Shown: in pieces, positions 1-53,196 of the stretch
Position numbering within the stretch: the first letter of the stretch is position 1
Layout: the number at the start of each line of letters is the position of its first letter
Made by a program: the position numbers and the translations under genes
Origin: a virus
Lineage: Duplodnaviria > Caudoviricetes
Strand: one strand, 5' to 3'
Length of the DNA: 53,196 nucleotides
IMG/VR virus record: IMGVR_UViG_3300036985_003763
Span: 1-53,196 of that record
The notes under the pieces: model-generated
Database searches by the model: none
Seen by the model: the letters and a program-made list of their open reading frames with translations, nothing else
Told to the model about the DNA's origin: nothing

Positions 1-11
1 TGGTTAAAACT

Positions 12-1391
12 ATGAAATTCGCACCACATAACTATCAACACAAGGCCATCAAGTTCATGCTTGAACGAGCCTGCGCGGGTCTGTTCCTAGACCCTGGTAT
101 GGGTAAGACATCCATCACGCTGGCTGCCATCAAAGTACTACGTTCGATGCGCTTGGTTCAAAAGACTTTAATCATCGCACCTTTGCGAGTGTGTTACTCA
201 ACATGGCCTGCGGAGATACAAAAGTGGGACGATTTTAATCATTTTCGTATTGAAATACTGCACGGTAGCAAAAAAGACGCTAAACTAGAGACTGACGCGG
301 ATATCTATATTACGAATCCTGAGTCGCTTCCTTGGCTGGTGGCAGCTACGGCAGGGAAACCTTTTCCCTTTGACGTCTTAGTGGTTGACGAGAGCTCGAA
401 GTTCAAGTCACCAACCTCAAAAAGATTCAGATTAATCAAGAAGTTACTGGACAAGTTCCGTCGACGTTACATTTTGACTGGCTCGCCTGCGCCTAATGGA
501 CTGCTCGACTTGTTTGGACAAGTGTACATCATGGACCAAGGTGCGACGTTCGGACCATACATAACCCACTACCGCGAGAACTACTTCTACCCATCAGGTT
601 TTGGTGGTTACGATTGGAAGCTCAAGGAAGGCTCAGAACAGAAGATACACAAGCTACTGCAACCACGCGTCATGCGTCTTGCTGCGGCGGATTACCTAGA
701 GTTACCGCCATTGATTGAGGTGAACATACCCGTACACCTACCGCCTGAGGCAATGGTTAAGTACCTTGCCATGGAGAAGAATTTAAAGACCGAAGTAGAA
801 GAAGGTCACGTGACTGCTGCTAACGCGGCGGTGGCGACGCTCAAGTGCCGTCAGATTGCGAACGGTGGTATCTACACCAATGCAGACGCAGGTGAGTGGG
901 AGAACATCCACAACGCGAAGATAGACGCTGTAGTAGACTTGGTGGATGAGCTGGAGGGGCAGCCAGCTTTAATTGCTTACGATTTTCAGCACGACTTAGA
1001 GAGACTCAAGCATGCTTTTGGTAAAGACACACCGCACATTGGTTCTGGAGTAAGCCCTACAAAAAGTAAAGAAATAGTAGATGCATGGAACCGGGGTGAC
1101 ATACCAGTATTATTAGGACATTGCCAATCAATGGCGCACGGGTTAAACATGCAGGAAGCTGGTCGCGCTGTAATATGGCACAGCCTTACATGGAATTTAG
1201 AAGACCGCGAACAGTTCATTCGCCGCGTATGGAGGCAAGGTCAACAAGGCCGTGTCTTTGTTTACAATATCATCGCACAAAATACGATTGACCATGCCAT
1301 TATGCGGGCAATTACACAGAAAGATAAAAACCAAAAGGCTTTGTTAGGCGCCCTACGCGATTACTGGGCAGAGCAAAATAACAAAATTTAA
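12..1391 (+). CDS. SNF2-family (SF2) phage helicase
   Basis: Motif I LDPGMGKT, motif II VVDESS, LTGSP motif III, HGLNMQ and RVWRQGQ (motif VI). Confidence 0.92.
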   Translation: MKFAPHNYQHKAIKFMLERACAGLFLDPGMGKTSITLAAIKVLRSMRLVQKTLIIAPLRVCYSTWPAEIQKWDDFNHFRIEILHGSKKDAKLETDADIYITNPESLPWLVAATAGKPFPFDVLVVDESSKFKSPTSKRFRLIKKLLDKFRRRYILTGSPAPNGLLDLFGQVYIMDQGATFGPYITHYRENYFYPSGFGGYDWKLKEGSEQKIHKLLQPRVMRLAAADYLELPPLIEVNIPVHLPPEAMVKYLAMEKNLKTEVEEGHVTAANAAVATLKCRQIANGGIYTNADAGEWENIHNAKIDAVVDLVDELEGQPALIAYDFQHDLERLKHAFGKDTPHIGSGVSPTKSKEIVDAWNRGDIPVLLGHCQSMAHGLNMQEAGRAVIWHSLTWNLEDREQFIRRVWRQGQQGRVFVYNIIAQNTIDHAIMRAITQKDKNQKALLGALRDYWAEQNNKI

Positions 1392-1402
1392 GGATTTTTA
1401 GT

Positions 1403-1774
1403 ATGCCGTCATTGACAATTGAACTGCCGCAGGATATTTTAGAGGCTCTAGACATCGCCACGCGTAAAAAGTTTGAAGAGGCGGTCACAAATGATGCTTT
1501 AGGTGGCATCAGCAAGTTAGAGTGGATACAAAACCACCCTGATGGTAAGAAATTTATGACAGAATGTCATCGTATGAAATACGGACATCTGACTAGTAAA
1601 GAGTTACAATTACTAACCGACGCAAGATACCGTGCTTCACTAGGTATTACCGAACGTAAAAAGTTAACTGAACGAAATATACGAAACGACCTTATTGCGC
1701 AGATACTGCGTGAGGGTCTTTTTCCTTCTCTGAAGGACGAGACCAATGTCGTTAACTTTAGACAACAAAAATAA
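1403..1774 (+). CDS. Hypothetical protein, possible ribbon-helix-helix-like N-terminus
   Basis: AAGGA RBS; in operon between helicase and primase; LTIELPQDILEALD start. Confidence 0.65.
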   Translation: MPSLTIELPQDILEALDIATRKKFEEAVTNDALGGISKLEWIQNHPDGKKFMTECHRMKYGHLTSKELQLLTDARYRASLGITERKKLTERNIRNDLIAQILREGLFPSLKDETNVVNFRQQK

Positions 1775-1789
1775 TTCAAGGCGTGATCC

Positions 1790-3835
1790 ATGAAAAGTAA
1801 ACAAGAGGCCGCAGGCCTCATTTCCGCCCCCGCTATCTTTACAGACAAGCTCGCCAGCTCAGGTCTGACACTAGAAGACGCCGAAGCACTTGGTATGAAG
1901 TTCTTAGACGATTGCTCTAAGATAGACCCACAGTTTTTAAAAGTGCGCGGTATCCTAATCCCATACTTTGGCATTGATGGTAAGCAGACAGACTTCTACC
2001 GCATACGTTACCTAGACAAGCCTAGTGGGTTTGCAGGTCAAGTTGCAAAGCCCCAACGTTACGCACAAGCTGCAGGTACATTGAACGAGGCTTACCTCGC
2101 CCCCTTAGCGCCTTGGGAGTCCATTGCGCTGCGCCCGGACATTGACATCTTAATTACAGAAGGCGAGCTTAAAGGCGCCAAAGGTACGAAGTGCGGAGTG
2201 CCATGTATTGCGCTCGGCGGTGTGAACACCTGGTCAAGCTCGAAACGTAACATCGACTTGCTTGAGCCGTTGCCTCAAATCAATTGGAAAGGCCGTACGG
2301 TTACTATTGTGTTTGATAGTGACGCGGCGAGTAATCCTAACGTTGCCTTAGCGCAGGTGTCCTTGGCAAAAAAGCTCCTCGCACTTGGCGCTTTGCCCCG
2401 TATCGCGTCCCTACCTACTACAAGTTCAGGTGAAAAACAGGGTTTAGACGACTATTTGGTCGCTGGCGGCGAGATTGAGGAAATCTTAAAAGACACTAGG
2501 GGCTTGGCGCTAGGTGAGAGGCTCTCAGAGCTGAATTCACGTTTTGCCTATGTCATAGATCAAGACCTCATCGTTGAACGCGTTAACGGGCGCCGTATAA
2601 GACGCGAATCTTTCTGCAACGGTCACTTTGCCAATAATAACATCACAGAGTACCTAACTTCAGGAAATGGTAACGTTAAGAAGGTAGAAGTAAAGGTTCC
2701 GATGGAATGGCTCCGTTGGACTGCCCGAACAGACGTTAAGACCATGACATTCAAACCCGGCAAACCGTCTATTGAGGATGGTGAGTACAACACTTGGGCA
2801 GGCTGGGCAGTCGAGCCTAAAAAGGGCAACATCAAACCATGGGCTGAGTTGCTAAGTCATATCTTCGGCGACGAGATAATGGCGCGGGACTGGTTCGAGC
2901 AATGGATTGCCTACCCTATGCAGAACCCTGGTGCGAAGATGTTCACCAGCGTAGTGATATGGGGTCCGGAACAAGGTACAGGTAAGTCGTTACTAGGTTA
3001 CACGATTGGCTCTATCTATGGCGACAACTTCACCGAGATTGGTAACGCTGAGTTGCACAGCACCTTTAACGAGTGGGCTATCAACAGGCAGTTCGTGATG
3101 GGCGATGAGATTACGGGCAGTGACCGCCGTACGGAGGCCGATAAAATTAAGGCGATGATTACGCAGAAGTTGCTACGCATCAACATGAAGAACCTGCCCA
3201 CCTACACGGTGCCTGACTGCATCAACTACTACTTTACGTCGAACCATCCTGCTGCGTTCTTCTTGGATGACCAAGACCGTCGCTTCATGATACATCGCAC
3301 TGCGCAGAAGAAAGCGGAGTCCGTTGAGTTCTACGACAACTACATTAGATGGAAGGACAATGGCGGCACAGAGGCGCTGTTCGACTACTTCCTGAACCTA
3401 GACTTGTCATCGTTCAACCCTACAGCTAGAGCACCAACAACAGCAAGTAAATTAGAGTTGATTGACCACGGTCGCTCAGACTTGAACCAATGGGTGTACT
3501 TCTTTATGGAGAATTTAGACCTAGAATTGCCACGTTTGGCGGAGTACTTGGGTGTGCCTGAAACAGACCTTGACCTTGTGCTCAACAAGCACTTGAAGTG
3601 GTTATATGACCCTAACGACAATAAGCGTGTGACATCTAATGGCATTGGTCGTGAGATGAGCCGTTGCGGTGCCAAGACACTGCCACAGACACGGACAGAT
3701 ACGTTCGGCAAACAACGCTTCTACGTACTTCGTAACGAGGAGAAGTGGTTGAACGCTAAGCCTGACACAGTGCGCGAACACGTAGATAAAGTATTCGCGG
3801 TTTCCGAGGCAATGGCTAAGGTTTCTAAGTTCTAA
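1790..3835 (+). CDS. Primase-helicase: TOPRIM-like (DUF3854-type) plus SF3 helicase (DUF5906-type)
   Basis: ITEGELKG, IVFDSD and QGLDDYL TOPRIM motifs; Walker A GPEQGTGKS, Walker B VMGDE, FTSN, DRRF. Confidence 0.9.
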   Translation: MKSKQEAAGLISAPAIFTDKLASSGLTLEDAEALGMKFLDDCSKIDPQFLKVRGILIPYFGIDGKQTDFYRIRYLDKPSGFAGQVAKPQRYAQAAGTLNEAYLAPLAPWESIALRPDIDILITEGELKGAKGTKCGVPCIALGGVNTWSSSKRNIDLLEPLPQINWKGRTVTIVFDSDAASNPNVALAQVSLAKKLLALGALPRIASLPTTSSGEKQGLDDYLVAGGEIEEILKDTRGLALGERLSELNSRFAYVIDQDLIVERVNGRRIRRESFCNGHFANNNITEYLTSGNGNVKKVEVKVPMEWLRWTARTDVKTMTFKPGKPSIEDGEYNTWAGWAVEPKKGNIKPWAELLSHIFGDEIMARDWFEQWIAYPMQNPGAKMFTSVVIWGPEQGTGKSLLGYTIGSIYGDNFTEIGNAELHSTFNEWAINRQFVMGDEITGSDRRTEADKIKAMITQKLLRINMKNLPTYTVPDCINYYFTSNHPAAFFLDDQDRRFMIHRTAQKKAESVEFYDNYIRWKDNGGTEALFDYFLNLDLSSFNPTARAPTTASKLELIDHGRSDLNQWVYFFMENLDLELPRLAEYLGVPETDLDLVLNKHLKWLYDPNDNKRVTSNGIGREMSRCGAKTLPQTRTDTFGKQRFYVLRNEEKWLNAKPDTVREHVDKVFAVSEAMAKVSKF

Positions 3836-4341
3836 AACTTGTTAACGATGGGGTCACGGACTGAAGCTAGTCCGCCTTGATAGTACATTTCTAGTATGTC
3901 GGCTTCGTCTTCTACAGGCAACACGTCTGTAGGGGCGGTACCAAAGTCATTCTCTTTGGCATACTTAGCGGCAAGGTCTATCAATTCTTGCTGTGTGTAT
4001 TTCTTACCCTTAGCGGCCTTGATACCAGCCAAGTCTTGTTGCATGTTGTCCCGCGCATTCTTAGAAAGACCGTGGTTTAGCAATTGGTAGATAATTGCCA
4101 AAGCGCTGTCCGTAGTTTCGCCGAACGGAGAACGTTGTGCCCAGTCCATAGCACCAGCATACTCAGCAGCAGTGTCACGTGGTGAACCCACAGCGCGAGC
4201 ACGACCTAGTTCGGGGTACTTAGCACTTAGTTCTAAGGGCATCGCCTCGTTGTACCAGGTCTTGTGCTTATCAAACTCTTTAGCCGCTTTTTTAGGTTTG
4301 GCTACGACTTCGGTAACTTTCTTAATTATCTCTAGTGCCAT
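3832..4341 (-). CDS. Hypothetical late protein
   Basis: Start overlaps upstream stop (TAATG); C-terminal YYQGGL motif. Confidence 0.7.
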   Translation of the reverse strand: MALEIIKKVTEVVAKPKKAAKEFDKHKTWYNEAMPLELSAKYPELGRARAVGSPRDTAAEYAGAMDWAQRSPFGETTDSALAIIYQLLNHGLSKNARDNMQQDLAGIKAAKGKKYTQQELIDLAAKYAKENDFGTAPTDVLPVEDEADILEMYYQGGLASVRDPIVNKF

Positions 4342-6305
4342 TATTCTTCTTCGCTTTGTTGTGCCCCAACTGCAGCCGCTGTACCTGCTGGGATAGTTTT
4401 AAGTACTTTCTGTAAGATTTGACGGTCGGCTGGTTGTGCGCGGCGCATTACTTCAGCCAACTTAACTGGATCCATCATTAACTCTGATAAGCTGTTAATA
4501 GTACGTTGAGTACCTACACCCTCAAAGCCTTTAAGTATTGATCTAGCAATTACCCATGCGCGATCAAGGAATTGAGGCGTGGAAATTGAATCACCAAACT
4601 TGTAGATTTCATCACGTGCTTTTTGAGCACCAGCACTTGCTAGACCTGCTTCAGTTAAGTCGCGTTTTAGCTCACCACCAATGCCTTGTACAACATTAAG
4701 TTGCTCAGGCGCCAAAGCTTCTTCTAGCGAGCCGTAGCGCGGTGCGCCCGATGCTTTTTTAAGGAAGGCTTCTTCACCAGAACCTAAGATGTTAAGGAAT
4801 GGGCCAACACGTTCCGCGCCGCCTGGACCTTCTAGTACTTGCTGTGCGCGGGCTAGAAGTTCAGCTTGGTTGACAGGCTTAGACATTTCAGAGTAAGTTT
4901 GACGTGCTTGACCGTAGGACGGTACTTTCTCTTCTAAGGCAGCAAGGTAGTCATCAACCACACTACGTGAAGCGGCTTGCGCATCGCGCCCCGCACCTGT
5001 TGCGGCAGTAGGGCCAAACGCTTTGTCTGATAACGCACGTTTAATATCGTGCAATGCTGCGCCACTGATTTCAGGGAATTCTTCCGCAGTAGTAGTAACA
5101 CCCATTAAAGAATTTGGGGTTTCTGTTGCAGGTTTATATTGTCCCATTATGAATGGACGATTCTCCATACGGGCAATGTCTTTAGCAGATGACACAGTAC
5201 CGCGTGGCATACGACCAAGCAACTCACCCAATTGAGGGTCAAGTTGTACAACAGACTGCTCTGCTTCTTTGTATAACGGACTAGTTGCGGAAGCACGTGC
5301 CATCTTAGCTTCGTCAAGATTAGGTGTAATGTTGGCTAGACGAGCCCTACGTGCAGCTTCTTGTTTGGCTTCAATAGCAGCATACTCGCTTGGGCGATAT
5401 TTTTTCATGATGTCTTGGGCGGCAGACCATTCTGCACTAGCTGCGGGTACTGCGGCTTGGCCAGCAGTTTCACCTGATTTAGCTTTCCCTAACAACGCCA
5501 TAATATCGTCGACTTTCTCGCCAGCTAATTCACGTGCTAGGCGCCCAGCATTACGCACTGAGCCACCTGGTAGGTAAGGCCGTACAATGTTACCAATAGC
5601 CTTACCACCCCAAGCAATAGGTTTGGCTGCAAGATTGATAACATCAGGAAGTATTATATTGGCTGCGGCGCCGTATCCTGCGTTTTCAACGGTTGGGTCA
5701 ATTGCGGCAGTGGACGCTGCACCTGTAATACCTTTACCTAAAAGTTGAGTACCCACATCAGCTAAGCCGCCTGAGAAATTTAAGCCTTTAGTGCTGGCTA
5801 ACGCAGTACCAAGTTTCTGAGCACCAAGCGTTTTAGCACCTGCACCCAATAAACCGCCGATAGGGGCTGTAGCTGCAATGTTACCTGCAATACGTCCGCC
5901 TTTGAAAGCTGGGTCTTCAGGGTCAATACCACCTTCTAAATTCTCTTTTAGAAATTGGGCGCGGTTTTGTGCTGGTGTAAGTTTAGTCACACCTAGTTTA
6001 TTACCCGCGTATAGGAAAGGTGACTCTATAGTAGCTAAGACGTCCTCAGCACCTTGTTTGGCGCCTCGCATAATTGGGGTTCTAGCCAATGCCTTACCTG
6101 CTTTAATTACAGTAGGCGCGCCTATTAAGCTTGTCGCATCACTTAAAACCTGACCTACACCACCAGTAGATTGTTTTTTCTCGTAGTATTGCTTAGCAGC
6201 ATACGCCAAAATCTCATCATTTGAGGCACCTATAGGTGCTCTAACAGTAGACTTTGTGCCGTCTGGGTTTTTTATAGTGACTTCACGATAGTTTTTTTCA
6301 GCCAT
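4341..6305 (-). CDS. Probable internal virion/ejection protein
   Basis: 654 aa, Ala/Gly-rich and helical; last of the large late ORFs. Confidence 0.65.
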   Translation of the reverse strand: MAEKNYREVTIKNPDGTKSTVRAPIGASNDEILAYAAKQYYEKKQSTGGVGQVLSDATSLIGAPTVIKAGKALARTPIMRGAKQGAEDVLATIESPFLYAGNKLGVTKLTPAQNRAQFLKENLEGGIDPEDPAFKGGRIAGNIAATAPIGGLLGAGAKTLGAQKLGTALASTKGLNFSGGLADVGTQLLGKGITGAASTAAIDPTVENAGYGAAANIILPDVINLAAKPIAWGGKAIGNIVRPYLPGGSVRNAGRLARELAGEKVDDIMALLGKAKSGETAGQAAVPAASAEWSAAQDIMKKYRPSEYAAIEAKQEAARRARLANITPNLDEAKMARASATSPLYKEAEQSVVQLDPQLGELLGRMPRGTVSSAKDIARMENRPFIMGQYKPATETPNSLMGVTTTAEEFPEISGAALHDIKRALSDKAFGPTAATGAGRDAQAASRSVVDDYLAALEEKVPSYGQARQTYSEMSKPVNQAELLARAQQVLEGPGGAERVGPFLNILGSGEEAFLKKASGAPRYGSLEEALAPEQLNVVQGIGGELKRDLTEAGLASAGAQKARDEIYKFGDSISTPQFLDRAWVIARSILKGFEGVGTQRTINSLSELMMDPVKLAEVMRRAQPADRQILQKVLKTIPAGTAAAVGAQQSEEE

Positions 6306-6316
6306 TTAAGTCTACC

Positions 6317-8335
6317 TTACTTTTGTTCATTAACAATTGAGAATTGGCTTTGCACAGCCTTGTTTACAGGTGCTTTCTTAGCAAACCCTTTACTACGTGG
6401 AGTAGGCTTAACTTGCGCATCTATTTGAGACCTGAAATTTTCAGGAACTGGTTTACCAGCCTGTTTGTAACTTTTTTCAAGTGCTGAGTAAGTAATCTCT
6501 TTTAGCTCATCTAAAGCAGTTTGGAATTCAGCTTCGCTAGTCCAGTTGTTAAGACGGTTAATTGCATTAGTAGCTTTTATACCTTCAACTTCTGTAATTT
6601 GACCACCACCTCTAAGTGACTCAAAGGCTTGTAAGAAGGATTTATCTTTTGTTTGTGAAAGTTTAGTCATAAAACCACCCGCTTCAGTAAACGGAAGTTT
6701 TTGCATTAGGAACATAGCAGATTTACCAACGGCTTGGGCTTTACCAGGATGTTGATCTATTTCTAAAATTGTTTTTAAAGTATCCTTAGCAGCAGACTCT
6801 GCTTTAGGTAAGTTAGCAACTGCCTCTCCCTCAGCTTTACCGATAGCAGTGGCTTTCTCTTTAACAGCCGCTTCTTGAGCTGGCGTAATAAATGGTCTTG
6901 CGCTTGGTTTTGCGGTAGTTGTTAAAGACGGTGCAACTGATGGGGCTGTCGCTGTCTGAACTGTAGCAGATGGTGCCGCTGCTGGTGTACTTGGTGCACC
7001 TGCGGCGTTCAACTCAACAAAATTAGGACCCGCTAACTTACGAACACGGTCAATGTAATTTTTGGTTTCTGTAGGTAATTTATCAAGGTTTGCACCCTCT
7101 TTAACCCATTTATCAACATTGCCTGGACCCCAATTATAGGCAGCCAAAGCGTAGACATCGTTACCGTATTTAGCACGAAGACCTGACAAGTATTTCTCAC
7201 CCCCAGCCGCGTTCTCTACTGGGTTAGTTGGGTCAACACCTAAATCTTTAGCGGTGCCTGGCATTAATTGCATGGAGCCTTGTGCACCTTTAGGGCTGAC
7301 AGCTTTAGTATTGCCACCGCTTTCAGCTTGTTGAACTGCTGCTGACACGCCAGCACCCGGTACGACGTTCGGAGCACTTGGTGCTTGGTTCATAGGGCTA
7401 GGTGGTGGGATAATGCCCGGAGCACTTGGTTCGGAGCGCGGAGCACCTGGCACTAAGTTCGACGCACCTGCACCCATACCTATATAACGTTGTTGAAGAG
7501 CATCAAGTTTTGCTTGACGATCTGCTTCCCATTGCGCGGCGCCATTAGGACCGTACGCTGCACGTGTAGAGGCATTATCAAACTCATCTTCAACTTGTTT
7601 TTTCTCTTGGATGTACTGTGGGTTAGTGGCAAGCGCAACAATACGTGGGTCACCTGAAGCAATTGTTTTTCCTGAAGCACTACCATATAAGTAGTTCATT
7701 ACTTCTCTAGCTTTAACTTCATACTCTGGCGTACCTGGTTGTAGATTTGGGTACAAATCACGCATAGTTTTACCAAAAGTACTCTTACTATCTGAACCCA
7801 TCCCTTTAATTTGCTCTTGCATGAGCAATTTTTGGATGTCGCGTTTTTGGGTCAAGCTCTCGTTGTAAGCTTCATCTGCAGCCGCATAGCCCATCTCCAT
7901 CGCTTTTAGACGGTAAGCTTGTTTTAATTGTTCTTGTTTAGAAACAACTGGCGCAACTAGCCCAGCAGCATTCGCTACACTAGCAGCAATAGATGATTGA
8001 CCGCCGCCGCGAGGAACACGACCTAATAAACCTTGGCCAATGGCTAGGAATTTTTCAGCGTCGCTAGGTTGGAACTCGTTGTAAAATTTTTGAAGTTTTT
8101 CGCGTTCTTTTTTACGTTCATCAGCCAGTTGCTTGAGGCTACCGATGTCATCTTCCTCACCAGTTAGACGCGCAATCTCATTCTCTAAAATGCTTTTAGT
8201 TTGGCTAGTAGAAGGCTTGACCGGAGGTAGGCCACCTTGAGGTGCCTGTTGCATAGGTTGCTGTTGCCCGGATTGACCGCGACCTAGGCTTTCAATTCCT
8301 GCAGCATTCAAAATATCTAATGGGGATTGTGCCAT
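6317..8335 (-). CDS. Ejection protein with soluble lytic transglycosylase (SLT) domain
   Basis: QAESGG (catalytic Glu), GAQGSMQLMPGTA and ALAAYNWGPGNV motifs. Confidence 0.9.
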   Translation of the reverse strand: MAQSPLDILNAAGIESLGRGQSGQQQPMQQAPQGGLPPVKPSTSQTKSILENEIARLTGEEDDIGSLKQLADERKKEREKLQKFYNEFQPSDAEKFLAIGQGLLGRVPRGGGQSSIAASVANAAGLVAPVVSKQEQLKQAYRLKAMEMGYAAADEAYNESLTQKRDIQKLLMQEQIKGMGSDSKSTFGKTMRDLYPNLQPGTPEYEVKAREVMNYLYGSASGKTIASGDPRIVALATNPQYIQEKKQVEDEFDNASTRAAYGPNGAAQWEADRQAKLDALQQRYIGMGAGASNLVPGAPRSEPSAPGIIPPPSPMNQAPSAPNVVPGAGVSAAVQQAESGGNTKAVSPKGAQGSMQLMPGTAKDLGVDPTNPVENAAGGEKYLSGLRAKYGNDVYALAAYNWGPGNVDKWVKEGANLDKLPTETKNYIDRVRKLAGPNFVELNAAGAPSTPAAAPSATVQTATAPSVAPSLTTTAKPSARPFITPAQEAAVKEKATAIGKAEGEAVANLPKAESAAKDTLKTILEIDQHPGKAQAVGKSAMFLMQKLPFTEAGGFMTKLSQTKDKSFLQAFESLRGGGQITEVEGIKATNAINRLNNWTSEAEFQTALDELKEITYSALEKSYKQAGKPVPENFRSQIDAQVKPTPRSKGFAKKAPVNKAVQSQFSIVNEQK

Positions 8336-8344
8336 GGTTTTGCC

Positions 8345-9184
8345 TTATTTATTAAATGTACCGTATATGCTTGCTGCGGTGCCTAACGCTTGCATTAATG
8401 GCGAAGCCGCCATAGTGTTATCATACATCGGTGATGAGGTAGCTGCTGGCATTTTCTGACCGTTTACTAAATCGCTATACCAGCTTAATTGTTGTGCTGG
8501 GTAGTCACGTTGATTTTTAAAGTCACCGTAAGCTAAGTCGTAGCTTCTTTGTGTTTGGTTTTGGTTTTGAGTACCAACAGCATTTAAGTTATTTGAAGCT
8601 GTAGAACCCAAGTTAGCACCTGTCACTGCATTACCTAATGCATTTTGATGCCATGTACGATACTCATCTAGCGCACTATTATAACCTGACTCAAGCGCCT
8701 TTGCTTGTTGACCAAGCAAGTTGTAGTTCTCGTTTTGAATGGCTTGATTAGTAAAGTCCGCATTACGGGTAGAGCCGAACTGACCTGCACCCGCAAAAGT
8801 AGTGTTTACTTGCGGTAGAGTAGACTGCATTAAGTTTAAGTTACTTACACGGCGCATTTCGTCCACTACGTTTTTAGTGTACGGGGACATGTACTTGTTA
8901 ATTTGCTCAGGATCAAAACCACTTAGACCATACTGAACAGCGCTTGCCAACGCATCCTTGTTAGGCGTTATACCAGCCGCAATGTCGCGTTGCATTTGTT
9001 GGGCATTTAATGAGTCTGCTGTTAGGTCCGAAAGACGTGGACCTGCGTAGCCTTGGTATGGTGCACCAGCAATTGCTGCACCTTGACCCGCAACAGTTCG
9101 CAACGCCTGCATTTGAAAGTCAGGCGTAATTGGTGCTGTACCCAAGTCTGTTAGGGCTGCATTAGTTCCTGTAGTAATTGCCAT
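8345..9184 (-). CDS. Probable pilot/ejection protein
   Basis: Gln/Ala-rich; YMSPY, GAGQFGSTR and DFKNQRDYP motifs typical of podovirus ejection proteins; gene position. Confidence 0.6.
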   Translation of the reverse strand: MAITTGTNAALTDLGTAPITPDFQMQALRTVAGQGAAIAGAPYQGYAGPRLSDLTADSLNAQQMQRDIAAGITPNKDALASAVQYGLSGFDPEQINKYMSPYTKNVVDEMRRVSNLNLMQSTLPQVNTTFAGAGQFGSTRNADFTNQAIQNENYNLLGQQAKALESGYNSALDEYRTWHQNALGNAVTGANLGSTASNNLNAVGTQNQNQTQRSYDLAYGDFKNQRDYPAQQLSWYSDLVNGQKMPAATSSPMYDNTMAASPLMQALGTAASIYGTFNK

Positions 9185-12100
9185 TATTTACGACCTCTCG
9201 TAGTTTTCTTAATATACTCCAAAGGGTGTTTAGCCTTAGAAGGGATTTTGTTAATAGGTGCTGCGCGATTATCTTTACGGATTGCTTCACGCATTTGATC
9301 TAGTGCTGCAGCCCCTGCTTTGGTAGAACCGTTACCTAAGGCCGCCACAACGTCGGCATCGATAACATACTCACCATCACTTAATTGTGCGGCAATCAAA
9401 TCTTCTTGACCGTGACCGTCCCCATTGATATGCCCGTTCATACGTGGGCGCTCAGGTGGTGGTATTTTACCGCCTCGAGCATACGAGAACTCAGTGCCTG
9501 GTATGGTGTTCCTAGCTGATGCCCATGCTGCACCACCGTTAGCAAACGCTTGGGTAGTTGCAGTAGTTGGCGTTGTTGTTGCCGCTGGAGGTACGTAGTT
9601 CCATGGCATGAAGCCTAGGGTAGCTGGTGTTGCCGCAGGGGTTGTTGCTGGTGTAGTTGCTGGAGTAGTTGTTGCAGCAGGAGGGATGTACTGAGTACCT
9701 CGCGCTACGTTCTCTGCAAACGTACCTGTTGAAGGTGTTGGTGTAGCTGGTGTTGTAGGTGTTAGACCTGTCCAAGTATCTTTCGGTTGGTTAGCACCAG
9801 TAATAGATGGGTCATAAATACCGCCTGGGATGTCTACCAATGGATTGCTAATATTAAAGAACTGATGCTCACCACCTGCACCTGGGCGACCGTAACGAGC
9901 AAAGTCACCAGTATATAGGTTTTGAGAACGCGGTATTGCTGCGGCTGCGTTACCTTCAGTAGTTGTACCAGTACCTGTAGAGGTTGGTGTTTCGGCAGGC
10001 ATTTCATAACCTGTAGGAACGCCTAATGCTGACTTACCATCTGCATACAAGGTAGTATACGAACCATCATCATTTTTAGTAACTTTAACAGCGTAGTTTG
10101 TAGGATTGTAACGTTCCATTTGGTAGGTCGTTGTTAAACCTACGTGCGCACCTGTGTAGTTTTTAGCCGCAGCCAATACATTTTCACGACCGCCGTATTT
10201 TGCAAACTCTGATTCTGGGATACTAGCGCCAGTTTGTTCTTTAGCTAATAACTCCCAAGCATTTGCAGGTGTAATAGCTGCATACTCTTTAACACCTGGT
10301 GCGTAGGTAATATTACCTTTAGCATCTTTATAACCAGTTAAACCTGTTTTAGGGTCGGTATATAATGTATAACCTGTAGGCAATACTTGGTTAGATGAGA
10401 TTACTGTAGTGCCTTTTAGGGTGCCAGAGTACACATTGTTTGCTACGGCATTAGCATTCTCAATACCACCAACTGCTTGTATGATTGCCTTGTTATCCGC
10501 TGATAAAGAATTAGGATCTTTAAAATAAGCGGCTGCAGCATTGGCAACGTCGGTTGCTGTGTATGCGCTTTTTGCAGCGGTTCCTGCTTGAGAAGCTGTG
10601 TAAGCACTCTCACCAGCAGAAGCATTTTTAAACTTCTCTACTTCAGAAATGGAGATAACACCATCGAGTAATAATTGGCTGCCCCAATATTTTTTTTCGT
10701 CTTCTGTAGGGTCACGACCTAGGAAAGTTTTATAGAGGGTGCCTACATCTTTAAATGTAGATGATGACGTACCTTGGCTTTGTAATAGAGTTTCGCGTGA
10801 TTTAGCATTCGCTAAAGTTTCAGTGGCTTTAGCAGCCGCATCAGCAGGCAACGCACCGCCATACGAAGCAATTAGCGTCTGTAATTCATCATCCGTCATG
10901 GTAGCTGTAATCTTACCAAGCAAATCAGCACGATTATTTATTGTACTTATACCTGTTGAACGGTCTGAATTTAAGTCGGATAAAAGCGATGTTTTAATAT
11001 TAGCTGGTAAGTTAGCCGCGCCGTATTTTTTAATAACAGCATCAATCTCAGCTGGTGTAGACGCACTGGTAATTTCGGTTAACGCTTGTGTGTAGTTGGC
11101 TTCTTTGACTAAATTTGTTAGTTTTGTAATAGCGTCTTTAGGAAGATTTGCAGTACCTACGGTATTGGCCAAATTTTTAACATTGGTACCTGCTGCAACT
11201 TGGGTAGTTAAAGACTCTAAGTTAAGAGGTTTTACAATCTCGGTTAACTTAGTAACTGCGTCTGATGGGAGTAAAAGACCACTATCTTTTACCAAGGATT
11301 TAACATTTGTCCCAGCCACAACATTATCAGATAAAGAATTTAAGTTAACTGTCTTTGCTGTATTAAGTAATGCTGTACTTGCGCCAGAGGGGAGTGAAGA
11401 GGCTGGTACTGTCCTATATAAGGCAGTAACGGCTGCTTGCGTCATACCAGGCGTAATTTGATCTTTTAGATTTTCTAAGTTTGCTGTTTTTTGCGCTGTA
11501 GTAAGCTTTACTGTGCCACCGGTAGCGTAGTTTTGAACTAACCCACCGTTTGCGTAGTTGTGTATTAACCCACCGTGCATTGCCGCTTTAACTGGTGTTG
11601 TTGGTGCTGCTGGGGGAGGTATGAATGTACCAGTAGCGTCTGTACGCATACGGTCAATAGGCTTGATGTTATTGATTGGGCTGTATAGGTCAACCATTTG
11701 GCCGTTGATTTTAACTGGCTTGTGCAAAATATCGTACATTGCTTTGTACTGTTCAGCCGCTGACTCGCCCGCTGATTTTTCTTTAGCACCGTTAGCTTGT
11801 AAGAACGCAGCAAGGCCACCCGCACCAGCAAGCACTTTTGACCAGTTGTTACCAGCCATCAACCAATCTAGCGCACCGCTTGCAAGGGAGCCTAAATCAA
11901 AAGACCCCGCTGCTTTTTGTACGATATCGGTAACGCTTGTTGGTTTAGCTGTAGCTTCAAACCCAAAGTTGGGGGTATACGTAGCTACAGAGGCATCTGA
12001 ACCGCCTGAACCGCTGTAGTTTGTACCTATTGAAGTATTTGTGGGAGTGTACCCATTTGTAGAACCGCCGTAATCAGCAGGATTACCACCCCAGTCGTTC

Positions 12101-12186
12101 CAGTCAAAGGTGTTATCTGGTAGGGGGTCATAGGACACTGTTTGTCCTGTGTCAGAATCGTAATACGTGTAATCGCTATCAGCCAT
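9184..12186 (-). CDS. Large internal virion protein
   Basis: 1000 aa; repeated (Y/F)AxGG motifs; C-terminal GHGQEDLIAAQLSDGEYVIDADVV segment; Thr/Pro linkers. Confidence 0.65.
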   Translation of the reverse strand: MADSDYTYYDSDTGQTVSYDPLPDNTFDWNDWGGNPADYGGSTNGYTPTNTSIGTNYSGSGGSDASVATYTPNFGFEATAKPTSVTDIVQKAAGSFDLGSLASGALDWLMAGNNWSKVLAGAGGLAAFLQANGAKEKSAGESAAEQYKAMYDILHKPVKINGQMVDLYSPINNIKPIDRMRTDATGTFIPPPAAPTTPVKAAMHGGLIHNYANGGLVQNYATGGTVKLTTAQKTANLENLKDQITPGMTQAAVTALYRTVPASSLPSGASTALLNTAKTVNLNSLSDNVVAGTNVKSLVKDSGLLLPSDAVTKLTEIVKPLNLESLTTQVAAGTNVKNLANTVGTANLPKDAITKLTNLVKEANYTQALTEITSASTPAEIDAVIKKYGAANLPANIKTSLLSDLNSDRSTGISTINNRADLLGKITATMTDDELQTLIASYGGALPADAAAKATETLANAKSRETLLQSQGTSSSTFKDVGTLYKTFLGRDPTEDEKKYWGSQLLLDGVISISEVEKFKNASAGESAYTASQAGTAAKSAYTATDVANAAAAYFKDPNSLSADNKAIIQAVGGIENANAVANNVYSGTLKGTTVISSNQVLPTGYTLYTDPKTGLTGYKDAKGNITYAPGVKEYAAITPANAWELLAKEQTGASIPESEFAKYGGRENVLAAAKNYTGAHVGLTTTYQMERYNPTNYAVKVTKNDDGSYTTLYADGKSALGVPTGYEMPAETPTSTGTGTTTEGNAAAAIPRSQNLYTGDFARYGRPGAGGEHQFFNISNPLVDIPGGIYDPSITGANQPKDTWTGLTPTTPATPTPSTGTFAENVARGTQYIPPAATTTPATTPATTPAATPATLGFMPWNYVPPAATTTPTTATTQAFANGGAAWASARNTIPGTEFSYARGGKIPPPERPRMNGHINGDGHGQEDLIAAQLSDGEYVIDADVVAALGNGSTKAGAAALDQMREAIRKDNRAAPINKIPSKAKHPLEYIKKTTRGRK

Positions 12187-12199
12187 TGCTTTGAATCCT

Positions 12200-13963
12200 T
12201 TATGATCTTACGTCGCCAGCTTCTAAATGCAGAAGCACCTTACCCATTTCGTAATGACCGCCCTGAACATTGGATTCAAACCGCAGACGTATCTCACGTC
12301 TTTGTTCACGCATGTCTATTTTATCTGTATTTGCAGTAAATGTATAGGGGGCACTCGTTGTGTACGTCCCTTGCGCAAATTCATAACCATTTACAGTTAC
12401 TTGCATATTGCCTTCTAATATAAAGTCAGGCTCAATACGCGTCAAGCGAGTCCAACGGTTAACACCTTGTAAAGACTCACCTGTTGCACCACCAGTTGGT
12501 AGGCCAAAATCACTTGTCTCAAAGTATGACGGAATTGCTTCTTGCAAATTACCCGAAATCTTATCATAACCTGTCTCATGAATCCACAAGGTGTAGGTAC
12601 CAGACTCTTCTGGCTCCGTACTTGTCATCACAGGATAGCGGAATACTTGTGAATAGTACCCTGCACTACGGTCTAAAGCGGTATCATACCATGTTTGTGA
12701 ACGTATATTGTAAATCACTGCTTGATTACATTCCGTTGCATCACCTGATGGGTAGAACCACCATACTTCACCAAAGCGAGGCACTTTCATGGCCCATATC
12801 TTTTGTTTCTGATCGTAGTTCAAATTATCAAAGAAGTAGTTCTGATTCATGTCGTTCGGAAGCTCTTTAACTGAGCCATCGAACATCATGAAACGGTCAA
12901 TACCAATCCAAAAGAAAGTACCATCATACTCAATGACGCTGTTAGACGCCAAAATTGACGACTGCGCTGACAAAGTATCAAACTTAAATATAGCATTACC
13001 GCCTACCCAATACATGCGCAACACGGAGTCCAATGACCAGAACATTGCCGCTGGCGCCTGGCCTTGACCACGTATTGGTAGACCTTTAACAATCTTAGCA
13101 CCTGTAACCCGCGCAGCACCAGAATCACCTGAGTAGAAGTTCAACGGCTCGTTAGCGTTTGACCACTTGATGTTACCATCCGCACCATACAAAATAAGGT
13201 AAGGCGCTGTAGCCACCACACCACCGGAGACAGATTGCCCAATGGCTTCTAAAGGTGTGTTTGTAGATATATCACCAATGTACACAGGTGTATTAGTAGC
13301 ATCATCAATGTTAACTAAGTTGTTAGCACGGTGCGCAATGATGATGGTCTTGTTACTGTTGGCTGCCGCATCGTACATACTGTCTATTTGCCATAGCGAC
13401 GTAGGGTTGTCCGCCATGGTTGTGGATGTGTAAGTGCCTGACGTACCTGTTGCAATAGTCGTGCCTGCCGCAGTAAAGGTTAACGCTTCTGCCGCACTGA
13501 ACGTACCTGTTACGTAGCAAAGTGTTAAGGTTAGCGTTGGTGCTGTGCCTGCCACGTTAGCCACAACACCTGTTGCGAGCGAGGTTGTGCCAGTTACTAA
13601 GTAGTTTACCTCAACTGGACCCACGACCTCTGTGATGGCAGTAGTAGTAAGTATGCGTGTTACTGGCGTACGGTTTGTCACCACCGCACCCACACCGTTT
13701 TGGTCTACGTTTGTAACCTGTATGCTGCTTGACGAGAACGTGAAAATACTGTTGAACGACTGCTTACCCCACACGTACACAGCGCGGATAGGGCCAATCA
13801 AGGTTTGCACAATGGCTTTGTAACCACCCATTTTCTTAGGGCGGCCACGCTGGAAGCGCACGTGTTGACCATCGTTAAAGTAGTTAGCGTCTAGACTAGT
13901 ACCGTCGCGTTGAATGCCCGCTTTGGTGCTAAACTGGTAGACATATTTTTCTTCATTCGCCAT
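12200..13963 (-). CDS. Tail tube/stabilization protein (P22 gp10/T7 gp12-like)
   Basis: Beta-rich; FGEVWWFYPS and YNIRSQTWY motifs; likely start MANEEKY overlapping upstream stop. Confidence 0.75.
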   Translation of the reverse strand: MANEEKYVYQFSTKAGIQRDGTSLDANYFNDGQHVRFQRGRPKKMGGYKAIVQTLIGPIRAVYVWGKQSFNSIFTFSSSSIQVTNVDQNGVGAVVTNRTPVTRILTTTAITEVVGPVEVNYLVTGTTSLATGVVANVAGTAPTLTLTLCYVTGTFSAAEALTFTAAGTTIATGTSGTYTSTTMADNPTSLWQIDSMYDAAANSNKTIIIAHRANNLVNIDDATNTPVYIGDISTNTPLEAIGQSVSGGVVATAPYLILYGADGNIKWSNANEPLNFYSGDSGAARVTGAKIVKGLPIRGQGQAPAAMFWSLDSVLRMYWVGGNAIFKFDTLSAQSSILASNSVIEYDGTFFWIGIDRFMMFDGSVKELPNDMNQNYFFDNLNYDQKQKIWAMKVPRFGEVWWFYPSGDATECNQAVIYNIRSQTWYDTALDRSAGYYSQVFRYPVMTSTEPEESGTYTLWIHETGYDKISGNLQEAIPSYFETSDFGLPTGGATGESLQGVNRWTRLTRIEPDFILEGNMQVTVNGYEFAQGTYTTSAPYTFTANTDKIDMREQRREIRLRFESNVQGGHYEMGKVLLHLEAGDVRS

Positions 13964-15924
13964 TATGCAGGTACCCAAACGCCGTTAGTGTATGTGTATT
14001 CTACTCCGCCAGCCATTTTAGTAGCGCCTTCTTTTGCTGGTGTTGTAGTTGATGTAGTTGTTGTAGGCCTTGGTTGTTGAGACCCGCCTGATGACCCAAT
14101 GTCGAACGGTAGTATATTACCGCCTTGCGCTGTACGGGCTAGGGCATTAGCAGTTTGTGATGTGATGAACTTACGCAAGTCTGGGTTCGTTACCACGCCA
14201 CGTAATTGCGCATCAATTGCACTTGAAACCAACGGCATACTGCCACCAGCCAACATCGCGCCCCACACATTACCACCGTTCACGCCTGCATTAACGCCAC
14301 TGATACCCGCGTTCACCGCAGTGTTCGACAACATTTGAGCAAAGTTGGAAGGCGTCATGTTAAATTTAGCAGCCATGTCCGCAAGCTCGGTCGGGAAGTT
14401 GTTCATTAACGATTCGCCTAGGCTGTTCGTAATTTGACCAGTTAGACCTGTTGCACCAGCCATACCGGTGATACCACCAACAATATTGCCTTCAGAGAAT
14501 GAGTTCAGTGCACTTAACACGCGAGCAGTCGTACCAATTGGGCCAGGTATGAACGACGCTATTTGCGCAATCTTGCCCAACGTACCACCTAGGAAGCCTG
14601 AGTCTTTCTCAAGCGCACCCTTATAAACCTTACCTGCGTCGTAGCCCAAGTCTTCAGGGTTTACACCCGCATTGACAGCCTGGTTGTAGCGAGTTAACGC
14701 TGCGTTTGGTGCGTAGGAGTAGCCTTTAGGTACTGCTAACTTCTGTGACTTGAACAGGTCGTAGTAGCTACCACCGGATTTATCAATTTGATCTTGCGTG
14801 TACTTAGTTGGGTCTAACCATGGTTTTAGTAAGTCAGATTGCGCATTGTATGCACTGGCTGCGGCAGATATCTGTTCAGGCGTGGCATTTAGCGCAGTAA
14901 CGCCAGACGGTAAGAAGTCTTCCCAGCCTGTGTATTTGTAAGCATTGGCTTTCATGCCAGATGTCTTGTAGCTGCCCAATTGCTCAGGGCGCCCATGAAG
15001 TGCGAAGTACTCAGCGCTAAGTGCTGGGTTCTCACCTAACTGGGCATTGAGATTGTCAAAATACGTGTTACCGTCTGCGTCTTTCTTACCTTTAAGACCT
15101 GACCACTTTTGAACACCGGTGGTTACGTCTTTACCCCATGGGGAGGCTGTGACGTCTTGCCAGTTAGCACTGACAGGATCGTAATATTGGTTCAACGCAC
15201 GTTGCAACTGCGTGTCTTTGGATATGATGTCGTCTACGTCAACGTTGTACTTTTCCGCAATTTGTTGCAGTATCTTTTGCTCATCGGTACCGCCATAAGC
15301 TTCCAATGGGGACAAGCCCATGACACCGATGTCAGGTAGGCCATACTTCTTACCTTTTTCGTTTGTAAGACCCGCATTATTTAGCAACGCAACATCTAAG
15401 TTTGTGTTGTTAAGCGACGTGGTGCCGCCCATGATGTTGGAGGAGTACAACTTGCTGTTAATCTTTTTACGGGCTTCGTCAATAATCTGATTCCAACCCT
15501 CATCCGCAAAGGCAATTGGGCTGCCTACTGCACCTTTCTTGTTTGGGTCAACGTATAGCGGAGCAGATCCGTCTGTTGGGTTAGGGCCGTATACGCCGCC
15601 TATCCCACCCATACCACCAATACCATTACTAGTAGCTGCGGCTGAGCCGTATCCTATGAAAGGGCCACCTAAGGTATTACCTGAACGAGCCCCGTACATC
15701 GTACTAAGCACTTTGTTGTAGTCCACGCCGCCACGGTAAGTGAACGGTGAGTAGTCCATAGTGTTAGGAATCGTGCGGTCTAACGTTGTCCACGCACTTA
15801 TTTTGGTAGGGTTGGTTACTGTAGGCGTTGCGGTATCTGCAGTAGTAGTGCTCGCAGAAGTATCTGCTTCAACAGTGTCTACTGGGACGTTAATACCTTG
15901 TGCATTTCTAACGAATACTGTCAT
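13963..15924 (-). CDS. Hypothetical virion-associated protein
   Basis: 653-aa ORF tightly packed in the late operon; Gly-rich C-terminal helices. Confidence 0.65.
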   Translation of the reverse strand: MTVFVRNAQGINVPVDTVEADTSASTTTADTATPTVTNPTKISAWTTLDRTIPNTMDYSPFTYRGGVDYNKVLSTMYGARSGNTLGGPFIGYGSAAATSNGIGGMGGIGGVYGPNPTDGSAPLYVDPNKKGAVGSPIAFADEGWNQIIDEARKKINSKLYSSNIMGGTTSLNNTNLDVALLNNAGLTNEKGKKYGLPDIGVMGLSPLEAYGGTDEQKILQQIAEKYNVDVDDIISKDTQLQRALNQYYDPVSANWQDVTASPWGKDVTTGVQKWSGLKGKKDADGNTYFDNLNAQLGENPALSAEYFALHGRPEQLGSYKTSGMKANAYKYTGWEDFLPSGVTALNATPEQISAAASAYNAQSDLLKPWLDPTKYTQDQIDKSGGSYYDLFKSQKLAVPKGYSYAPNAALTRYNQAVNAGVNPEDLGYDAGKVYKGALEKDSGFLGGTLGKIAQIASFIPGPIGTTARVLSALNSFSEGNIVGGITGMAGATGLTGQITNSLGESLMNNFPTELADMAAKFNMTPSNFAQMLSNTAVNAGISGVNAGVNGGNVWGAMLAGGSMPLVSSAIDAQLRGVVTNPDLRKFITSQTANALARTAQGGNILPFDIGSSGGSQQPRPTTTTSTTTPAKEGATKMAGGVEYTYTNGVWVPA

Positions 15925-15925
15925 A

Positions 15926-17170
15926 TTATTGTGTTAAATCGTAAAAGGAGAGTGACGCTACTGCATCACCAGTTGTTGATCCTGACACCGTTCTAATTTG
16001 AATAGTATAGACATCGCTTACACCTGCTAATGAAGCCCCTATTTGTAAATCCCAGTTGTAGCCTGTTGGCGCTACTAAATTACCCACACCGCCACTACCG
16101 CTTGTTGTTACATAATCCGTTTGCACAATCGTACCGCCTGTTATTGCTGTGGCGGCTACGTCAAATTCTACAATATTATCTGTTGGTACTGTAGACCATG
16201 AAGCGCCTGTTAACGTAGCGTTCTTAACTAGCGCTACTTCGTAGTTTTGATTTGTTGTTGGCAACACTTGCAATCTGTTTGGTAAGACTACCGCACCTAA
16301 AGCAGTTGACTTGAGACGGATAGATACTAAAGGTAAAAAGGTTGTGCCAATTGTACCTAAAAGAGTTGTGCGGCGAGCAACGTGATCAACTGATGATTGC
16401 TCGTAGCCACCTTCGGAGATGACGGTAGAACATGTCTGCTTTAATGATGAGCTTGAGGCGGTTGCGCCTGTGTTAGTAATTTCAAGACGTAGCGGTAAAA
16501 TGGCTGTCGTCATGTAGACAGTCGTTAGAATGTTAGCGGTGTAGAAAACATTGCACACAATGAATTGACCGTTGATAATGAAGCCACAACGTACGTTACC
16601 CATACCTAACCATTCAAAGTCCATCCACATAATTTGATCTTTAGTCAAATCAAGTGTAAGACCGCTTGGACCTGCGCCGTTTAGTTTATCCACGTTCCAC
16701 GCACTTTGCGCTGCGAACCGTGCGTCGCTTACGGAACCACTGGTTGATGTGCGCAATACAAAGCGAGGCTCAGTAGTACCATTAAGCTCTAGGAAGACGC
16801 CGTTGGCAGTACCAAAGTAACCTACGCGTTGACGTAAGTTTGCCTTAGGTGCGTTCATGACAAACGTAGACATTACCAGTAAACTTTTGCCTGGTTGATA
16901 CGCAAATGAGCGGAAAGTCTGGCGCACAACTTCTGAGCCGCTGGCAGCGGTAACATCTAAGCTTACAGATGACTCGTTGGGAAGGTAAGTAGTTGCACCG
17001 CCTGAAGCAGTACTGGTGTCGAACTGATTGTCAATACCGTAGCGGTTTTGACTGTCGAACATGGTGTATGGATTGCCTACGCGTAGACGACCAAAAGCAT
17101 CAAGGCTAGTATTAGTAACACTGTTGCTAAATGTAATCTGTCCTGGCACGTAACTCATATTAAAATCCAT
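15926..17170 (-). CDS. Conserved phage structural protein (DAFGRLRV type)
   Basis: Beta-rich; DAFGRLRVGNP, YQPGKS and EWLGMG motifs recalled from many phage virion proteins. Confidence 0.65.
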   Translation of the reverse strand: MDFNMSYVPGQITFSNSVTNTSLDAFGRLRVGNPYTMFDSQNRYGIDNQFDTSTASGGATTYLPNESSVSLDVTAASGSEVVRQTFRSFAYQPGKSLLVMSTFVMNAPKANLRQRVGYFGTANGVFLELNGTTEPRFVLRTSTSGSVSDARFAAQSAWNVDKLNGAGPSGLTLDLTKDQIMWMDFEWLGMGNVRCGFIINGQFIVCNVFYTANILTTVYMTTAILPLRLEITNTGATASSSSLKQTCSTVISEGGYEQSSVDHVARRTTLLGTIGTTFLPLVSIRLKSTALGAVVLPNRLQVLPTTNQNYEVALVKNATLTGASWSTVPTDNIVEFDVAATAITGGTIVQTDYVTTSGSGGVGNLVAPTGYNWDLQIGASLAGVSDVYTIQIRTVSGSTTGDAVASLSFYDLTQ

Positions 17171-17529
17171 CCTCCGGCAATAGCCTTAAATCTGAGGGCA
17201 GTCCATTGCTCGTAGACTATCACAGAAGTATCACCCACCAGAGTGTCCGTGCCTGTGGGTAGTATTATAATATAATTTCCGTTAAACAGCTTAATTACTT
17301 CAACCTCGTTGCCGTTTTTTGCGGGTGGCAGCGTGACTGTACAAATACCGTTGCACAGTATGTAGTCGTCGTCTTCTGTGACAATGTAAGTGCTGTTAGT
17401 TGGGTATACCTGTTTAGCAATAGCCTGCAAGCCATTGAGCGTATCGTGATTAGGGATACGGTCTGATGAATGGTAATGAAGCGGACAGTCCGCTCCATTT
17501 AACATTAAGGCTTCTTGTTGGGGTAACAT
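17155..17529 (-). CDS. Small tail-fibre-like beta protein
   Basis: TVTLPPA...GTDTLVG motif typical of tail-fibre modules. Confidence 0.55.
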   Translation of the reverse strand: MLPQQEALMLNGADCPLHYHSSDRIPNHDTLNGLQAIAKQVYPTNSTYIVTEDDDYILCNGICTVTLPPAKNGNEVEVIKLFNGNYIIILPTGTDTLVGDTSVIVYEQWTALRFKAIAGGWILI

Positions 17530-18026
17530 TAAGTTTCTTTTCTAAATAAAGCCGCTTCGTCTTTACGGCGATTGTCTAGCCCTTTTAGGACTTTACCACC
17601 CGCTTTATTATACTTGAGAAGGCTCGTAATAGCACCCTCTTTATCCCCGCGCAAAAGCGCCTGACGGAGGGTTGACCGCTGAAATGTACCAAGACCAAGA
17701 TTAAAGCAGAAGCTAAGAATAGCATCGTATTCATTCTGTGAAAGTCGTATAGGTAGGAAACGTTCAAGCCCTCTTTCAAATCGGGCGACATCCTTAGCCA
17801 GTAATTTGTCAACTTCTTCCTCACTCCATTTACGGTTGTCTTCAGGTTTTAGTGGCCAAGCTTTACGCCTAGCCATGCCTTCTATGCTTGAGGGTATCTT
17901 TGCTTGCTCTGGGTACATCACGCTACCCACACCAATTGTCCAAAGCCTTGCGGGGCATTGGTACGGTTTGTATCGGCAACCTTCATGATGATGCAACATT
18001 TTAAATAATTCTTTACTTGCTTTCAT
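17529..18026 (-). CDS. Endolysin, GH24 phage lysozyme
   Basis: HEG...PYQCPARLWTIGVG, FNLG and GLDNRRKDEA motifs; likely start MKASKE. Confidence 0.92.
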   Translation of the reverse strand: MKASKELFKMLHHHEGCRYKPYQCPARLWTIGVGSVMYPEQAKIPSSIEGMARRKAWPLKPEDNRKWSEEEVDKLLAKDVARFERGLERFLPIRLSQNEYDAILSFCFNLGLGTFQRSTLRQALLRGDKEGAITSLLKYNKAGGKVLKGLDNRRKDEAALFRKET

Positions 18027-18558
18027 TTTTTTTACACCTATCAAAATGCCATAAATGCATTGAGCCAGCGCCACCTTGTTTGTTGCAATGAGGACAAGTT
18101 ACTAGTGGTCGTTTTTTACCAACAGCATATAAGTGTGGTTTGCCTTTGGCTGCTATTGATAATTTTGCTTTATGCTCTTCACTAAAGGTTATATTTTTAC
18201 CGTACATTGGATTTTTATTTCCAAGTTTAGCTTTAGATATATTTTCGCAATATTCTTTACTTCTTATTTTACCTTTTGGACTAGGTGGTATTCCACCACC
18301 TTTAGCTATATTCCATCCAATATTTGCAGCAGGTCTTAACTCTTCTTCTATAAAACAAGCAAACTCTTTATCTATGTTTGATATAAGAATATCACATACA
18401 ATTAAGTCTTTATACTTTTTAAAGGCATTTTGTAAATGTTGATTTGTTTTACTGCGTTGCCAATGATGCTGCTCAAATCTAAGCGCAGGATTTTTTGAAA
18501 TACCAATATATCCAGTTTTTAAATCTTTATTTATGTTTATATGATAAACGCTATACAT
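18013..18558 (-). CDS. GIY-YIG homing endonuclease with NUMOD3-like repeats
   Basis: SVYHI...GYIGIS; GWNIAKGG; KNPMYGK/SEEHKAKLS; C-terminal CPHC; low GC. Confidence 0.88.
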   Translation of the reverse strand: MYSVYHININKDLKTGYIGISKNPALRFEQHHWQRSKTNQHLQNAFKKYKDLIVCDILISNIDKEFACFIEEELRPAANIGWNIAKGGGIPPSPKGKIRSKEYCENISKAKLGNKNPMYGKNITFSEEHKAKLSIAAKGKPHLYAVGKKRPLVTCPHCNKQGGAGSMHLWHFDRCKKNESK

Positions 18559-19055
18559 TACTTGCCTTCACGATGTTTTTCCCATTGACGTGAACCAAAG
18601 TAGAAGCCAATAATTGAGCTTACAATCGCCATTTCGTCATCAGAAAACACTAAATTCATTGCCGTAGTAAACTCTACACCAGTATAAATAGCCCAAGCAA
18701 GGCCAGCAACATCAACTAGGACTAGCAAGCCAACAAAGGTAAAGGCAATGTATGGACGAACTTTAGCGTTCAAGTCTACAACACCTTGAGAAGCTTTGTC
18801 CATCATCTTCATGTCGTGAGAGTACAACGCCTCACGTTCTTGTGCGTAAGTTTGCACTTCAATTTCGTCTAGCTTGATAGCTTCAATCTTCTCTTGTGAT
18901 GCAAAGCCCGCAGCAGCCATAGCTGCTTCACGTTCTGTTTGCAAACGAGCCATAGCCATTTCATGCTTTTGGTCGCCTTTTTGTTGGAAGAAGCTTAATA
19001 GACTTGGTAGGGCTGATGAGCCGATACCTAATAAACCTGATATGATAGATAACAT
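18558..19055 (-). CDS. Holin-like membrane protein (3TM type)
   Basis: Hydrophobic segments; VRP and IIGFYFGSR motifs; upstream of lysozyme. Confidence 0.7.
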   Translation of the reverse strand: MLSIISGLLGIGSSALPSLLSFFQQKGDQKHEMAMARLQTEREAAMAAAGFASQEKIEAIKLDEIEVQTYAQEREALYSHDMKMMDKASQGVVDLNAKVRPYIAFTFVGLLVLVDVAGLAWAIYTGVEFTTAMNLVFSDDEMAIVSSIIGFYFGSRQWEKHREGK

Positions 19056-19057
19056 AA

Positions 19058-19528
19058 TTAATTTCCTAATGGGTTCGATGTGGCACGTTTGAGTGCTTTA
19101 AGTTGAGATTCAATGCCCTCACGGGTAGCTTTCATTTCTTCACGCACACCCATTAAAGACGCTGCTGTTTCACGAACGTTACCGTTAGTGATGGCCTTAG
19201 CTTCATTGGCTGTACCGATAGCGCTAGACACTTTTTCTTGCATAGACACAAGCTGGTTTGATGTCGTCACCATGCTGTCTTTAACTGTGTTGACTGACTG
19301 TTGTTGTGCAGCCAATTGCACTTTTAGCGCGTTTACTTCAGCTTTTAGTTCAGCATCGTCATAAGGCTTGTTAGCCTCAATCATCTCAGTCGCCGCTATA
19401 ACTCGGTTGTAAGTCGTTATTCCTACGTAGGCTGTCCCACCTATCATTGGCAAGATTATTGAAAGCGTCAGAAATATTGCTTTCGGTGATAAGTTGGAGT
19501 AAGACTCCTTGATTTCCTCTAAGCTCAT
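19058..19528 (-). CDS. Membrane-anchored coiled-coil protein
   Basis: One N-terminal TM segment followed by heptad coiled coil ending NPLGN. Confidence 0.65.
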   Translation of the reverse strand: MSLEEIKESYSNLSPKAIFLTLSIILPMIGGTAYVGITTYNRVIAATEMIEANKPYDDAELKAEVNALKVQLAAQQQSVNTVKDSMVTTSNQLVSMQEKVSSAIGTANEAKAITNGNVRETAASLMGVREEMKATREGIESQLKALKRATSNPLGN

Positions 19529-21017
19529 ATGGTAACTCCTGTTGGTATGCCAGTGCGTCGTTCAACTGAATCTGCTGCGTTTGCATCGGCTTGTTTAAAA
19601 TTTCTAGGCTCATCACTACCCCGAACCCCGGTACAATCTCTTTGCCCTTCGGCACTTGTGGCTGCGATGTAGTCTGTGTAGTCCCGCTCGACGACGTTAC
19701 TGGTACTGGTGTACTTGGTGTCGTTGTTGCCGTTGTTGCCGTTGATGACGATGTACTTGTGCTTCCTGACGAGGCCGCTGGTGCTGCTTGCGTCGTGGTC
19801 TCTGCAGTGGGTGCAGGGGAAGCTGGTATGGGCGGAGCTTCTGCTGGCGCTTCCACAGGCGGTGGTTCCGCTGGTGGTTCTGGCGCAGGTGCAGGTGGCA
19901 TTGCTTCCGGGGTCACAGTCGCACTTAGCGGGCTCGCAGGATTGACTGGGCTGCTCATGTTCGTTGGATTGGTTGCGCTCTTTACGCAACTGTCCTGTGC
20001 TGTAACCCAATCGCCCCATACAGGCTCGCTGTAAGGTGTCGAGCAACTTGATACCCTGTTTTCCGTTACTGAACCAACGAAGCCATCTTGACATGCTACC
20101 GACCTAACTTGCGTAGATACTGCGCACGTTGCAGGATCTGGTGTACACGTATTTGTTGTAACTACGTAACCACTCCATGACTGACTGCCGTAAGGATCGG
20201 AACACGTTGCTGTATTTGTCTCTACTATGCTGCCACTGAAGTTTTGTGGGCAAGATGACCCCCTTGATATCGATGTTGCAGTACATGTAGGCGGGTCTTG
20301 CGTACATGAATTGGTCACCGTTACCCATGAACCTGCTACAGGCGAGCCATACGGGTCGGGACAAGCGTTGACCTTGCTCTGCTGTATTGCTCCTGAGTGG
20401 TTGGCTGGGCATGCTAAGGTTTGGTTTTCAACAGTTGCTTGACACGTTGGAGGAGCTGCTTGGCATGACCTAGCAATTTCAAACCAACCGGAGTCGACTG
20501 GGCTTCCGTAGGCGTCTGGGCAGTTTTGTTCCCTTTTGTACGTGACCGAGCCGATTTGGTTATTCCCACAGGTTTGCCTTTCTTCGGTGACGACGCTGTA
20601 GGAACAGGTGGGCGGATTGTCTGTACAATTGTTTGAAGTAGTGACCCAATCTGTGTAAGACTGGCTTTGACACTGATATGTGCGGCTTTGATTGATTGCA
20701 CCGCTTTGGTTAGGGCCACAGCTAAGGGATTGGACTTCAACAGTGTTAGAGCAAGGTGGAGGCTCTGGCGTAGCAGGTTGACCGCACTCTGGAATGCCTG
20801 GGTAATACTGACACGCAATTTGCTGACAAGCAGCAAGAGTTGTGCCTTGACCAACGTATAGACTGCTGTAAACAGGGCCATAAGACGACCACTGACTTGC
20901 GTAACAATTTGCATAAACATAATTACTCCCCAATAGTAGATAGCTAAAGTTTATTGCTTTTAACAAGGTTTTCTTTTGCCGGAATAACTTGAAGATTCCA
21001 AGGCACATGGAGTCCAT
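19386..21017 (-). CDS. Secreted Cys-rich repeat protein (true start uncertain)
   Basis: Signal-peptide end YLLLGSNYVYA; about five 4-Cys repeats; Pro/Thr linker. Confidence 0.75.
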   Translation of the reverse strand: MDSMCLGIFKLFRQKKTLLKAINFSYLLLGSNYVYANCYASQWSSYGPVYSSLYVGQGTTLAACQQIACQYYPGIPECGQPATPEPPPCSNTVEVQSLSCGPNQSGAINQSRTYQCQSQSYTDWVTTSNNCTDNPPTCSYSVVTEERQTCGNNQIGSVTYKREQNCPDAYGSPVDSGWFEIARSCQAAPPTCQATVENQTLACPANHSGAIQQSKVNACPDPYGSPVAGSWVTVTNSCTQDPPTCTATSISRGSSCPQNFSGSIVETNTATCSDPYGSQSWSGYVVTTNTCTPDPATCAVSTQVRSVACQDGFVGSVTENRVSSCSTPYSEPVWGDWVTAQDSCVKSATNPTNMSSPVNPASPLSATVTPEAMPPAPAPEPPAEPPPVEAPAEAPPIPASPAPTAETTTQAAPAASSGSTSTSSSTATTATTTPSTPVPVTSSSGTTQTTSQPQVPKGKEIVPGFGVVMSLEILNKPMQTQQIQLNDALAYQQELPYELRGNQGVLLQLITESNISDAFNNLANDRWDSLRRNNDLQPSYSGD

Positions 21018-21498
21018 TTACTGTTTTTCCTTTTAACGGAATGATGTGGTCAACATGGTACTTTTCACCTGTATATATAGCAAACATTTCAGCGCATATA
21101 TAAAACTCGCTTATTCTATTTAATTCCTCTTTAGATAGCCAAGAAGGCGTTGCTTTTAACAAATCACCTCTTCTTTTTGCAGTCCAAGCATATACTTTAC
21201 ATTTATTTAAAGATTTCCATTCTCTGAAGTACTTATTAATTTTTTGTTTATTTTTAATAACCCAGTTTTTTTTATTTTCATTGGCTTGTTCTTTATTTTC
21301 TGCAACCCAATTTTTTGCTTTTATTTTGTATAATTCTTTATTATCTTTATAGTGTTGTTTTTTATTTTCTTTAGAATTTTTGCAAATGCGTTCTTTATTA
21401 TTTTCATAATATAGTTTAGCTTTAGCAAGAATTTTTTGTTTATTTTTTTGATAGTACCTTGCTTCTTTGCTGATTATTTTTTGTTCATTATTATTCAT
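20944..21498 (-). CDS. HNH endonuclease
   Basis: ATPSW...YHVDHIIPLKGKTVNGLHVPWNLQVIPAKENLVKSN; very low GC. Confidence 0.92.
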   Translation of the reverse strand: MNNNEQKIISKEARYYQKNKQKILAKAKLYYENNKERICKNSKENKKQHYKDNKELYKIKAKNWVAENKEQANENKKNWVIKNKQKINKYFREWKSLNKCKVYAWTAKRRGDLLKATPSWLSKEELNRISEFYICAEMFAIYTGEKYHVDHIIPLKGKTVNGLHVPWNLQVIPAKENLVKSNKL

Positions 21499-21967
21499 CT
21501 GTTTTTATAGGCGTTATTAAAACAAAATCTTTTCCATAAATCTCCATAAACCATTCAGGGTGTAAGTCATACCAAGCTTTCCTTGCAGCATCACCAATTG
21601 CGCCACCTATAGGACAGGGGCTACCGCTCATTTCCATTGCCACCCAGTTTTCGTGAGTAGCTGCGCAAGCTAATGACACAGCCGCAACTTTTAGTCCACT
21701 GTCACTTAGAAACTTCGCCCAACGTAAGCGGACGCAATTATTGTCCGTAATCATTGTGCCGCCAGCTACAGAAAATACACCCCCGTTAACAGCGCCGCTG
21801 ACACCAATGCCGCAAACATCTTGAGAGAAAGCTGACATTGAAGGAGCCATAGCACTGGCGACAGGTTGACCTTTATAATTAATTGTTGTTTGATCCGCGT
21901 AGCATAAATCATATGCTAGTAGCCCCCCAATTAGTAACCCTACTATGAAAAGTATTGTGCGTTTCAT
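21491..21967 (-). CDS. Secreted Cys-containing protein
   Basis: Signal peptide; DVCGIGVSG, DNNCVRL, GLKVAAVSLAC and GSPCP motifs. Confidence 0.7.
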   Translation of the reverse strand: MKRTILFIVGLLIGGLLAYDLCYADQTTINYKGQPVASAMAPSMSAFSQDVCGIGVSGAVNGGVFSVAGGTMITDNNCVRLRWAKFLSDSGLKVAAVSLACAATHENWVAMEMSGSPCPIGGAIGDAARKAWYDLHPEWFMEIYGKDFVLITPIKTDE

Positions 21968-22332
21968 TTTAGATTGTTTAGCTTGTAAAGGGTTGATAGG
22001 AAAAGACTCACAATCTCATCAACAATGTTCTGAAGCGGTGTGTCTTCTTTTTTAATGGCGTCGTAGCGTTCTTTCTCAATCAAGTCCAAAATCTCTTGGA
22101 GTTTCTCCGCTGGAGTTGCTTTGGTGGAGCCGCTTACTTCATTAAAGATAGGGATGTCATCAATGATACCGTGACGACCTTGGTAGGCCTCTGTTAAGGA
22201 GTCTGCCAAGTCGGTGACTTCATCGTAGAACGCACCAAGCGCTACGTGCTGTGAGTAGCTTTTTGTTTTTAGGTGCTCACGATGGGCTACATCACGGCTT
22301 AAAAACAATACGCCAATAAATTTACCAATCAT
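21964..22332 (-). CDS. Ferritin/Dps-like four-helix protein (DUF5856-type)
   Basis: H-x2-H...SYSQHVALG...YD...DSLTEAYQG; LQNIVDEI...LYKL. Confidence 0.75.
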   Translation of the reverse strand: MIGKFIGVLFLSRDVAHREHLKTKSYSQHVALGAFYDEVTDLADSLTEAYQGRHGIIDDIPIFNEVSGSTKATPAEKLQEILDLIEKERYDAIKKEDTPLQNIVDEIVSLFLSTLYKLNNLK

Positions 22333-22340
22333 GGCTTATC

Positions 22341-22502
22341 CTATTTTAAAAATTGCGTTAGTAGAAAAATAATAATAAACCCAGCAGTGCCAAGTAATAT
22401 CTGTTCTAGACGTTTAAGCCTAGCATTAATTGTTTCATATCTAAACGCACACACTGCTTCGTGCGAGTTTAATCGCGCTGCGGTTTCATCAATGTCTGAC
22501 AT
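22341..22502 (-). CDS. Small coiled-coil/TM protein (XhlA-like)
   Basis: Not in ORF track; MSDIDETAARLNSHEAVCAFRYETINARLKRLEQILLGTAGFIIIFLLTQFLK; AAGGA RBS. Confidence 0.75.
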   Translation of the reverse strand: MSDIDETAARLNSHEAVCAFRYETINARLKRLEQILLGTAGFIIIFLLTQFLK

Positions 22503-22510
22503 ATACATCC

Positions 22511-22705
22511 TTATGCTACAGGCTTATCAAATGTTACTGTACCATCTTCATTTTTAGTAACTGTATAACCTTCAGCTACGTCTGTGTTTATATCAGCACC
22601 AAACTGTTCATGGTTTTCTAAATTGCACGTTACGCTACCACCTGCTGCATATACCGTGCTTACTGACTTTACTACTCCATCTACTGCAAAAATAATTTTA
22701 TTCAT
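22511..22705 (-). CDS. Small tail-fibre-associated protein
   Basis: GAGGAG RBS; position after tail module. Confidence 0.55.
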   Translation of the reverse strand: MNKIIFAVDGVVKSVSTVYAAGGSVTCNLENHEQFGADINTDVAEGYTVTKNEDGTVTFDKPVA

Positions 22706-22708
22706 TTG

Positions 22709-22987
22709 CTACTCCTCGTATGCTGATATAAATGCAGAAAAACTTGAAGGCGTTGTAACTATAATTTGTTGTCCTGCACCTAGATAAAAACTTTGTGTTG
22801 CTGTTTGTGGGTCAGTTGATACTACACCTGTGCCAGATGGCTGGTTAAATCTCATAAAATTGATTCCATTTAAATCAATAGACCCATTTGGTGTTTGTGC
22901 TGTTACTGTTATGCTTACTTTACAAGTACTTGGTGAAGTAAATGAAAATGACGAACTACTGCCTATTGCTCCAATTAATCCAATCAT
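22709..22987 (-). CDS. Small tail-associated protein (paralog B)
   Basis: GLIGAIG...YLGAGQ...ISAYEE; paralog of 22993-23256. Confidence 0.65.
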   Translation of the reverse strand: MIGLIGAIGSSSSFSFTSPSTCKVSITVTAQTPNGSIDLNGINFMRFNQPSGTGVVSTDPQTATQSFYLGAGQQIIVTTPSSFSAFISAYEE

Positions 22988-22992
22988 TTTAC

Positions 22993-23256
22993 TTACTCCT
23001 CATAACTTGAAATTAACACATAACCTGAAGTTGGTGTGGTTATTGTTATAGTTTGACCAGCAGCAAGATACAAAGGTATTTGCGTAAATGTTTGCGTTGT
23101 ATTCCCACCAAGCGTTCTAAATATATCTAATCCATTTAAAAAAATACCTTGGCTAGTACTAGATAATGTTGTATTAAGTATCAATTTGCAATTTGTTGGA
23201 GGTGTATATATAAAACTTGTACCAGTTCCAACTGCTGCTATTAAACCTGTTGCCAT
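22993..23256 (-). CDS. Small tail-associated protein (paralog A)
   Basis: GLIAAVG...YLAAGQ...ISSYEE; AGGAG RBS. Confidence 0.65.
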   Translation of the reverse strand: MATGLIAAVGTGTSFIYTPPTNCKLILNTTLSSTSQGIFLNGLDIFRTLGGNTTQTFTQIPLYLAAGQTITITTPTSGYVLISSYEE

Positions 23257-23265
23257 AATAATCTC

Positions 23266-25785
23266 CTATGCTAAATTATTACGTTGACGAGTTAATTCAG
23301 CAGTAAGACCAGTTACTAATCCTTTAACACCAGCAGGATTTGCACCAAAAGCACTTAATGTAACTGGTGCGTAAGATTTATTTAATGTTGTTACCCCATC
23401 CACAATAACATCAATCTCAGTATTGGTTGCAGCACTTTCGCCAGCAACTCCTACAATAGTATAGCCTTGACTAAGAGTAATGTACGTAATTTGAGGTGTA
23501 TTGTTTTGCCCACCAATGATTACAATATTATCATTAGCTTGTGGAACTAGTACAAGATTACCACTTGCGGTGGCAAGGTAATAGCTTTGTCCAGTTGTTG
23601 TAGTAGATGTTGCATTAAGTACTACACCATTAAGATTTATTTTATAAAGTTGATATGTATTGCCTGATGTTGAACATTGTGCAACAAGATAATTATTTAA
23701 TGGGCAATAAGTTATTCTTAACGGTGTATTGTTTTGAACAGTTCCAGAAGGAGTTAAACCTATTTGCCATTCTTGTACACCTGCTGCATTTTGTTTAGAA
23801 ACATAAACTTGAGATGTAGTACCATTAAATATTATGACATAGCCATTATCAGGAGTGCCTACAACATTAACTGTTGAACCGTTTCCTGATCCACCAAGCC
23901 CATTAGTAGTACCAATTAATGTTCCAGTTGCACTATATTTAGCATACTGATAACCAGATGCAGCAGTAGCACCAGCAATAGCAAAACCACCATCAACCGT
24001 ACCAGCAATATCAAGTGTATCTGAGTTAGCTTGATATGTTAAACCCGTAACTGTTGCAGCTAAAACTGTTGCGCCAGTATTAGAATAAATAGCATATTTA
24101 ACACTACCACTAGTACCATATACAACAGCAAACCCACCACCAGTTAGTCCAGTAACATTACAACAACTACCAGCTACACTTTCAACACGAACTGCGTTTA
24201 CAAAATTTGCTGACGCATCATAAATATAAGAAAATACACCACAAGTTGCAGTACCTGTAATAGTAGTTATTACAAAACCACCATTAGTTAATGCCGCAAT
24301 ACTAATTTGATTAAAAGAACCACCACCATTTACTATTACCCATTTTTGGAATTTAATTCTGCCATCTGAACCCATTATTGTTAAAAAGCAGCCAGTATTA
24401 TATGAACTATTATAAGAAACAGTTGCAATATCACCAGAATTTAATGTGCAACCCTCAAAGTATCCTTTACTAGAATTAACAGAATACATTGTGTTTAAAC
24501 AATTAGATAAAGTTGGCGATGAGAGTAGATTATTTGTTGGTGTAATTATTGCTGGTGTTGTTAAAGTATTAGTTGTTGCGCTAAACCTTACAAACAATGG
24601 TAGGCCAAATGAGTTGTAATAAGTAATAACAGTATCATTACCATTTGATGCAATTCCTCTTGCAGCAAATGTTGCTGTTTGGCCTTGTAATGATACAAAA
24701 TCTCCTATTTGCAACCCTTGATTATCAAAACGATAGTAATAAGATGTTGTGTTATTTGTAAACACCATAGTACCACCACCCGTTACACTATTTGGCGCAA
24801 CTTGAACTTGTGCACCAGAAGTTAAACTAAAGGGTATATTAAGCGCAGTTCTTCCAGTAGCTGTAGCTGTACTTACTGCTGTATCTTGTTGAAATGGTGT
24901 CATAACACCAGCAGATGAAACAACTCTATTTTGAATATATGTAGAATAAGCAACACAAAGAACGTATGATCCGCCAGTTGTTGGGCATATTCTTGGCCAT
25001 GTTTGAGTAGTGTTTGCCGTAAATGCAAGTGTATCTGTTACTGAAATTGCGCCACTTGTATTAATGTGCGCATAACGCACTTGACCATTGGCTAGTCCGT
25101 AACATACAGCAACTTGACCATCGCTTAAAGATCCTGCATCAACAGTATTAGCTGAAGAATAATCTCCTGTTGCTAATGTTGTTAATGAACCTTGCAGTAC
25201 GCCAGCTATGTTGTAATTACCGTATCGTATATTTGTAGAAGTATTGTTATAAATAACAACAAAGCCACCACCTGTCATGGGCGCAGCAACAACTGAAGAA
25301 GCATTTACTGCCTCAACAACAAACGGTGCTACTAATTGTGTGCCAGTTGAACCATATACAGCAGCCTTAACGCTTGTTCCACCATTGTCGTAAGCAACAA
25401 CAAAGTTACCACTAGCTAATGCTGAGATACTTAAAGATTCAATAGTACCTACTGTTTCAATTGTTGTTAAGCTACCTTGCGCTACACCGCTTGAGTTATA
25501 TCGTTGAAATGTTGGTGCATTGTTTGAAGATGTGTAAGCAATAACATAATCGCCAGTTGTTAAATATGCAACTTTAATAGCATTAGTGGCTGATGCTGCA
25601 CCTGCTACAGTATTATATGTTGTTATTGGCGTATCTGTGTAAGTTGTAAATGTTGGTGTTTGAGCTGCGTATGGCCTTACGTTTGGATTGGTTGCTGTAG
25701 CGTATAACACATCCCCTGTTGTCACAGATGCCCCAGTAGTCATTTTAAATGTTGACTTAACACTTTGGTCTACGATGCGTCCCAT
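23266..25785 (-). CDS. Receptor-binding protein with propeller-like repeats
   Basis: Repeated LxxGx(F/Y)VVxY...Y(N/S)xxG blades; Ser/Thr/Gly-rich; low GC. Confidence 0.7.
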   Translation of the reverse strand: MGRIVDQSVKSTFKMTTGASVTTGDVLYATATNPNVRPYAAQTPTFTTYTDTPITTYNTVAGAASATNAIKVAYLTTGDYVIAYTSSNNAPTFQRYNSSGVAQGSLTTIETVGTIESLSISALASGNFVVAYDNGGTSVKAAVYGSTGTQLVAPFVVEAVNASSVVAAPMTGGGFVVIYNNTSTNIRYGNYNIAGVLQGSLTTLATGDYSSANTVDAGSLSDGQVAVCYGLANGQVRYAHINTSGAISVTDTLAFTANTTQTWPRICPTTGGSYVLCVAYSTYIQNRVVSSAGVMTPFQQDTAVSTATATGRTALNIPFSLTSGAQVQVAPNSVTGGGTMVFTNNTTSYYYRFDNQGLQIGDFVSLQGQTATFAARGIASNGNDTVITYYNSFGLPLFVRFSATTNTLTTPAIITPTNNLLSSPTLSNCLNTMYSVNSSKGYFEGCTLNSGDIATVSYNSSYNTGCFLTIMGSDGRIKFQKWVIVNGGGSFNQISIAALTNGGFVITTITGTATCGVFSYIYDASANFVNAVRVESVAGSCCNVTGLTGGGFAVVYGTSGSVKYAIYSNTGATVLAATVTGLTYQANSDTLDIAGTVDGGFAIAGATAASGYQYAKYSATGTLIGTTNGLGGSGNGSTVNVVGTPDNGYVIIFNGTTSQVYVSKQNAAGVQEWQIGLTPSGTVQNNTPLRITYCPLNNYLVAQCSTSGNTYQLYKINLNGVVLNATSTTTTGQSYYLATASGNLVLVPQANDNIVIIGGQNNTPQITYITLSQGYTIVGVAGESAATNTEIDVIVDGVTTLNKSYAPVTLSAFGANPAGVKGLVTGLTAELTRQRNNLA

Positions 25786-25786
25786 A

Positions 25787-26101
25787 TTAGTTCTCCACTC
25801 CCCATACCATTACCGTTACGTTAGGCGTATCTGAAAACGCCACTATGTTAGTTCCTGTTGCTACAACAATACCTGTTCGTTCTAATACAGCATTAGCGTT
25901 AACATTGGTATTATACTCAAAGTAATCAGTAGCTGCTGGAGAACCAGTTGCTGAAGCTGCTAATTGAATTCGTGCGGTACCTGACGTACCTAAGTTGCAC
26001 ACACTAATGTTTAATGTTGTTGTAGTTGCGGCAGGGACCGTATACAAAGTTGTATTGGTTGATGCGGCTAAACTTGCTTTACCTAAAATTCCAGATGCCA
26101 T
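25787..26101 (-). CDS. Small tail-fibre accessory protein
   Basis: TTLYTVPA, SVCN, LERTGIV and WGVE motifs. Confidence 0.65.
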   Translation of the reverse strand: MASGILGKASLAASTNTTLYTVPAATTTTLNISVCNLGTSGTARIQLAASATGSPAATDYFEYNTNVNANAVLERTGIVVATGTNIVAFSDTPNVTVMVWGVEN

Positions 26102-26110
26102 GATAATTCC

Positions 26111-28117
26111 TTAAATTTGCGCTAAAAAATATGATGTAGCGTTAATAACTGGGGGTACGGTTACTGTATTAAAACTTAACACACCAGCACCGTTTGTTGC
26201 TAAAACTTGTCCAGTAGTACCGTCTGCTCCTGGTAATTGCCAAGTTACGTTAGCCGCTATTGTATCAGGTGCTTTTAAAGATACATAATTTGTACCGTTG
26301 TCTGTATCTTCATACAGTTTTATATTCGCACCTGCCGCTGAAGTACCTAGTATGTCTAGATACCCTGTAACTGTATTTAAAGATATTGCGGCCCAACTTG
26401 CAGTTGTTCCATCTGTTGTTAGAAATTCCCCATTATGGGTTGCTTGTGGTGGTACTTGTGAAACAGGCGCCCAACTTGCATTAGCCCCATCTGTAGTTAC
26501 GAACTTACCTGCATTTCCTGCTTGCCCTGGTAATACTGTAGAGAACGCAGTAGATGTTACAAACGCAGTTGTTGCAAGTTTTGTAGTAGAGTCTCCTACA
26601 GTTTGCGTTGGTGCGGTTGGTGTGCCTGTAAATGCTGGGGATGCTAGTAATGCATAGTCTGCAGCAAGTACACCACCTAATCTTAAGGAGTTATCTGCTG
26701 TACCTGTAAAGGTACCTGAAAAAGCTGTTGCTGTTAACGTACCAGTTGAAGGGTTAAATGTAAGTTTAGTGCTGCTGACTTTTTCTGGTAGGTTGCCAGT
26801 AGTAGCCGTAACCCATGTAGGGTAGACCGTTGCTGCAGTAGCTACATCATCTGTAACACCTACATTTACTGTATTAGTTGCGTTTGTTGCTGACGTTGCT
26901 GTCGTTGCATTACCCGTTAAATTACCTGTAACGTTAGCATACAAGCCACCTACATCAAAGTAAGCTGCTTGAACACCACCTGCCGCAATAGCAAGTTGAT
27001 TAGTATTCTTGCGGTAAATACCTGTATCAGTATCTAGTGAGAAATTTAATGATGGGCTTGCTGCACTACCGTCTACTAAACTTAAAGTTGATGTTACTGC
27101 AACTGTTTGTGCCGCCGTGATGTTTGTACCATCGCAATAGATGATGTATGACTGATTAGACGTTAATCCTACTGTGGCGCCACTGCCCGTAGTAAATGTG
27201 AGGGTGTACCCGCCAATCGCACCAACGCGCAAGAAGTATACACTGGCTACCGATGGGATAGTCACAGTCATACTGCTTACTGGGGCATTGAAGAAATACC
27301 AAAGTTTATTTTGCGCTTGAGTAGGGGTAACTGTGTAAGATGATAAGCCAGTCAAGTCTACTGTTAACTGTGTCCACACATAGGTATTGCTACGACCGTA
27401 ACCAGCAGTGTAATACAACACGCCGTCGGTAGTTACAATACATGACTCGCCGGGTTGTAAATCTTTAGTTAAACTACCGTCAATTGTAACAGACGCAGAT
27501 GGGTCTAGCGTGACAGTTCCAGAGCCTTCATTAATAAAAATGAAGAAGTAACCATTGTATAGTGATGATGGGCTTGGTAATGCTAGTGTAGCTGTACCTG
27601 ATTTGTATACTAATGTTGTTGCATTGTCTGATGCACTAATAACATACGATGCGCCAATAGAGTTGTTTTCAACAATGTTATCAATTGCATCACCATCAAC
27701 ACGGTGACCTGCACCAGCCAATATACCAGCATCAGCACTAGAGGTACCAGTACCAAAAGTAGTGATATCGTATACACCTGCAGCAGTGTTATTGTTTGTC
27801 AGTACAAAATACTTTGCTACACCTGCAGTAATAGTAGTTAATGTATTACCCGCGTTGTCTTTTACTTCAAAGCTATTAGACCCTGCATTTTTAACAATAA
27901 AATCTTCACCAGTTGATACCTCTGTGGCATCTGGTAAAGTAATTGCTAGGCTGGCAGCTGAAGCAGTAATGTCATTGTTTTTGGCTAATACAAGGCCTGT
28001 ACCAGCATAGTTGTATGGCCAGTACGCCGTGGTATTGCTTGATATGGTGGTGGCTTGGTAGCCGTATTCTGATGGTGGCGTGACTTGACCACCAAAAACA
28101 TCAACAAAATTCGTCAT
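26111..28117 (-). CDS. Tail fibre protein
   Basis: GSAASPSLNF...DTGIYR; ASPAFTGTPTAPT; LPGADGTTGQVLATNGAGVLSF fibre motifs. Confidence 0.85.
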   Translation of the reverse strand: MTNFVDVFGGQVTPPSEYGYQATTISSNTTAYWPYNYAGTGLVLAKNNDITASAASLAITLPDATEVSTGEDFIVKNAGSNSFEVKDNAGNTLTTITAGVAKYFVLTNNNTAAGVYDITTFGTGTSSADAGILAGAGHRVDGDAIDNIVENNSIGASYVISASDNATTLVYKSGTATLALPSPSSLYNGYFFIFINEGSGTVTLDPSASVTIDGSLTKDLQPGESCIVTTDGVLYYTAGYGRSNTYVWTQLTVDLTGLSSYTVTPTQAQNKLWYFFNAPVSSMTVTIPSVASVYFLRVGAIGGYTLTFTTGSGATVGLTSNQSYIIYCDGTNITAAQTVAVTSTLSLVDGSAASPSLNFSLDTDTGIYRKNTNQLAIAAGGVQAAYFDVGGLYANVTGNLTGNATTATSATNATNTVNVGVTDDVATAATVYPTWVTATTGNLPEKVSSTKLTFNPSTGTLTATAFSGTFTGTADNSLRLGGVLAADYALLASPAFTGTPTAPTQTVGDSTTKLATTAFVTSTAFSTVLPGQAGNAGKFVTTDGANASWAPVSQVPPQATHNGEFLTTDGTTASWAAISLNTVTGYLDILGTSAAGANIKLYEDTDNGTNYVSLKAPDTIAANVTWQLPGADGTTGQVLATNGAGVLSFNTVTVPPVINATSYFLAQI

Positions 28118-28749
28118 GCTTCAGTCCTTAAATTTGCTTGGTCAATCGCACGACGCTGCGATTCTTGTTGGAAGTTTCTCACTGCCTCGTCATAGAACCC
28201 TTTAAATTCAGCAATACGTTCTGGTAATTTCAAGAACGGTTGTGCTTCTAGCAAAGCACCGTACAGAAGTAGCTGAGGGCAATAACGCGTAACCCAATTT
28301 GTTTGTGTTACTGTGTCCAATGGTTGTGGACGCTCGTAATAACTCAATTCAAAATTATACGCTAAATCAGGCGTAGCTGCTAAAAAGAAATGTTCGTAAT
28401 CGTAGTTTGCATAGTATTTTGGCACACTTGCTTCATTCGGGTTAGGCCAGTATGTACGGCAGTATTCATAACCACGCTCAAACAAGTATTGGCGTTGTGT
28501 GCCTACCATAATACTGAATGACGCTGTTTCACGCCATCTAACTGGTTTTTGATAAGTTGATTGGTTAGGTAATAACGTTCCCGACACAATTTTTAGCATG
28601 CCTAAACCGCGCAAGCTTGACGCAAGGCGGTTCTCAGCCATCATAATGAAACGTGGGATTTGATCAATAAATGGTTGATCATTACGTTCTGCGTATGTTT
28701 TGATGTCTTCTACGAGACTATCATAGGTCATTGCTGCTGCAGTTGTCAT
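28114..28749 (-). CDS. Head-tail adaptor/tail tubular A-like protein
   Basis: TYDSL...IPRFIMMAENR...PKYY...PTPD-like...LLYGALLEA motifs. Confidence 0.7.
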   Translation of the reverse strand: MTTAAAMTYDSLVEDIKTYAERNDQPFIDQIPRFIMMAENRLASSLRGLGMLKIVSGTLLPNQSTYQKPVRWRETASFSIMVGTQRQYLFERGYEYCRTYWPNPNEASVPKYYANYDYEHFFLAATPDLAYNFELSYYERPQPLDTVTQTNWVTRYCPQLLLYGALLEAQPFLKLPERIAEFKGFYDEAVRNFQQESQRRAIDQANLRTEA

Positions 28750-28979
28750 ATTTTAGTCGCTATGTCAGTGTCAGGTCTTGGGTATTTAACAGTAATATTC
28801 TCAGTTTTACGTGCTGGTAGACGCCATGGATCTTTAACATCCCAGCAATCTGGGCATACACGTAAGCCTGGGCTATTGCCGTCTGCTTTTAAATCATCTA
28901 GGTACATTTTAACATTGCAACGGTCACAGACCGCAATTGCCATTGTACCTTTATTCTTAGCCGGTAAATAAACTGGCAT
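28746..28979 (-). CDS. Small Zn-binding late protein
   Basis: CDRC...CPDC...PRPD. Confidence 0.7.
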   Translation of the reverse strand: MPVYLPAKNKGTMAIAVCDRCNVKMYLDDLKADGNSPGLRVCPDCWDVKDPWRLPARKTENITVKYPRPDTDIATKI

Positions 28980-28982
28980 AGG

Positions 28983-29975
28983 CTACCTATTGTATACACC
29001 AATGCCAGGCGTAAAGTATATTGGCGAGCCGTCTGTCTCACCGCCTTCAGTAACAGACATCCATTTATCATTTTCAGCAAGCACCATTTGTGCTTTATTA
29101 GCATCAATTTGCGGTATCTCAAAACATAAACGTGCCGCAAGTTGCCAAATAATGGCTTCATACCAACGTGATGGTAGCTCCATTGTTTCTGCTAGTGAGC
29201 CCACATCTTGTGGCTGACGATAGCGCCAAACAACTATCATATCTGTAGAGTTGTTGGATACTGGCCACACGCTAAATTGCGGATTGACCAATTTTTCGTA
29301 GTAGAAGTTTACTGATGGACGGCCTTGAATGTATTTATTAGGCAATGCTGCATAGTCGTCGCGGTTCATTTGCGGGACGGGTAACTCACTAATCATGTTG
29401 ATTAGCAGTAATTGCGTTGCTGTAAATGTTGCGCCAGACGCATATAGACGCCAGTATGTTGCGCCATTTGCATTACTTGTACCCACATCAAAATAAGCCA
29501 GCTGATTAACTGCTGGGAATAATGTGGTATCAATTGTGGTTGTTGTAGTCCAAGTTACACCATCTGAACTCGATTGTACGAGCAAATCAGAGGTTGGTAG
29601 GGCTGTTAACGTAAAACCGACGCGCACAATCGCCGTAGGAGACGCTAATTGTACTTGGTAGGTAGTAGCACTTGCACTATTCGTTCCCGTTTGATACGTG
29701 CACGTAGCGTAAGCCATATTGAGAATGTCGATAGTTCCAGGCGGCATTGGGTATACAACTTGGCCTGCAACTACTGGAATAATCTGTTTATCTACTGTCC
29801 AAAGATTAATACCCTTGGCGGATAGATTAAGTAAGAGTAAAAATAAGTTGTCTAGCGCTAGGCTAACAATTTCAGGGGTTTGCGCAGTGGCAGATATACC
29901 GCAACGACGCAAAGCGTGTTCAAGTACTTTCCTTGTTTCTACGGTGGTCCCACCGATTATCCCTGATGTTGTCAT
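28983..29975 (-). CDS. Head-tail connector protein
   Basis: GINLWT, YAALPNK...GRP and LPSRWYEAI motifs; position after capsid genes. Confidence 0.65.
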   Translation of the reverse strand: MTTSGIIGGTTVETRKVLEHALRRCGISATAQTPEIVSLALDNLFLLLLNLSAKGINLWTVDKQIIPVVAGQVVYPMPPGTIDILNMAYATCTYQTGTNSASATTYQVQLASPTAIVRVGFTLTALPTSDLLVQSSSDGVTWTTTTTIDTTLFPAVNQLAYFDVGTSNANGATYWRLYASGATFTATQLLLINMISELPVPQMNRDDYAALPNKYIQGRPSVNFYYEKLVNPQFSVWPVSNNSTDMIVVWRYRQPQDVGSLAETMELPSRWYEAIIWQLAARLCFEIPQIDANKAQMVLAENDKWMSVTEGGETDGSPIYFTPGIGVYNR

Positions 29976-30133
29976 TTACTTTTTCCGTTTAGGTAACTTC
30001 CTTTTCCCTGCAGCTTTATCCGCCGCCACAAAGTCTTTACCGACTTCCATTGGGATGCCTACTTTTTTAGAAAACTTTTCTGAATGCGCTACGGCGTCCA
30101 TTAGCTTTTTTGTGCTTTAGATTTGCTAGGCAT
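29976..30133 (-). pseudogene. Small basic late protein with a 1-nt frameshift
   Basis: MPSKSKAQK/KLMDAVAHSEKFSKKVGIP...; span is 158 nt; A6 run needs A7 to stay in frame. Confidence 0.7.
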
Positions 30134-30134
30134 T

Positions 30135-30419
30135 TTACACGTATAAAATGTTTACAGTGGCTGTACCACCGCATACAACATACAAACCATTTTTAGCTGC
30201 TATGCCTGGACCACCAAAGTGAATGACTTCGCCTACTGCTAATGATGATTTTGTAAACAATACTACACCTGAAGCTGCTGTATTATCGTAAACAGTTACT
30301 GTGCCTGACGTTGAAGCGGTTACCGTTAATCCATAAAACCCTGCTGGGCTACCTTTAACAAGTACGCCTGCCGCTTGTGTAACGACTGCATACCCTAACC
30401 TAGGTGAGATTGCGCTCAT
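30135..30419 (-). CDS. Small virion protein
   Basis: VTVYDNTAASG...PGIAAKNGLYV motif; AAGGA RBS. Confidence 0.7.
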   Translation of the reverse strand: MSAISPRLGYAVVTQAAGVLVKGSPAGFYGLTVTASTSGTVTVYDNTAASGVVLFTKSSLAVGEVIHFGGPGIAAKNGLYVVCGGTATVNILYV

Positions 30420-30443
30420 ATCTTTATCCTTTACTGATAATTA

Positions 30444-30471
30444 GGAAGCCCCAGGTTACCCTAGAGCCCCC
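30444..30471 (-). terminator. 12-bp hairpin with GUAA tetraloop (terminator or stabiliser)
   Basis: GGGGGCTCTAGG-GTAA-CCTGGGGCTTCC; G-U pairs orient it on the - strand; weak U tract. Confidence 0.55.
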
Positions 30472-30479
30472 AATCATAG

Positions 30480-31229
30480 TTATGCTGAGTACTGAGTTAA
30501 GCCTAATGCGCCAACACGTGTTGCGCTAGGACCTGAAGCAATACCTGCAAGAGCTAGAGCTACAACCACACGTTTAACACCGTCTGCTGCTGAAGGTAGA
30601 GTTAAGCGACCGCGTACATCACCTGTTGTTGCAGATACTGTTGTTGCGTCAGCTACTGTGAATGCTGATAAAGCAACTGCTGTGGCATTGAAGTTAGCAC
30701 CAACTACATAATCACGAACTGGTAAGCGGTATGGTAGACCTAATACATCGCCATAACCAGCAGTAATGCTTGTTGATGTGGCTGATTGAGTGATAGAGAT
30801 TACATACTTGTATGTTTTAACGCTTGTTACAGTTGCAGAACCAGCTGGGCCAGTAATTGTTTCTGTCATTTTTTGACCGTATTGGTCAAAACCAGTAATT
30901 GTGTATGTAACGCCAGCATTACTTGTGCCTGATGCTGAAGTCAATGTAACAACGCGAGGCACGTCTAATGTGTAACGGGTAACACCGCTTGGATCGTTAG
31001 TAATGGCTGTAACGCCTGTACCAGCTGTTAATGTTAAGCTAGTAGCACCAGTTGGTGATTGTGAAGCAGCTAAACCTGCTGTTTGTAATGTTAAAGGCAC
31101 AACATCCCAAATATAAACGCGACCCATAGGGCCTACGCCTAATTCCATTGGTGATGGACCTGCTGTATTTGAAGCGCCGTTAGTACCAGTAAAAACTGGA
31201 CCCAGCATTAAATCATCTGAAATTTGCAT
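30480..31229 (-). CDS. Minor capsid/decoration-type protein
   Basis: Ala/Thr/Gly-rich; highly expressed codon usage; follows MCP. Confidence 0.6.
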   Translation of the reverse strand: MQISDDLMLGPVFTGTNGASNTAGPSPMELGVGPMGRVYIWDVVPLTLQTAGLAASQSPTGATSLTLTAGTGVTAITNDPSGVTRYTLDVPRVVTLTSASGTSNAGVTYTITGFDQYGQKMTETITGPAGSATVTSVKTYKYVISITQSATSTSITAGYGDVLGLPYRLPVRDYVVGANFNATAVALSAFTVADATTVSATTGDVRGRLTLPSAADGVKRVVVALALAGIASGPSATRVGALGLTQYSA

Positions 31230-31298
31230 TTTATTTTTTCCTTATGGCTTGAACCACTCAGGTTAGTGGGCGGTACACGCCCGAATACATGCTTTATA

Positions 31299-31997
31299 TC
31301 ACACATCGCCAGTCTTCAGCAAGTAGTTTATCGCTGATTTTAAAAGTTTTTCGTCGTGTTTTAGCAGCCCAATTGCAGTGTTACATGCTGAACATAAAAG
31401 ACCTCTAATTTCATTAGTTTCATGACAATGGTCTACTGATAATGCAAATGTAACCCCTTTATTTTTATTTGTTTCTTCTTTCTTACATATTGCGCAAACT
31501 TTATTTTGTGTTGTAAGCATTTGCGTGTAATCTTCTAAAGTTATCCCGTATTTTTTTTGAAGTTCCTTATCTTTAAAATATTCAGGATTGTGTGTTCTAT
31601 ATGTTTTTTGGTTGTTTGCATTACTTTGCCTGCTAGTTAAATCTCTATTTTTAAGTGCCCAGCGCACATTGTCTTTTGCATATTTTTTTAAAGTGTCTAT
31701 TCTTTTTAAGGCATATGCATCTTGTGGTTTTTCACCTGCATCCTTTATAAAATTTTCAAACTTTTTCCATTCGTCACAAATCAACAATCCTTTATTTAAT
31801 CGCGTAATACTTCTCCAAGTATTATATAAAGGATGCTTACTTATATTTTCATCATTAATTATTTTTTTACCTACTTCATCTGATGTAGTGCCATGTCTTT
31901 TTAATCTTTTATAATGCTTTTCGCATAATTGTTTTGCACACTGTGGTGCGTTACAACTTATTACGCTACATTTTGGTTGCGTTGGAAAATTGCTCAT
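31299..31997 (-). CDS. Endonuclease VII-like homing endonuclease
   Basis: KYGIT...CAIC...LSVDHCHETNEIRGLLCSACNTAIG; N-terminal Cys/His finger; low GC. Confidence 0.9.
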   Translation of the reverse strand: MSNFPTQPKCSVISCNAPQCAKQLCEKHYKRLKRHGTTSDEVGKKIINDENISKHPLYNTWRSITRLNKGLLICDEWKKFENFIKDAGEKPQDAYALKRIDTLKKYAKDNVRWALKNRDLTSRQSNANNQKTYRTHNPEYFKDKELQKKYGITLEDYTQMLTTQNKVCAICKKEETNKNKGVTFALSVDHCHETNEIRGLLCSACNTAIGLLKHDEKLLKSAINYLLKTGDV

Positions 31998-32036
31998 AAA
32001 AAAATACCCTTACCTAGTTAAAAGTAAGGGTATTTT
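31998..32036 (-). terminator. 13-bp hairpin plus U tract after MCP that also buries the endonuclease RBS
   Basis: AAAATACCCTTAC...GTAAGGGTATTTT, then TTT-ATG. Confidence 0.7.
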
Positions 32037-32078
32037 ATACTACATTAGACTAGTTTACAACTAGTCTGGACAACTTGG

Positions 32079-33008
32079 CTACGTACCTGGTGTTCCAAAG
32101 ACTGTTCTCCAGTCGGTCCATCCAGAGCCAAAACGCATTGTTGTTTTGTAGCGCATAGAGTCAGTCTCGAAGTCACCTTCCATAGATTTCTCTAATTTAC
32201 GACGCCATAAAACTTTCAAGCCGTTTTGTGCATCAGTTGTAACCCACCATGCTGTACCTGATGTTAGACGTGATAGAACTACAACACCGCTTAACAAGTT
32301 CATTGATTGAACTGGGTTAAGGTCGTTGTTGTTAGTACCAGCGCGTAACACTGATTTCAACAATACTTCAGCTTGCAACATGTTTGCTGGTGCAACTGTA
32401 AGTTTTTGTGGAGTTAATGTGATCTTTTTGCCACGTGGATCAGCTGCTTGGCGGATTTGAATCAACATTTGTTCTAGAGATGTTTGAGACAAAGCTGCAG
32501 AAGTAGCTAATAAGTTAGAGGCTGAAGGATCACCAGCTGGAACTGCTAAAGCAGCTTGGTGGTTGTTAACGCACAATGCAGAGCCGTCACCGCCAGTGTA
32601 TGAAGCGTTAAATGCACGGTTCAAGTGGTTAGCTGTAACAGTTTCTAACGTTTCTGTCATTGATTGAGCCAAGTGTTTAGAGAAAATAGAACCAATACGT
32701 ACATGGTCACCATCTTCAACTAAAACTTTAGTCAATGCAAAGCCCATACCATATACATCGTATGGGTAACGTTTAATGAACAATTGACCGCCTTGATCAT
32801 AAGGAACGCGAGTGCCGTCCGGCATAACTGGGGCTGAGCCCATACCGTACAACATTGGTTCTTCATGGTAAGAACGTGCAATACCATTTTCTTCACTGAA
32901 AATTTGTGAATATTCGTCTTTACGTTGGTCGTATACACCGTCGAACACTTGGTTCAGAATCGGTTCTACAACGGCACGAAAGTCCGTACTTCTCATTGGA
33001 ATAGCCAT
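32079..33008 (-). CDS. Major capsid protein
   Basis: YTGGDG, ALSQTSLE, EGDFETDSMRYK...GWTDWR motifs; optimal codon usage; follows scaffold. Confidence 0.88.
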   Translation of the reverse strand: MAIPMRSTDFRAVVEPILNQVFDGVYDQRKDEYSQIFSEENGIARSYHEEPMLYGMGSAPVMPDGTRVPYDQGGQLFIKRYPYDVYGMGFALTKVLVEDGDHVRIGSIFSKHLAQSMTETLETVTANHLNRAFNASYTGGDGSALCVNNHQAALAVPAGDPSASNLLATSAALSQTSLEQMLIQIRQAADPRGKKITLTPQKLTVAPANMLQAEVLLKSVLRAGTNNNDLNPVQSMNLLSGVVVLSRLTSGTAWWVTTDAQNGLKVLWRRKLEKSMEGDFETDSMRYKTTMRFGSGWTDWRTVFGTPGT

Positions 33009-33024
33009 TTAGTTTAGCTCCTTA

Positions 33025-33597
33025 TTAAATAGCGTTAGGTGTGGTGATTACTTGGCTTTGTCCAACTTTTACACGTACGATGGTGAATGCATCACCCCAT
33101 GCGTTATTAGTTTGTTGACCAAGACCTAGAATACGCCATTGTCTAACAGTAGCAGCGCCAGACAGACTAGCTGACAAGCGTGTACCTGTTGTACCTGTAT
33201 TAGTGTTACCAGCAACGATAGTTGCATCGGCAGAATCACCGACAGCAGTAACAGGAATAGAACCAGCAGCTTGAACTTCGAAAATGGTGAATGGATCATC
33301 ATTAACGTAGAACACAATGTTGGTTGCACCAGTAGTAGTACCTGGCCAGTAAGGAGACTCTGTTGGTTTACCATTTGCATCAGTGTATTCACAACCAGCA
33401 AATACGCCAATGATAGCGTCTGAACCAGTTGAAATATTGATAACATCGGTAGTACCAGTTAATTTAACTGGATCGCCACGATAAATCGCAGCTGACGGAC
33501 CGTTTGCAGTTGTCGGTGTGTAAATGCTAACCGGCATGCTTAGGCCAGACGGATGATACACAGGTACAAAGCCCTGTGGAGCAAGTGTTGCTGACAT
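33025..33597 (-). CDS. Capsid auxiliary/decoration protein
   Basis: APQGF...IYRGDPVK...GVFAGCEY...DDP motif; directly before MCP. Confidence 0.7.
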   Translation of the reverse strand: MSATLAPQGFVPVYHPSGLSMPVSIYTPTTANGPSAAIYRGDPVKLTGTTDVINISTGSDAIIGVFAGCEYTDANGKPTESPYWPGTTTGATNIVFYVNDDPFTIFEVQAAGSIPVTAVGDSADATIVAGNTNTGTTGTRLSASLSGAATVRQWRILGLGQQTNNAWGDAFTIVRVKVGQSQVITTPNAI

Positions 33598-33617
33598 AAT
33601 ATATATCCTTTAAAAAA

Positions 33618-34181
33618 TTAAAATATTGGTGTAGGGCCTGATTTACGACCCAATTTTTCAAAGTCACCTTCTACAATGCCTAGTGAACGACCTGAGCTAT
33701 CTAATTCTTGAGTAGCACTAACGCGATCATAAATCGAGTTCTCTTGCTCATTAGGAATATCATGATGATAAATGGTCATCAAATCTTGATAGACCTCATC
33801 AGGAATCTTAAATAACAACATTTCGTTACAGGCTACACACCCTTCAAATTCACCCTCTGAAGCTGTAAACTGCGAACCAAAACCCGGTACTTCTGTGGAT
33901 TTTACTGGCATATAGCCACGCTGAATACGCTTATATACTGGGTCAGTACTGTTAGTTGTAGACAACCAGCAGCAATGGAACCCCGGAATTTTCGGCGGAG
34001 TAGGAAGCACTTCTTGTACCCAGTCACGACGCAACATCGCACGACGTTCTTCTGCGGATAGGGCACTGCCATCTTTGTTTACGCGGTTAGCATCCGCGTT
34101 ATCACGGGAGCCTCGAACGGCCTCACCATTAGACTTCTTCAAACGTTCGTCTGAACCTAGTACTTTATTGGTATCGCTCAT
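33618..34181 (-). CDS. Conserved head-morphogenesis protein
   Basis: LPTPPKIPGFHCCWL...RGY; between scaffold and capsid genes. Confidence 0.65.
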   Translation of the reverse strand: MSDTNKVLGSDERLKKSNGEAVRGSRDNADANRVNKDGSALSAEERRAMLRRDWVQEVLPTPPKIPGFHCCWLSTTNSTDPVYKRIQRGYMPVKSTEVPGFGSQFTASEGEFEGCVACNEMLLFKIPDEVYQDLMTIYHHDIPNEQENSIYDRVSATQELDSSGRSLGIVEGDFEKLGRKSGPTPIF

Positions 34182-34192
34182 TTCACTGCTCC

Positions 34193-35110
34193 TTATCGCT
34201 GACCGTTAGCACGGTCATATTCTTTAAAACGTTTAATGGCCTCTGCACGTTGCTTAGGATCATCCCACATACCACTATCCTTTAAAGCTGATACACGCTC
34301 AGAGCTCAATTTATATGTGCCACCATTTCCTGACGGCGCGCTTTCGCGGCCAGAGCCAGTGACAACTGATTTAGAACTATTATAATTAGTTTTACCACGG
34401 TGAGGTAAGTTTTTCTTCACACGTGCTTCCAACTCTTCCCAGTATTGCGGTGTAGTTGGAACCCAACCCTCACGCGCTAATTCACGGTCAATTTCAAGTG
34501 CACGACGTGAATCATTATCACCACCATTTGGGTCATACCATTTATTACGCTCCATCCATGCTTTAGCATGATTGACCAAGCGTGGGTCTAGTGGTTGTGG
34601 CTTGTTAGTTTTGCTTTGTTGATACGTTGACTTAACACGGTTAAGGTCTTCATATCGACGTTGCGCCAAAATCATTTTTTCAGTCGCGTCTGCAATGCCT
34701 GCGCCATCATTTTCTTGGGCAGAGATGGTAATTTGGTTTTTAAAGTAGTTATACGCATCCGCCGCTTCTTGAATAGAAGTCTCAATTTGAGCTTCCTCAG
34801 AACCTTGGTGGTGTCGTTCAACTACCGCTACACGACTTTGTAGTTCATTGATAATTTCATCGCGGGCTGCTAATTCACGTTTTAGTGAATCTTCACGCTC
34901 ACGCGCTGCACGTTTTTTATCTTGTCTTTCTTGACGTCTACGGGCACGAATGCTTTCCCTGTCACCGTCGTCATCATTGCTGTCGTCTGAAGAGTCTTGG
35001 TTATCATCACCGTCGTCTACTTCACCACCTTCAGCAAAATCTTGTTCGTCGTCATCTCCAACGTCTATGTCTTTGTCGTCTTCAATTTCGTAGTCTTTAT
35101 CTTCAGCCAT
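34193..35110 (-). CDS. Scaffolding protein
   Basis: Acidic N-terminus, coiled coil, WMERNKWY and C-terminal helix-turn. Confidence 0.75.
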   Translation of the reverse strand: MAEDKDYEIEDDKDIDVGDDDEQDFAEGGEVDDGDDNQDSSDDSNDDDGDRESIRARRRQERQDKKRAAREREDSLKRELAARDEIINELQSRVAVVERHHQGSEEAQIETSIQEAADAYNYFKNQITISAQENDGAGIADATEKMILAQRRYEDLNRVKSTYQQSKTNKPQPLDPRLVNHAKAWMERNKWYDPNGGDNDSRRALEIDRELAREGWVPTTPQYWEELEARVKKNLPHRGKTNYNSSKSVVTGSGRESAPSGNGGTYKLSSERVSALKDSGMWDDPKQRAEAIKRFKEYDRANGQR

Positions 35111-35121
35111 ACTAATTCTCC

Positions 35122-35529
35122 TTACAGAATTTGATCAAATGATTCAAAATTACTATCAATGATCATCTTGACGCTTACGTCATCGAATACACAAAAAATA
35201 GCTTTATCTTCTGAATCTGGGATTGGCACTTCAAAACGAAAGCCTCCCCAACGCGGTGCAATAATAATGTCGCCGATATTGGCCCATGCACCTTCAGTCC
35301 ACAATTCACCTGTTTCGCGATTGCGAAAGGCAATTTGCCCCACTTTAATAACCCGTGATACTTGCGTATTACCATTGTTAAAATCTTGTGTTTCGGAAGA
35401 TAGGATAATGCTGCCTACTTTCCTTTTTATTGTACGCAATTGTACAAGTACTTGCGCCCCGCAAGGTATAACCCCGGGGTCTACTTCAGGGAAGTGTTCC
35501 CTAATGTAGTCTTCTTTCGTTATTGCCAT
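35122..35529 (-). CDS. GroES-like co-chaperonin
   Basis: PCGAQVLVQ, GSIILS mobile-loop-like segment, VIKVG, GD, VFDD. Confidence 0.75.
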   Translation of the reverse strand: MAITKEDYIREHFPEVDPGVIPCGAQVLVQLRTIKRKVGSIILSSETQDFNNGNTQVSRVIKVGQIAFRNRETGELWTEGAWANIGDIIIAPRWGGFRFEVPIPDSEDKAIFCVFDDVSVKMIIDSNFESFDQIL

Positions 35530-35548
35530 TACTAACCCCTTTCAGAGT

Positions 35549-35749
35549 TTATGAGTTGCGTTCGGCCTCTTCGTCTTTAGATAATACAGCATCAATGATG
35601 CTTAAAGCGTCAAGTAGACCACTATAAATCCCAACCTGCACACCGTGTTCAAACGGGTCTGCTTTAGGAAATTCCATGCTACCATGGGCTTGCTCATCGA
35701 GCTTGCCCTTGATATTCCTTAGAATGTCACCGATTATACGGTCATTCAT
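35549..35749 (-). CDS. Hypothetical protein
   Basis: VGIYSGL helix motif typical of genes just upstream of phage groES; coupled start. Confidence 0.65.
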   Translation of the reverse strand: MNDRIIGDILRNIKGKLDEQAHGSMEFPKADPFEHGVQVGIYSGLLDALSIIDAVLSKDEEAERNS

Positions 35750-35964
35750 TATTTGTCTGCTGCTTCTTCTTCAACTGCTTTTTTAACAGCCGCTACTTTT
35801 TTAGCTGGCGCTTCTACAACTGGAGCAGCAACTTCTTCTAAGGTAGCATACGTTGGGTTTAAACCACCCACGCCAAATTTTGCATCGATGTACTCTTGTA
35901 CAGTACCATCAAACTCAAACTCTTCTACGTTACCTTTTGCGTATGTTAATTTTAACTTAGCCAT
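35749..35964 (-). CDS. Hypothetical protein
   Basis: TAATG-coupled ORF. Confidence 0.6.
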   Translation of the reverse strand: MAKLKLTYAKGNVEEFEFDGTVQEYIDAKFGVGGLNPTYATLEEVAAPVVEAPAKKVAAVKKAVEEEAADK

Positions 35965-36203
35965 TATTTACAACCTTTCATTAGACCACCACTTTTTTTA
36001 CCCATTGAAGCTTTAGCTTGTAATGCTTTAGCTTGTTTGAGCTCTGTCTTTTCTTGTTTCTCGCCACCAGCGCAAGCTGCCCCACCCTTTTTATACATCT
36101 TTGCTTTTTTGTCGTCGCCTGCGCAAGCAACACCACCGTCTTTGTACATTTTTACGCCAGGTTGTACTTGTCCTGATTGTTTACATTGTGCTAAACGTGC
36201 CAT
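35964..36203 (-). CDS. Small basic protein with KxGG repeats
   Basis: MYKDGG, MYKKGG, KKSGG; AAGGAG RBS. Confidence 0.65.
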   Translation of the reverse strand: MARLAQCKQSGQVQPGVKMYKDGGVACAGDDKKAKMYKKGGAACAGGEKQEKTELKQAKALQAKASMGKKSGGLMKGCK

Positions 36204-36220
36204 TTCTATCTCCTTAAAAT

Positions 36221-38965
36221 TTATTGTCCCTTGTTTTTAGGGAAAAACCTATCAAAAAACGACTGCTTTTCATCAAAAGCCGATTTAATTTCCAATCTCA
36301 TTTCCTCAATGATTTTTTTAGTCTCATTGTCTTCCTTGTTCTTCAACAATTCGGTAATTTGTTGTTGGCGATTATCTGCGTCATTTTTCATCATTTCAGT
36401 TTGTTGCTGGAGATTTTCGCGCTGTTGTTCAAATGCATAGTTCATTTCAGCTAGACGTTGTTCAAACGCTTGCTGATCTTCTTTGCGTTGCTCCTCCATC
36501 ATTTTCAATTGTTGGTCAGCCAAGGCTTGCTTATGCTCAAACTCTTGTTGTGCTGTCAGACGTTGGTCATCAATTGATTCAAGTTGTTGCTCTGCTGTTA
36601 ATTTTTGTTGGTCAAAAGCTTGTTGCTGTTGTTCTAGCGCTTGTTTAAGTTTTTGCTCTTGGTCTTTAAGCTGTAATGTAGCTTGGTCAAGCTGTGTTTT
36701 ACGTGCAATTTCAGCTTTACCCAACTCCATTGCCACTTGAGATTGTGGGTCCATTTGCGGTGGTGGTGCTAGTTTCTGCGCAATTTGCATTGCTTTCTCT
36801 AGCATAGGCATAATCTCTGCCAACTCTTGCGCAATCTGTTGGTCTGCCAGAGCCACGGCTTTATGCACTTCGCCCTCCTCACTTTGGCCATTCATCTTAG
36901 CTAACTCGCCAAGCGCGGACATAGATGCTTTAGCATGCTGTTGGTAGAACATGATTAAATGCTCTTTACAGTGCTGTACTAACGCTGGCACCGTTGGATT
37001 ACCCATCAATGGGTTCTCGCCAAAGATTGGTGATGTTGCGAATAGTAAGTGCGTTATCATGTGCGCTTTATGGTCTTGGTCCATGTGCGCCGCTAGTGGC
37101 ATGCCTTTAGTAGCCAGTGCATTTTCCTCTACTGGGTCAACATGCTCTGGTTTTGGTGGCAATGGCAATACTTCATCAGCATATGGGAACTTCAATAGCT
37201 TCATACCGATGCGGTAGAGCTGTATACGGTCCCATGGCACTGTTTGGTCTTGTGATAACTGTACAACCGCTTGATACTGCGCGTAACGTTGCGCCTCACT
37301 GAATATGTGAGGGTCTGATACTGGTTGAATGTTATTGTTGTTTGTAAAGTCTTCAGGTGTTAATGGAGACTCTAAGTTGTCATTAACCGCGTTCAACACT
37401 TCTGGGAACGTACGGTTTAGACGTGAGATAATCTCTAGTGACTTGCGTTGTGACGCGTGTAAGCGAGCATGGATGGCTGCGTATGTGCTAGAACCTTGCT
37501 CAATCAACGCCATTGTCGTGCCAACTGGTGTACGGTCGCCTACAGAACTCAAGGCCTCCATACTTGTTGAGACCACACTCTTACCTGCTGTTTCCAAGTA
37601 ACCTAGTAATTGGAACAACACTGATGAAGGTGGGTTGAACGGCATTGGCATCGCAATCTTGCGAACGTCATCAATACCTGCTGGTGCCTCAATCTCACTA
37701 ACTTGCGTGACTTCAACTGATGTATTTTGACCAGTTACGCGACCACCTTTCAATTTCAGCATGGTTGCTGCATTGTTGATGTGTGCTGAGTCCATTAACG
37801 CACGTAATGCGCCTGTTAGAGCTGCTGACAGACCACCAATCAAGTGTGGCAAGCCAATACCGTACGCACCGCGCCATGGTATGAATTTGTACTCTACGAA
37901 CCAGTCTAATTTACCATACTTAGCGTCGCCTTCTTCCCAGTTACGGTAGATAGCCAACACTTCTTCTGTGTATTCGTCAATTGTGACGATGTAAGGTGCT
38001 TTTTTACCTTCTTCTACTAATGGGTCATCAATTTCAAGCCATGTGTAGATCTCTAGGACGCGGCGTAGGCCGTCATCGTTGTAAGCTGAGGCATCATCCT
38101 TACCCTCAATCTTATTATTGGCCTTCTGCGCTGCTGTTTCGTCTGGAAGGGTAGGTTTGTCTAGCTCAAGCTTCTCAATATCACGATACAGACCTGCTTT
38201 TACGCGATTTTGGAACGCAAAACGGGTAATATCTTGCGCATGGGTCACGCGAGGTGAGCGATAGAAGTTACTTGCTGCGAAAGGTAGGTAAACTGTGTCA
38301 ATCGGCACGAACTCAGTGCGAATTTCACCGTCTTCAACCCAGAATTTTTGATATTGACTACCACCCATCGGTGTTTGCGTCAACAATTGCTCTAACTCGT
38401 CGCGGTACTCTGAAATACCTTTAGTTAGCTGCCAGTTCATGCCACGTGCTTTTAATTCAGCGCGTTCGATGACGTCAGGATCGTTTTTGCCCTCAATAAA
38501 CGTCCTTACAGGGCCGTTTGCTGGGAATAATTCTTTGATTGCACGTGCTGAGAAGTCTACACAGGCCTCAGCCAAGATAGGATGCACCACGCGGCTCGCA
38601 CCCTCGAACTGAGCACCACCAGGCGCGTCATCACCAAGCCCAGTACGGCGTAAACCTTCTTCATACTGCTTGTCACGCTTCTCGCGGGCCTCTTTATCCT
38701 TCTCTACAAGCTCTACGTACTCTGTACCAATCTCGTCCAACTCACTCATGGACATGATTTCGGCTAAGTTCTCTAGGAACTCACCACTTTCTAGTGGCAT
38801 TTCATCTTCTAGTAGGGGAATATCGACGGAACCGTCTTCGTTTTCAAGCATGCCGTCCACGTCAAGGTCATCCTCAACCATTTCAGGCTCATTTATTAAA
38901 TTTGGGTCGACAATACCCGGTACTTCGCGTCCAAAGTCTGGGTCTTTATCAAAAATTTGCGCCAT
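36221..38965 (-). CDS. Portal protein with long C-terminal coiled-coil barrel
   Basis: Follows terL; FEGASRVVHPILAEAC, YGIGLPHLIG and PVGTTMALIE motifs. Confidence 0.9.
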   Translation of the reverse strand: MAQIFDKDPDFGREVPGIVDPNLINEPEMVEDDLDVDGMLENEDGSVDIPLLEDEMPLESGEFLENLAEIMSMSELDEIGTEYVELVEKDKEAREKRDKQYEEGLRRTGLGDDAPGGAQFEGASRVVHPILAEACVDFSARAIKELFPANGPVRTFIEGKNDPDVIERAELKARGMNWQLTKGISEYRDELEQLLTQTPMGGSQYQKFWVEDGEIRTEFVPIDTVYLPFAASNFYRSPRVTHAQDITRFAFQNRVKAGLYRDIEKLELDKPTLPDETAAQKANNKIEGKDDASAYNDDGLRRVLEIYTWLEIDDPLVEEGKKAPYIVTIDEYTEEVLAIYRNWEEGDAKYGKLDWFVEYKFIPWRGAYGIGLPHLIGGLSAALTGALRALMDSAHINNAATMLKLKGGRVTGQNTSVEVTQVSEIEAPAGIDDVRKIAMPMPFNPPSSVLFQLLGYLETAGKSVVSTSMEALSSVGDRTPVGTTMALIEQGSSTYAAIHARLHASQRKSLEIISRLNRTFPEVLNAVNDNLESPLTPEDFTNNNNIQPVSDPHIFSEAQRYAQYQAVVQLSQDQTVPWDRIQLYRIGMKLLKFPYADEVLPLPPKPEHVDPVEENALATKGMPLAAHMDQDHKAHMITHLLFATSPIFGENPLMGNPTVPALVQHCKEHLIMFYQQHAKASMSALGELAKMNGQSEEGEVHKAVALADQQIAQELAEIMPMLEKAMQIAQKLAPPPQMDPQSQVAMELGKAEIARKTQLDQATLQLKDQEQKLKQALEQQQQAFDQQKLTAEQQLESIDDQRLTAQQEFEHKQALADQQLKMMEEQRKEDQQAFEQRLAEMNYAFEQQRENLQQQTEMMKNDADNRQQQITELLKNKEDNETKKIIEEMRLEIKSAFDEKQSFFDRFFPKNKGQ

Positions 38966-39007
38966 GTAAGGCTCCTGCTGCAGGTGTTTGGATTAACGTG
39001 CTCTATA

Positions 39008-39035
39008 ATTCTAGCATAATACACTGTTTTTGCAA
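39008..39035 (-). promoter_or_regulatory. Sigma70-like promoter for portal operon
   Basis: TTGCAA-16-TAGAAT with extended TG; TACACT/AGTGTA inverted repeat around -35. Confidence 0.55.
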
Positions 39036-39044
39036 GTGTAGCAC

Positions 39045-39070
39045 AAAAAAAGCCCGTTTTTACTCGGGCT
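39045..39070 (-). terminator. Rho-independent terminator after terL
   Basis: AGCCCG-loop-CGGGCT followed by T run. Confidence 0.8.
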
Positions 39071-39131
39071 AATTAGGAGTTTTACTAATGCCCACTTACT
39101 GTTACACACTTTTATTATTTTTGCAAGCATT

Positions 39132-40691
39132 TTACGCAGCGTAAGGGTTAGTCTTGGGTTTTTCCCAGTACTCTTCTTCCATATCGTCCACTGCTTCGAG
39201 CGTTAGGAAGCCTGAATCCTTCAAATATATCAGCGCTTGCGTTGTACAGTCCACTCTATCGTCGTGCTCGCCCGCTGGGAACTTCTCCATCTCGTCGATA
39301 ACGTCCTTCGCCCAGCTCACAGGCTTGCCTTTGTTCTTTTTACTTTCTATAACGTACACCAACCCTGCGTCTATGATTGGCGCAATCATGTGTGCCCGTG
39401 AGACTTTGTCCGCCCTGCCAGGGTTGTAACCTCGCACTGGGACGTTCGCACGTCGCAAGTCTTGGATTAGCGACTGCCCGCTGGCTTTTTCCTCTATCAG
39501 CACCAAGTCCGTCTTGCGTCCTGGGTTACCGAGGTCGTCTGGATTACCTGCGTAGGAGTCACTGTACTCTGAGATGACCCTGCTTCTTAGGTCTGGGTAA
39601 CCTAGGTGCTCCGCCCAGGCGTCCATCATCAGCGCCACGTTCTCCCCGTGACGTTGCACTATGCCCCAGACCGTGCAGGCACTAGGGTCCCCTGATGTTT
39701 TTTCTGTGAAGGCCGTATCGTACGACTGGATGACATACTGCAATGGTGGAATAGGTTCTTTGGCTGGCCACAACTTAATGTTGTCAATTTTAATAATACC
39801 ACCGCCTGCTGGTGACGGCGATTGTTGCAACTGCCCCGCCGTACCATACTCACCCAGCGCAGCCTTGATTGGCGCCAGTGCTTTCGTATCGTAGAGCTCC
39901 GGCCACAGCAACTCACCTTTTGTCGTTCTAGGGTCGTACTTACCTAGGCTTGTCTTCCTCACCACCCCGTCCCACTCAGCTGGTAGGCACAGGTGCTCGT
40001 AACCACCCACTCTTAGCAGGTGCCCCGTCAGGTCTCGTTCGTGCAACCTTTGCATCACGATAACTTTGCTGCCTGTCTTAGGATTGTTTAGTCGCGTTGA
40101 CATGGCTTGGTCCCACCACTCAATCACGCCTTCTCGTATAACGTCCGACTGCGCTTCCATCGCCGAGTGCGGGTCATCCACCACAATCGCGCTACCACCC
40201 ATACCCGTAGTCGTACCACCCACGGACGTCGCAAACCGGTAGCCATACATGTCGTTCTCGTAGAAGGTCTTGGTGTTCTGGTCCCCAATGAGGCTAAACT
40301 TCTTGCCCCATCGCTCTTGGAACCACGTACTTTGTATCATGCGTCGGCACTTGAGCGAGTCCCGCATTGACAGGTTGCCTGAGTACGACGCGAACAGCCA
40401 TCTAAACTCTGGGTTATTGATCCACGTAAATACTGGCCATGCTACTGCGACCAATATAGACTTACAGTGGCGCGGTGGCATATTAATAATAAGATTACGA
40501 ATTTTACCTTCTGATACTGCTTGAAGATGGTCACAAATTGTTCTTAGATGCCACCCTTCAACAAAGGGAGTACCTGGCTCAATAACATCCCAAGCTTGTT
40601 TCATAAATTCGTATAGCGAAATTTCAGCTTTACGTTTATCTTGTTCAAATTTTACAGCCTTTAACAAGGCATTCGGGTTTACTATCGCCAT
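39132..40691 (-). CDS. terL: Terminase large subunit
   Basis: NMPPRHCKS Walker A, VVDDP Walker B, MQRLHE, YDTA, HDDRVD nuclease motif. Confidence 0.95.
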   Translation of the reverse strand: MAIVNPNALLKAVKFEQDKRKAEISLYEFMKQAWDVIEPGTPFVEGWHLRTICDHLQAVSEGKIRNLIINMPPRHCKSILVAVAWPVFTWINNPEFRWLFASYSGNLSMRDSLKCRRMIQSTWFQERWGKKFSLIGDQNTKTFYENDMYGYRFATSVGGTTTGMGGSAIVVDDPHSAMEAQSDVIREGVIEWWDQAMSTRLNNPKTGSKVIVMQRLHERDLTGHLLRVGGYEHLCLPAEWDGVVRKTSLGKYDPRTTKGELLWPELYDTKALAPIKAALGEYGTAGQLQQSPSPAGGGIIKIDNIKLWPAKEPIPPLQYVIQSYDTAFTEKTSGDPSACTVWGIVQRHGENVALMMDAWAEHLGYPDLRSRVISEYSDSYAGNPDDLGNPGRKTDLVLIEEKASGQSLIQDLRRANVPVRGYNPGRADKVSRAHMIAPIIDAGLVYVIESKKNKGKPVSWAKDVIDEMEKFPAGEHDDRVDCTTQALIYLKDSGFLTLEAVDDMEEEYWEKPKTNPYAA

Positions 40692-40694
40692 TAT

Positions 40695-41231
40695 TTACCC
40701 AAAATTAGCATACTCATCATGGTATATTGTAACAGCTTCACAGTACGCTTTATGAGCTTCTTCTGCTGTTTTGTACGAGCCTACTTTTTTTCTAAGCTTA
40801 TTAACTTTTATTTCTACGTAGTATGCTTTTTCTTTTTTTCTATAATATACACCTTTTAAACCTAGTTTATTAAGTATACTTACTTTCTTATTTTGTGCAT
40901 TTTGCACATGCGTGGCTTCTCTTAAATTCTCAATTCTATTATCTTTTCTATTTGAATTAATATGATCTATCAAATTTAGAGGGTCTACTTTTTTAAATAA
41001 TTTCCATACAATTCTAGATACTTTATATCTGCTACCGTCTATACAAACCCTATAATATCCTTCTCCCGCATCATTATCTACTAATTTACCAGCATACGCG
41101 CTTTTAAAGTGTAATTGTGATTTTTTAGTTTGGAAATGATGTTCAGGTCTATTTTTCCACGTTAGCATGCCTGTTTGTGAGTCATACTCAAAACATTCGT
41201 GTAGGTATTCTTGTGATGGTAGTGGCTTCAT
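40695..41231 (-). CDS. HNH-AP2 homing endonuclease
   Basis: IDHINSNRKDNRIENLREAT; GLKGVY...AHKAYCEA AP2-like tail; low GC. Confidence 0.92.
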   Translation of the reverse strand: MKPLPSQEYLHECFEYDSQTGMLTWKNRPEHHFQTKKSQLHFKSAYAGKLVDNDAGEGYYRVCIDGSRYKVSRIVWKLFKKVDPLNLIDHINSNRKDNRIENLREATHVQNAQNKKVSILNKLGLKGVYYRKKEKAYYVEIKVNKLRKKVGSYKTAEEAHKAYCEAVTIYHDEYANFG

Positions 41232-41251
41232 TATAAACTCCAGTTAAGTTT

Positions 41252-41330
41252 AATCAGTGTTGAAGGTTGTGGCAGGCAATCACTGAAATTGCTTTTTGGG
41301 AGCTACCCTAGCCACAAATGAATTATAGCA
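41252..41330 (-). ncRNA. Extended -10 promoter plus three-way-junction leader RNA
   Basis: TGCTATAAT; closing stem TTGTGGC/GCCACAA enclosing GGG-TAGCT-CCC and GCAAT-TTCAGTG-ATTGC hairpins. Confidence 0.6.
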
Positions 41331-41335
41331 TGTTT

Positions 41336-41776
41336 TTAGTTAGTTGCTTCTGGAGCCGCTTTTGCAAGCAGCGTTTGCAATGTTTCTAGTTCTGTGTCCG
41401 ACAAATTGGCTAACGACGACGCGTCTATCTTAATAGCACCACCGTCTTTACCCGATACTTCTAAATTAGTTGGTATGGCTCGCATTGAGTAGGTCATCAA
41501 TGTTTTGGCTGCTGAAATACGCTCGTTAGGGCTGCAGAATGGGTTCACCATCAGTCGACGGAGAATGTCCATCGGGTGCTGCGGCAACTCAGCCACGTAT
41601 TGCGCTTGTATTTTCAAGGCTTCTGGAGACAACGGGTCCACGCCCTTACGTCCGATACCTTCTATGTATGCCAGAAAGTTAGCGGTGTCCGTAGAGTCGG
41701 AAGTGTCTATCGGTAACGTCTCTTTAGAATTGTTTGCCATGGTTGGGTTTTTATCATTATTAAACAGACCTGTCAA
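41336..41776 (-). CDS. terS: Terminase small subunit (likely start MANNSK near 41740)
   Basis: ERISAAKTL and EVSGKDGGAIKI...LSDTELE motifs; upstream of terL. Confidence 0.75.
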   Translation of the reverse strand: MTGLFNNDKNPTMANNSKETLPIDTSDSTDTANFLAYIEGIGRKGVDPLSPEALKIQAQYVAELPQHPMDILRRLMVNPFCSPNERISAAKTLMTYSMRAIPTNLEVSGKDGGAIKIDASSLANLSDTELETLQTLLAKAAPEATN

Positions 41777-41849
41777 TAGTATACCATATATATTTTGCCT
41801 ATGGGACCTATTGTGTTATATTGTGGAATCTTCGTACTAGGTACTTCGC

Positions 41850-42221
41850 ATGCCGTTCAAGGATCCTGACAAGCGTAAGGAGAGAGGTAAGGTTTACTCC
41901 AAGCGCCATTACGAGGCCAACCGCCCTGCCCAAATAGAGCGCGTTCGCCTGAACAAAATTAAAAAGCGCCTCGAGTGGGAGACTTACAAGTCCACCCTCC
42001 AGTGCGCTAACTGTGGTGAGAACCACCCCTCCGCTTTAGACTTCCACCACGTAGAACCCCATCCCGACAACCGCAAGATTAGTGAACTAGCTCAGAACGG
42101 CGCTTACAAAATGGCCCGTGAGGAAATAGAATCCAAGTGCATCGTACTTTGCGCCAACTGCCACCGCAAGCACCACCCCGAAGAACGCCAACTAAAGGCA
42201 GGTCAGATTACTGAGAAGTAG
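41850..42221 (+). CDS. HNH endonuclease with Zn finger
   Basis: CANCGENHPSALDFHH...EIESKCIVLCANCHRKHH. Confidence 0.9.
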   Translation: MPFKDPDKRKERGKVYSKRHYEANRPAQIERVRLNKIKKRLEWETYKSTLQCANCGENHPSALDFHHVEPHPDNRKISELAQNGAYKMAREEIESKCIVLCANCHRKHHPEERQLKAGQITEK

Positions 42222-42308
42222 GCGTAGATTCGGTAGTTGTTACATGTAACGCAGAAAGCCGAAAAACTCGTTACTTACTACATCCTCTAGTGTCGGCTTA
42301 ACCGCCTA
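42219..42308. ncRNA. Candidate pseudoknotted non-coding RNA
   Basis: Nested pairs TAGGCG/CGCCTA, TAGA/TCTA, GTAGT/ACTAC and GTAACG/CGTTAC, plus crossing AAGCCGA/TCGGCTT. Confidence 0.6.
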
Positions 42309-42313
42309 AAAAC

Positions 42314-42766
42314 TTATTTACCAGTAACAAAGTCTTTAGCGCAAGCTTGTGCTTTAGCTAAGTCTTTAAAGTTTCCAACGTGTATAGATTTGTTGTTTAC
42401 TGTAAAACTAACTTTGTAATAATTTCTGTCTTTCGATACACCATAAATACCCGTATTGCTTGGCATACTTGGTTTATTTAAAGCATTTTCTCTGTAGTTA
42501 ACTAATCGTAAATTTTCAATAGTATTATCAGATTTATTTCTATTAACGTGATCAATCTGTTTATCAGATGGTATTTCACCCTTTAGCAAAGACCATATTA
42601 ATCTATGCGCGTAGTATTTAGTTTTGTTAAACTGTATAGCAATGTAGCCTTCTTTTCTTAAAGTTCCAGCTTTTTTACCAGTTGCTTTCCAATACAAATT
42701 ACCATTGTTATACTTAAATAAATTTAATAACTCATCTAGAACAATAGGCTTTTTAACAATTTTCAT
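42314..42766 (-). CDS. HNH(-AP2) homing endonuclease
   Basis: YYAHRLIW...IDHVNRNKSDNTIENLRLV...NTGIYGV; low GC. Confidence 0.92.
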   Translation of the reverse strand: MKIVKKPIVLDELLNLFKYNNGNLYWKATGKKAGTLRKEGYIAIQFNKTKYYAHRLIWSLLKGEIPSDKQIDHVNRNKSDNTIENLRLVNYRENALNKPSMPSNTGIYGVSKDRNYYKVSFTVNNKSIHVGNFKDLAKAQACAKDFVTGK

Positions 42767-42773
42767 ATATTAC

Positions 42774-42872
42774 CTTTCAGTGTAAGGTCCGTAAGAAATT
42801 TAAGTACTACCAGACGGTTACTGAAGCCGTGCGTGACCGCTAAGTCACTCTGGTAGTATTACTAATATATCA
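42774..42872 (-). ncRNA. Extended -10 promoter plus three-way-junction leader RNA
   Basis: TGATATATT; 10-bp stem TACTACCAGA/TCTGGTAGTA enclosing GTGAC-TTAGCG-GTCAC and ACGG-CTTCAGTAA-CCGT. Confidence 0.65.
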
Positions 42873-42878
42873 CAAATA

Positions 42879-42950
42879 TTAACGATTCATAACATATAAA
42901 GTTACTTCAAAACCGAAACGCATTATGGTTGCTGCTGGTGTAGTCCACAT
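42879..42950 (-). CDS. pqqA: Pyrroloquinoline quinone precursor peptide
   Basis: MWTTPAATIMRFGFEVTLYVMNR; E-x3-Y motif; AGGAGA RBS; below ORF-track cutoff. Confidence 0.93.
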   Translation of the reverse strand: MWTTPAATIMRFGFEVTLYVMNR

Positions 42951-43134
42951 GGTAATTCTCCTAGTTAGTAATGTGCAAAAAATGCACATATGTACATATT
43001 TCACTGTTTTTTATACACATCGTGTGTATATGTATAGATTTTGCTCTTTTTTGTACACGTTACAATACAGAAAACCATTATTTATGCTATATTTATTGTA
43101 CGCAGTTTTTTAATTTACAAGGAAGGTATCCATT

Positions 43135-43293
43135 ATGGCAACAGCTAAGAAAGGTCTGTATGCAAACGTTCATGCTAAACGTAAACGTATTGAAGAAGGC
43201 TCTGGCGAGAAGATGAATAAAGTAGGCTCTAAAAATGCACCTTCTGACAAAGACTTTAAAGACGCAGCTAAGACTAAAAAGAAAGGAAAGTAA
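43135..43293 (+). CDS. Small basic phage protein (GLYANxHAKR type)
   Basis: MATAKKGLYANVHAKRKRIEEGSGEKM...; AAGGAAGG RBS; not in ORF track. Confidence 0.8.
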   Translation: MATAKKGLYANVHAKRKRIEEGSGEKMNKVGSKNAPSDKDFKDAAKTKKKGK

Positions 43294-43294
43294 T

Positions 43295-43561
43295 ATGCCC
43301 ACGACTAAAGACTCTCGCTTAGAACGCGCTGGTGTGTCCGGCTACAACAAACCTAAGGCAACTCCTGGTCACCCAACTAAGTCCCACGTGGTGGTGGCCA
43401 AAGAAGGTGACCAAGTCAAGACCATTCGCTTTGGTCAGCAAGGCGTCAAGGGTAGCCCCGAAGGTAGCGCTCGTAACGACTCCTTCAAAGCACGTCACGC
43501 CAAGAACATTGCCAAGGGCAAGATGTCTGCTGCGTATTGGGCAGACAAAGTTAAGTGGTAA
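43295..43561 (+). CDS. Small basic phage protein (IRFGQQG...SFKARH...SAAYWA type)
   Basis: Conserved motifs; likely start MPTTKD right after the upstream stop. Confidence 0.8.
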   Translation: MPTTKDSRLERAGVSGYNKPKATPGHPTKSHVVVAKEGDQVKTIRFGQQGVKGSPEGSARNDSFKARHAKNIAKGKMSAAYWADKVKW

Positions 43562-43619
43562 TCCGTAACACTCAAATTCCGTAGTCTGTAACAATCCTCG
43601 TTTTATTCCACACAACCCA

Positions 43620-43759
43620 GTGCGACGTGCCTGGTACTCGGTGCAAGGTGCTGAGTACTTGGTACCTGGTGCTACGTGCTGAGTACTTGGTGCTAGGTAC
43701 TTAGTACTCCGAACCAAGCACTAGGCACCCTGAACCAAGCACCCCGTACTCCGCGCTTC
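43620..43759. repeat. Phased heptamer array 1 (20 units)
   Basis: gtgcgac gtgcctg gtactcg gtgcaag gtgctga...; 18 GYRC and 2 GAAC at exact 7-nt spacing. Confidence 0.9.
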
Positions 43760-43920
43760 GTCTCGCCTAGTTAACTTTAAACGTTTAAATTAGCTTCTTT
43801 AATTCTTTGTATTTTTCTGTAGCTACTCGGCACCCCTTAGCCCCTGCATGTCAGAACCGGTTTGGGGGTGCATGGGGTCGCAAAATCAAGAAGCCAAGCA
43901 CGACGAAACGGCGTCGCATA

Positions 43921-44027
43921 GCCCTTTGCGCCTAGCGCCACGCACCTAGCACGGCGTGACGTCGCACCTTAGCGCCTTGCACCTAGCGCCACGGGCTTAG
44001 CACCATGCACCTAGCACGCCGCGCCAG
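43921..44027. repeat. Heptamer array 2 (about 15 units)
   Basis: gcgccta gcgccac gcaccta gcacggc...; two 8-nt units. Confidence 0.85.
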
Positions 44028-44041
44028 TGTATATATATACA

Positions 44042-44083
44042 TTGCAAATAGTGTTTGACATCATTATATATACCTGCGAAAAT
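44042..44083 (+). promoter_or_regulatory. Early promoter(s) for ardC
   Basis: TTGACA-17-GAAAAT with extended TG; overlapping TTGCAA-17-TATATA. Confidence 0.55.
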
Positions 44084-44129
44084 TCTGTTATCGCGCTGTA
44101 TCGCGCTGACTATTTGAAAGGTATACATT

Positions 44130-44981
44130 ATGACGCAAGCTATCTATCAACAAGTGACTGACACTATTATCGCTCAGCTTGAGCAAGGCGCGGAAGCATG
44201 GGCTAAATGCTGGGCGGCTAACAGCCAAGCGCCTAGCAATCTAGTAAGCGGCAAGGCATACGGCGGCATTAATAACTTAGTGCTAACACTTGCCGCCAAT
44301 GCGCGTGGCTTCACTAGCAATCAATGGGCGACTTATCAGCAACACGCCGCCGCCGGCTATCAAGTGCAGAAGGGCGAAAAAGCCACCACAATCATTTTTT
44401 ATAAGCCCGTCGCCGGTAAAGTGGACGCGGATACTGGCGACGTCACTAGCGGCTATGCCGTGCTAAAGTCATACAGCGTATTTAACTTAGCTCAAACCGA
44501 CGCGCCGGCGCAACCAGCCGCGCCGCTCGATACTTTCGAAGCCATTGCAGAATGCGAAGCGCGTATCGTGGCGACGGGCGCTGATATTAGACACGGCGGC
44601 GACCGTGCATTTTATCGCCCTGCCGATGATAGTATTACCTTGCCACCTCGCGCCAGCTTCACCACGCCAGCCCATTATTATGCCACTGCCTTTCATGAGC
44701 TAAGCCACTGGACTGGCGCGAAGCATAGACTAGCCCGTGACTTATCCGGACGGTTCGGCAATGAAGCCTACGCCGCCGAGGAACTTATCGCCGAACTAAG
44801 CGCGGCATTTCTTTGCGCGTCGCACGGCGTGACTGGTGACTTGCGCCACGCTGGTTATATTGAAAGCTGGTTGCGCGTGTTGCGCGATGATAACAAGGCT
44901 ATATTTAAAGCGGCGGCATTGGCGCAAAAAGCGGCGGACTATGTGCAAGGCGTCACGCACGCCGAAGCTGTAGCGGCTTAA
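44130..44981 (+). CDS. ardC: ArdC-like ssDNA-binding/zincin antirestriction protein
   Basis: YGGINNL, WATYQQ, VQKGEK, VFNLAQ, AFY, FHELSHWTG, YAAEELIAEL and YIESW motifs. Confidence 0.92.
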   Translation: MTQAIYQQVTDTIIAQLEQGAEAWAKCWAANSQAPSNLVSGKAYGGINNLVLTLAANARGFTSNQWATYQQHAAAGYQVQKGEKATTIIFYKPVAGKVDADTGDVTSGYAVLKSYSVFNLAQTDAPAQPAAPLDTFEAIAECEARIVATGADIRHGGDRAFYRPADDSITLPPRASFTTPAHYYATAFHELSHWTGAKHRLARDLSGRFGNEAYAAEELIAELSAAFLCASHGVTGDLRHAGYIESWLRVLRDDNKAIFKAAALAQKAADYVQGVTHAEAVAA

Positions 44982-45001
44982 ACACTGCCGGCAATACCCA
45001 T

Positions 45002-45031
45002 GCCCTTAGTGCGACGTGCTAGGGGCTTTTT
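45002..45031 (+). terminator. Rho-independent terminator after ardC
   Basis: GCCCTTAG...CTAGGGGC-TTTTT; built from heptamer units. Confidence 0.7.
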
Positions 45032-45050
45032 AATGGGCGCTCAATGCATC

Positions 45051-45156
45051 GCGCTAGGTGCTAGGATACTAAGCGCCACGCACTAGGCACAATGCACTAA
45101 GCGCCACGCACTTGGCACGTCGCACTAAGGGCTAAGCACTTGACACTTTGCGCCAC
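45051..45156. repeat. Heptamer array 3
   Basis: gcgccac gcactag gcacaat gcactaa gcgccac gcacttg gcacgtc gcactaa... Confidence 0.85.
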
Positions 45157-45174
45157 GCAATACCAAGCCGCTTT

Positions 45175-45450
45175 TTGGAATGTGTGACAGTGTGCCGGCA
45201 GGCTGGCATTGCTTCCTAGTCACTCTGTCACACAATAACTTAATAAATTAAAATTTTATAGTAATACCTAGGGTTTTAGGTATTGGCTAATATCACTATT
45301 TAACCTTGTAGAATTGGACGCAAAATTGCAGTTATTTTGTGACGGCTTGCAACCCATTGATTTATATAAAATAAATCTAAGAACTTAATTTTTTAAATCT
45401 GTGATTGTGTGACAGAAAAAGTTGTAAGCTATTGATTATAAACACATTGT
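45175..45450. other. Putative replication origin (AT-rich, TGTGAC repeats)
   Basis: Non-coding; TGTGTGACAG/CTGTCACACA inverted repeat, further TGTGAC copies and ATTGATT motifs. Confidence 0.4.
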
Positions 45451-45586
45451 AATTTTAAGCTAAAAAGTGCCTAAAAAGTAAGCAAAGTATTATGTTAAAT
45501 TGGCAACAACAATCTTTTACAAAATGGCAATAAGAACAAGTAAAATAAGCATTTACAAAAACAAGCATTTATTTTGCATTTAGGTA

Positions 45587-45615
45587 TTGACAACGTGCGA
45601 AGTGCGGCGTATCGT
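45587..45615 (+). promoter_or_regulatory. Strong sigma70 early promoter
   Basis: TTGACA-17-TATCGT with AT-rich upstream element. Confidence 0.75.
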
Positions 45616-45672
45616 GGTGCTTAGTGCGAAGTGCAGGGCACCAAGCACCAAGCACCAAGCACCAAGTGCAAC
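45595..45672. repeat. Heptamer array 4 overlapping the promoter
   Basis: gtgctta gtgcgaa gtgcagg (gcaccaa)x4 gtgcaac. Confidence 0.85.
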
Positions 45673-45713
45673 ACTATCGCGGCTTAGCCGCTGACTATAT
45701 AGGAGTAAACACC

Positions 45714-45914
45714 ATGGCAACATTAGCTTATAACACTTTAACAATGGGCGACATCACCAAGCTGGATATCCGGCAGGGCGATTTTACCGAGGGCGACGGT
45801 TCATATACCGAGCTGGTTATCTCTGACAAGCACGGCAACCGGTTCAGCATCACGCTTTATTCTGACGCCGAGCCGCTGGGCTTAAATATAACACGCTCAC
45901 CCAACAGAATTTAA
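45714..45914 (+). CDS. Early hypothetical protein
   Basis: AGGAG RBS before MATLAY. Confidence 0.7.
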   Translation: MATLAYNTLTMGDITKLDIRQGDFTEGDGSYTELVISDKHGNRFSITLYSDAEPLGLNITRSPNRI

Positions 45915-45927
45915 AGGAGTAGACACC

Positions 45928-46344
45928 ATGGCAACAAGGGCTTTATATATCTTTGACGACGGCGTGACTGCCGTCACCGTGTATAAACACTGGGACGGAT
46001 ACCCCGAAATAAAAGGCGCGTATGGCTTTATATTTAAAGCCCTGCCGTATGCTTGGGACTTGCCGCGATATGAGGCGGACGACTTTGCGGCGGCTTTCGT
46101 GGCGGCTAATAAACTTAAAGGCGGCGGCGACGTGCGCGTGTGCAACGAGGCGACGACCAACGGCGACGTGCTAGGCATTGAGTTTACCTACACCGTTAGA
46201 CAATACGGCAATGCGCTAGTGGTAGACACGCACAGCCATTTTCACGCTGACAAGGTTTACGAACTTGTATATATAACAGCAGTGGACGGAGTGCGAGGTG
46301 CGACGCCCGTGCCACTTGATGACAATGACAACCTACCATTATAG
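45928..46344 (+). CDS. Early protein (MATRA...YxHWDGYP type)
   Basis: AAGGAG RBS; VYKHWDGYP motif common in phage early genes. Confidence 0.8.
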   Translation: MATRALYIFDDGVTAVTVYKHWDGYPEIKGAYGFIFKALPYAWDLPRYEADDFAAAFVAANKLKGGGDVRVCNEATTNGDVLGIEFTYTVRQYGNALVVDTHSHFHADKVYELVYITAVDGVRGATPVPLDDNDNLPL

Positions 46345-46346
46345 GA

Positions 46347-46877
46347 GTGATACCCATGCTTAACTATGAAATTGAAACAGACGACCACAGTTTTAGCCCA
46401 CGCGAATGGGACAATCTAGGCGTAATAGTCACATGGCACAGGCGCTATGGCTTAGGCGACCAACAACCAACCCATGCACCAAGCGAGTGGCTGGACAATC
46501 TAAAAGCGCGTGATCCAAGCGCCATTGTGATACCGGTTTATATGTATGAGCACGGCGGCATAACCATAAGCACGTCGCCCTTTAATTGCCGGTTTGACAG
46601 TGGACAGCTAGGCTACATTTATACAACACTAGACCGCGCTAAGCAATTTAGAGTGCAAGCGTGGAAACGCTGGACTAAAGCGCGACGTGCGGAGTGCGAG
46701 GCTGTATTGCACAGGGAAATTGCGGAGTATGACCAGTTTTTGCGTGGCGACGTTTACAGCTACAAAATACTGGACGACGGCGAAGTGTTGGACAGCGCCG
46801 GCGGATACTATGACCGCGACGAGTGCGAGGCGGACGCGCAAGCGATTATCGACAACCTACTATTAAAGGCGGCGTAA
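46347..46877 (+). CDS. Early protein (PVYMYEHGG...FDSGQLG type)
   Basis: SPREWDNLG and YDQFLRGDVY motifs; family often seen near antirestriction genes. Confidence 0.75.
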   Translation: MIPMLNYEIETDDHSFSPREWDNLGVIVTWHRRYGLGDQQPTHAPSEWLDNLKARDPSAIVIPVYMYEHGGITISTSPFNCRFDSGQLGYIYTTLDRAKQFRVQAWKRWTKARRAECEAVLHREIAEYDQFLRGDVYSYKILDDGEVLDSAGGYYDRDECEADAQAIIDNLLLKAA

Positions 46878-46879
46878 TC

Positions 46880-47494
46880 ATGCAAACCATTCAATTCATG
46901 CCTAAGCTTAGCGCGACCGGCAAAATGCCGTGCGCCAGCTTCAGTATACCGGCGCAAGCGTGTAAGACCGGCGGCAAGCTGGTTAAAATTAAGGGTTCAG
47001 TGTGCTCTGACTGTTACGCGCTCAAGGGTTCGTATCGTTACCCTACTGTTATGGCGCACCGAAGCCACAATCTTAATTCAATGGCGAACTTGGACGACTG
47101 GACGGCTAATATGATTAAGCTAATCCACAGCACCAACGAAACGGGATACTTTCGCTGGTTTGATAGTGGCGACGTGCAAAGTGCGAAGCACTTGGAAGCC
47201 ATTATTGATATCGCCGAAGCCCTGCCGGACGTGCGCTTTTGGTTACCGACCAAGGAAGCCGGCATAATTAAGCGCAACAAGCGTGACGTGCCGGACAACC
47301 TAGCCATAAGACTATCAATGCCAATGATTGACCAGCCGCCAACGGGCGCGTGGAAGCTGACCAGCACAGTGCGAAGTGCTAAGGGCGACGTGCAGGGTGC
47401 GCAGTGCAAAGCACCAAGCAACAACGGCAAGTGCGGGACGTGCCGCGACTGCTGGGATACAAGCATAGCTAACATAACTTACATTAAACACTAA
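46880..47494 (+). CDS. Gp88-like Cys-rich (probable Fe-S) protein
   Basis: KMP, CKTG, CSDCYA, FRWFDSGD, FWLPTKE, CGTCRDCW motifs. Confidence 0.8.
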   Translation: MQTIQFMPKLSATGKMPCASFSIPAQACKTGGKLVKIKGSVCSDCYALKGSYRYPTVMAHRSHNLNSMANLDDWTANMIKLIHSTNETGYFRWFDSGDVQSAKHLEAIIDIAEALPDVRFWLPTKEAGIIKRNKRDVPDNLAIRLSMPMIDQPPTGAWKLTSTVRSAKGDVQGAQCKAPSNNGKCGTCRDCWDTSIANITYIKH

Positions 47495-47507
47495 GGGAGT
47501 AAACAAC

Positions 47508-47681
47508 ATGGAAATGAAACTAGACAACGTATTGAAAGCATTGGACTACATTATAGACAATGAATATAACCACTATTTAGAGTGCGTGGACGACGACAAC
47601 GAGGCGACCGTGCAAAGCCACATATATTTAACTGCCGTGGACGCCAAAACCGACTTAAACCGCTATTTTAACTTTATGTAA
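47508..47681 (+). CDS. Small acidic early protein
   Basis: GGGAG RBS; 57 aa; not in ORF track. Confidence 0.65.
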   Translation: MEMKLDNVLKALDYIIDNEYNHYLECVDDDNEATVQSHIYLTAVDAKTDLNRYFNFM

Positions 47682-47695
47682 GGGAGTGACTAACA

Positions 47696-47890
47696 ATGAC
47701 CGACAACGCTAACAAAATAAACAGCATTATTGCCTACAACCTAGACTTATGCCAATCAGACAGCAGTTTTAACGACCAATTTGTATATGACTTGCTAATG
47801 TATGGTTTTAAAGGGCTGGCTAACATGACCGACGCCGAGCTGGACAAGGAACTGGCGCAATGTGACTTTGATACATCAACGGAGGTATAA
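47696..47890 (+). CDS. Small acidic early protein
   Basis: GGGAG RBS; GFKGLANMTDAEL motif. Confidence 0.7.
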   Translation: MTDNANKINSIIAYNLDLCQSDSSFNDQFVYDLLMYGFKGLANMTDAELDKELAQCDFDTSTEV

Positions 47891-47892
47891 CA

Positions 47893-48084
47893 ATGACATT
47901 ACACGATAACATAAGCTGGTGCGTGAGCCGCCTAGTGGATAATTACGAGTGGCAGGATATTATAGACTATGAGAACTGGCTGGACTTACAAGCTACTTTA
48001 ACTAACGCAATAATGGCGGACACGCGCCTAGCCAATCAAGTTTTAAAGGTATGCCTAGACGAAGGCATAATTGAGGAGGAATAA
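47893..48084 (+). CDS. Small acidic early protein
   Basis: GGAGG RBS. Confidence 0.7.
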   Translation: MTLHDNISWCVSRLVDNYEWQDIIDYENWLDLQATLTNAIMADTRLANQVLKVCLDEGIIEEE

Positions 48085-48087
48085 ATT

Positions 48088-48270
48088 ATGGTTACCAATC
48101 CAGCATTAAACGAAGCATTATCAGACTTAGACCAAGCGCAACGACTACTTGAAAACGTTTACGGTTACGCCCAAGACATAAGGAACGGCGAGCTAGAACG
48201 GCTTATGAGCGTGGCAGACAGTTGCATTATTGACGCAATAAACAGCATAAATAAAATACATTCATCTTAA
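48088..48270 (+). CDS. Small early protein
   Basis: GAGGAGG RBS. Confidence 0.65.
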   Translation: MVTNPALNEALSDLDQAQRLLENVYGYAQDIRNGELERLMSVADSCIIDAINSINKIHSS

Positions 48271-48283
48271 AGGAGTTTTAATC

Positions 48284-48565
48284 ATGGACTACGGACTATT
48301 TGCAGATAGGTTCAAGCCTATTCAGAACTTTATAGACGCCAGCGCCAGCCTAGACGGTGTTATGTTTGAAACCTACGGCGACGAACTAGACTATGTTAAG
48401 GCGCAACCCGATAACAAAATATGGACGTATTGCGACGACGGTGACAACGGTTACCTATCGCAGGGCTATCATATAGTAAACCGGCTGGGCTATGTTATAT
48501 GTGCCAACCCTTGGACAGACGGCGACGACGAAGTGCACTTATATTCAGAAAAGGACTTTAACTAA
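48284..48565 (+). CDS. Small acidic early protein
   Basis: AAGGAG RBS; FETYG...IWT...GYHIVNRLGY motif. Confidence 0.75.
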   Translation: MDYGLFADRFKPIQNFIDASASLDGVMFETYGDELDYVKAQPDNKIWTYCDDGDNGYLSQGYHIVNRLGYVICANPWTDGDDEVHLYSEKDFN

Positions 48566-48566
48566 A

Positions 48567-48779
48567 ATGAACTTTGAATTTGAGCACCAAGGTTACTTAG
48601 TGACCGCTAATGTTACCGAAACTTACGACGGCTACGGCACTGGCGACAGCCCGACATTGTATGAAGTAAATATCCGTAAGGTTTTGGATTTGGACGGCGA
48701 CAACGTAAAGCAAAGCGAGCTAGGCGACGGCTTTATTGACGAGCTAGAGGACGAAGCTATCAGAGTATATAAAGGATAA
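48567..48779 (+). CDS. Small acidic early protein (paralog 1)
   Basis: Start MNFEF; GYLVTA...YGTGDS...YEV. Confidence 0.7.
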   Translation: MNFEFEHQGYLVTANVTETYDGYGTGDSPTLYEVNIRKVLDLDGDNVKQSELGDGFIDELEDEAIRVYKG

Positions 48780-48783
48780 AACT

Positions 48784-48999
48784 ATGCGAGTAGAATTTGA
48801 AATGGACGGCTACTTAGTGACTGCTACTGTAAAAGAGATTAGCGACCCATACGGCACGGGTAATAGCAAAACTATTTATGAGGTAGACATAACCAAGCTA
48901 GTAGAGCAAAGAACGGGGCGCGTGGTGGACGAAAAAGAACTAAGCGAAGCCCTATTTGACAGCATGATTGACGAAGCGATTGACGTATTTAAGGAGTGA
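48784..48999 (+). CDS. Small acidic early protein (paralog 2)
   Basis: GYLVTA...YGTGNS...YEV. Confidence 0.7.
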   Translation: MRVEFEMDGYLVTATVKEISDPYGTGNSKTIYEVDITKLVEQRTGRVVDEKELSEALFDSMIDEAIDVFKE

Positions 49000-49250
49000 T
49001 TAAAATGACTATGCAACCAATAGGTGCAAGCACCTTAGTAGAGTGGCACGACGGCAACAAAGAAAATGCTTATATATCGTTTGGAACGTGGAACGATGAC
49101 GACGAAAAAGATAGCCATGGGGTATACGATGATAAGATTTTCTTTTACGCCCACGAAGGCGAGCCGGAAATAAAAGCTATGGCGACAGGTTACACGGAAG
49201 GCTTTAATGTGATTGATTATGATTTAGTTTATGACAAAGGCGAGGTATAA
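48996..49250 (+). CDS. Small acidic early protein
   Basis: AAGGAG RBS; YISFG...DDKIFFY. Confidence 0.7.
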   Translation: MIKMTMQPIGASTLVEWHDGNKENAYISFGTWNDDDEKDSHGVYDDKIFFYAHEGEPEIKAMATGYTEGFNVIDYDLVYDKGEV

Positions 49251-49252
49251 AA

Positions 49253-49787
49253 ATGTATAAAGTTTACAACCATAACAGAACGTGCCTAGGCACATTTGAC
49301 AACGAAAAGGACGCGCTGGCTTGTGCAGAGGAGTATCGCTATCAGACAGGGAACGCCGCCTATGTTGAAAGGCTAATCAATGTTAAATAAACACTATGAA
49401 ATGCTTGGCGACGCAGTGCGACGTGCGAGGAACGAAGTGCTAAGTAGCGAGGAACTGGGCAAGCTAATCATGCAGTATGTGGAACTGTTACAACAGGAAG
49501 CAATGCGCGACGAGCGCGACATAATCAACGGTAAAGGAGTGTAGCATGGCAAACTTAAAGGACTGGGATAAGGAATATCAAGAGATGGTGACCGAGCACC
49601 TATATGGACTGGAAAAGGAAGCCCTAGTAAACTGGCTGATAGAAATTATGCACAATAACGATATAGAGGACATGATTGACATCATAGAGGAATTGAAAAG
49701 GAGTGAGCTATGACCGCAGACACAATGGACAAAGTGGTGTTTTGGGTAAGCGTAATGATTGCCTTGTATTTTATTGTAAAGGGATAA
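49253..49787 (+). CDS. Four coupled mini-ORFs (49253-49390, 49380-49544, 49546-49713, 49710-49787)
   Basis: RBS-like motifs and adjacent or overlapping start/stop codons; the last is a 25-aa single-TM peptide. Confidence 0.6.
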
Positions 49788-49788
49788 T

Positions 49789-49971
49789 ATGAAACGATTT
49801 GATGGTTACAACCGCCACGACTTTTACTACCCACGCAGTAGCCGCGAGGCATTTGGCAGTAATTTTGAAGTGGACGAAGTTGTAAAAGAGGAACATTGGT
49901 GGGATGTGGTGATTTTTGCAGTGGTGCTAGGTGCGCTGATGGTAACGGTGACATACTATGCAAATTCGTAG
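49789..49971 (+). CDS. Small membrane protein
   Basis: YPRSSREAFG motif plus C-terminal TM segment. Confidence 0.7.
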   Translation: MKRFDGYNRHDFYYPRSSREAFGSNFEVDEVVKEEHWWDVVIFAVVLGALMVTVTYYANS

Positions 49972-50212
49972 GCGGTATGCCAAAACTAGAATGGCGAGCC
50001 ACCGGCGGAACTACCTGCCCAAGTGGTTGAAGTTTAATCGTTACCTAGCCTTTACGACAACCTTGAAATACGGTAAGAAAGCACCGCTAAGCCGATGGCA
50101 CAGGAAAGCAAAATGCGACTGATAATAGAGTATATACAATGTTACTGGCAGAGTTTTGCGCTGGGTATGTTGGCTATGTTTACAGCACTAAAGATAAAGG
50201 AAAGGAAAGCTA

Positions 50213-50629
50213 ATGAAGTTACACCCAATGCACGTCGTAGAGATAAATAACAACCGTGATGCAGTCTACAAGTATGTAAGAGATAGGAAAGACACAACAG
50301 CGTCGCAGTGCATGGCAGACCTACAAATAGGCGAGAAGTTGAAAGTTTATTTAGAATGGCTGGCATTACGCGGACACCTTACAAGGGTAAAGCGAACGAT
50401 AGATGGTAGAAGGCAGTATATCTACAATGCTGGGCTGATACCGTATGTAAAAGATACCGTTACCATACCCACGCAAGACGATGTAAAGGCAGCAGACCTG
50501 CTAAGTAGCGTGACAAAAGTGTATAGGCTACTGGACAGACCCGCGCCCGAAGGTGCTAAGCGTGAGAAAAAGGCAAGTGGCTACGCCGGCAATATGCAAA
50601 GTAGTATGCAAACTTTTAACAGTTGGTAA
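50213..50629 (+). CDS. Probable winged-helix protein
   Basis: Helix pattern followed by GHLTRVKRTIDGRRQYIY wing. Confidence 0.55.
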   Translation: MKLHPMHVVEINNNRDAVYKYVRDRKDTTASQCMADLQIGEKLKVYLEWLALRGHLTRVKRTIDGRRQYIYNAGLIPYVKDTVTIPTQDDVKAADLLSSVTKVYRLLDRPAPEGAKREKKASGYAGNMQSSMQTFNSW

Positions 50630-50638
50630 GGAGATGAC

Positions 50639-50851
50639 ATGGAAATAAACTTAAAGATAGAAGACAGTGACTTGTTGTGGCAAACCTTGGACGGTGTTGT
50701 GCTAAGCGTATTAAAAGCACTGAAGCAAGACACCGAAAGCGAACTGATGCTACCCGACATGCACCCGCAAGACAAAGAGATGAGCGAGAAAGTGCTGGAA
50801 GCGTGTAAGGTGCTGATTAAGTATTACAGCGTAAACGAGGCAAGCGAGTAG
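50639..50851 (+). CDS. Hypothetical protein
   Basis: AAGGAG RBS. Confidence 0.7.
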   Translation: MEINLKIEDSDLLWQTLDGVVLSVLKALKQDTESELMLPDMHPQDKEMSEKVLEACKVLIKYYSVNEASE

Positions 50852-50864
50852 TAACATTATTAGA

Positions 50865-50894
50865 TTGACAATTCAGTAGATGTAAGCGTAAAGT
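50865..50894 (+). promoter_or_regulatory. Sigma70-like promoter
   Basis: TTGACA-18-TAAAGT in an intergenic gap. Confidence 0.55.
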
Positions 50895-50962
50895 AGCAAG
50901 ACATCAAGCACAAAGTGCTTTGATTACAACCACATAACCATGAAACTTGAAGGAGTTTAGAG

Positions 50963-51706
50963 ATGGACACCCTAGAAGACTTACTTGAAGCACTCAGTGC
51001 GATGCGCGAAGAACTTAAAGACGAGAACGATAAGGCAGACGCGACAGAGCGCAACCGTAATTACCAAGCGTTTATGAACATCATGCGTCACGACGAGGAC
51101 TTGTCATGATATGGGGCTTGGTGTTGCTAGTAATTTGGATAATTTTGATCGGGGCAGACTAATGGTAAAGCAAAAATACGACCCACAGGACTTTGACGCG
51201 AGGGATGTGTTTGCCGCCTTAGCATTGGTGGGTTTACTGGCGAACGATAAAGAGTGGACTGACGACGCCTTGTGCGAGTTAGCATACGACTTGGCAGACG
51301 TCATGTTAAAAACTAAAAGGAAAAAATAAAATGACAGATAACACACGATGTGCGAAGTGCGATGCACCCTTGTTTGATGACCTTAGAGCCGTGAGTGACC
51401 TAGGCAAAGGCGTTGAGCAAGTATGCGCGGCATGCTGGCTAGAAATCAATGAGCAAGTCTACCTAGAAGACTACCCTGATGACTTGGGGGTTGCCTAATT
51501 TTAAGGGGCAAACCGCAATGACTACAGGATTTTTTGAGAGGGGTAAACGGATAGCTAAGTGGGCGGATAATAATATGGCTAAAGATGAAGGCTACTGGTG
51601 CGTAATATGCCAACGCTTTATTGAGGCAGATGACGATGGGTTGATTGTGCATGATGATATACCACATGGTGACATGACGTTTAATGAAGAGGAAAAACCG
51701 CAATGA
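50963..51706 (+). CDS. Run of small coupled ORFs, including an 18-aa hydrophobic peptide and a CxxC-CxxC protein
   Basis: MDTLEDLL..., MIWGLVLLVIWIILIGAD, MVKQKY..., MTDNNTRCAKC...CAAC and MTTGFF... with adjacent starts and stops. Confidence 0.55.
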
Positions 51707-51879
51707 CTAAAGACGAAGCATTAAAACTTATTGAACAAAAATATATTGAAACATTTAATGATAAGCCTGATGCAAATACTAAAATGATGATGCAAATGTC
51801 ATCACAGCGTGTAGCAGACGGTGAGAAGTTTCAATGGGAAAATAACGGACAATGGAAAGTAATGAGGTTTTTAAAATGA
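51703..51879 (+). CDS. MTKDEALK-start protein 1
   Basis: 58 aa; ATGA-coupled; not in ORF track. Confidence 0.65.
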   Translation: MTKDEALKLIEQKYIETFNDKPDANTKMMMQMSSQRVADGEKFQWENNGQWKVMRFLK

Positions 51880-52337
51880 TGACTAAAGACGAAGCGTTAA
51901 AGATGGCGATTGAAGCATTTGACAATATTGATATGAGTAATCAAACCAATGAGGAGTGCGCTAGGGCATGGTTTATTGAAGGGTATGTACAAGCGTTAGA
52001 ATGGCCACCAAAAGAAGCATTAGAGCAGCCAAGTGTTGCAGAATTAAATGACGAATACTTACATGATACCTATGTGGAAGGGTTGTCACAGCCAGCACAA
52101 GAACCTGTGGCGTTAAAGTTTCCAACCATGCTTCGCAAGATGTGGTCAGGTGGTGAAGTGCAAGAATGGCTAGACAAACAGCAATCACTTTACACCCAAC
52201 CTGCAACATCATGGCAAGGATTAAGTGATGATGAGATATGGAATATAGCAAATTTTTTAGGTAAAAATAAAGAATGGGATTATCCAGTTATGTTTGCTAA
52301 AACTATTGAAAAATCAATAAAGGAGAAGAACACATGA
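51876..52337 (+). CDS. MTKDEALK-start mosaic protein 2
   Basis: Modules KEALEQP, AQEPVA and WQGLSDDEI...KEKNT. Confidence 0.7.
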   Translation: MMTKDEALKMAIEAFDNIDMSNQTNEECARAWFIEGYVQALEWPPKEALEQPSVAELNDEYLHDTYVEGLSQPAQEPVALKFPTMLRKMWSGGEVQEWLDKQQSLYTQPATSWQGLSDDEIWNIANFLGKNKEWDYPVMFAKTIEKSIKEKNT

Positions 52338-52386
52338 CTAAAGACGAAGCATTAAAGATGGCGATTGATGTTAACTTTCGGAGAAT

Positions 52387-53046
52387 ATGATGGAAATTAA
52401 ACATAGATATACAGGTGAGGTTTTGCGCACGATTGATGCAGACACCTTGGATGGTGCTAACTTGATGGATGCTAACTTGCGTGGTGCTTACTTGCGTGGT
52501 GCTGACTTGCGTGGTGCTAACTTGAGTGGTGCTAACTTGATGGGTGCTAACTTGATGGGTGCTGACTTGCGTGGTGCTGACTTGATGGGTGCTAACTTAA
52601 GTGGTGCTTACTTGCGTGGTGCTGACTTGATGGATGCTAACTTGCGTAGTGCTGACTTGCGTAGTGCTAACTTGATGGATGCTGACTTGCGTAGTGCTGA
52701 CTTGCGTAGTGCTGACTTGCGTAGTGCTGACTTGAGTGGTGCTGACTTGCGTAGTGCTTACTTGCGTGGTGCTAACTTGAGTGGTGCTAACTTGAGTGGT
52801 GCTAACTTGATGGGTGCTAACTTGAGTGGTGAAATTTTAAAGAAAACACCTATCGTAATCTCAAACTTAACATGGGATGCGTTAATCACTATGGAATACT
52901 TAACTATTGGATGCCAACGCCACACGCATGAAGTATGGGAAGCGTTCACTGATGATGAAATATCTAAAATGCAAAGTAGAGCCAGTGAATTTTGGAAAGC
53001 TAATCGAGAGTGGTTATTAAGTGCTTGTAAATCACATAGGAGTTAA
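52387..53046 (+). CDS. Pentapeptide-repeat protein
   Basis: About 25 A(D/N/Y)Lxx repeats encoded by 15-nt DNA repeats; C-terminal IGCQRH domain. Confidence 0.92.
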   Translation: MMEIKHRYTGEVLRTIDADTLDGANLMDANLRGAYLRGADLRGANLSGANLMGANLMGADLRGADLMGANLSGAYLRGADLMDANLRSADLRSANLMDADLRSADLRSADLRSADLSGADLRSAYLRGANLSGANLSGANLMGANLSGEILKKTPIVISNLTWDALITMEYLTIGCQRHTHEVWEAFTDDEISKMQSRASEFWKANREWLLSACKSHRS

Positions 53047-53050
53047 ACAA

Positions 53051-53196
53051 ATGACTAAAGACGAAGCATTAAAGATGGCGATTGAAGCGTTGGAAATGCA
53101 CGTTCCTCATTACATAAAAGATAGAGGATGCGAAGCAATCCAAGCCTGTAAAGAAGCATTAGAACAGCCAGCACAAGAACCTGTTGAGCAAAGCCC
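53051..53196 (+). CDS. MTKDEALK-start protein (runs off window)
   Basis: MTKDEALKMAIEALE...KEALEQPAQEPV. Confidence 0.7.
   Translation, partial: MTKDEALKMAIEALEMHVPHYIKDRGCEAIQACKEALEQPAQEPVEQS

Follow-up and report, generated by a model that had tools for sequence, protein, structure and literature searches.

What is the short stretch of DNA that lies between the stop codons of two convergent HNH genes in a phage genome, and does it encode an RNA? The window that we analysed is the whole of one complete IMG/VR record of 53,196 bases, and CheckV gives its source virus a completeness of 91. The packaging and structural genes are on the minus strand, and a block of plus-strand genes extends from 43135 onward. 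Near this junction lie four items: a plus-strand HNH gene, a 90-nt element, a minus-strand HNH_3 gene, and pqqA, the gene for a 23-aa PQQ precursor peptide (Table 1). An earlier note, made from the letters alone, described the element as a compact pseudoknotted RNA candidate with four nested helices and a 7-bp crossing pair, and proposed a ribozyme, a small RNA (sRNA), or an exonuclease-blocking element.

Table 1. Features of the junction; R1 and A1 are the covariance model and the alignment described in the text, and the 5' and 3' strands of helices are named in the sense of the RNA.
Feature	Positions	Strand	Remarks
TerL	39132-40691	-	
HNH_3+AP2 gene	40695-41231	-	splits the small- and large-terminase positions
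146-aa gene, small-terminase position	41336-41776	-	named from position alone, upstream of TerL
HNH endonuclease gene, 123 aa	41850-42221	+	convergent with the RNA; stop codon within the P1 3' strand
Structured small RNA (At1-like), ~90 nt, closed by P1	42219-42308	-	R1 match, covariation, G.U asymmetry
P1	42303-42308 (5' strand) with 42219-42224	-	A1 columns 6-11/91-96; 6/6 pairs change on both sides; inner four 97-100% paired
Pseudoknot	42293-42299 (5' strand, AAGCCGA in RNA sense) with 42256-42262 in the P3 loop	-	A1 columns 15-21/52-58; 99.9% paired; 5/7 covary
P1b	42286-42289 (5' strand) with 42225-42228	-	A1 columns 25-28/87-90; 99.3% paired; 3/4 covary
P2	42277-42281 (5' strand) with 42233-42237	-	A1 columns 33-37/77 + 79-82; 99.8% paired; 5/5 covary
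P3	42269-42274 (5' strand) with 42246-42251	-	A1 columns 40-45/63-68; 97.1% paired; 4/6 covary
HNH_3 gene, 150 aa	CDS 42314-42766	-	PF13392, E 1.4e-17
Putative inserted HNH_3 homing-endonuclease cassette, ~565 nt	42314-42878	-	CDS 42314-42766 plus upstream region
pqqA, 23-aa PQQ precursor peptide	42879-42950	-	TIGR02107, 34.7 bits (cut-off 20)

The setting is as the earlier note described it: the plus-strand HNH gene ends in a TAG at 42219-42221, and the stop codon of the HNH_3 gene is at 42314-42316. Both flanking genes are of the HNH type, the 150-aa protein through PF13392 and the 123-aa protein through PF01844 (18.4 bits, below the cut-off) and the PHROG HNH families that its homologue matches. 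The crossing pair is also present, AAGCCGA (42256-42262) being complementary to TCGGCTT (42293-42299), and a terminator U tract is lacking on both strands, by inspection and by a terminator scan that found no terminator-like site (a GC-rich hairpin followed by a U tract) on either strand of 42219-42313. A wider scan of 41700-43200 was uninformative, with five promoter-like sites against 4.1 expected and one terminator-like site against 1.1 expected. Neither strand of 42222-42313 contains an ORF of at least 20 aa, and a protein-coding reading was rejected; ARAGORN found no tRNA or tmRNA gene in the window. Folding of the single sequence was no better than chance (plus strand, z -0.17; minus strand, z +0.60 and +0.49), 72-142 of 200 shuffles folding as well as, or better than, the native 90 nt. 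Because the predicted single-sequence folds are no better than those of shuffles and miss the pseudoknot, we do not use them as evidence.

Comparison with relatives was more informative. By blastn at E<=1, the RNA matches none of the 50,697 phage records and 72,556 plasmid records of cultured collections. A search with the HNH protein gave 163 related viral stretches, 80 loci of which were kept, and a search with the 146-aa protein gave six loci, for a total of 86. In 39 of these, nhmmer found the element 40 times: 30 copies are near-identical to that of the window, one is intermediate, and nine are divergent. The near-identical copies share 97.8-99% identity over 88-98 nt, whereas identity falls to 72-85% in the adjoining HNH coding DNA and to about 78-86% in the pqqA DNA, which puts the constraint on the RNA. 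In at least ten related loci the HNH gene and pqqA are about 45 nt apart and the element is absent, so the RNA is dispensable. A degenerate search pattern built from the conserved unpaired bases matched at least 119 viral stretches, and 117 pattern-selected viral loci, unbiased for their neighbours, were used below. Judged from these sequence matches, the RNA is widespread in freshwater phage contigs. Matches to it also occur in 21 sequencing runs, of each of which they form a small share. Contigs from four RNA-library runs (four studies) cover only 42218-42313 and have foreign flanks; they define neither ends nor strand and may derive from DNA carry-over. One locus, L011, has two copies of the RNA (3370-3460 and 4086-4176) 716 nt apart, each preceded by the same ~30 nt of the HNH 3' end; the second copy is at the contig end, and the pair may be a terminal repeat or a duplication.

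The alignment, A1, contains 102 distinct 99-nt versions with one gap column, drawn from the first set of relatives and from the pattern-found set. In the search pattern the spacing was preset, as was one of the two sides in several pairs, and the sample is thus biased toward this architecture; for this reason the five pairs that never vary are uninformative. They comprise the two invariant pseudoknot pairs, one side of which was fixed by the pattern, and the two P3 pairs that do not covary and that the pattern likewise fixed, among others. The covarying positions, on the other hand, were free in the pattern, and the nine divergent copies from nhmmer, which are independent of it, carry the same compensatory changes. 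Over the five helices, 97.6% of cells are paired, compared with 80.4% in shuffled alignments (none of 500 reaches the observed value) and 34-41% when the partners are slid. Of the 28 pairs, 23 change on both sides (18.5 shuffled, 6-13 slid); there are 475 compensatory cells (105 shuffled, 40-72 slid), and the covariation score is 0.497 (0.164 shuffled, 0.045-0.092 slid). RNAalifold, which cannot draw pseudoknots, recovered P1, P1b, P2, and P3 unaided, with compensatory changes in 17 of its 20 pairs.

In other words, the homologues with covarying pairs that the earlier note had proposed to look for exist, and its four nested helices and 7-bp pseudoknot correspond to P1, P1b, P2, P3, and the crossing helix, each supported by covariation among the 102 distinct homologues. 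On this comparative evidence the 90 nt are confirmed as a real compact pseudoknotted non-coding RNA. The junctions are near-invariant (GGAU opposite CNAA, AA before P3, and a U-run and UUC in the P3 loop), 8-10 unpaired bases separate the 3' strands of P3 and P2, and the 17-nt P3 loop holds both the U-run and the 3' strand of the pseudoknot. The closing helix P1/P1b carries a coaxial P2-P3 arm, and seven bases between P1 and P1b pair with the P3 loop. The covariance model R1, built from A1 with the nested helices only, has a single match in the window (42313..42215, minus strand, 114 bits, E 1.8e-32). The earlier note had also pointed to a palindrome, GTTACATGTAAC, through which the RNA might refold. 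It is present at 42239-42250, but it belongs to the window-type subfamily only: divergent members lose the palindrome and keep P3, and the alternative fold is consequently without comparative support.

The strand, which the earlier note left unresolved, can now be assigned to the minus strand, the same as that of pqqA. Over the 25 inner pairs (the two outermost P1 pairs and the last P3 pair were left out of the count), a plus-strand reading requires 31 A.C cells and one G.T cell, which on the minus strand become 31 G.U and one A.C. The sub-threshold Rfam matches to the RNA are in the minus sense, pqqA precedes the RNA on the minus strand in relatives, and the copies in Polynucleobacter have a conserved 16-nt palindrome and a TATAAAGT box just 5' of the RNA in the minus-equivalent sense.

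The position of the RNA between two HNH genes calls for an explanation of its own. Three free-standing HNH-type genes lie within 2.1 kb (Table 1), two of them with a GC content near 0.3 in a genome of about 0.5. The block 42314-42878 has a GC content of 0.285-0.325, compared with about 0.5 in its flanks. Its HNH_3 gene is absent in near-identical relatives, where pqqA is within tens of bases of the element, and in two related loci, L007 and L017, the sequence agrees base for base with the window as far as the last position ahead of the HNH_3 stop and then runs on into pqqA. We read this block as an inserted homing-endonuclease cassette that parts pqqA from the RNA in this phage only. On the opposite side, the next gene is at about +494 in loci with the HNH gene and at about +114 in loci without it; the HNH gene is thus an indel of ~380 nt exactly at the 3' edge of the RNA. 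Insertions on either side imply that the ancestral order was pqqA, RNA, and packaging genes, and the 146-aa gene, which has no protein-family match, is the first gene past the RNA once the HNH insert is discounted. By comparison with its relatives, this phage has evidently gained a free-standing HNH gene on each side of the RNA and one more that separates the two terminase genes. A highly conserved RNA gene would offer a stable landing site, on either side of which flanking HNH homing endonucleases may have settled; the DNA of the RNA gene was probably such a landing site independently of the role of the RNA.

It might be objected that the element is itself only a DNA-level site, such as a homing-endonuclease target, a pac/cos site, or an origin, in which the structure is incidental. 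Two HNH genes do abut it, and packaging genes adjoin. Compensatory changes nevertheless keep five helices including the pseudoknot, the wobble asymmetry of 31 to 1 is strand-specific, copies occur in bacterial chromosomes away from phage genes, and the relative At1, discussed below, is described as a discrete transcript (PMC3384568). We find a purely DNA-level site hardly credible, while the DNA of the RNA gene can double as an endonuclease target besides encoding the RNA.

The surrounding genes provide some further observations. A pqqA gene has already been reported as an auxiliary gene in phages of methylotrophs, as described in the text of Coutinho et al. 2020 (PMC7678222). PqqA peptides near-identical to that of the window are found in 56 of the 117 related viral loci listed, and one bacterial match is on a contig of a Methylotenera metagenome-assembled genome (MAG); this pattern suggests that the hosts are methylotrophs or freshwater betaproteobacteria. 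The inserted cassette contains, between the stop of pqqA and the start of HNH_3, a very stable branched hairpin of 67 nt (42798-42864; z -4.58, plus strand; z -2.79, minus strand), which has no counterpart among the related loci. The AT-rich stretch 42960-43100, between pqqA and the first plus-strand gene, contains several short inverted repeats and looks like a putative divergent promoter and operator region. Two small plus-strand genes follow at 43135-43561 (52 and 88 aa), whose DNA matches cultured marine and freshwater podoviruses at 68-78% (Roseobacter CRP phages, SIO1, pelagiphages, and HMO-2011); with a 2.3-kb junction query, blastn matches in cultured phages were confined to these small genes, at about 43144-43564. 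The plus-strand gene at 44130-44981 encodes a protein with an ArdC N-terminal domain (PF08401) and a PolyVal zincin metallopeptidase domain (PF18818), and is by these domains a predicted anti-restriction-type early gene.

A PqqA ORF ends 6-198 nt upstream of the RNA, on the same strand, in 56 of the 117 pattern-selected loci listed. Together with L007 and L017, which match the window up to the insertion point, these loci bear out the linkage to pqqA that had been proposed for the locus without its HNH_3 cassette. The other upstream neighbours among the 117 loci listed include genes for the major head protein, a PD-(D/E)XK exonuclease, and PPK2. The nearest downstream ORF in the 117 loci listed belongs to the HNH family in 25 (18 convergent and seven co-directional), to a ~98-aa protein in 16, to a terminase-module gene followed by TerL in 11, and to a GH19 endolysin in nine; it is convergent in most of these loci, including all cluster-2 and cluster-17 cases. 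We considered and ruled out a recoding signal after the pqqA stop, because the spacing between pqqA and the RNA varies from 6 to 198 nt, and a processive antiterminator at the start of an operon, because many copies lie between convergent stops and the bacterial copies stand alone.

In bacteria, the degenerate pattern found five contigs: one from the Methylotenera MAG, two from other betaproteobacterial MAGs, and two from Polynucleobacter isolates. R1 has matches in 13 of 121 genomes of the genus Polynucleobacter, in two of 141 genomes of the family Methylophilaceae (one of these being the phage-like contig that was used as the centre of the sample), and in one of 151 genomes of the wider order, which is the centre itself. 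Twelve Polynucleobacter loci have no ORF upstream of the RNA; the neighbours vary, and the nearest downstream ORF is convergent in nine of the 12. The conserved 16-nt palindrome (of the GTGTGCTGCAGAACAC type) and the TATAAAGT box lie about 5-50 nt upstream of the RNA in these loci, which suggests a putative dedicated, regulated promoter. The Polynucleobacter copies are often followed by a U-run or a hairpin terminator, and several of them adjoin the end of a tRNA gene. Because these copies stand alone and face convergent downstream genes, the RNA is there an accessory, autonomous RNA gene and not a leader.

These bacterial copies bear directly on the possibility that the RNA acts in cis at the 3' end of a message, its knot blocking 3'-to-5' exonucleases, or marking processing or termination, and so stabilising the short pqqA message or that of another upstream gene. 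In many phage loci the RNA starts between -14 and +8 nt relative to the upstream stop codon, or a few tens of nucleotides past this co-directional stop, and it is often wedged against the stop of a convergent gene; in several bacterial copies P1 is immediately followed by a terminal U-run. Moreover, PqqA is consumed stoichiometrically in PQQ synthesis, so that a stable pqqA message would pay. The copies in Polynucleobacter and Agrobacterium, however, have no upstream ORF and instead have their own promoter-like region or transcription start, the copy of the window has no U tract, and the near-invariance of so many unpaired bases exceeds what a simple block would need. We regard a cis-acting 3'-end element as unlikely, though less so than the other rival readings.

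Is the RNA a new family? No Rfam family reaches its gathering threshold in the window, as the search that had been proposed now shows, and none does so in 18 diverse loci. The best permissive match is RF02496 Atu_At1, which aligns over its full length in the minus sense with 19.1 bits (E 0.69) on the window and 20.9 bits on a copy from Polynucleobacter. In each of four whole Polynucleobacter carrier genomes, the sole RF02496 match (17.1-22.8 bits) falls exactly on the RNA; neither the phage nor the Polynucleobacter copies reach the RF02496 gathering score of 60 bits. In the reverse direction, the top match of R1 in 56 kb of pAtC58 is At1 (13.8 bits, E 0.14), which RF02496 itself places at 55165-55272 on the minus strand with 115.3 bits. 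R1 and RF02496 are thus reciprocal best matches at weak scores (14-23 bits against a gathering score of 60), and by these scores the phage RNA is outside RF02496 as curated.

Full-length alignments in both directions nonetheless give the same helix order and the same junction and loop motifs. In both RNAs, P1 is followed by a pseudoknot strand, P1b, a GGAUG-type junction, P2, and a P3 whose loop contains the U-run, the pseudoknot partner, and UUUCU, and each RNA is closed by its own 5' and 3' ends. The pseudoknot is likewise present in 11 At1 homologues, two of which (L245 and L247) preserve it through compensatory changes; the Rfam drawing of RF02496 has a small hairpin in place of the pseudoknot strand. 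At1 differs in being GC-rich and in having a further hairpin that separates the 3' strand of P3 from that of P2 (10 of the 11 homologues) and that the phage RNA lacks. Given the weak scores, the shared architecture, and the missing hairpin, we regard the phage RNA as a minimal, distantly related version of the At1 fold. The word "undescribed" in the earlier note therefore stands as far as Rfam thresholds are concerned, but the RNA has a sub-threshold relative of the same architecture in RF02496.

The At plasmid of Agrobacterium gives rise to At1 as a discrete transcript, which is strongest when optical density is high; the text of Wilms et al. 2012 (PMC3384568) maps it to 55274-55161 and gives its length as 113 nt by dRNA-seq and 115 nt by Northern analysis. 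Its homologues occur in 198 plasmid records of Rhizobiales-type bacteria, and on these rhizobial plasmids they often adjoin stress, DNA-repair, or RNA-repair genes. Neighbours of the 11 homologues include ligD and Ku, rtcR, UdgX with a radical-SAM repair protein, a 3-methyladenine glycosylase, CsbD, and general-stress proteins. Upstream of seven of the 11 is a motif resembling GGAAC-N16-17-(C/G)(G/A)TT, which we take to be of the general-stress sigma-factor type; together with the stress and repair neighbours, it fits a general-stress control of the At1 homologues.

At1 itself lies 54 nt upstream of ligD on the same strand, which, with the aptamer-like conservation of the RNA, invites comparison with a riboswitch-like cis-regulator of a downstream gene (ligD in Agrobacterium, the HNH or terminase gene in phages). 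In seven loci the phage RNA is 28-58 nt upstream of a co-directional HNH gene, and in 11 of the 117 loci listed it is 35 nt upstream of a terminase-module gene. A consistent position upstream of a co-directional gene, as of a riboswitch or 5' leader, is found neither in the Polynucleobacter loci nor in the 117 phage loci listed: the nearest downstream gene is convergent in nine of 12 Polynucleobacter loci, in most phage loci, and in 18 of the 25 HNH cases. Since At1, moreover, ends as a discrete RNA of 113-115 nt in the account of Wilms et al. (PMC3384568), we judge such cis-regulation very improbable.

A new class of small self-cleaving ribozyme, which would free itself or process a polycistronic phage transcript, would suit the compact pseudoknotted fold, the invariant junction bases, the patchy spread over phages, plasmids, and some hosts, and the position between genes of one transcript. 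The earlier note, comparing by eye, had seen no resemblance to twister, pistol, hatchet, hammerhead, or HDV ribozymes, and indeed no ribozyme is among the three Rfam matches at E<=10 on both strands of 251 nt; that no ribozyme model matches even at this level speaks against the ribozyme. So does the order of its helices, which differs from what we take to be the topologies of the HDV-like, twister, pistol, and hammerhead ribozymes. At1 is also not among the eight sRNAs with more than one Northern band in the text of Wilms et al. (PMC3384568); this speaks against a cut within the RNA, though a cut at the 5' edge would be compatible with it. Overall, a self-cleaving ribozyme seems quite improbable.

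Among the three roles first proposed, ribozyme, sRNA, and exonuclease block, the stand-alone sRNA has the most support. Its fold, strand, constraint, and distribution and the autonomy of its bacterial copies are established by the comparisons above, and the discreteness of At1 is taken from the published account. In the phage, the pqqA transcript, which heads the packaging and structural operon, would carry the RNA as its tail; the RNA would then be self-contained and trans-acting, presenting a rigid surface to a putative conserved cellular partner (a protein or a small ligand); it would not be a regulator of a neighbouring gene. We are highly confident, on comparative grounds, that the element is a genuine pseudoknotted RNA of the At1 type, encoded on the minus strand. 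The trans-acting, partner-binding mechanism is a tentative proposal, to which we give rather less than even weight, and the joint reading of an At1-type minus-strand RNA with trans-acting partner binding seems to us somewhat better than evenly balanced. A bolder thought, in our opinion unlikely, is that the At1-like fold is a new functional class of RNA: either a self-releasing ribozyme that cuts at its own edge, or an aptamer or decoy for a factor linked to stress, RNA repair, or DNA repair. If so, alphaproteobacterial megaplasmids would use the fold under general-stress control, and freshwater phages would have captured it to reprogram their hosts late in infection.

Among the papers listed by a literature search there is no description of the phage RNA, of a pqqA-linked pseudoknot, or of Atu_At1 by name. 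Fremin et al. 2023 (PMC10690425) predicted 8,495 unnamed RNA candidates from IMG/VR, among which the RNA may already be present; pqq, HNH, and Atu do not appear in the main text of that paper, and the main text of Lee et al. 2013 has no mention of atu5055, atu5056, or At1. The comparison made here ties an orphan Rfam family to a large clade of phages, and the pseudoknot is a correction to the drawn structure of that family. The RNA is common to freshwater phages, to some of their likely host relatives, and, more distantly, to rhizobial megaplasmids. With nearly every one of its 90 nt constrained, it resembles the aptamers, ribozymes, and RNP cores that have repaid study, and because its strand and borders are fixed, probing, cleavage, and pull-down work can be designed directly. 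The locus is also a clear natural example of free-standing HNH endonuclease genes that have settled on both sides of a conserved RNA gene.

How does this RNA compare with known systems? It is like the small self-cleaving ribozymes found near phage genes in its size, its pseudoknotting, its invariant junction bases, and its patchy, phage-associated spread, and it differs from them in that no model of theirs matches at E<=10. The SAM-II and preQ1-II riboswitch aptamers are likewise compact pseudoknots with a U-rich strand by the knot and conserved unpaired bases; in contrast to these, the RNA is not consistently upstream of a co-directional gene, and it has no Rfam match to them. Exonuclease-resistant RNAs are known from eukaryotic RNA viruses. 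With these and other 3'-end protective structures, which we take to be knotted folds, the RNA shares a position directly after an ORF in phage loci, whereas its bacterial copies stand alone with promoter-like regions of their own. Its nearest counterpart in architecture is At1, with which it shares the order of helices, the pseudoknot, and closure by its own ends.

Follow-up and report, generated by a model that had tools for sequence, protein, structure and literature searches.

Introduction

T7 escapes the Type III enzyme EcoP15I by carrying its sites in one orientation, and in animal viruses antiviral pressure on dinucleotides takes the form of CpG/ZAP, UpA/RNase L and TC/APOBEC3. Two further phages provide precedents for the view that only sites in first-entering DNA matter. 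As described for T5, sensitivity to EcoRI and CRISPR is confined to the first-step-transfer (FST) DNA, the first-entering 8%, whose boundary is a repeat-rich injection stop region containing DnaA boxes (10.1101/866236). In the account of Murciavirus (Autographiviridae), loss of motifs from the leading region led to escape from a Type I R-M system, and sensitivity was decided only by motifs in the first-injected region (PMC12455610). Recognition of a dinucleotide in single-stranded RNA by a defence enzyme also has a precedent, namely CmdT of CmdTAC, which is reported to ADP-ribosylate GA dinucleotides in single-stranded mRNA and to be triggered late, by the capsid protein; its authors consider escape through site loss implausible (10.1101/2024.02.24.581662). 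Finally, T4 endonuclease IV (DenB) is characterized as a dC-specific ssDNA endonuclease with a preference for dTdCdA (PMC2095790, PMC1635256).

Here, we analysed the whole contig of a freshwater phage (53,196 bp; hereafter, the window), in which the sense strand of a ~7-kb early operon, extending from a promoter-like element at 45587 to ~52850, is kept nearly TC-free by ongoing nucleotide-level purifying selection. The features discussed below are listed in Table 1.

Table 1. Coordinates of the early arm, its elements and the comparator genes within the window.
Feature	Coordinates	Strand	Basis
Helicase (12-1391) and primase (1790-3835) genes; unpurged same-strand comparator	12..3835	+	phrog_62 and phrog_1156
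130-nt imperfect palindrome of GYRCnnn heptads	43619..43750	+	-71.4 kcal/mol, z -6.1
Zone nearly without seven short palindromic restriction-type sites	43751..53196	.	Counts versus composition
P1, promoter-like, TTGACA-17-GAAAAT, TG upstream	44055..44083	+	Consensus match only
ArdC-like protein gene, first + strand gene of the zone	44130..44981	+	Profile matches
Terminator-like hairpin (45002-45026) with T run; basal part of a 130-nt imperfect palindrome	45002..45132	+	Consensus match
P2, promoter-like, TTGACA-17-TATCGT, ahead of the long early operon	45587..45615	+	Consensus match only
TC-purged sense strand of the long early operon	45928..52850	+	TC counts; amino-acid, codon and palindrome controls
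GP88-family gene (PF17338)	46880..47494	+	Pfam 3.9e-29
Pentapeptide-repeat protein gene	52387..53046	+	PF00805 8.5e-59

Results

Extent and strand specificity of the TC depletion

A first-pass annotation had reported, from manual reading, that the + strand lacks CTC from about 47025 to 50992 and GTC from about 46560 to 50230. Both gaps were recovered, at 47021-50993 (3972 nt) and 46574-50234 (3660 nt), and are the longest for those words in the contig (runners-up 1867 and 1052 nt). Its estimate of about 3 TC versus 29 CT in 47520-48090 became 3 versus 30 upon recounting, and GAG and GAC are indeed abundant on the same strand (56 and 122 in 47025-50992, where CTC and GTC number 0 and 3), as is CTC in the replication genes of 1-3835 (28 CTC and 37 GTC on the + strand). 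The annotation was also right that the pattern is strand-specific and crosses many unrelated ORFs; the depletion is, however, wider than claimed. CTC and GTC are the extremes of a wider depletion of the dinucleotide TC, which is the underlying, strand-specific signal: the + strand of 45928-53196 contains 89 TC (observed/expected ratio, o/e, 0.28), with GA near expectation on the same strand (595; 0.98), CT at 325 (1.03) and CC at 222 (0.85). Coding strands are thus unequal, TC o/e outside the arm being 0.78 in 1-3835 (0.76-0.78 over the helicase/primase region) and 0.70 in minus-strand genes.

TC density is 8-15 per kb from 46001 to the contig end versus 23-91 elsewhere, and each of the 26 TC in the core (47316-50234, + strand) is preceded by A or T. 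TC density is normal again from ~52853, with 11 TC in the last ~290 nt, and the pentapeptide-repeat gene carries no TC in its first ~155 codons and 8 in its last ~65. Upstream, depletion in 44130-45927 is mild and affects both strands (TC o/e 0.47, GA 0.59); TC o/e is 0.58 in the ArdC-like gene and ~0.61 in the first small ORF after P2.

Amino-acid and codon usage do not account for the purge

When the 27 early ORFs were recoded synonymously with codon frequencies taken from the remainder of the genome, TC at codon positions 1-2, 2-3 and 3-1 amounted to 72, 76 and 106, versus 27, 31 and 29 observed. In the 16 ORFs of 47508-50851 (1000 recodings), the observed 4 CTC+GTC compare with 44.3 ± 6.0 under genome usage and 24.6 ± 4.5 under the early genes' own usage, the lowest value in 1000 recodings being 12; hence, the depletion survives the amino-acid and codon control under which, according to the first-pass annotation, it might have vanished. 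Early genes use AGY for 76% of Ser (34-35% elsewhere) and few NTC codons (TTC 9%, ATC 14%, GTC 5%, CTC 1%), and favour other C-ending codons (GAC 72%, CAC 70%, TGC 74%, AAC 60%). At codon junctions, T occupies the third position in 3 of 79 four-fold codons before C versus 166 of 513 otherwise (odds ratio 0.08, p 5e-9; the other two gene sets give 0.43 and 0.57). Neither chance nor composition can be the source of the depletion, which reflects selection at the nucleotide level rather than codon or amino-acid usage.

A by-product of high expression, through purine loading, unstructured mRNA, avoidance of Rho sites or of anti-Shine-Dalgarno-like words, or the tRNA pool, is very improbable. The arm is indeed purine-rich (58%; G 26%, C 19%), the tetramers CTCC, CCTC and TCCT occur only 0, 1 and 1 times, and TC is mildly scarce (0.4-0.8) in 24 further phage contigs, in the arms that follow their ArdC homologs. 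However, recoding does not strengthen the folding of early genes (native, -25.6 kcal/mol per 120 nt; recoded, -25.1 ± 0.4 and -24.5 ± 0.7). As regards Rho, CC is no scarcer than elsewhere and C-ending codons are preferred unless T precedes. The mirror dinucleotide CT is at expectation, and composition-based expectations failed to reproduce the o/e of TC. The tRNA pool is disfavoured because NTC and NTT codons share their tRNAs, and tRNAs cannot produce the junction effect. Other purine-loaded arms are unpurged, as in contig L015 (12001-15000; purine 58-61%, TC o/e 0.69-0.93), and purine loading alone is therefore insufficient.

The purge is shared by relatives and ongoing

Relatives, with mechanically called ORFs, were found using the GP88-family gene as a marker. 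They include a 94%-identical phage (L008) and a second clade (L009-L013, L020 and L083; GP88 identity 62-64%), all of which share the depletion at the homologous arm (minimum 2-kb TC o/e 0.17-0.31), so that the comparison with relatives suggested earlier upholds the signal. The GP88 gene contains 14 TC in this phage and 7-11 in the two purged clades; homologs with GC of at least 0.50 outside these clades contain 31-45 (most 32-40). Mosaicism of the early arm was also seen.

Across 2423 aligned columns of the early arm, 12 of 28 TC are conserved with L008, and the other 15 dinucleotides are conserved at 60-81%; the residual TCs turn over fast and purging is ongoing. TC/AG swaps make up 4 of the 28 TC differences (counted in two directions), as expected for Ser TCN/AGY switches, and TT is involved in just 7. 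These data bear on a purely mutational origin, namely recurrent editing of TC to TT on the non-transcribed strand instead of selection, which we consider the least probable of the readings. Its context and strand would match the APOBEC pattern of animal viruses, but it is contradicted, and largely refuted, by the codon spectrum: NTT codons in early genes (CTT 9%, GTT 25%, ATT 39%) are not above those of other genes, TT o/e in the arm is 1.18, as elsewhere (1.08-1.22), and the Ser switch to AGY is impossible by editing. The few TT differences from L008 also speak against it. A mutational footprint of the cytidine deaminases from which the first-pass annotation proposed escape is not supported.

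In L010, of the second clade, GTAC is absent from 6001-17000, and TC on the + strand is depleted (0.30-0.61) over the + arm only, with 0.85-1.16 for TC and 0.74-0.90 for GA (+ strand) in the convergent minus-strand ORFs at 13-16.4 kb. The purge in relatives tracks the early-arm coding strand and not the whole site-free zone. About nine TTATCCACA-type boxes at 6070-6250 of L010 border the early segment in this clade.

A site-free zone surrounds the purge

The purge sits inside a 9.4-kb zone that opens with the ArdC-like anti-restriction gene and contains 1 GTAC versus 35 expected (227 in the rest of the contig), 1 GGCC, no CCNGG and no GGNCC (25.5 expected for each), and no GANTC, 2 GATC and 4 TCGA (35 expected for each). 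Sites reappear at 44 (GGCC), 93 (CCWGG) and 135 (GTAC). CCGG is avoided outside the zone (29 versus 101 expected) but not inside (22 versus 25.5), and the zone is therefore not simply the most protected part of the genome. The palindrome at its inner edge carries the last GTAC cluster, that after the ArdC-like gene also consists of heptad repeats (-75.6 kcal/mol, z -6.95), and a further heptad array occupies the leader after P2 (45617-45687).

The idea that clearing TC from one strand erases palindromic or bipartite restriction sites and renders asymmetric ones unidirectional stands in part. GATC, GANTC and TCGA are nearly erased, but their avoidance accounts for only ~47 of ~167 missing TC (~28%); outside them, 83 TC are observed versus 203 ± 11, and the purge survives this control. 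GA-N(k)-TC sites (k = 2-12) show no depletion beyond the TC count itself, and 12 of 16 NTCN words are depleted, therefore no single asymmetric site explains the purge. The context rule, common to both diverged clades, is that WTCA is tolerated and STC and TCY are purged; residual TC are followed by A in 50 cases, C in 8, T in 12 and G in 19. Residual TCs carry T at -2 more often than the background does (1.43 and 1.18 times), which does not fit a TNTC-type motif for the DarT-type enzymes proposed in the first-pass annotation.

Double-strand restriction requiring sites in both orientations, by Type III-like enzymes or by frequent nickases cutting both strands nearby, appears unlikely. Clearing one strand of first-entering DNA would render every asymmetric TC/GA site unidirectional, as in the escape of T7 from EcoP15I, the seven cleared palindromes signal heavy restriction pressure, and some asymmetric words are missing both ways (GAGAC/GTCTC 0/0, TGGAG/CTCCA 0/0, CTGAG/CTCAG 0/1). 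Nevertheless, the breadth of NTCN depletion would call for many independent systems or a 2-3-nt site, the GTAC-free zone of L010 extends over minus-strand ORFs with neither TC nor GA purged, and the ArdC unit inside the zone is just mildly depleted, on both strands.

Genes of the early arm

The ArdC-like protein matches PF08401 (ArdcN, 3.5e-32), PF18818 (MPTase-PolyVal, 2e-50) and phrog_7245 ('anti-restriction protein', 6.7e-84), with a predicted layout of an ssDNA-binding N-domain followed by a zincin metallopeptidase; the ArdC N-domain is described as ssDNA-binding. Early proteins are mostly ORFans. No nuclease or RNase family was found when the early ORFs other than GP88 (26 of 27) and a shorter first ORF after P2 were searched against PHROGs, nor among the 10 proteins scanned against Pfam, and none of the scanned early proteins is DenB-like. 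This tells, weakly because of the ORFans, against self-immunity, whereby an early phage nuclease or RNase would destroy host DNA or mRNA at TC-type sites that the co-present early operon must lack. Such a scenario would explain the confinement to early genes, and the same logic was proposed by Davison for T5 A1 and FST DNA (10.1101/866236), but some other means would have to protect the later phage mRNAs and DNA (TC o/e 0.70-0.78), and we regard it as improbable.

Discussion

We tentatively propose that a factor of very short specificity, reading either the mRNA of the early genes or their unwound sense strand, selects against TC. The 9.4-kb segment would be a 'hardened' part of the genome, expressed first and probably also first to enter, that would have to function before any phage counter-defence protein exists, and escape from such a one-strand-reading factor would be the most likely mechanism behind the purge. 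The first-choice target may be UC in the early mRNA, with an endoribonuclease or RNA-modifying enzyme as the attacker, and the unwound sense DNA strand is a close second; an mRNA-level agent, such as the mRNA endonuclease raised in the first-pass annotation, would best fit the restriction of the purge to the coding strand. Parts of the same putative transcripts are unpurged, however (the ArdC gene, the first ORF after P2 and the final third of the pentapeptide-repeat gene), and reading at the mRNA level therefore requires assuming, in addition, that these parts entered a mosaic arm recently. We know of no enzyme with S-TC-Y specificity, and our literature search turned up neither such an enzyme nor a published precedent for such a one-strand TC purge.

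Attack on single-stranded DNA itself, by a host deaminase, ADP-ribosyltransferase or nickase acting where early-operon transcription unwinds the duplex, is a less likely but still plausible alternative. The target could be TC on the exposed non-template strand or GA (strongest R-GA-S) on the template, where a lesion or nick would stop RNA polymerase, and the predictions (coding strand, early arm only) equal those of mRNA reading. TC-type ssDNA enzymes exist, as exemplified by the reported dTdCdA preference of T4 endonuclease IV (PMC2095790, PMC1635256), and a match to the ArdC N-domain family opens the zone. By contrast, TCA, the best site of the T4 enzyme, is the most tolerated here, the NTT excess expected of a deaminase is absent, the T at -2 misfits a TNTC motif, and replication would expose both strands genome-wide, yet only this arm is purged. 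Selection against some single-strand DNA enzyme, as raised in the first-pass annotation, may still be at work.

Comparison with known systems

The strand-asymmetric distribution of words recalls the restriction escape of T7 from EcoP15I, which concerns a single 6-bp site genome-wide, whereas the present phage avoids almost every word containing TC, and does so only in its early arm. Animal virus genomes are likewise depleted of dinucleotides read by host factors, but in a different domain of life; here, one strand of one operon is involved, without an excess of editing products. CmdTAC offers a dinucleotide-specific defence on mRNA, which would select on one strand only; its GA target is undepleted here, and, in contrast to the view its authors express on site loss, this phage has cleared a dinucleotide from ~7 kb. 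DenB resembles the postulated agent as a single-strand nuclease of phage-host conflict with TC in its site, although the best site described for it is the best-tolerated context here.

The leading region of Murciavirus is similarly variable and carries anti-defence genes (PMC12455610), but the reported escape involves one Type I motif, as opposed to seven palindromic sites and a one-strand dinucleotide in an unrelated phage. For T5, no one-strand dinucleotide purge is reported, and it shares no homology with this phage, for which two-step entry like that of T5 would be no more than a possibility; nor does the window contain a DnaA-box cluster like that of the T5 injection stop region (10 one-mismatch matches versus 13.9 expected). 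Nevertheless, as in T5 FST DNA, a sharply bounded early segment lacks sites frequent elsewhere in the genome, encodes early counter-defence and has long imperfect palindromes and repeat arrays at its borders.

Sense-strand selection against TC in the early genes

On the + strand of the putative early arm (45928-53196), the dinucleotide TC is under strand-specific, nucleotide-level selection that is conserved and ongoing. The first-pass annotation had reported that CTC and GTC vanish from this strand across about 4 kb, with GAG and GAC remaining abundant and CTC used freely in the + strand replication genes (1-3835). Counting bears this out: CTC is missing from 47021 to 50993 and GTC from 46574 to 50234, GAG and GAC abound on the same strand, CTC, and also GTC, occur freely in 1-3835, and the segment 47520-48090, for which about 3 TC versus about 29 CT had been claimed, contains 3 and 30, respectively. 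The real unit behind the loss of both trinucleotides is TC, found 89 times in the arm at an observed/expected ratio (o/e) of 0.28, with ordinary values for GA (0.98), CT (1.03) and CC (0.85). Strong depletion affects twelve of the 16 NTCN words (CTCC, CTCG and GTCC are absent, CTCT and TTCT occur once each), TTC is found 22 times versus 153 for GAA, and the residual TC is dominated by ATC and TCA.

In the 27 early ORFs (2325 codons), it is specifically TC that codon choice avoids. The NTC codons hold shares of 9% (TTC), 14% (ATC), 5% (GTC) and 1% (CTC), serine is encoded by AGY in 76% of cases versus 34%-35% elsewhere, and C-ending codons in which no T precedes the C are favoured (GAC 72%, CAC 70%, TGC 74%, AAC 60%). 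The depletion, which was at risk of vanishing under a control for amino-acid and codon usage, persists when the proteins are kept and the codon usage of the rest of the genome is applied (87 TC observed versus 254). It also extends across codon junctions: in four-fold families, T occupies the third position in 3 of 79 codons followed by a C-starting codon versus 166 of 513 otherwise (OR 0.08, p 5e-9), and in two-fold Y-ending codons (Y, C or T) except Asp in 15 of 61 versus 156 of 343 (OR 0.39); the corresponding odds ratios in other genes are 0.43-0.80. Since tRNA usage cannot yield a junction effect, an explanation through the tRNA pool is rejected. Other ordinary expression constraints fare no better, and as a class we regard them as very improbable: the early mRNA is no less structured than its recoded versions, as minimization of mRNA structure would require; a purine-rich arm lacking the purge exists in one of the compared contigs (L015), contrary to purine loading; and Rho loading at YC is at odds with a CC o/e equal to that elsewhere and with the favoured use of GAC, CAC, TGC, AAC and ACC.

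Genome organization

The complete 53,196-bp contig represents a tailed phage genome (see the table). By terminase, the nearest cultured phages are the Roseobacter phages CRP-901 and CRP-902 (49% identity). When cultured phages were searched for near and distant DNA similarity, the early arm matched nothing and positions 1-8000 gave only four short matches, from three distinct phages; judged by these comparisons, the window is a phage without a close cultured relative. The sequence occurs, as assembled contigs, in public runs of freshwater, lake, sediment and sludge metagenomes, and no RNA dataset is listed among these. A PHROGs scan of 26 of the 27 early ORFs (all but the GP88 gene, 46880-47494) and of a shorter version of the first ORF after the promoter-like site at 45587 gave only weak or unnamed matches; an atlas look-up of two early proteins assigned no function, and no relatives were found for a 176-aa early protein.

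Features of the phage genome
Feature	Coordinates	Strand	Remarks
Helicase gene	12-1391	+	
Primase gene	1790-3835	+	
Terminase, portal, tail and lysis-type genes	3832 to ~43000	-	
HNH endonuclease gene	42314-42766	-	phrog_99 (3.3e-46); between packaging genes and early zone
Two small, very basic ORFs (52 and 88 aa)	43135-43561	+	phrog_16028, phrog_7595
Imperfect palindrome, 130 nt, GYRCnnn heptads	43619-43750		Start of site-free zone; -71 kcal/mol, z -6.1
7-nt periodic repeat arrays	43619-43750, 43928-44042, 45002-45157, 45617-45687, 47369-47432		GYRCnnn, mostly GCACnnn or GTGCnnn (R, A or G)
Promoter-like site	44055	+	Followed by ArdC-like gene
Early arm, ~29 ORFs, mostly small	44130 to contig end	+	
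ArdC-like gene	44130-44981	+	Profile matches
Second 130-nt palindrome, with a terminator-like hairpin at its base	45002-45132		z -6.95
Promoter-like site	45587	+	After AT-rich spacer; long operon follows
Pentapeptide-repeat protein gene	52387-53046	+	Possible DNA mimic

The heptad arrays flank both promoter-like sites, and two of them fold as the 130-nt palindromes that bracket the ArdC gene; in one sequencing run, a 14-nt (two-heptad) length variant occurs at 45638. In what is probably the source sample, the contig piece covering 43051-45666, which includes the two basic ORFs, the first palindrome, the ArdC unit and the spacer, has a word depth of 172 versus 84-97 in its neighbours. This approximately two-fold depth may reflect a terminal repeat or a segment common to two co-occurring strains; the contig pieces of that sample break where strains diverge. 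The product of the phrog_7595 ORF bears a weak likeness to the end of a 'DNA pilot' minor head protein. Both basic ORFs lie just outside the site-free zone, and their TC and restriction-site content is normal.

The site-free zone and the share of palindromes

The TC-poor arm lies within a larger, 9446-nt zone that starts at 43751, reaches the contig end and lacks restriction-type sites, including several that do not contain TC. Compared with expectations derived from composition, the zone contains one GTAC versus 35 (the other 227 of 228 lie in the rest of the contig), one GGCC versus 25.5, neither CCNGG nor GGNCC versus 25.5 each, no GANTC, two GATC and four TCGA versus 35 each. Its edges are sharp, the final GTAC cluster being located at 43634-43746 and sites reappearing at 44, 93 and 135 past the contig start. 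As in the T5 FST and the leading regions of Autographiviridae, a single contiguous early stretch lacks sites that the genome otherwise uses often. Not all sites avoided elsewhere are avoided here, however: CCGG is strongly avoided in 1-43750, the part with the late and replication genes (29 versus 101 expected), but not in the zone (22 versus 25.5), where it resides mostly in the GC-rich stretch 43857-47291, and GGCC is abundant in the corresponding arm of related phages (clade 2, below). The behaviour of CCGG indicates that the zone is not simply the most protected part of the genome. GCGC is about two-fold over-represented throughout the window. Candidate anti-restriction genes in the zone, as predicted from sequence, encode ArdC-like domains (strong profile matches) and the pentapeptide-repeat protein.

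The TC deficit might have been a by-product of such avoidance. According to the first-pass annotation, removal of TC from one strand would erase palindromic or bipartite GA..TC sites; this holds in part. Across the whole genome, GATC, GANTC and TCGA fall short of expectation (48, 70 and 49 versus about 202 each), and they are almost absent from the early arm; once they are set aside, the junction TC deficit in the rest of the genome mostly disappears (141 versus 148; 1179 versus 1244). In the early ORFs, TC outside these palindromes is still far below expectation (83 versus 203 +/- 11), so that palindrome avoidance accounts for roughly 28% of the deficit and the remainder is a purge of TC itself. 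GA-N(k)-TC and TC-N(k)-GA words of other spacings show no depletion beyond the TC count, and avoidance of spaced palindromes is rejected.

Nor does a longer site explain the purge. Under a Type III one-orientation bias, as in T7 and EcoP15I, a 5-6 bp word should be responsible, but no single one is, and the bias should be independent of gene direction, which does not hold in a GTAC-free minus-strand block of a clade 2 contig (L010, 13-17 kb). Double-strand restriction requiring both orientations of a site is a doubtful explanation of the purge. As a separate observation, several asymmetric 5-mers are missing from 45928-53196 in both orientations (GAGAC/GTCTC 0/0, TGGAG/CTCCA 0/0, CTGAG/CTCAG 0/1, CCAGA/TCTGG 0/0), possibly through avoidance of Type IIS-type sites; GGAG-containing words are also low in this stretch.

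Conservation of the purge and mosaicism of the early arm

Eighty loci were fetched with the GP88-family gene as a marker. A comparison with these relatives, as the first-pass annotation had envisaged, recovered the purge in a 94%-identical phage (L008) and in clade 2 (seven contigs, 62%-64% identity), with minimum 2-kb TC o/e of 0.17-0.31. A third clade (52%-54% identity) falls in between, with 0.53-0.63 in those cases in which TC is the minimum, and the remaining loci are not purged, the lowest values being about 0.5-0.7 in a few. The GP88 gene itself contains 14, 11 and 7-10 TC in the purged clades versus 31-45 (most 32-40) in homologs with GC of at least 0.50. Arms downstream of ArdC homologs (50%-63% identity) in 24 further contigs show a mild deficit (0.4-0.8); none of seven helicase relatives (39%-53% identity) is purged, one (L006) being partly depleted (0.40-0.66), and no TC-depleted stretch was found in the first 50 kb of CRP-901.

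The depletion of 12 of the 16 NTCN words holds in both purged clades, and so does the context rule: surviving TCs tend to be preceded by A or T and followed by A. The clade 2 counts of ATCA and TTCA equal or exceed expectation, those of GTCC, CTCC, TTCC and CTCT are close to zero, and GTCA occurs 0-1 times versus about 20 expected. The palindromes avoided are not all the same, the clade 2 arm lacking GTAC, CCWGG (W, A or T) and GATC and being rich in GGCC (up to 23 per kb). The GTAC-free zone of L010 (6001-17000) extends over convergent minus-strand ORFs (13129-16425), in which + strand o/e is 0.85-1.16 for TC and 0.74-0.90 for GA. The lack of a TC purge in this block implies that the purge goes with the coding strand of the + arm rather than with site-free DNA as such.

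The early arms of the window and L008 align only in patches of 72%-90% identity, separated by non-homologous inserts. Despite this, the L008 arm is purged throughout, and patches and unrelated inserts alike are TC-poor, which implies a pool of already purged early genes common to these 94%-related phages. Across 2423 aligned columns, no dinucleotide is conserved less than TC (12 of 28 kept versus 60%-81% for the other 15), indicating that the surviving TCs are transient and not functionally kept; four of the 28 TC differences, both directions counted, are TC/AG swaps, which fits serine codon switching. Within the pentapeptide-repeat gene, TC jumps from zero in the first ~155 codons to eight in the last ~65, which suggests a recombination joint near 52850. 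We assume that the unpurged stretches on the same strand, namely, the ArdC gene, the first ORF after the promoter-like site at 45587, the first half of the GP88 gene and the last third of the pentapeptide-repeat gene, are recent arrivals.

Nature of the selective agent

The pattern requires an agent of selection that recognizes a very short word in a single strand, and this agent would read one strand at 2-4 nt. For the TC-context single-stranded DNA enzymes whose escape had been suggested at first reading, the known specificities do not fit. APOBEC-type editing would leave an excess of TT, but its o/e is 1.18 versus 1.08-1.22 elsewhere and NTT codons are not raised (CTT 9%, GTT 25%, ATT 39%), so that an editing footprint is the least likely of the explanations considered. 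DarT-type enzymes ADP-ribosylate single-stranded DNA at TNTC, and survivors should therefore avoid T at -2, where T is instead enriched 1.43-fold over background in the window and 1.18-fold in L010.

Several other known agents also fail to fit. An enzyme of the T4 endonuclease IV type should purge TCA most, yet TCA makes up 50 of the 89 residual TCs and ATCA reaches 25 versus 32.6 expected. Immunity of the phage to an early nuclease of its own appears improbable. CRISPR PAMs include TTC-type motifs and either strand can be targeted, so that PAM depletion would affect both strands, contrary to the excess of GAA over TTC and the ordinary GA o/e. UV photoproducts at TC would deplete the template strand, which carries 595 TC, that is, the 595 GA of the + strand; by the same count, GA, the CmdT-like word, is not depleted.

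We tentatively favour early mRNA as the target, because the purge tracks the coding strand, because early transcripts must work before any phage counter-defence, and because there is a precedent in CmdT, which is reported to be a dinucleotide-specific mRNA-modifying defence enzyme acting at GA (10.1101/2024.02.24.581662). The resemblance of CmdT to the proposed agent is one of principle only. A close rival, although in our estimate an unlikely one, is an agent of single-stranded DNA that would attack either the non-template strand once it is unwound or GA in the template. With somewhat more reserve than for the mRNA target, we propose that an undescribed bacterial factor of the freshwater community, perhaps one that cleaves RNA or modifies RNA or ssDNA, might hit or mark single-stranded nucleic acid at UC/TC, most strongly at S-TC-Y (S, C or G), and that the phage lineage would have responded by clearing this word from the sense strand of its first-needed operon. 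The context rule offers a concrete substrate pair for the search for such an agent, S-TC-Y being purged and W-TC-A tolerated. If the proposed agent is right, it would represent a new kind of bacterial defence specificity.

Comparison with known systems

Phages are known to avoid restriction sites (4-8 bp) and PAMs, in each case on both strands. In this phage, one dinucleotide has been removed about four-fold from one strand over about 7 kb, across some 27 mostly unrelated small genes. A search of the full-text literature turned up no phage described as having lost TC from a single strand, and we rate the purge as a variant of sequence-avoidance counter-defence not found in print. If the proposed factor exists, its effect would be a bacterial counterpart of the CpG/ZAP or TC/APOBEC pressure on animal viruses, and the purge would mean that site loss can defeat a dinucleotide-reading defence. 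In metagenomic phage contigs, dinucleotide counts taken strand by strand could point to early or leading regions and to defences not yet known.

The site-free early zone belongs with the known site-free early and leading segments and lends an uncultured case to the idea that defence systems select on the first-expressed or first-entering DNA of a phage, with the CCGG contrast showing that early and late compartments can differ in their avoidance history. Just upstream of the clade 2 early arm, L010 carries about nine TTATCCACA-type DnaA boxes (6070-6250) beside other repeats, resembling the T5 injection-stop region or an origin; no such cluster was found in the window. The succession of palindrome, promoter-like site, ArdC-like gene and operon, predicted here from sequence, is like the layout reported for the first-entering DNA of T5 (10.1101/866236), and the layout given for the leading region of Murciavirus resembles the zone as well (PMC12455610).
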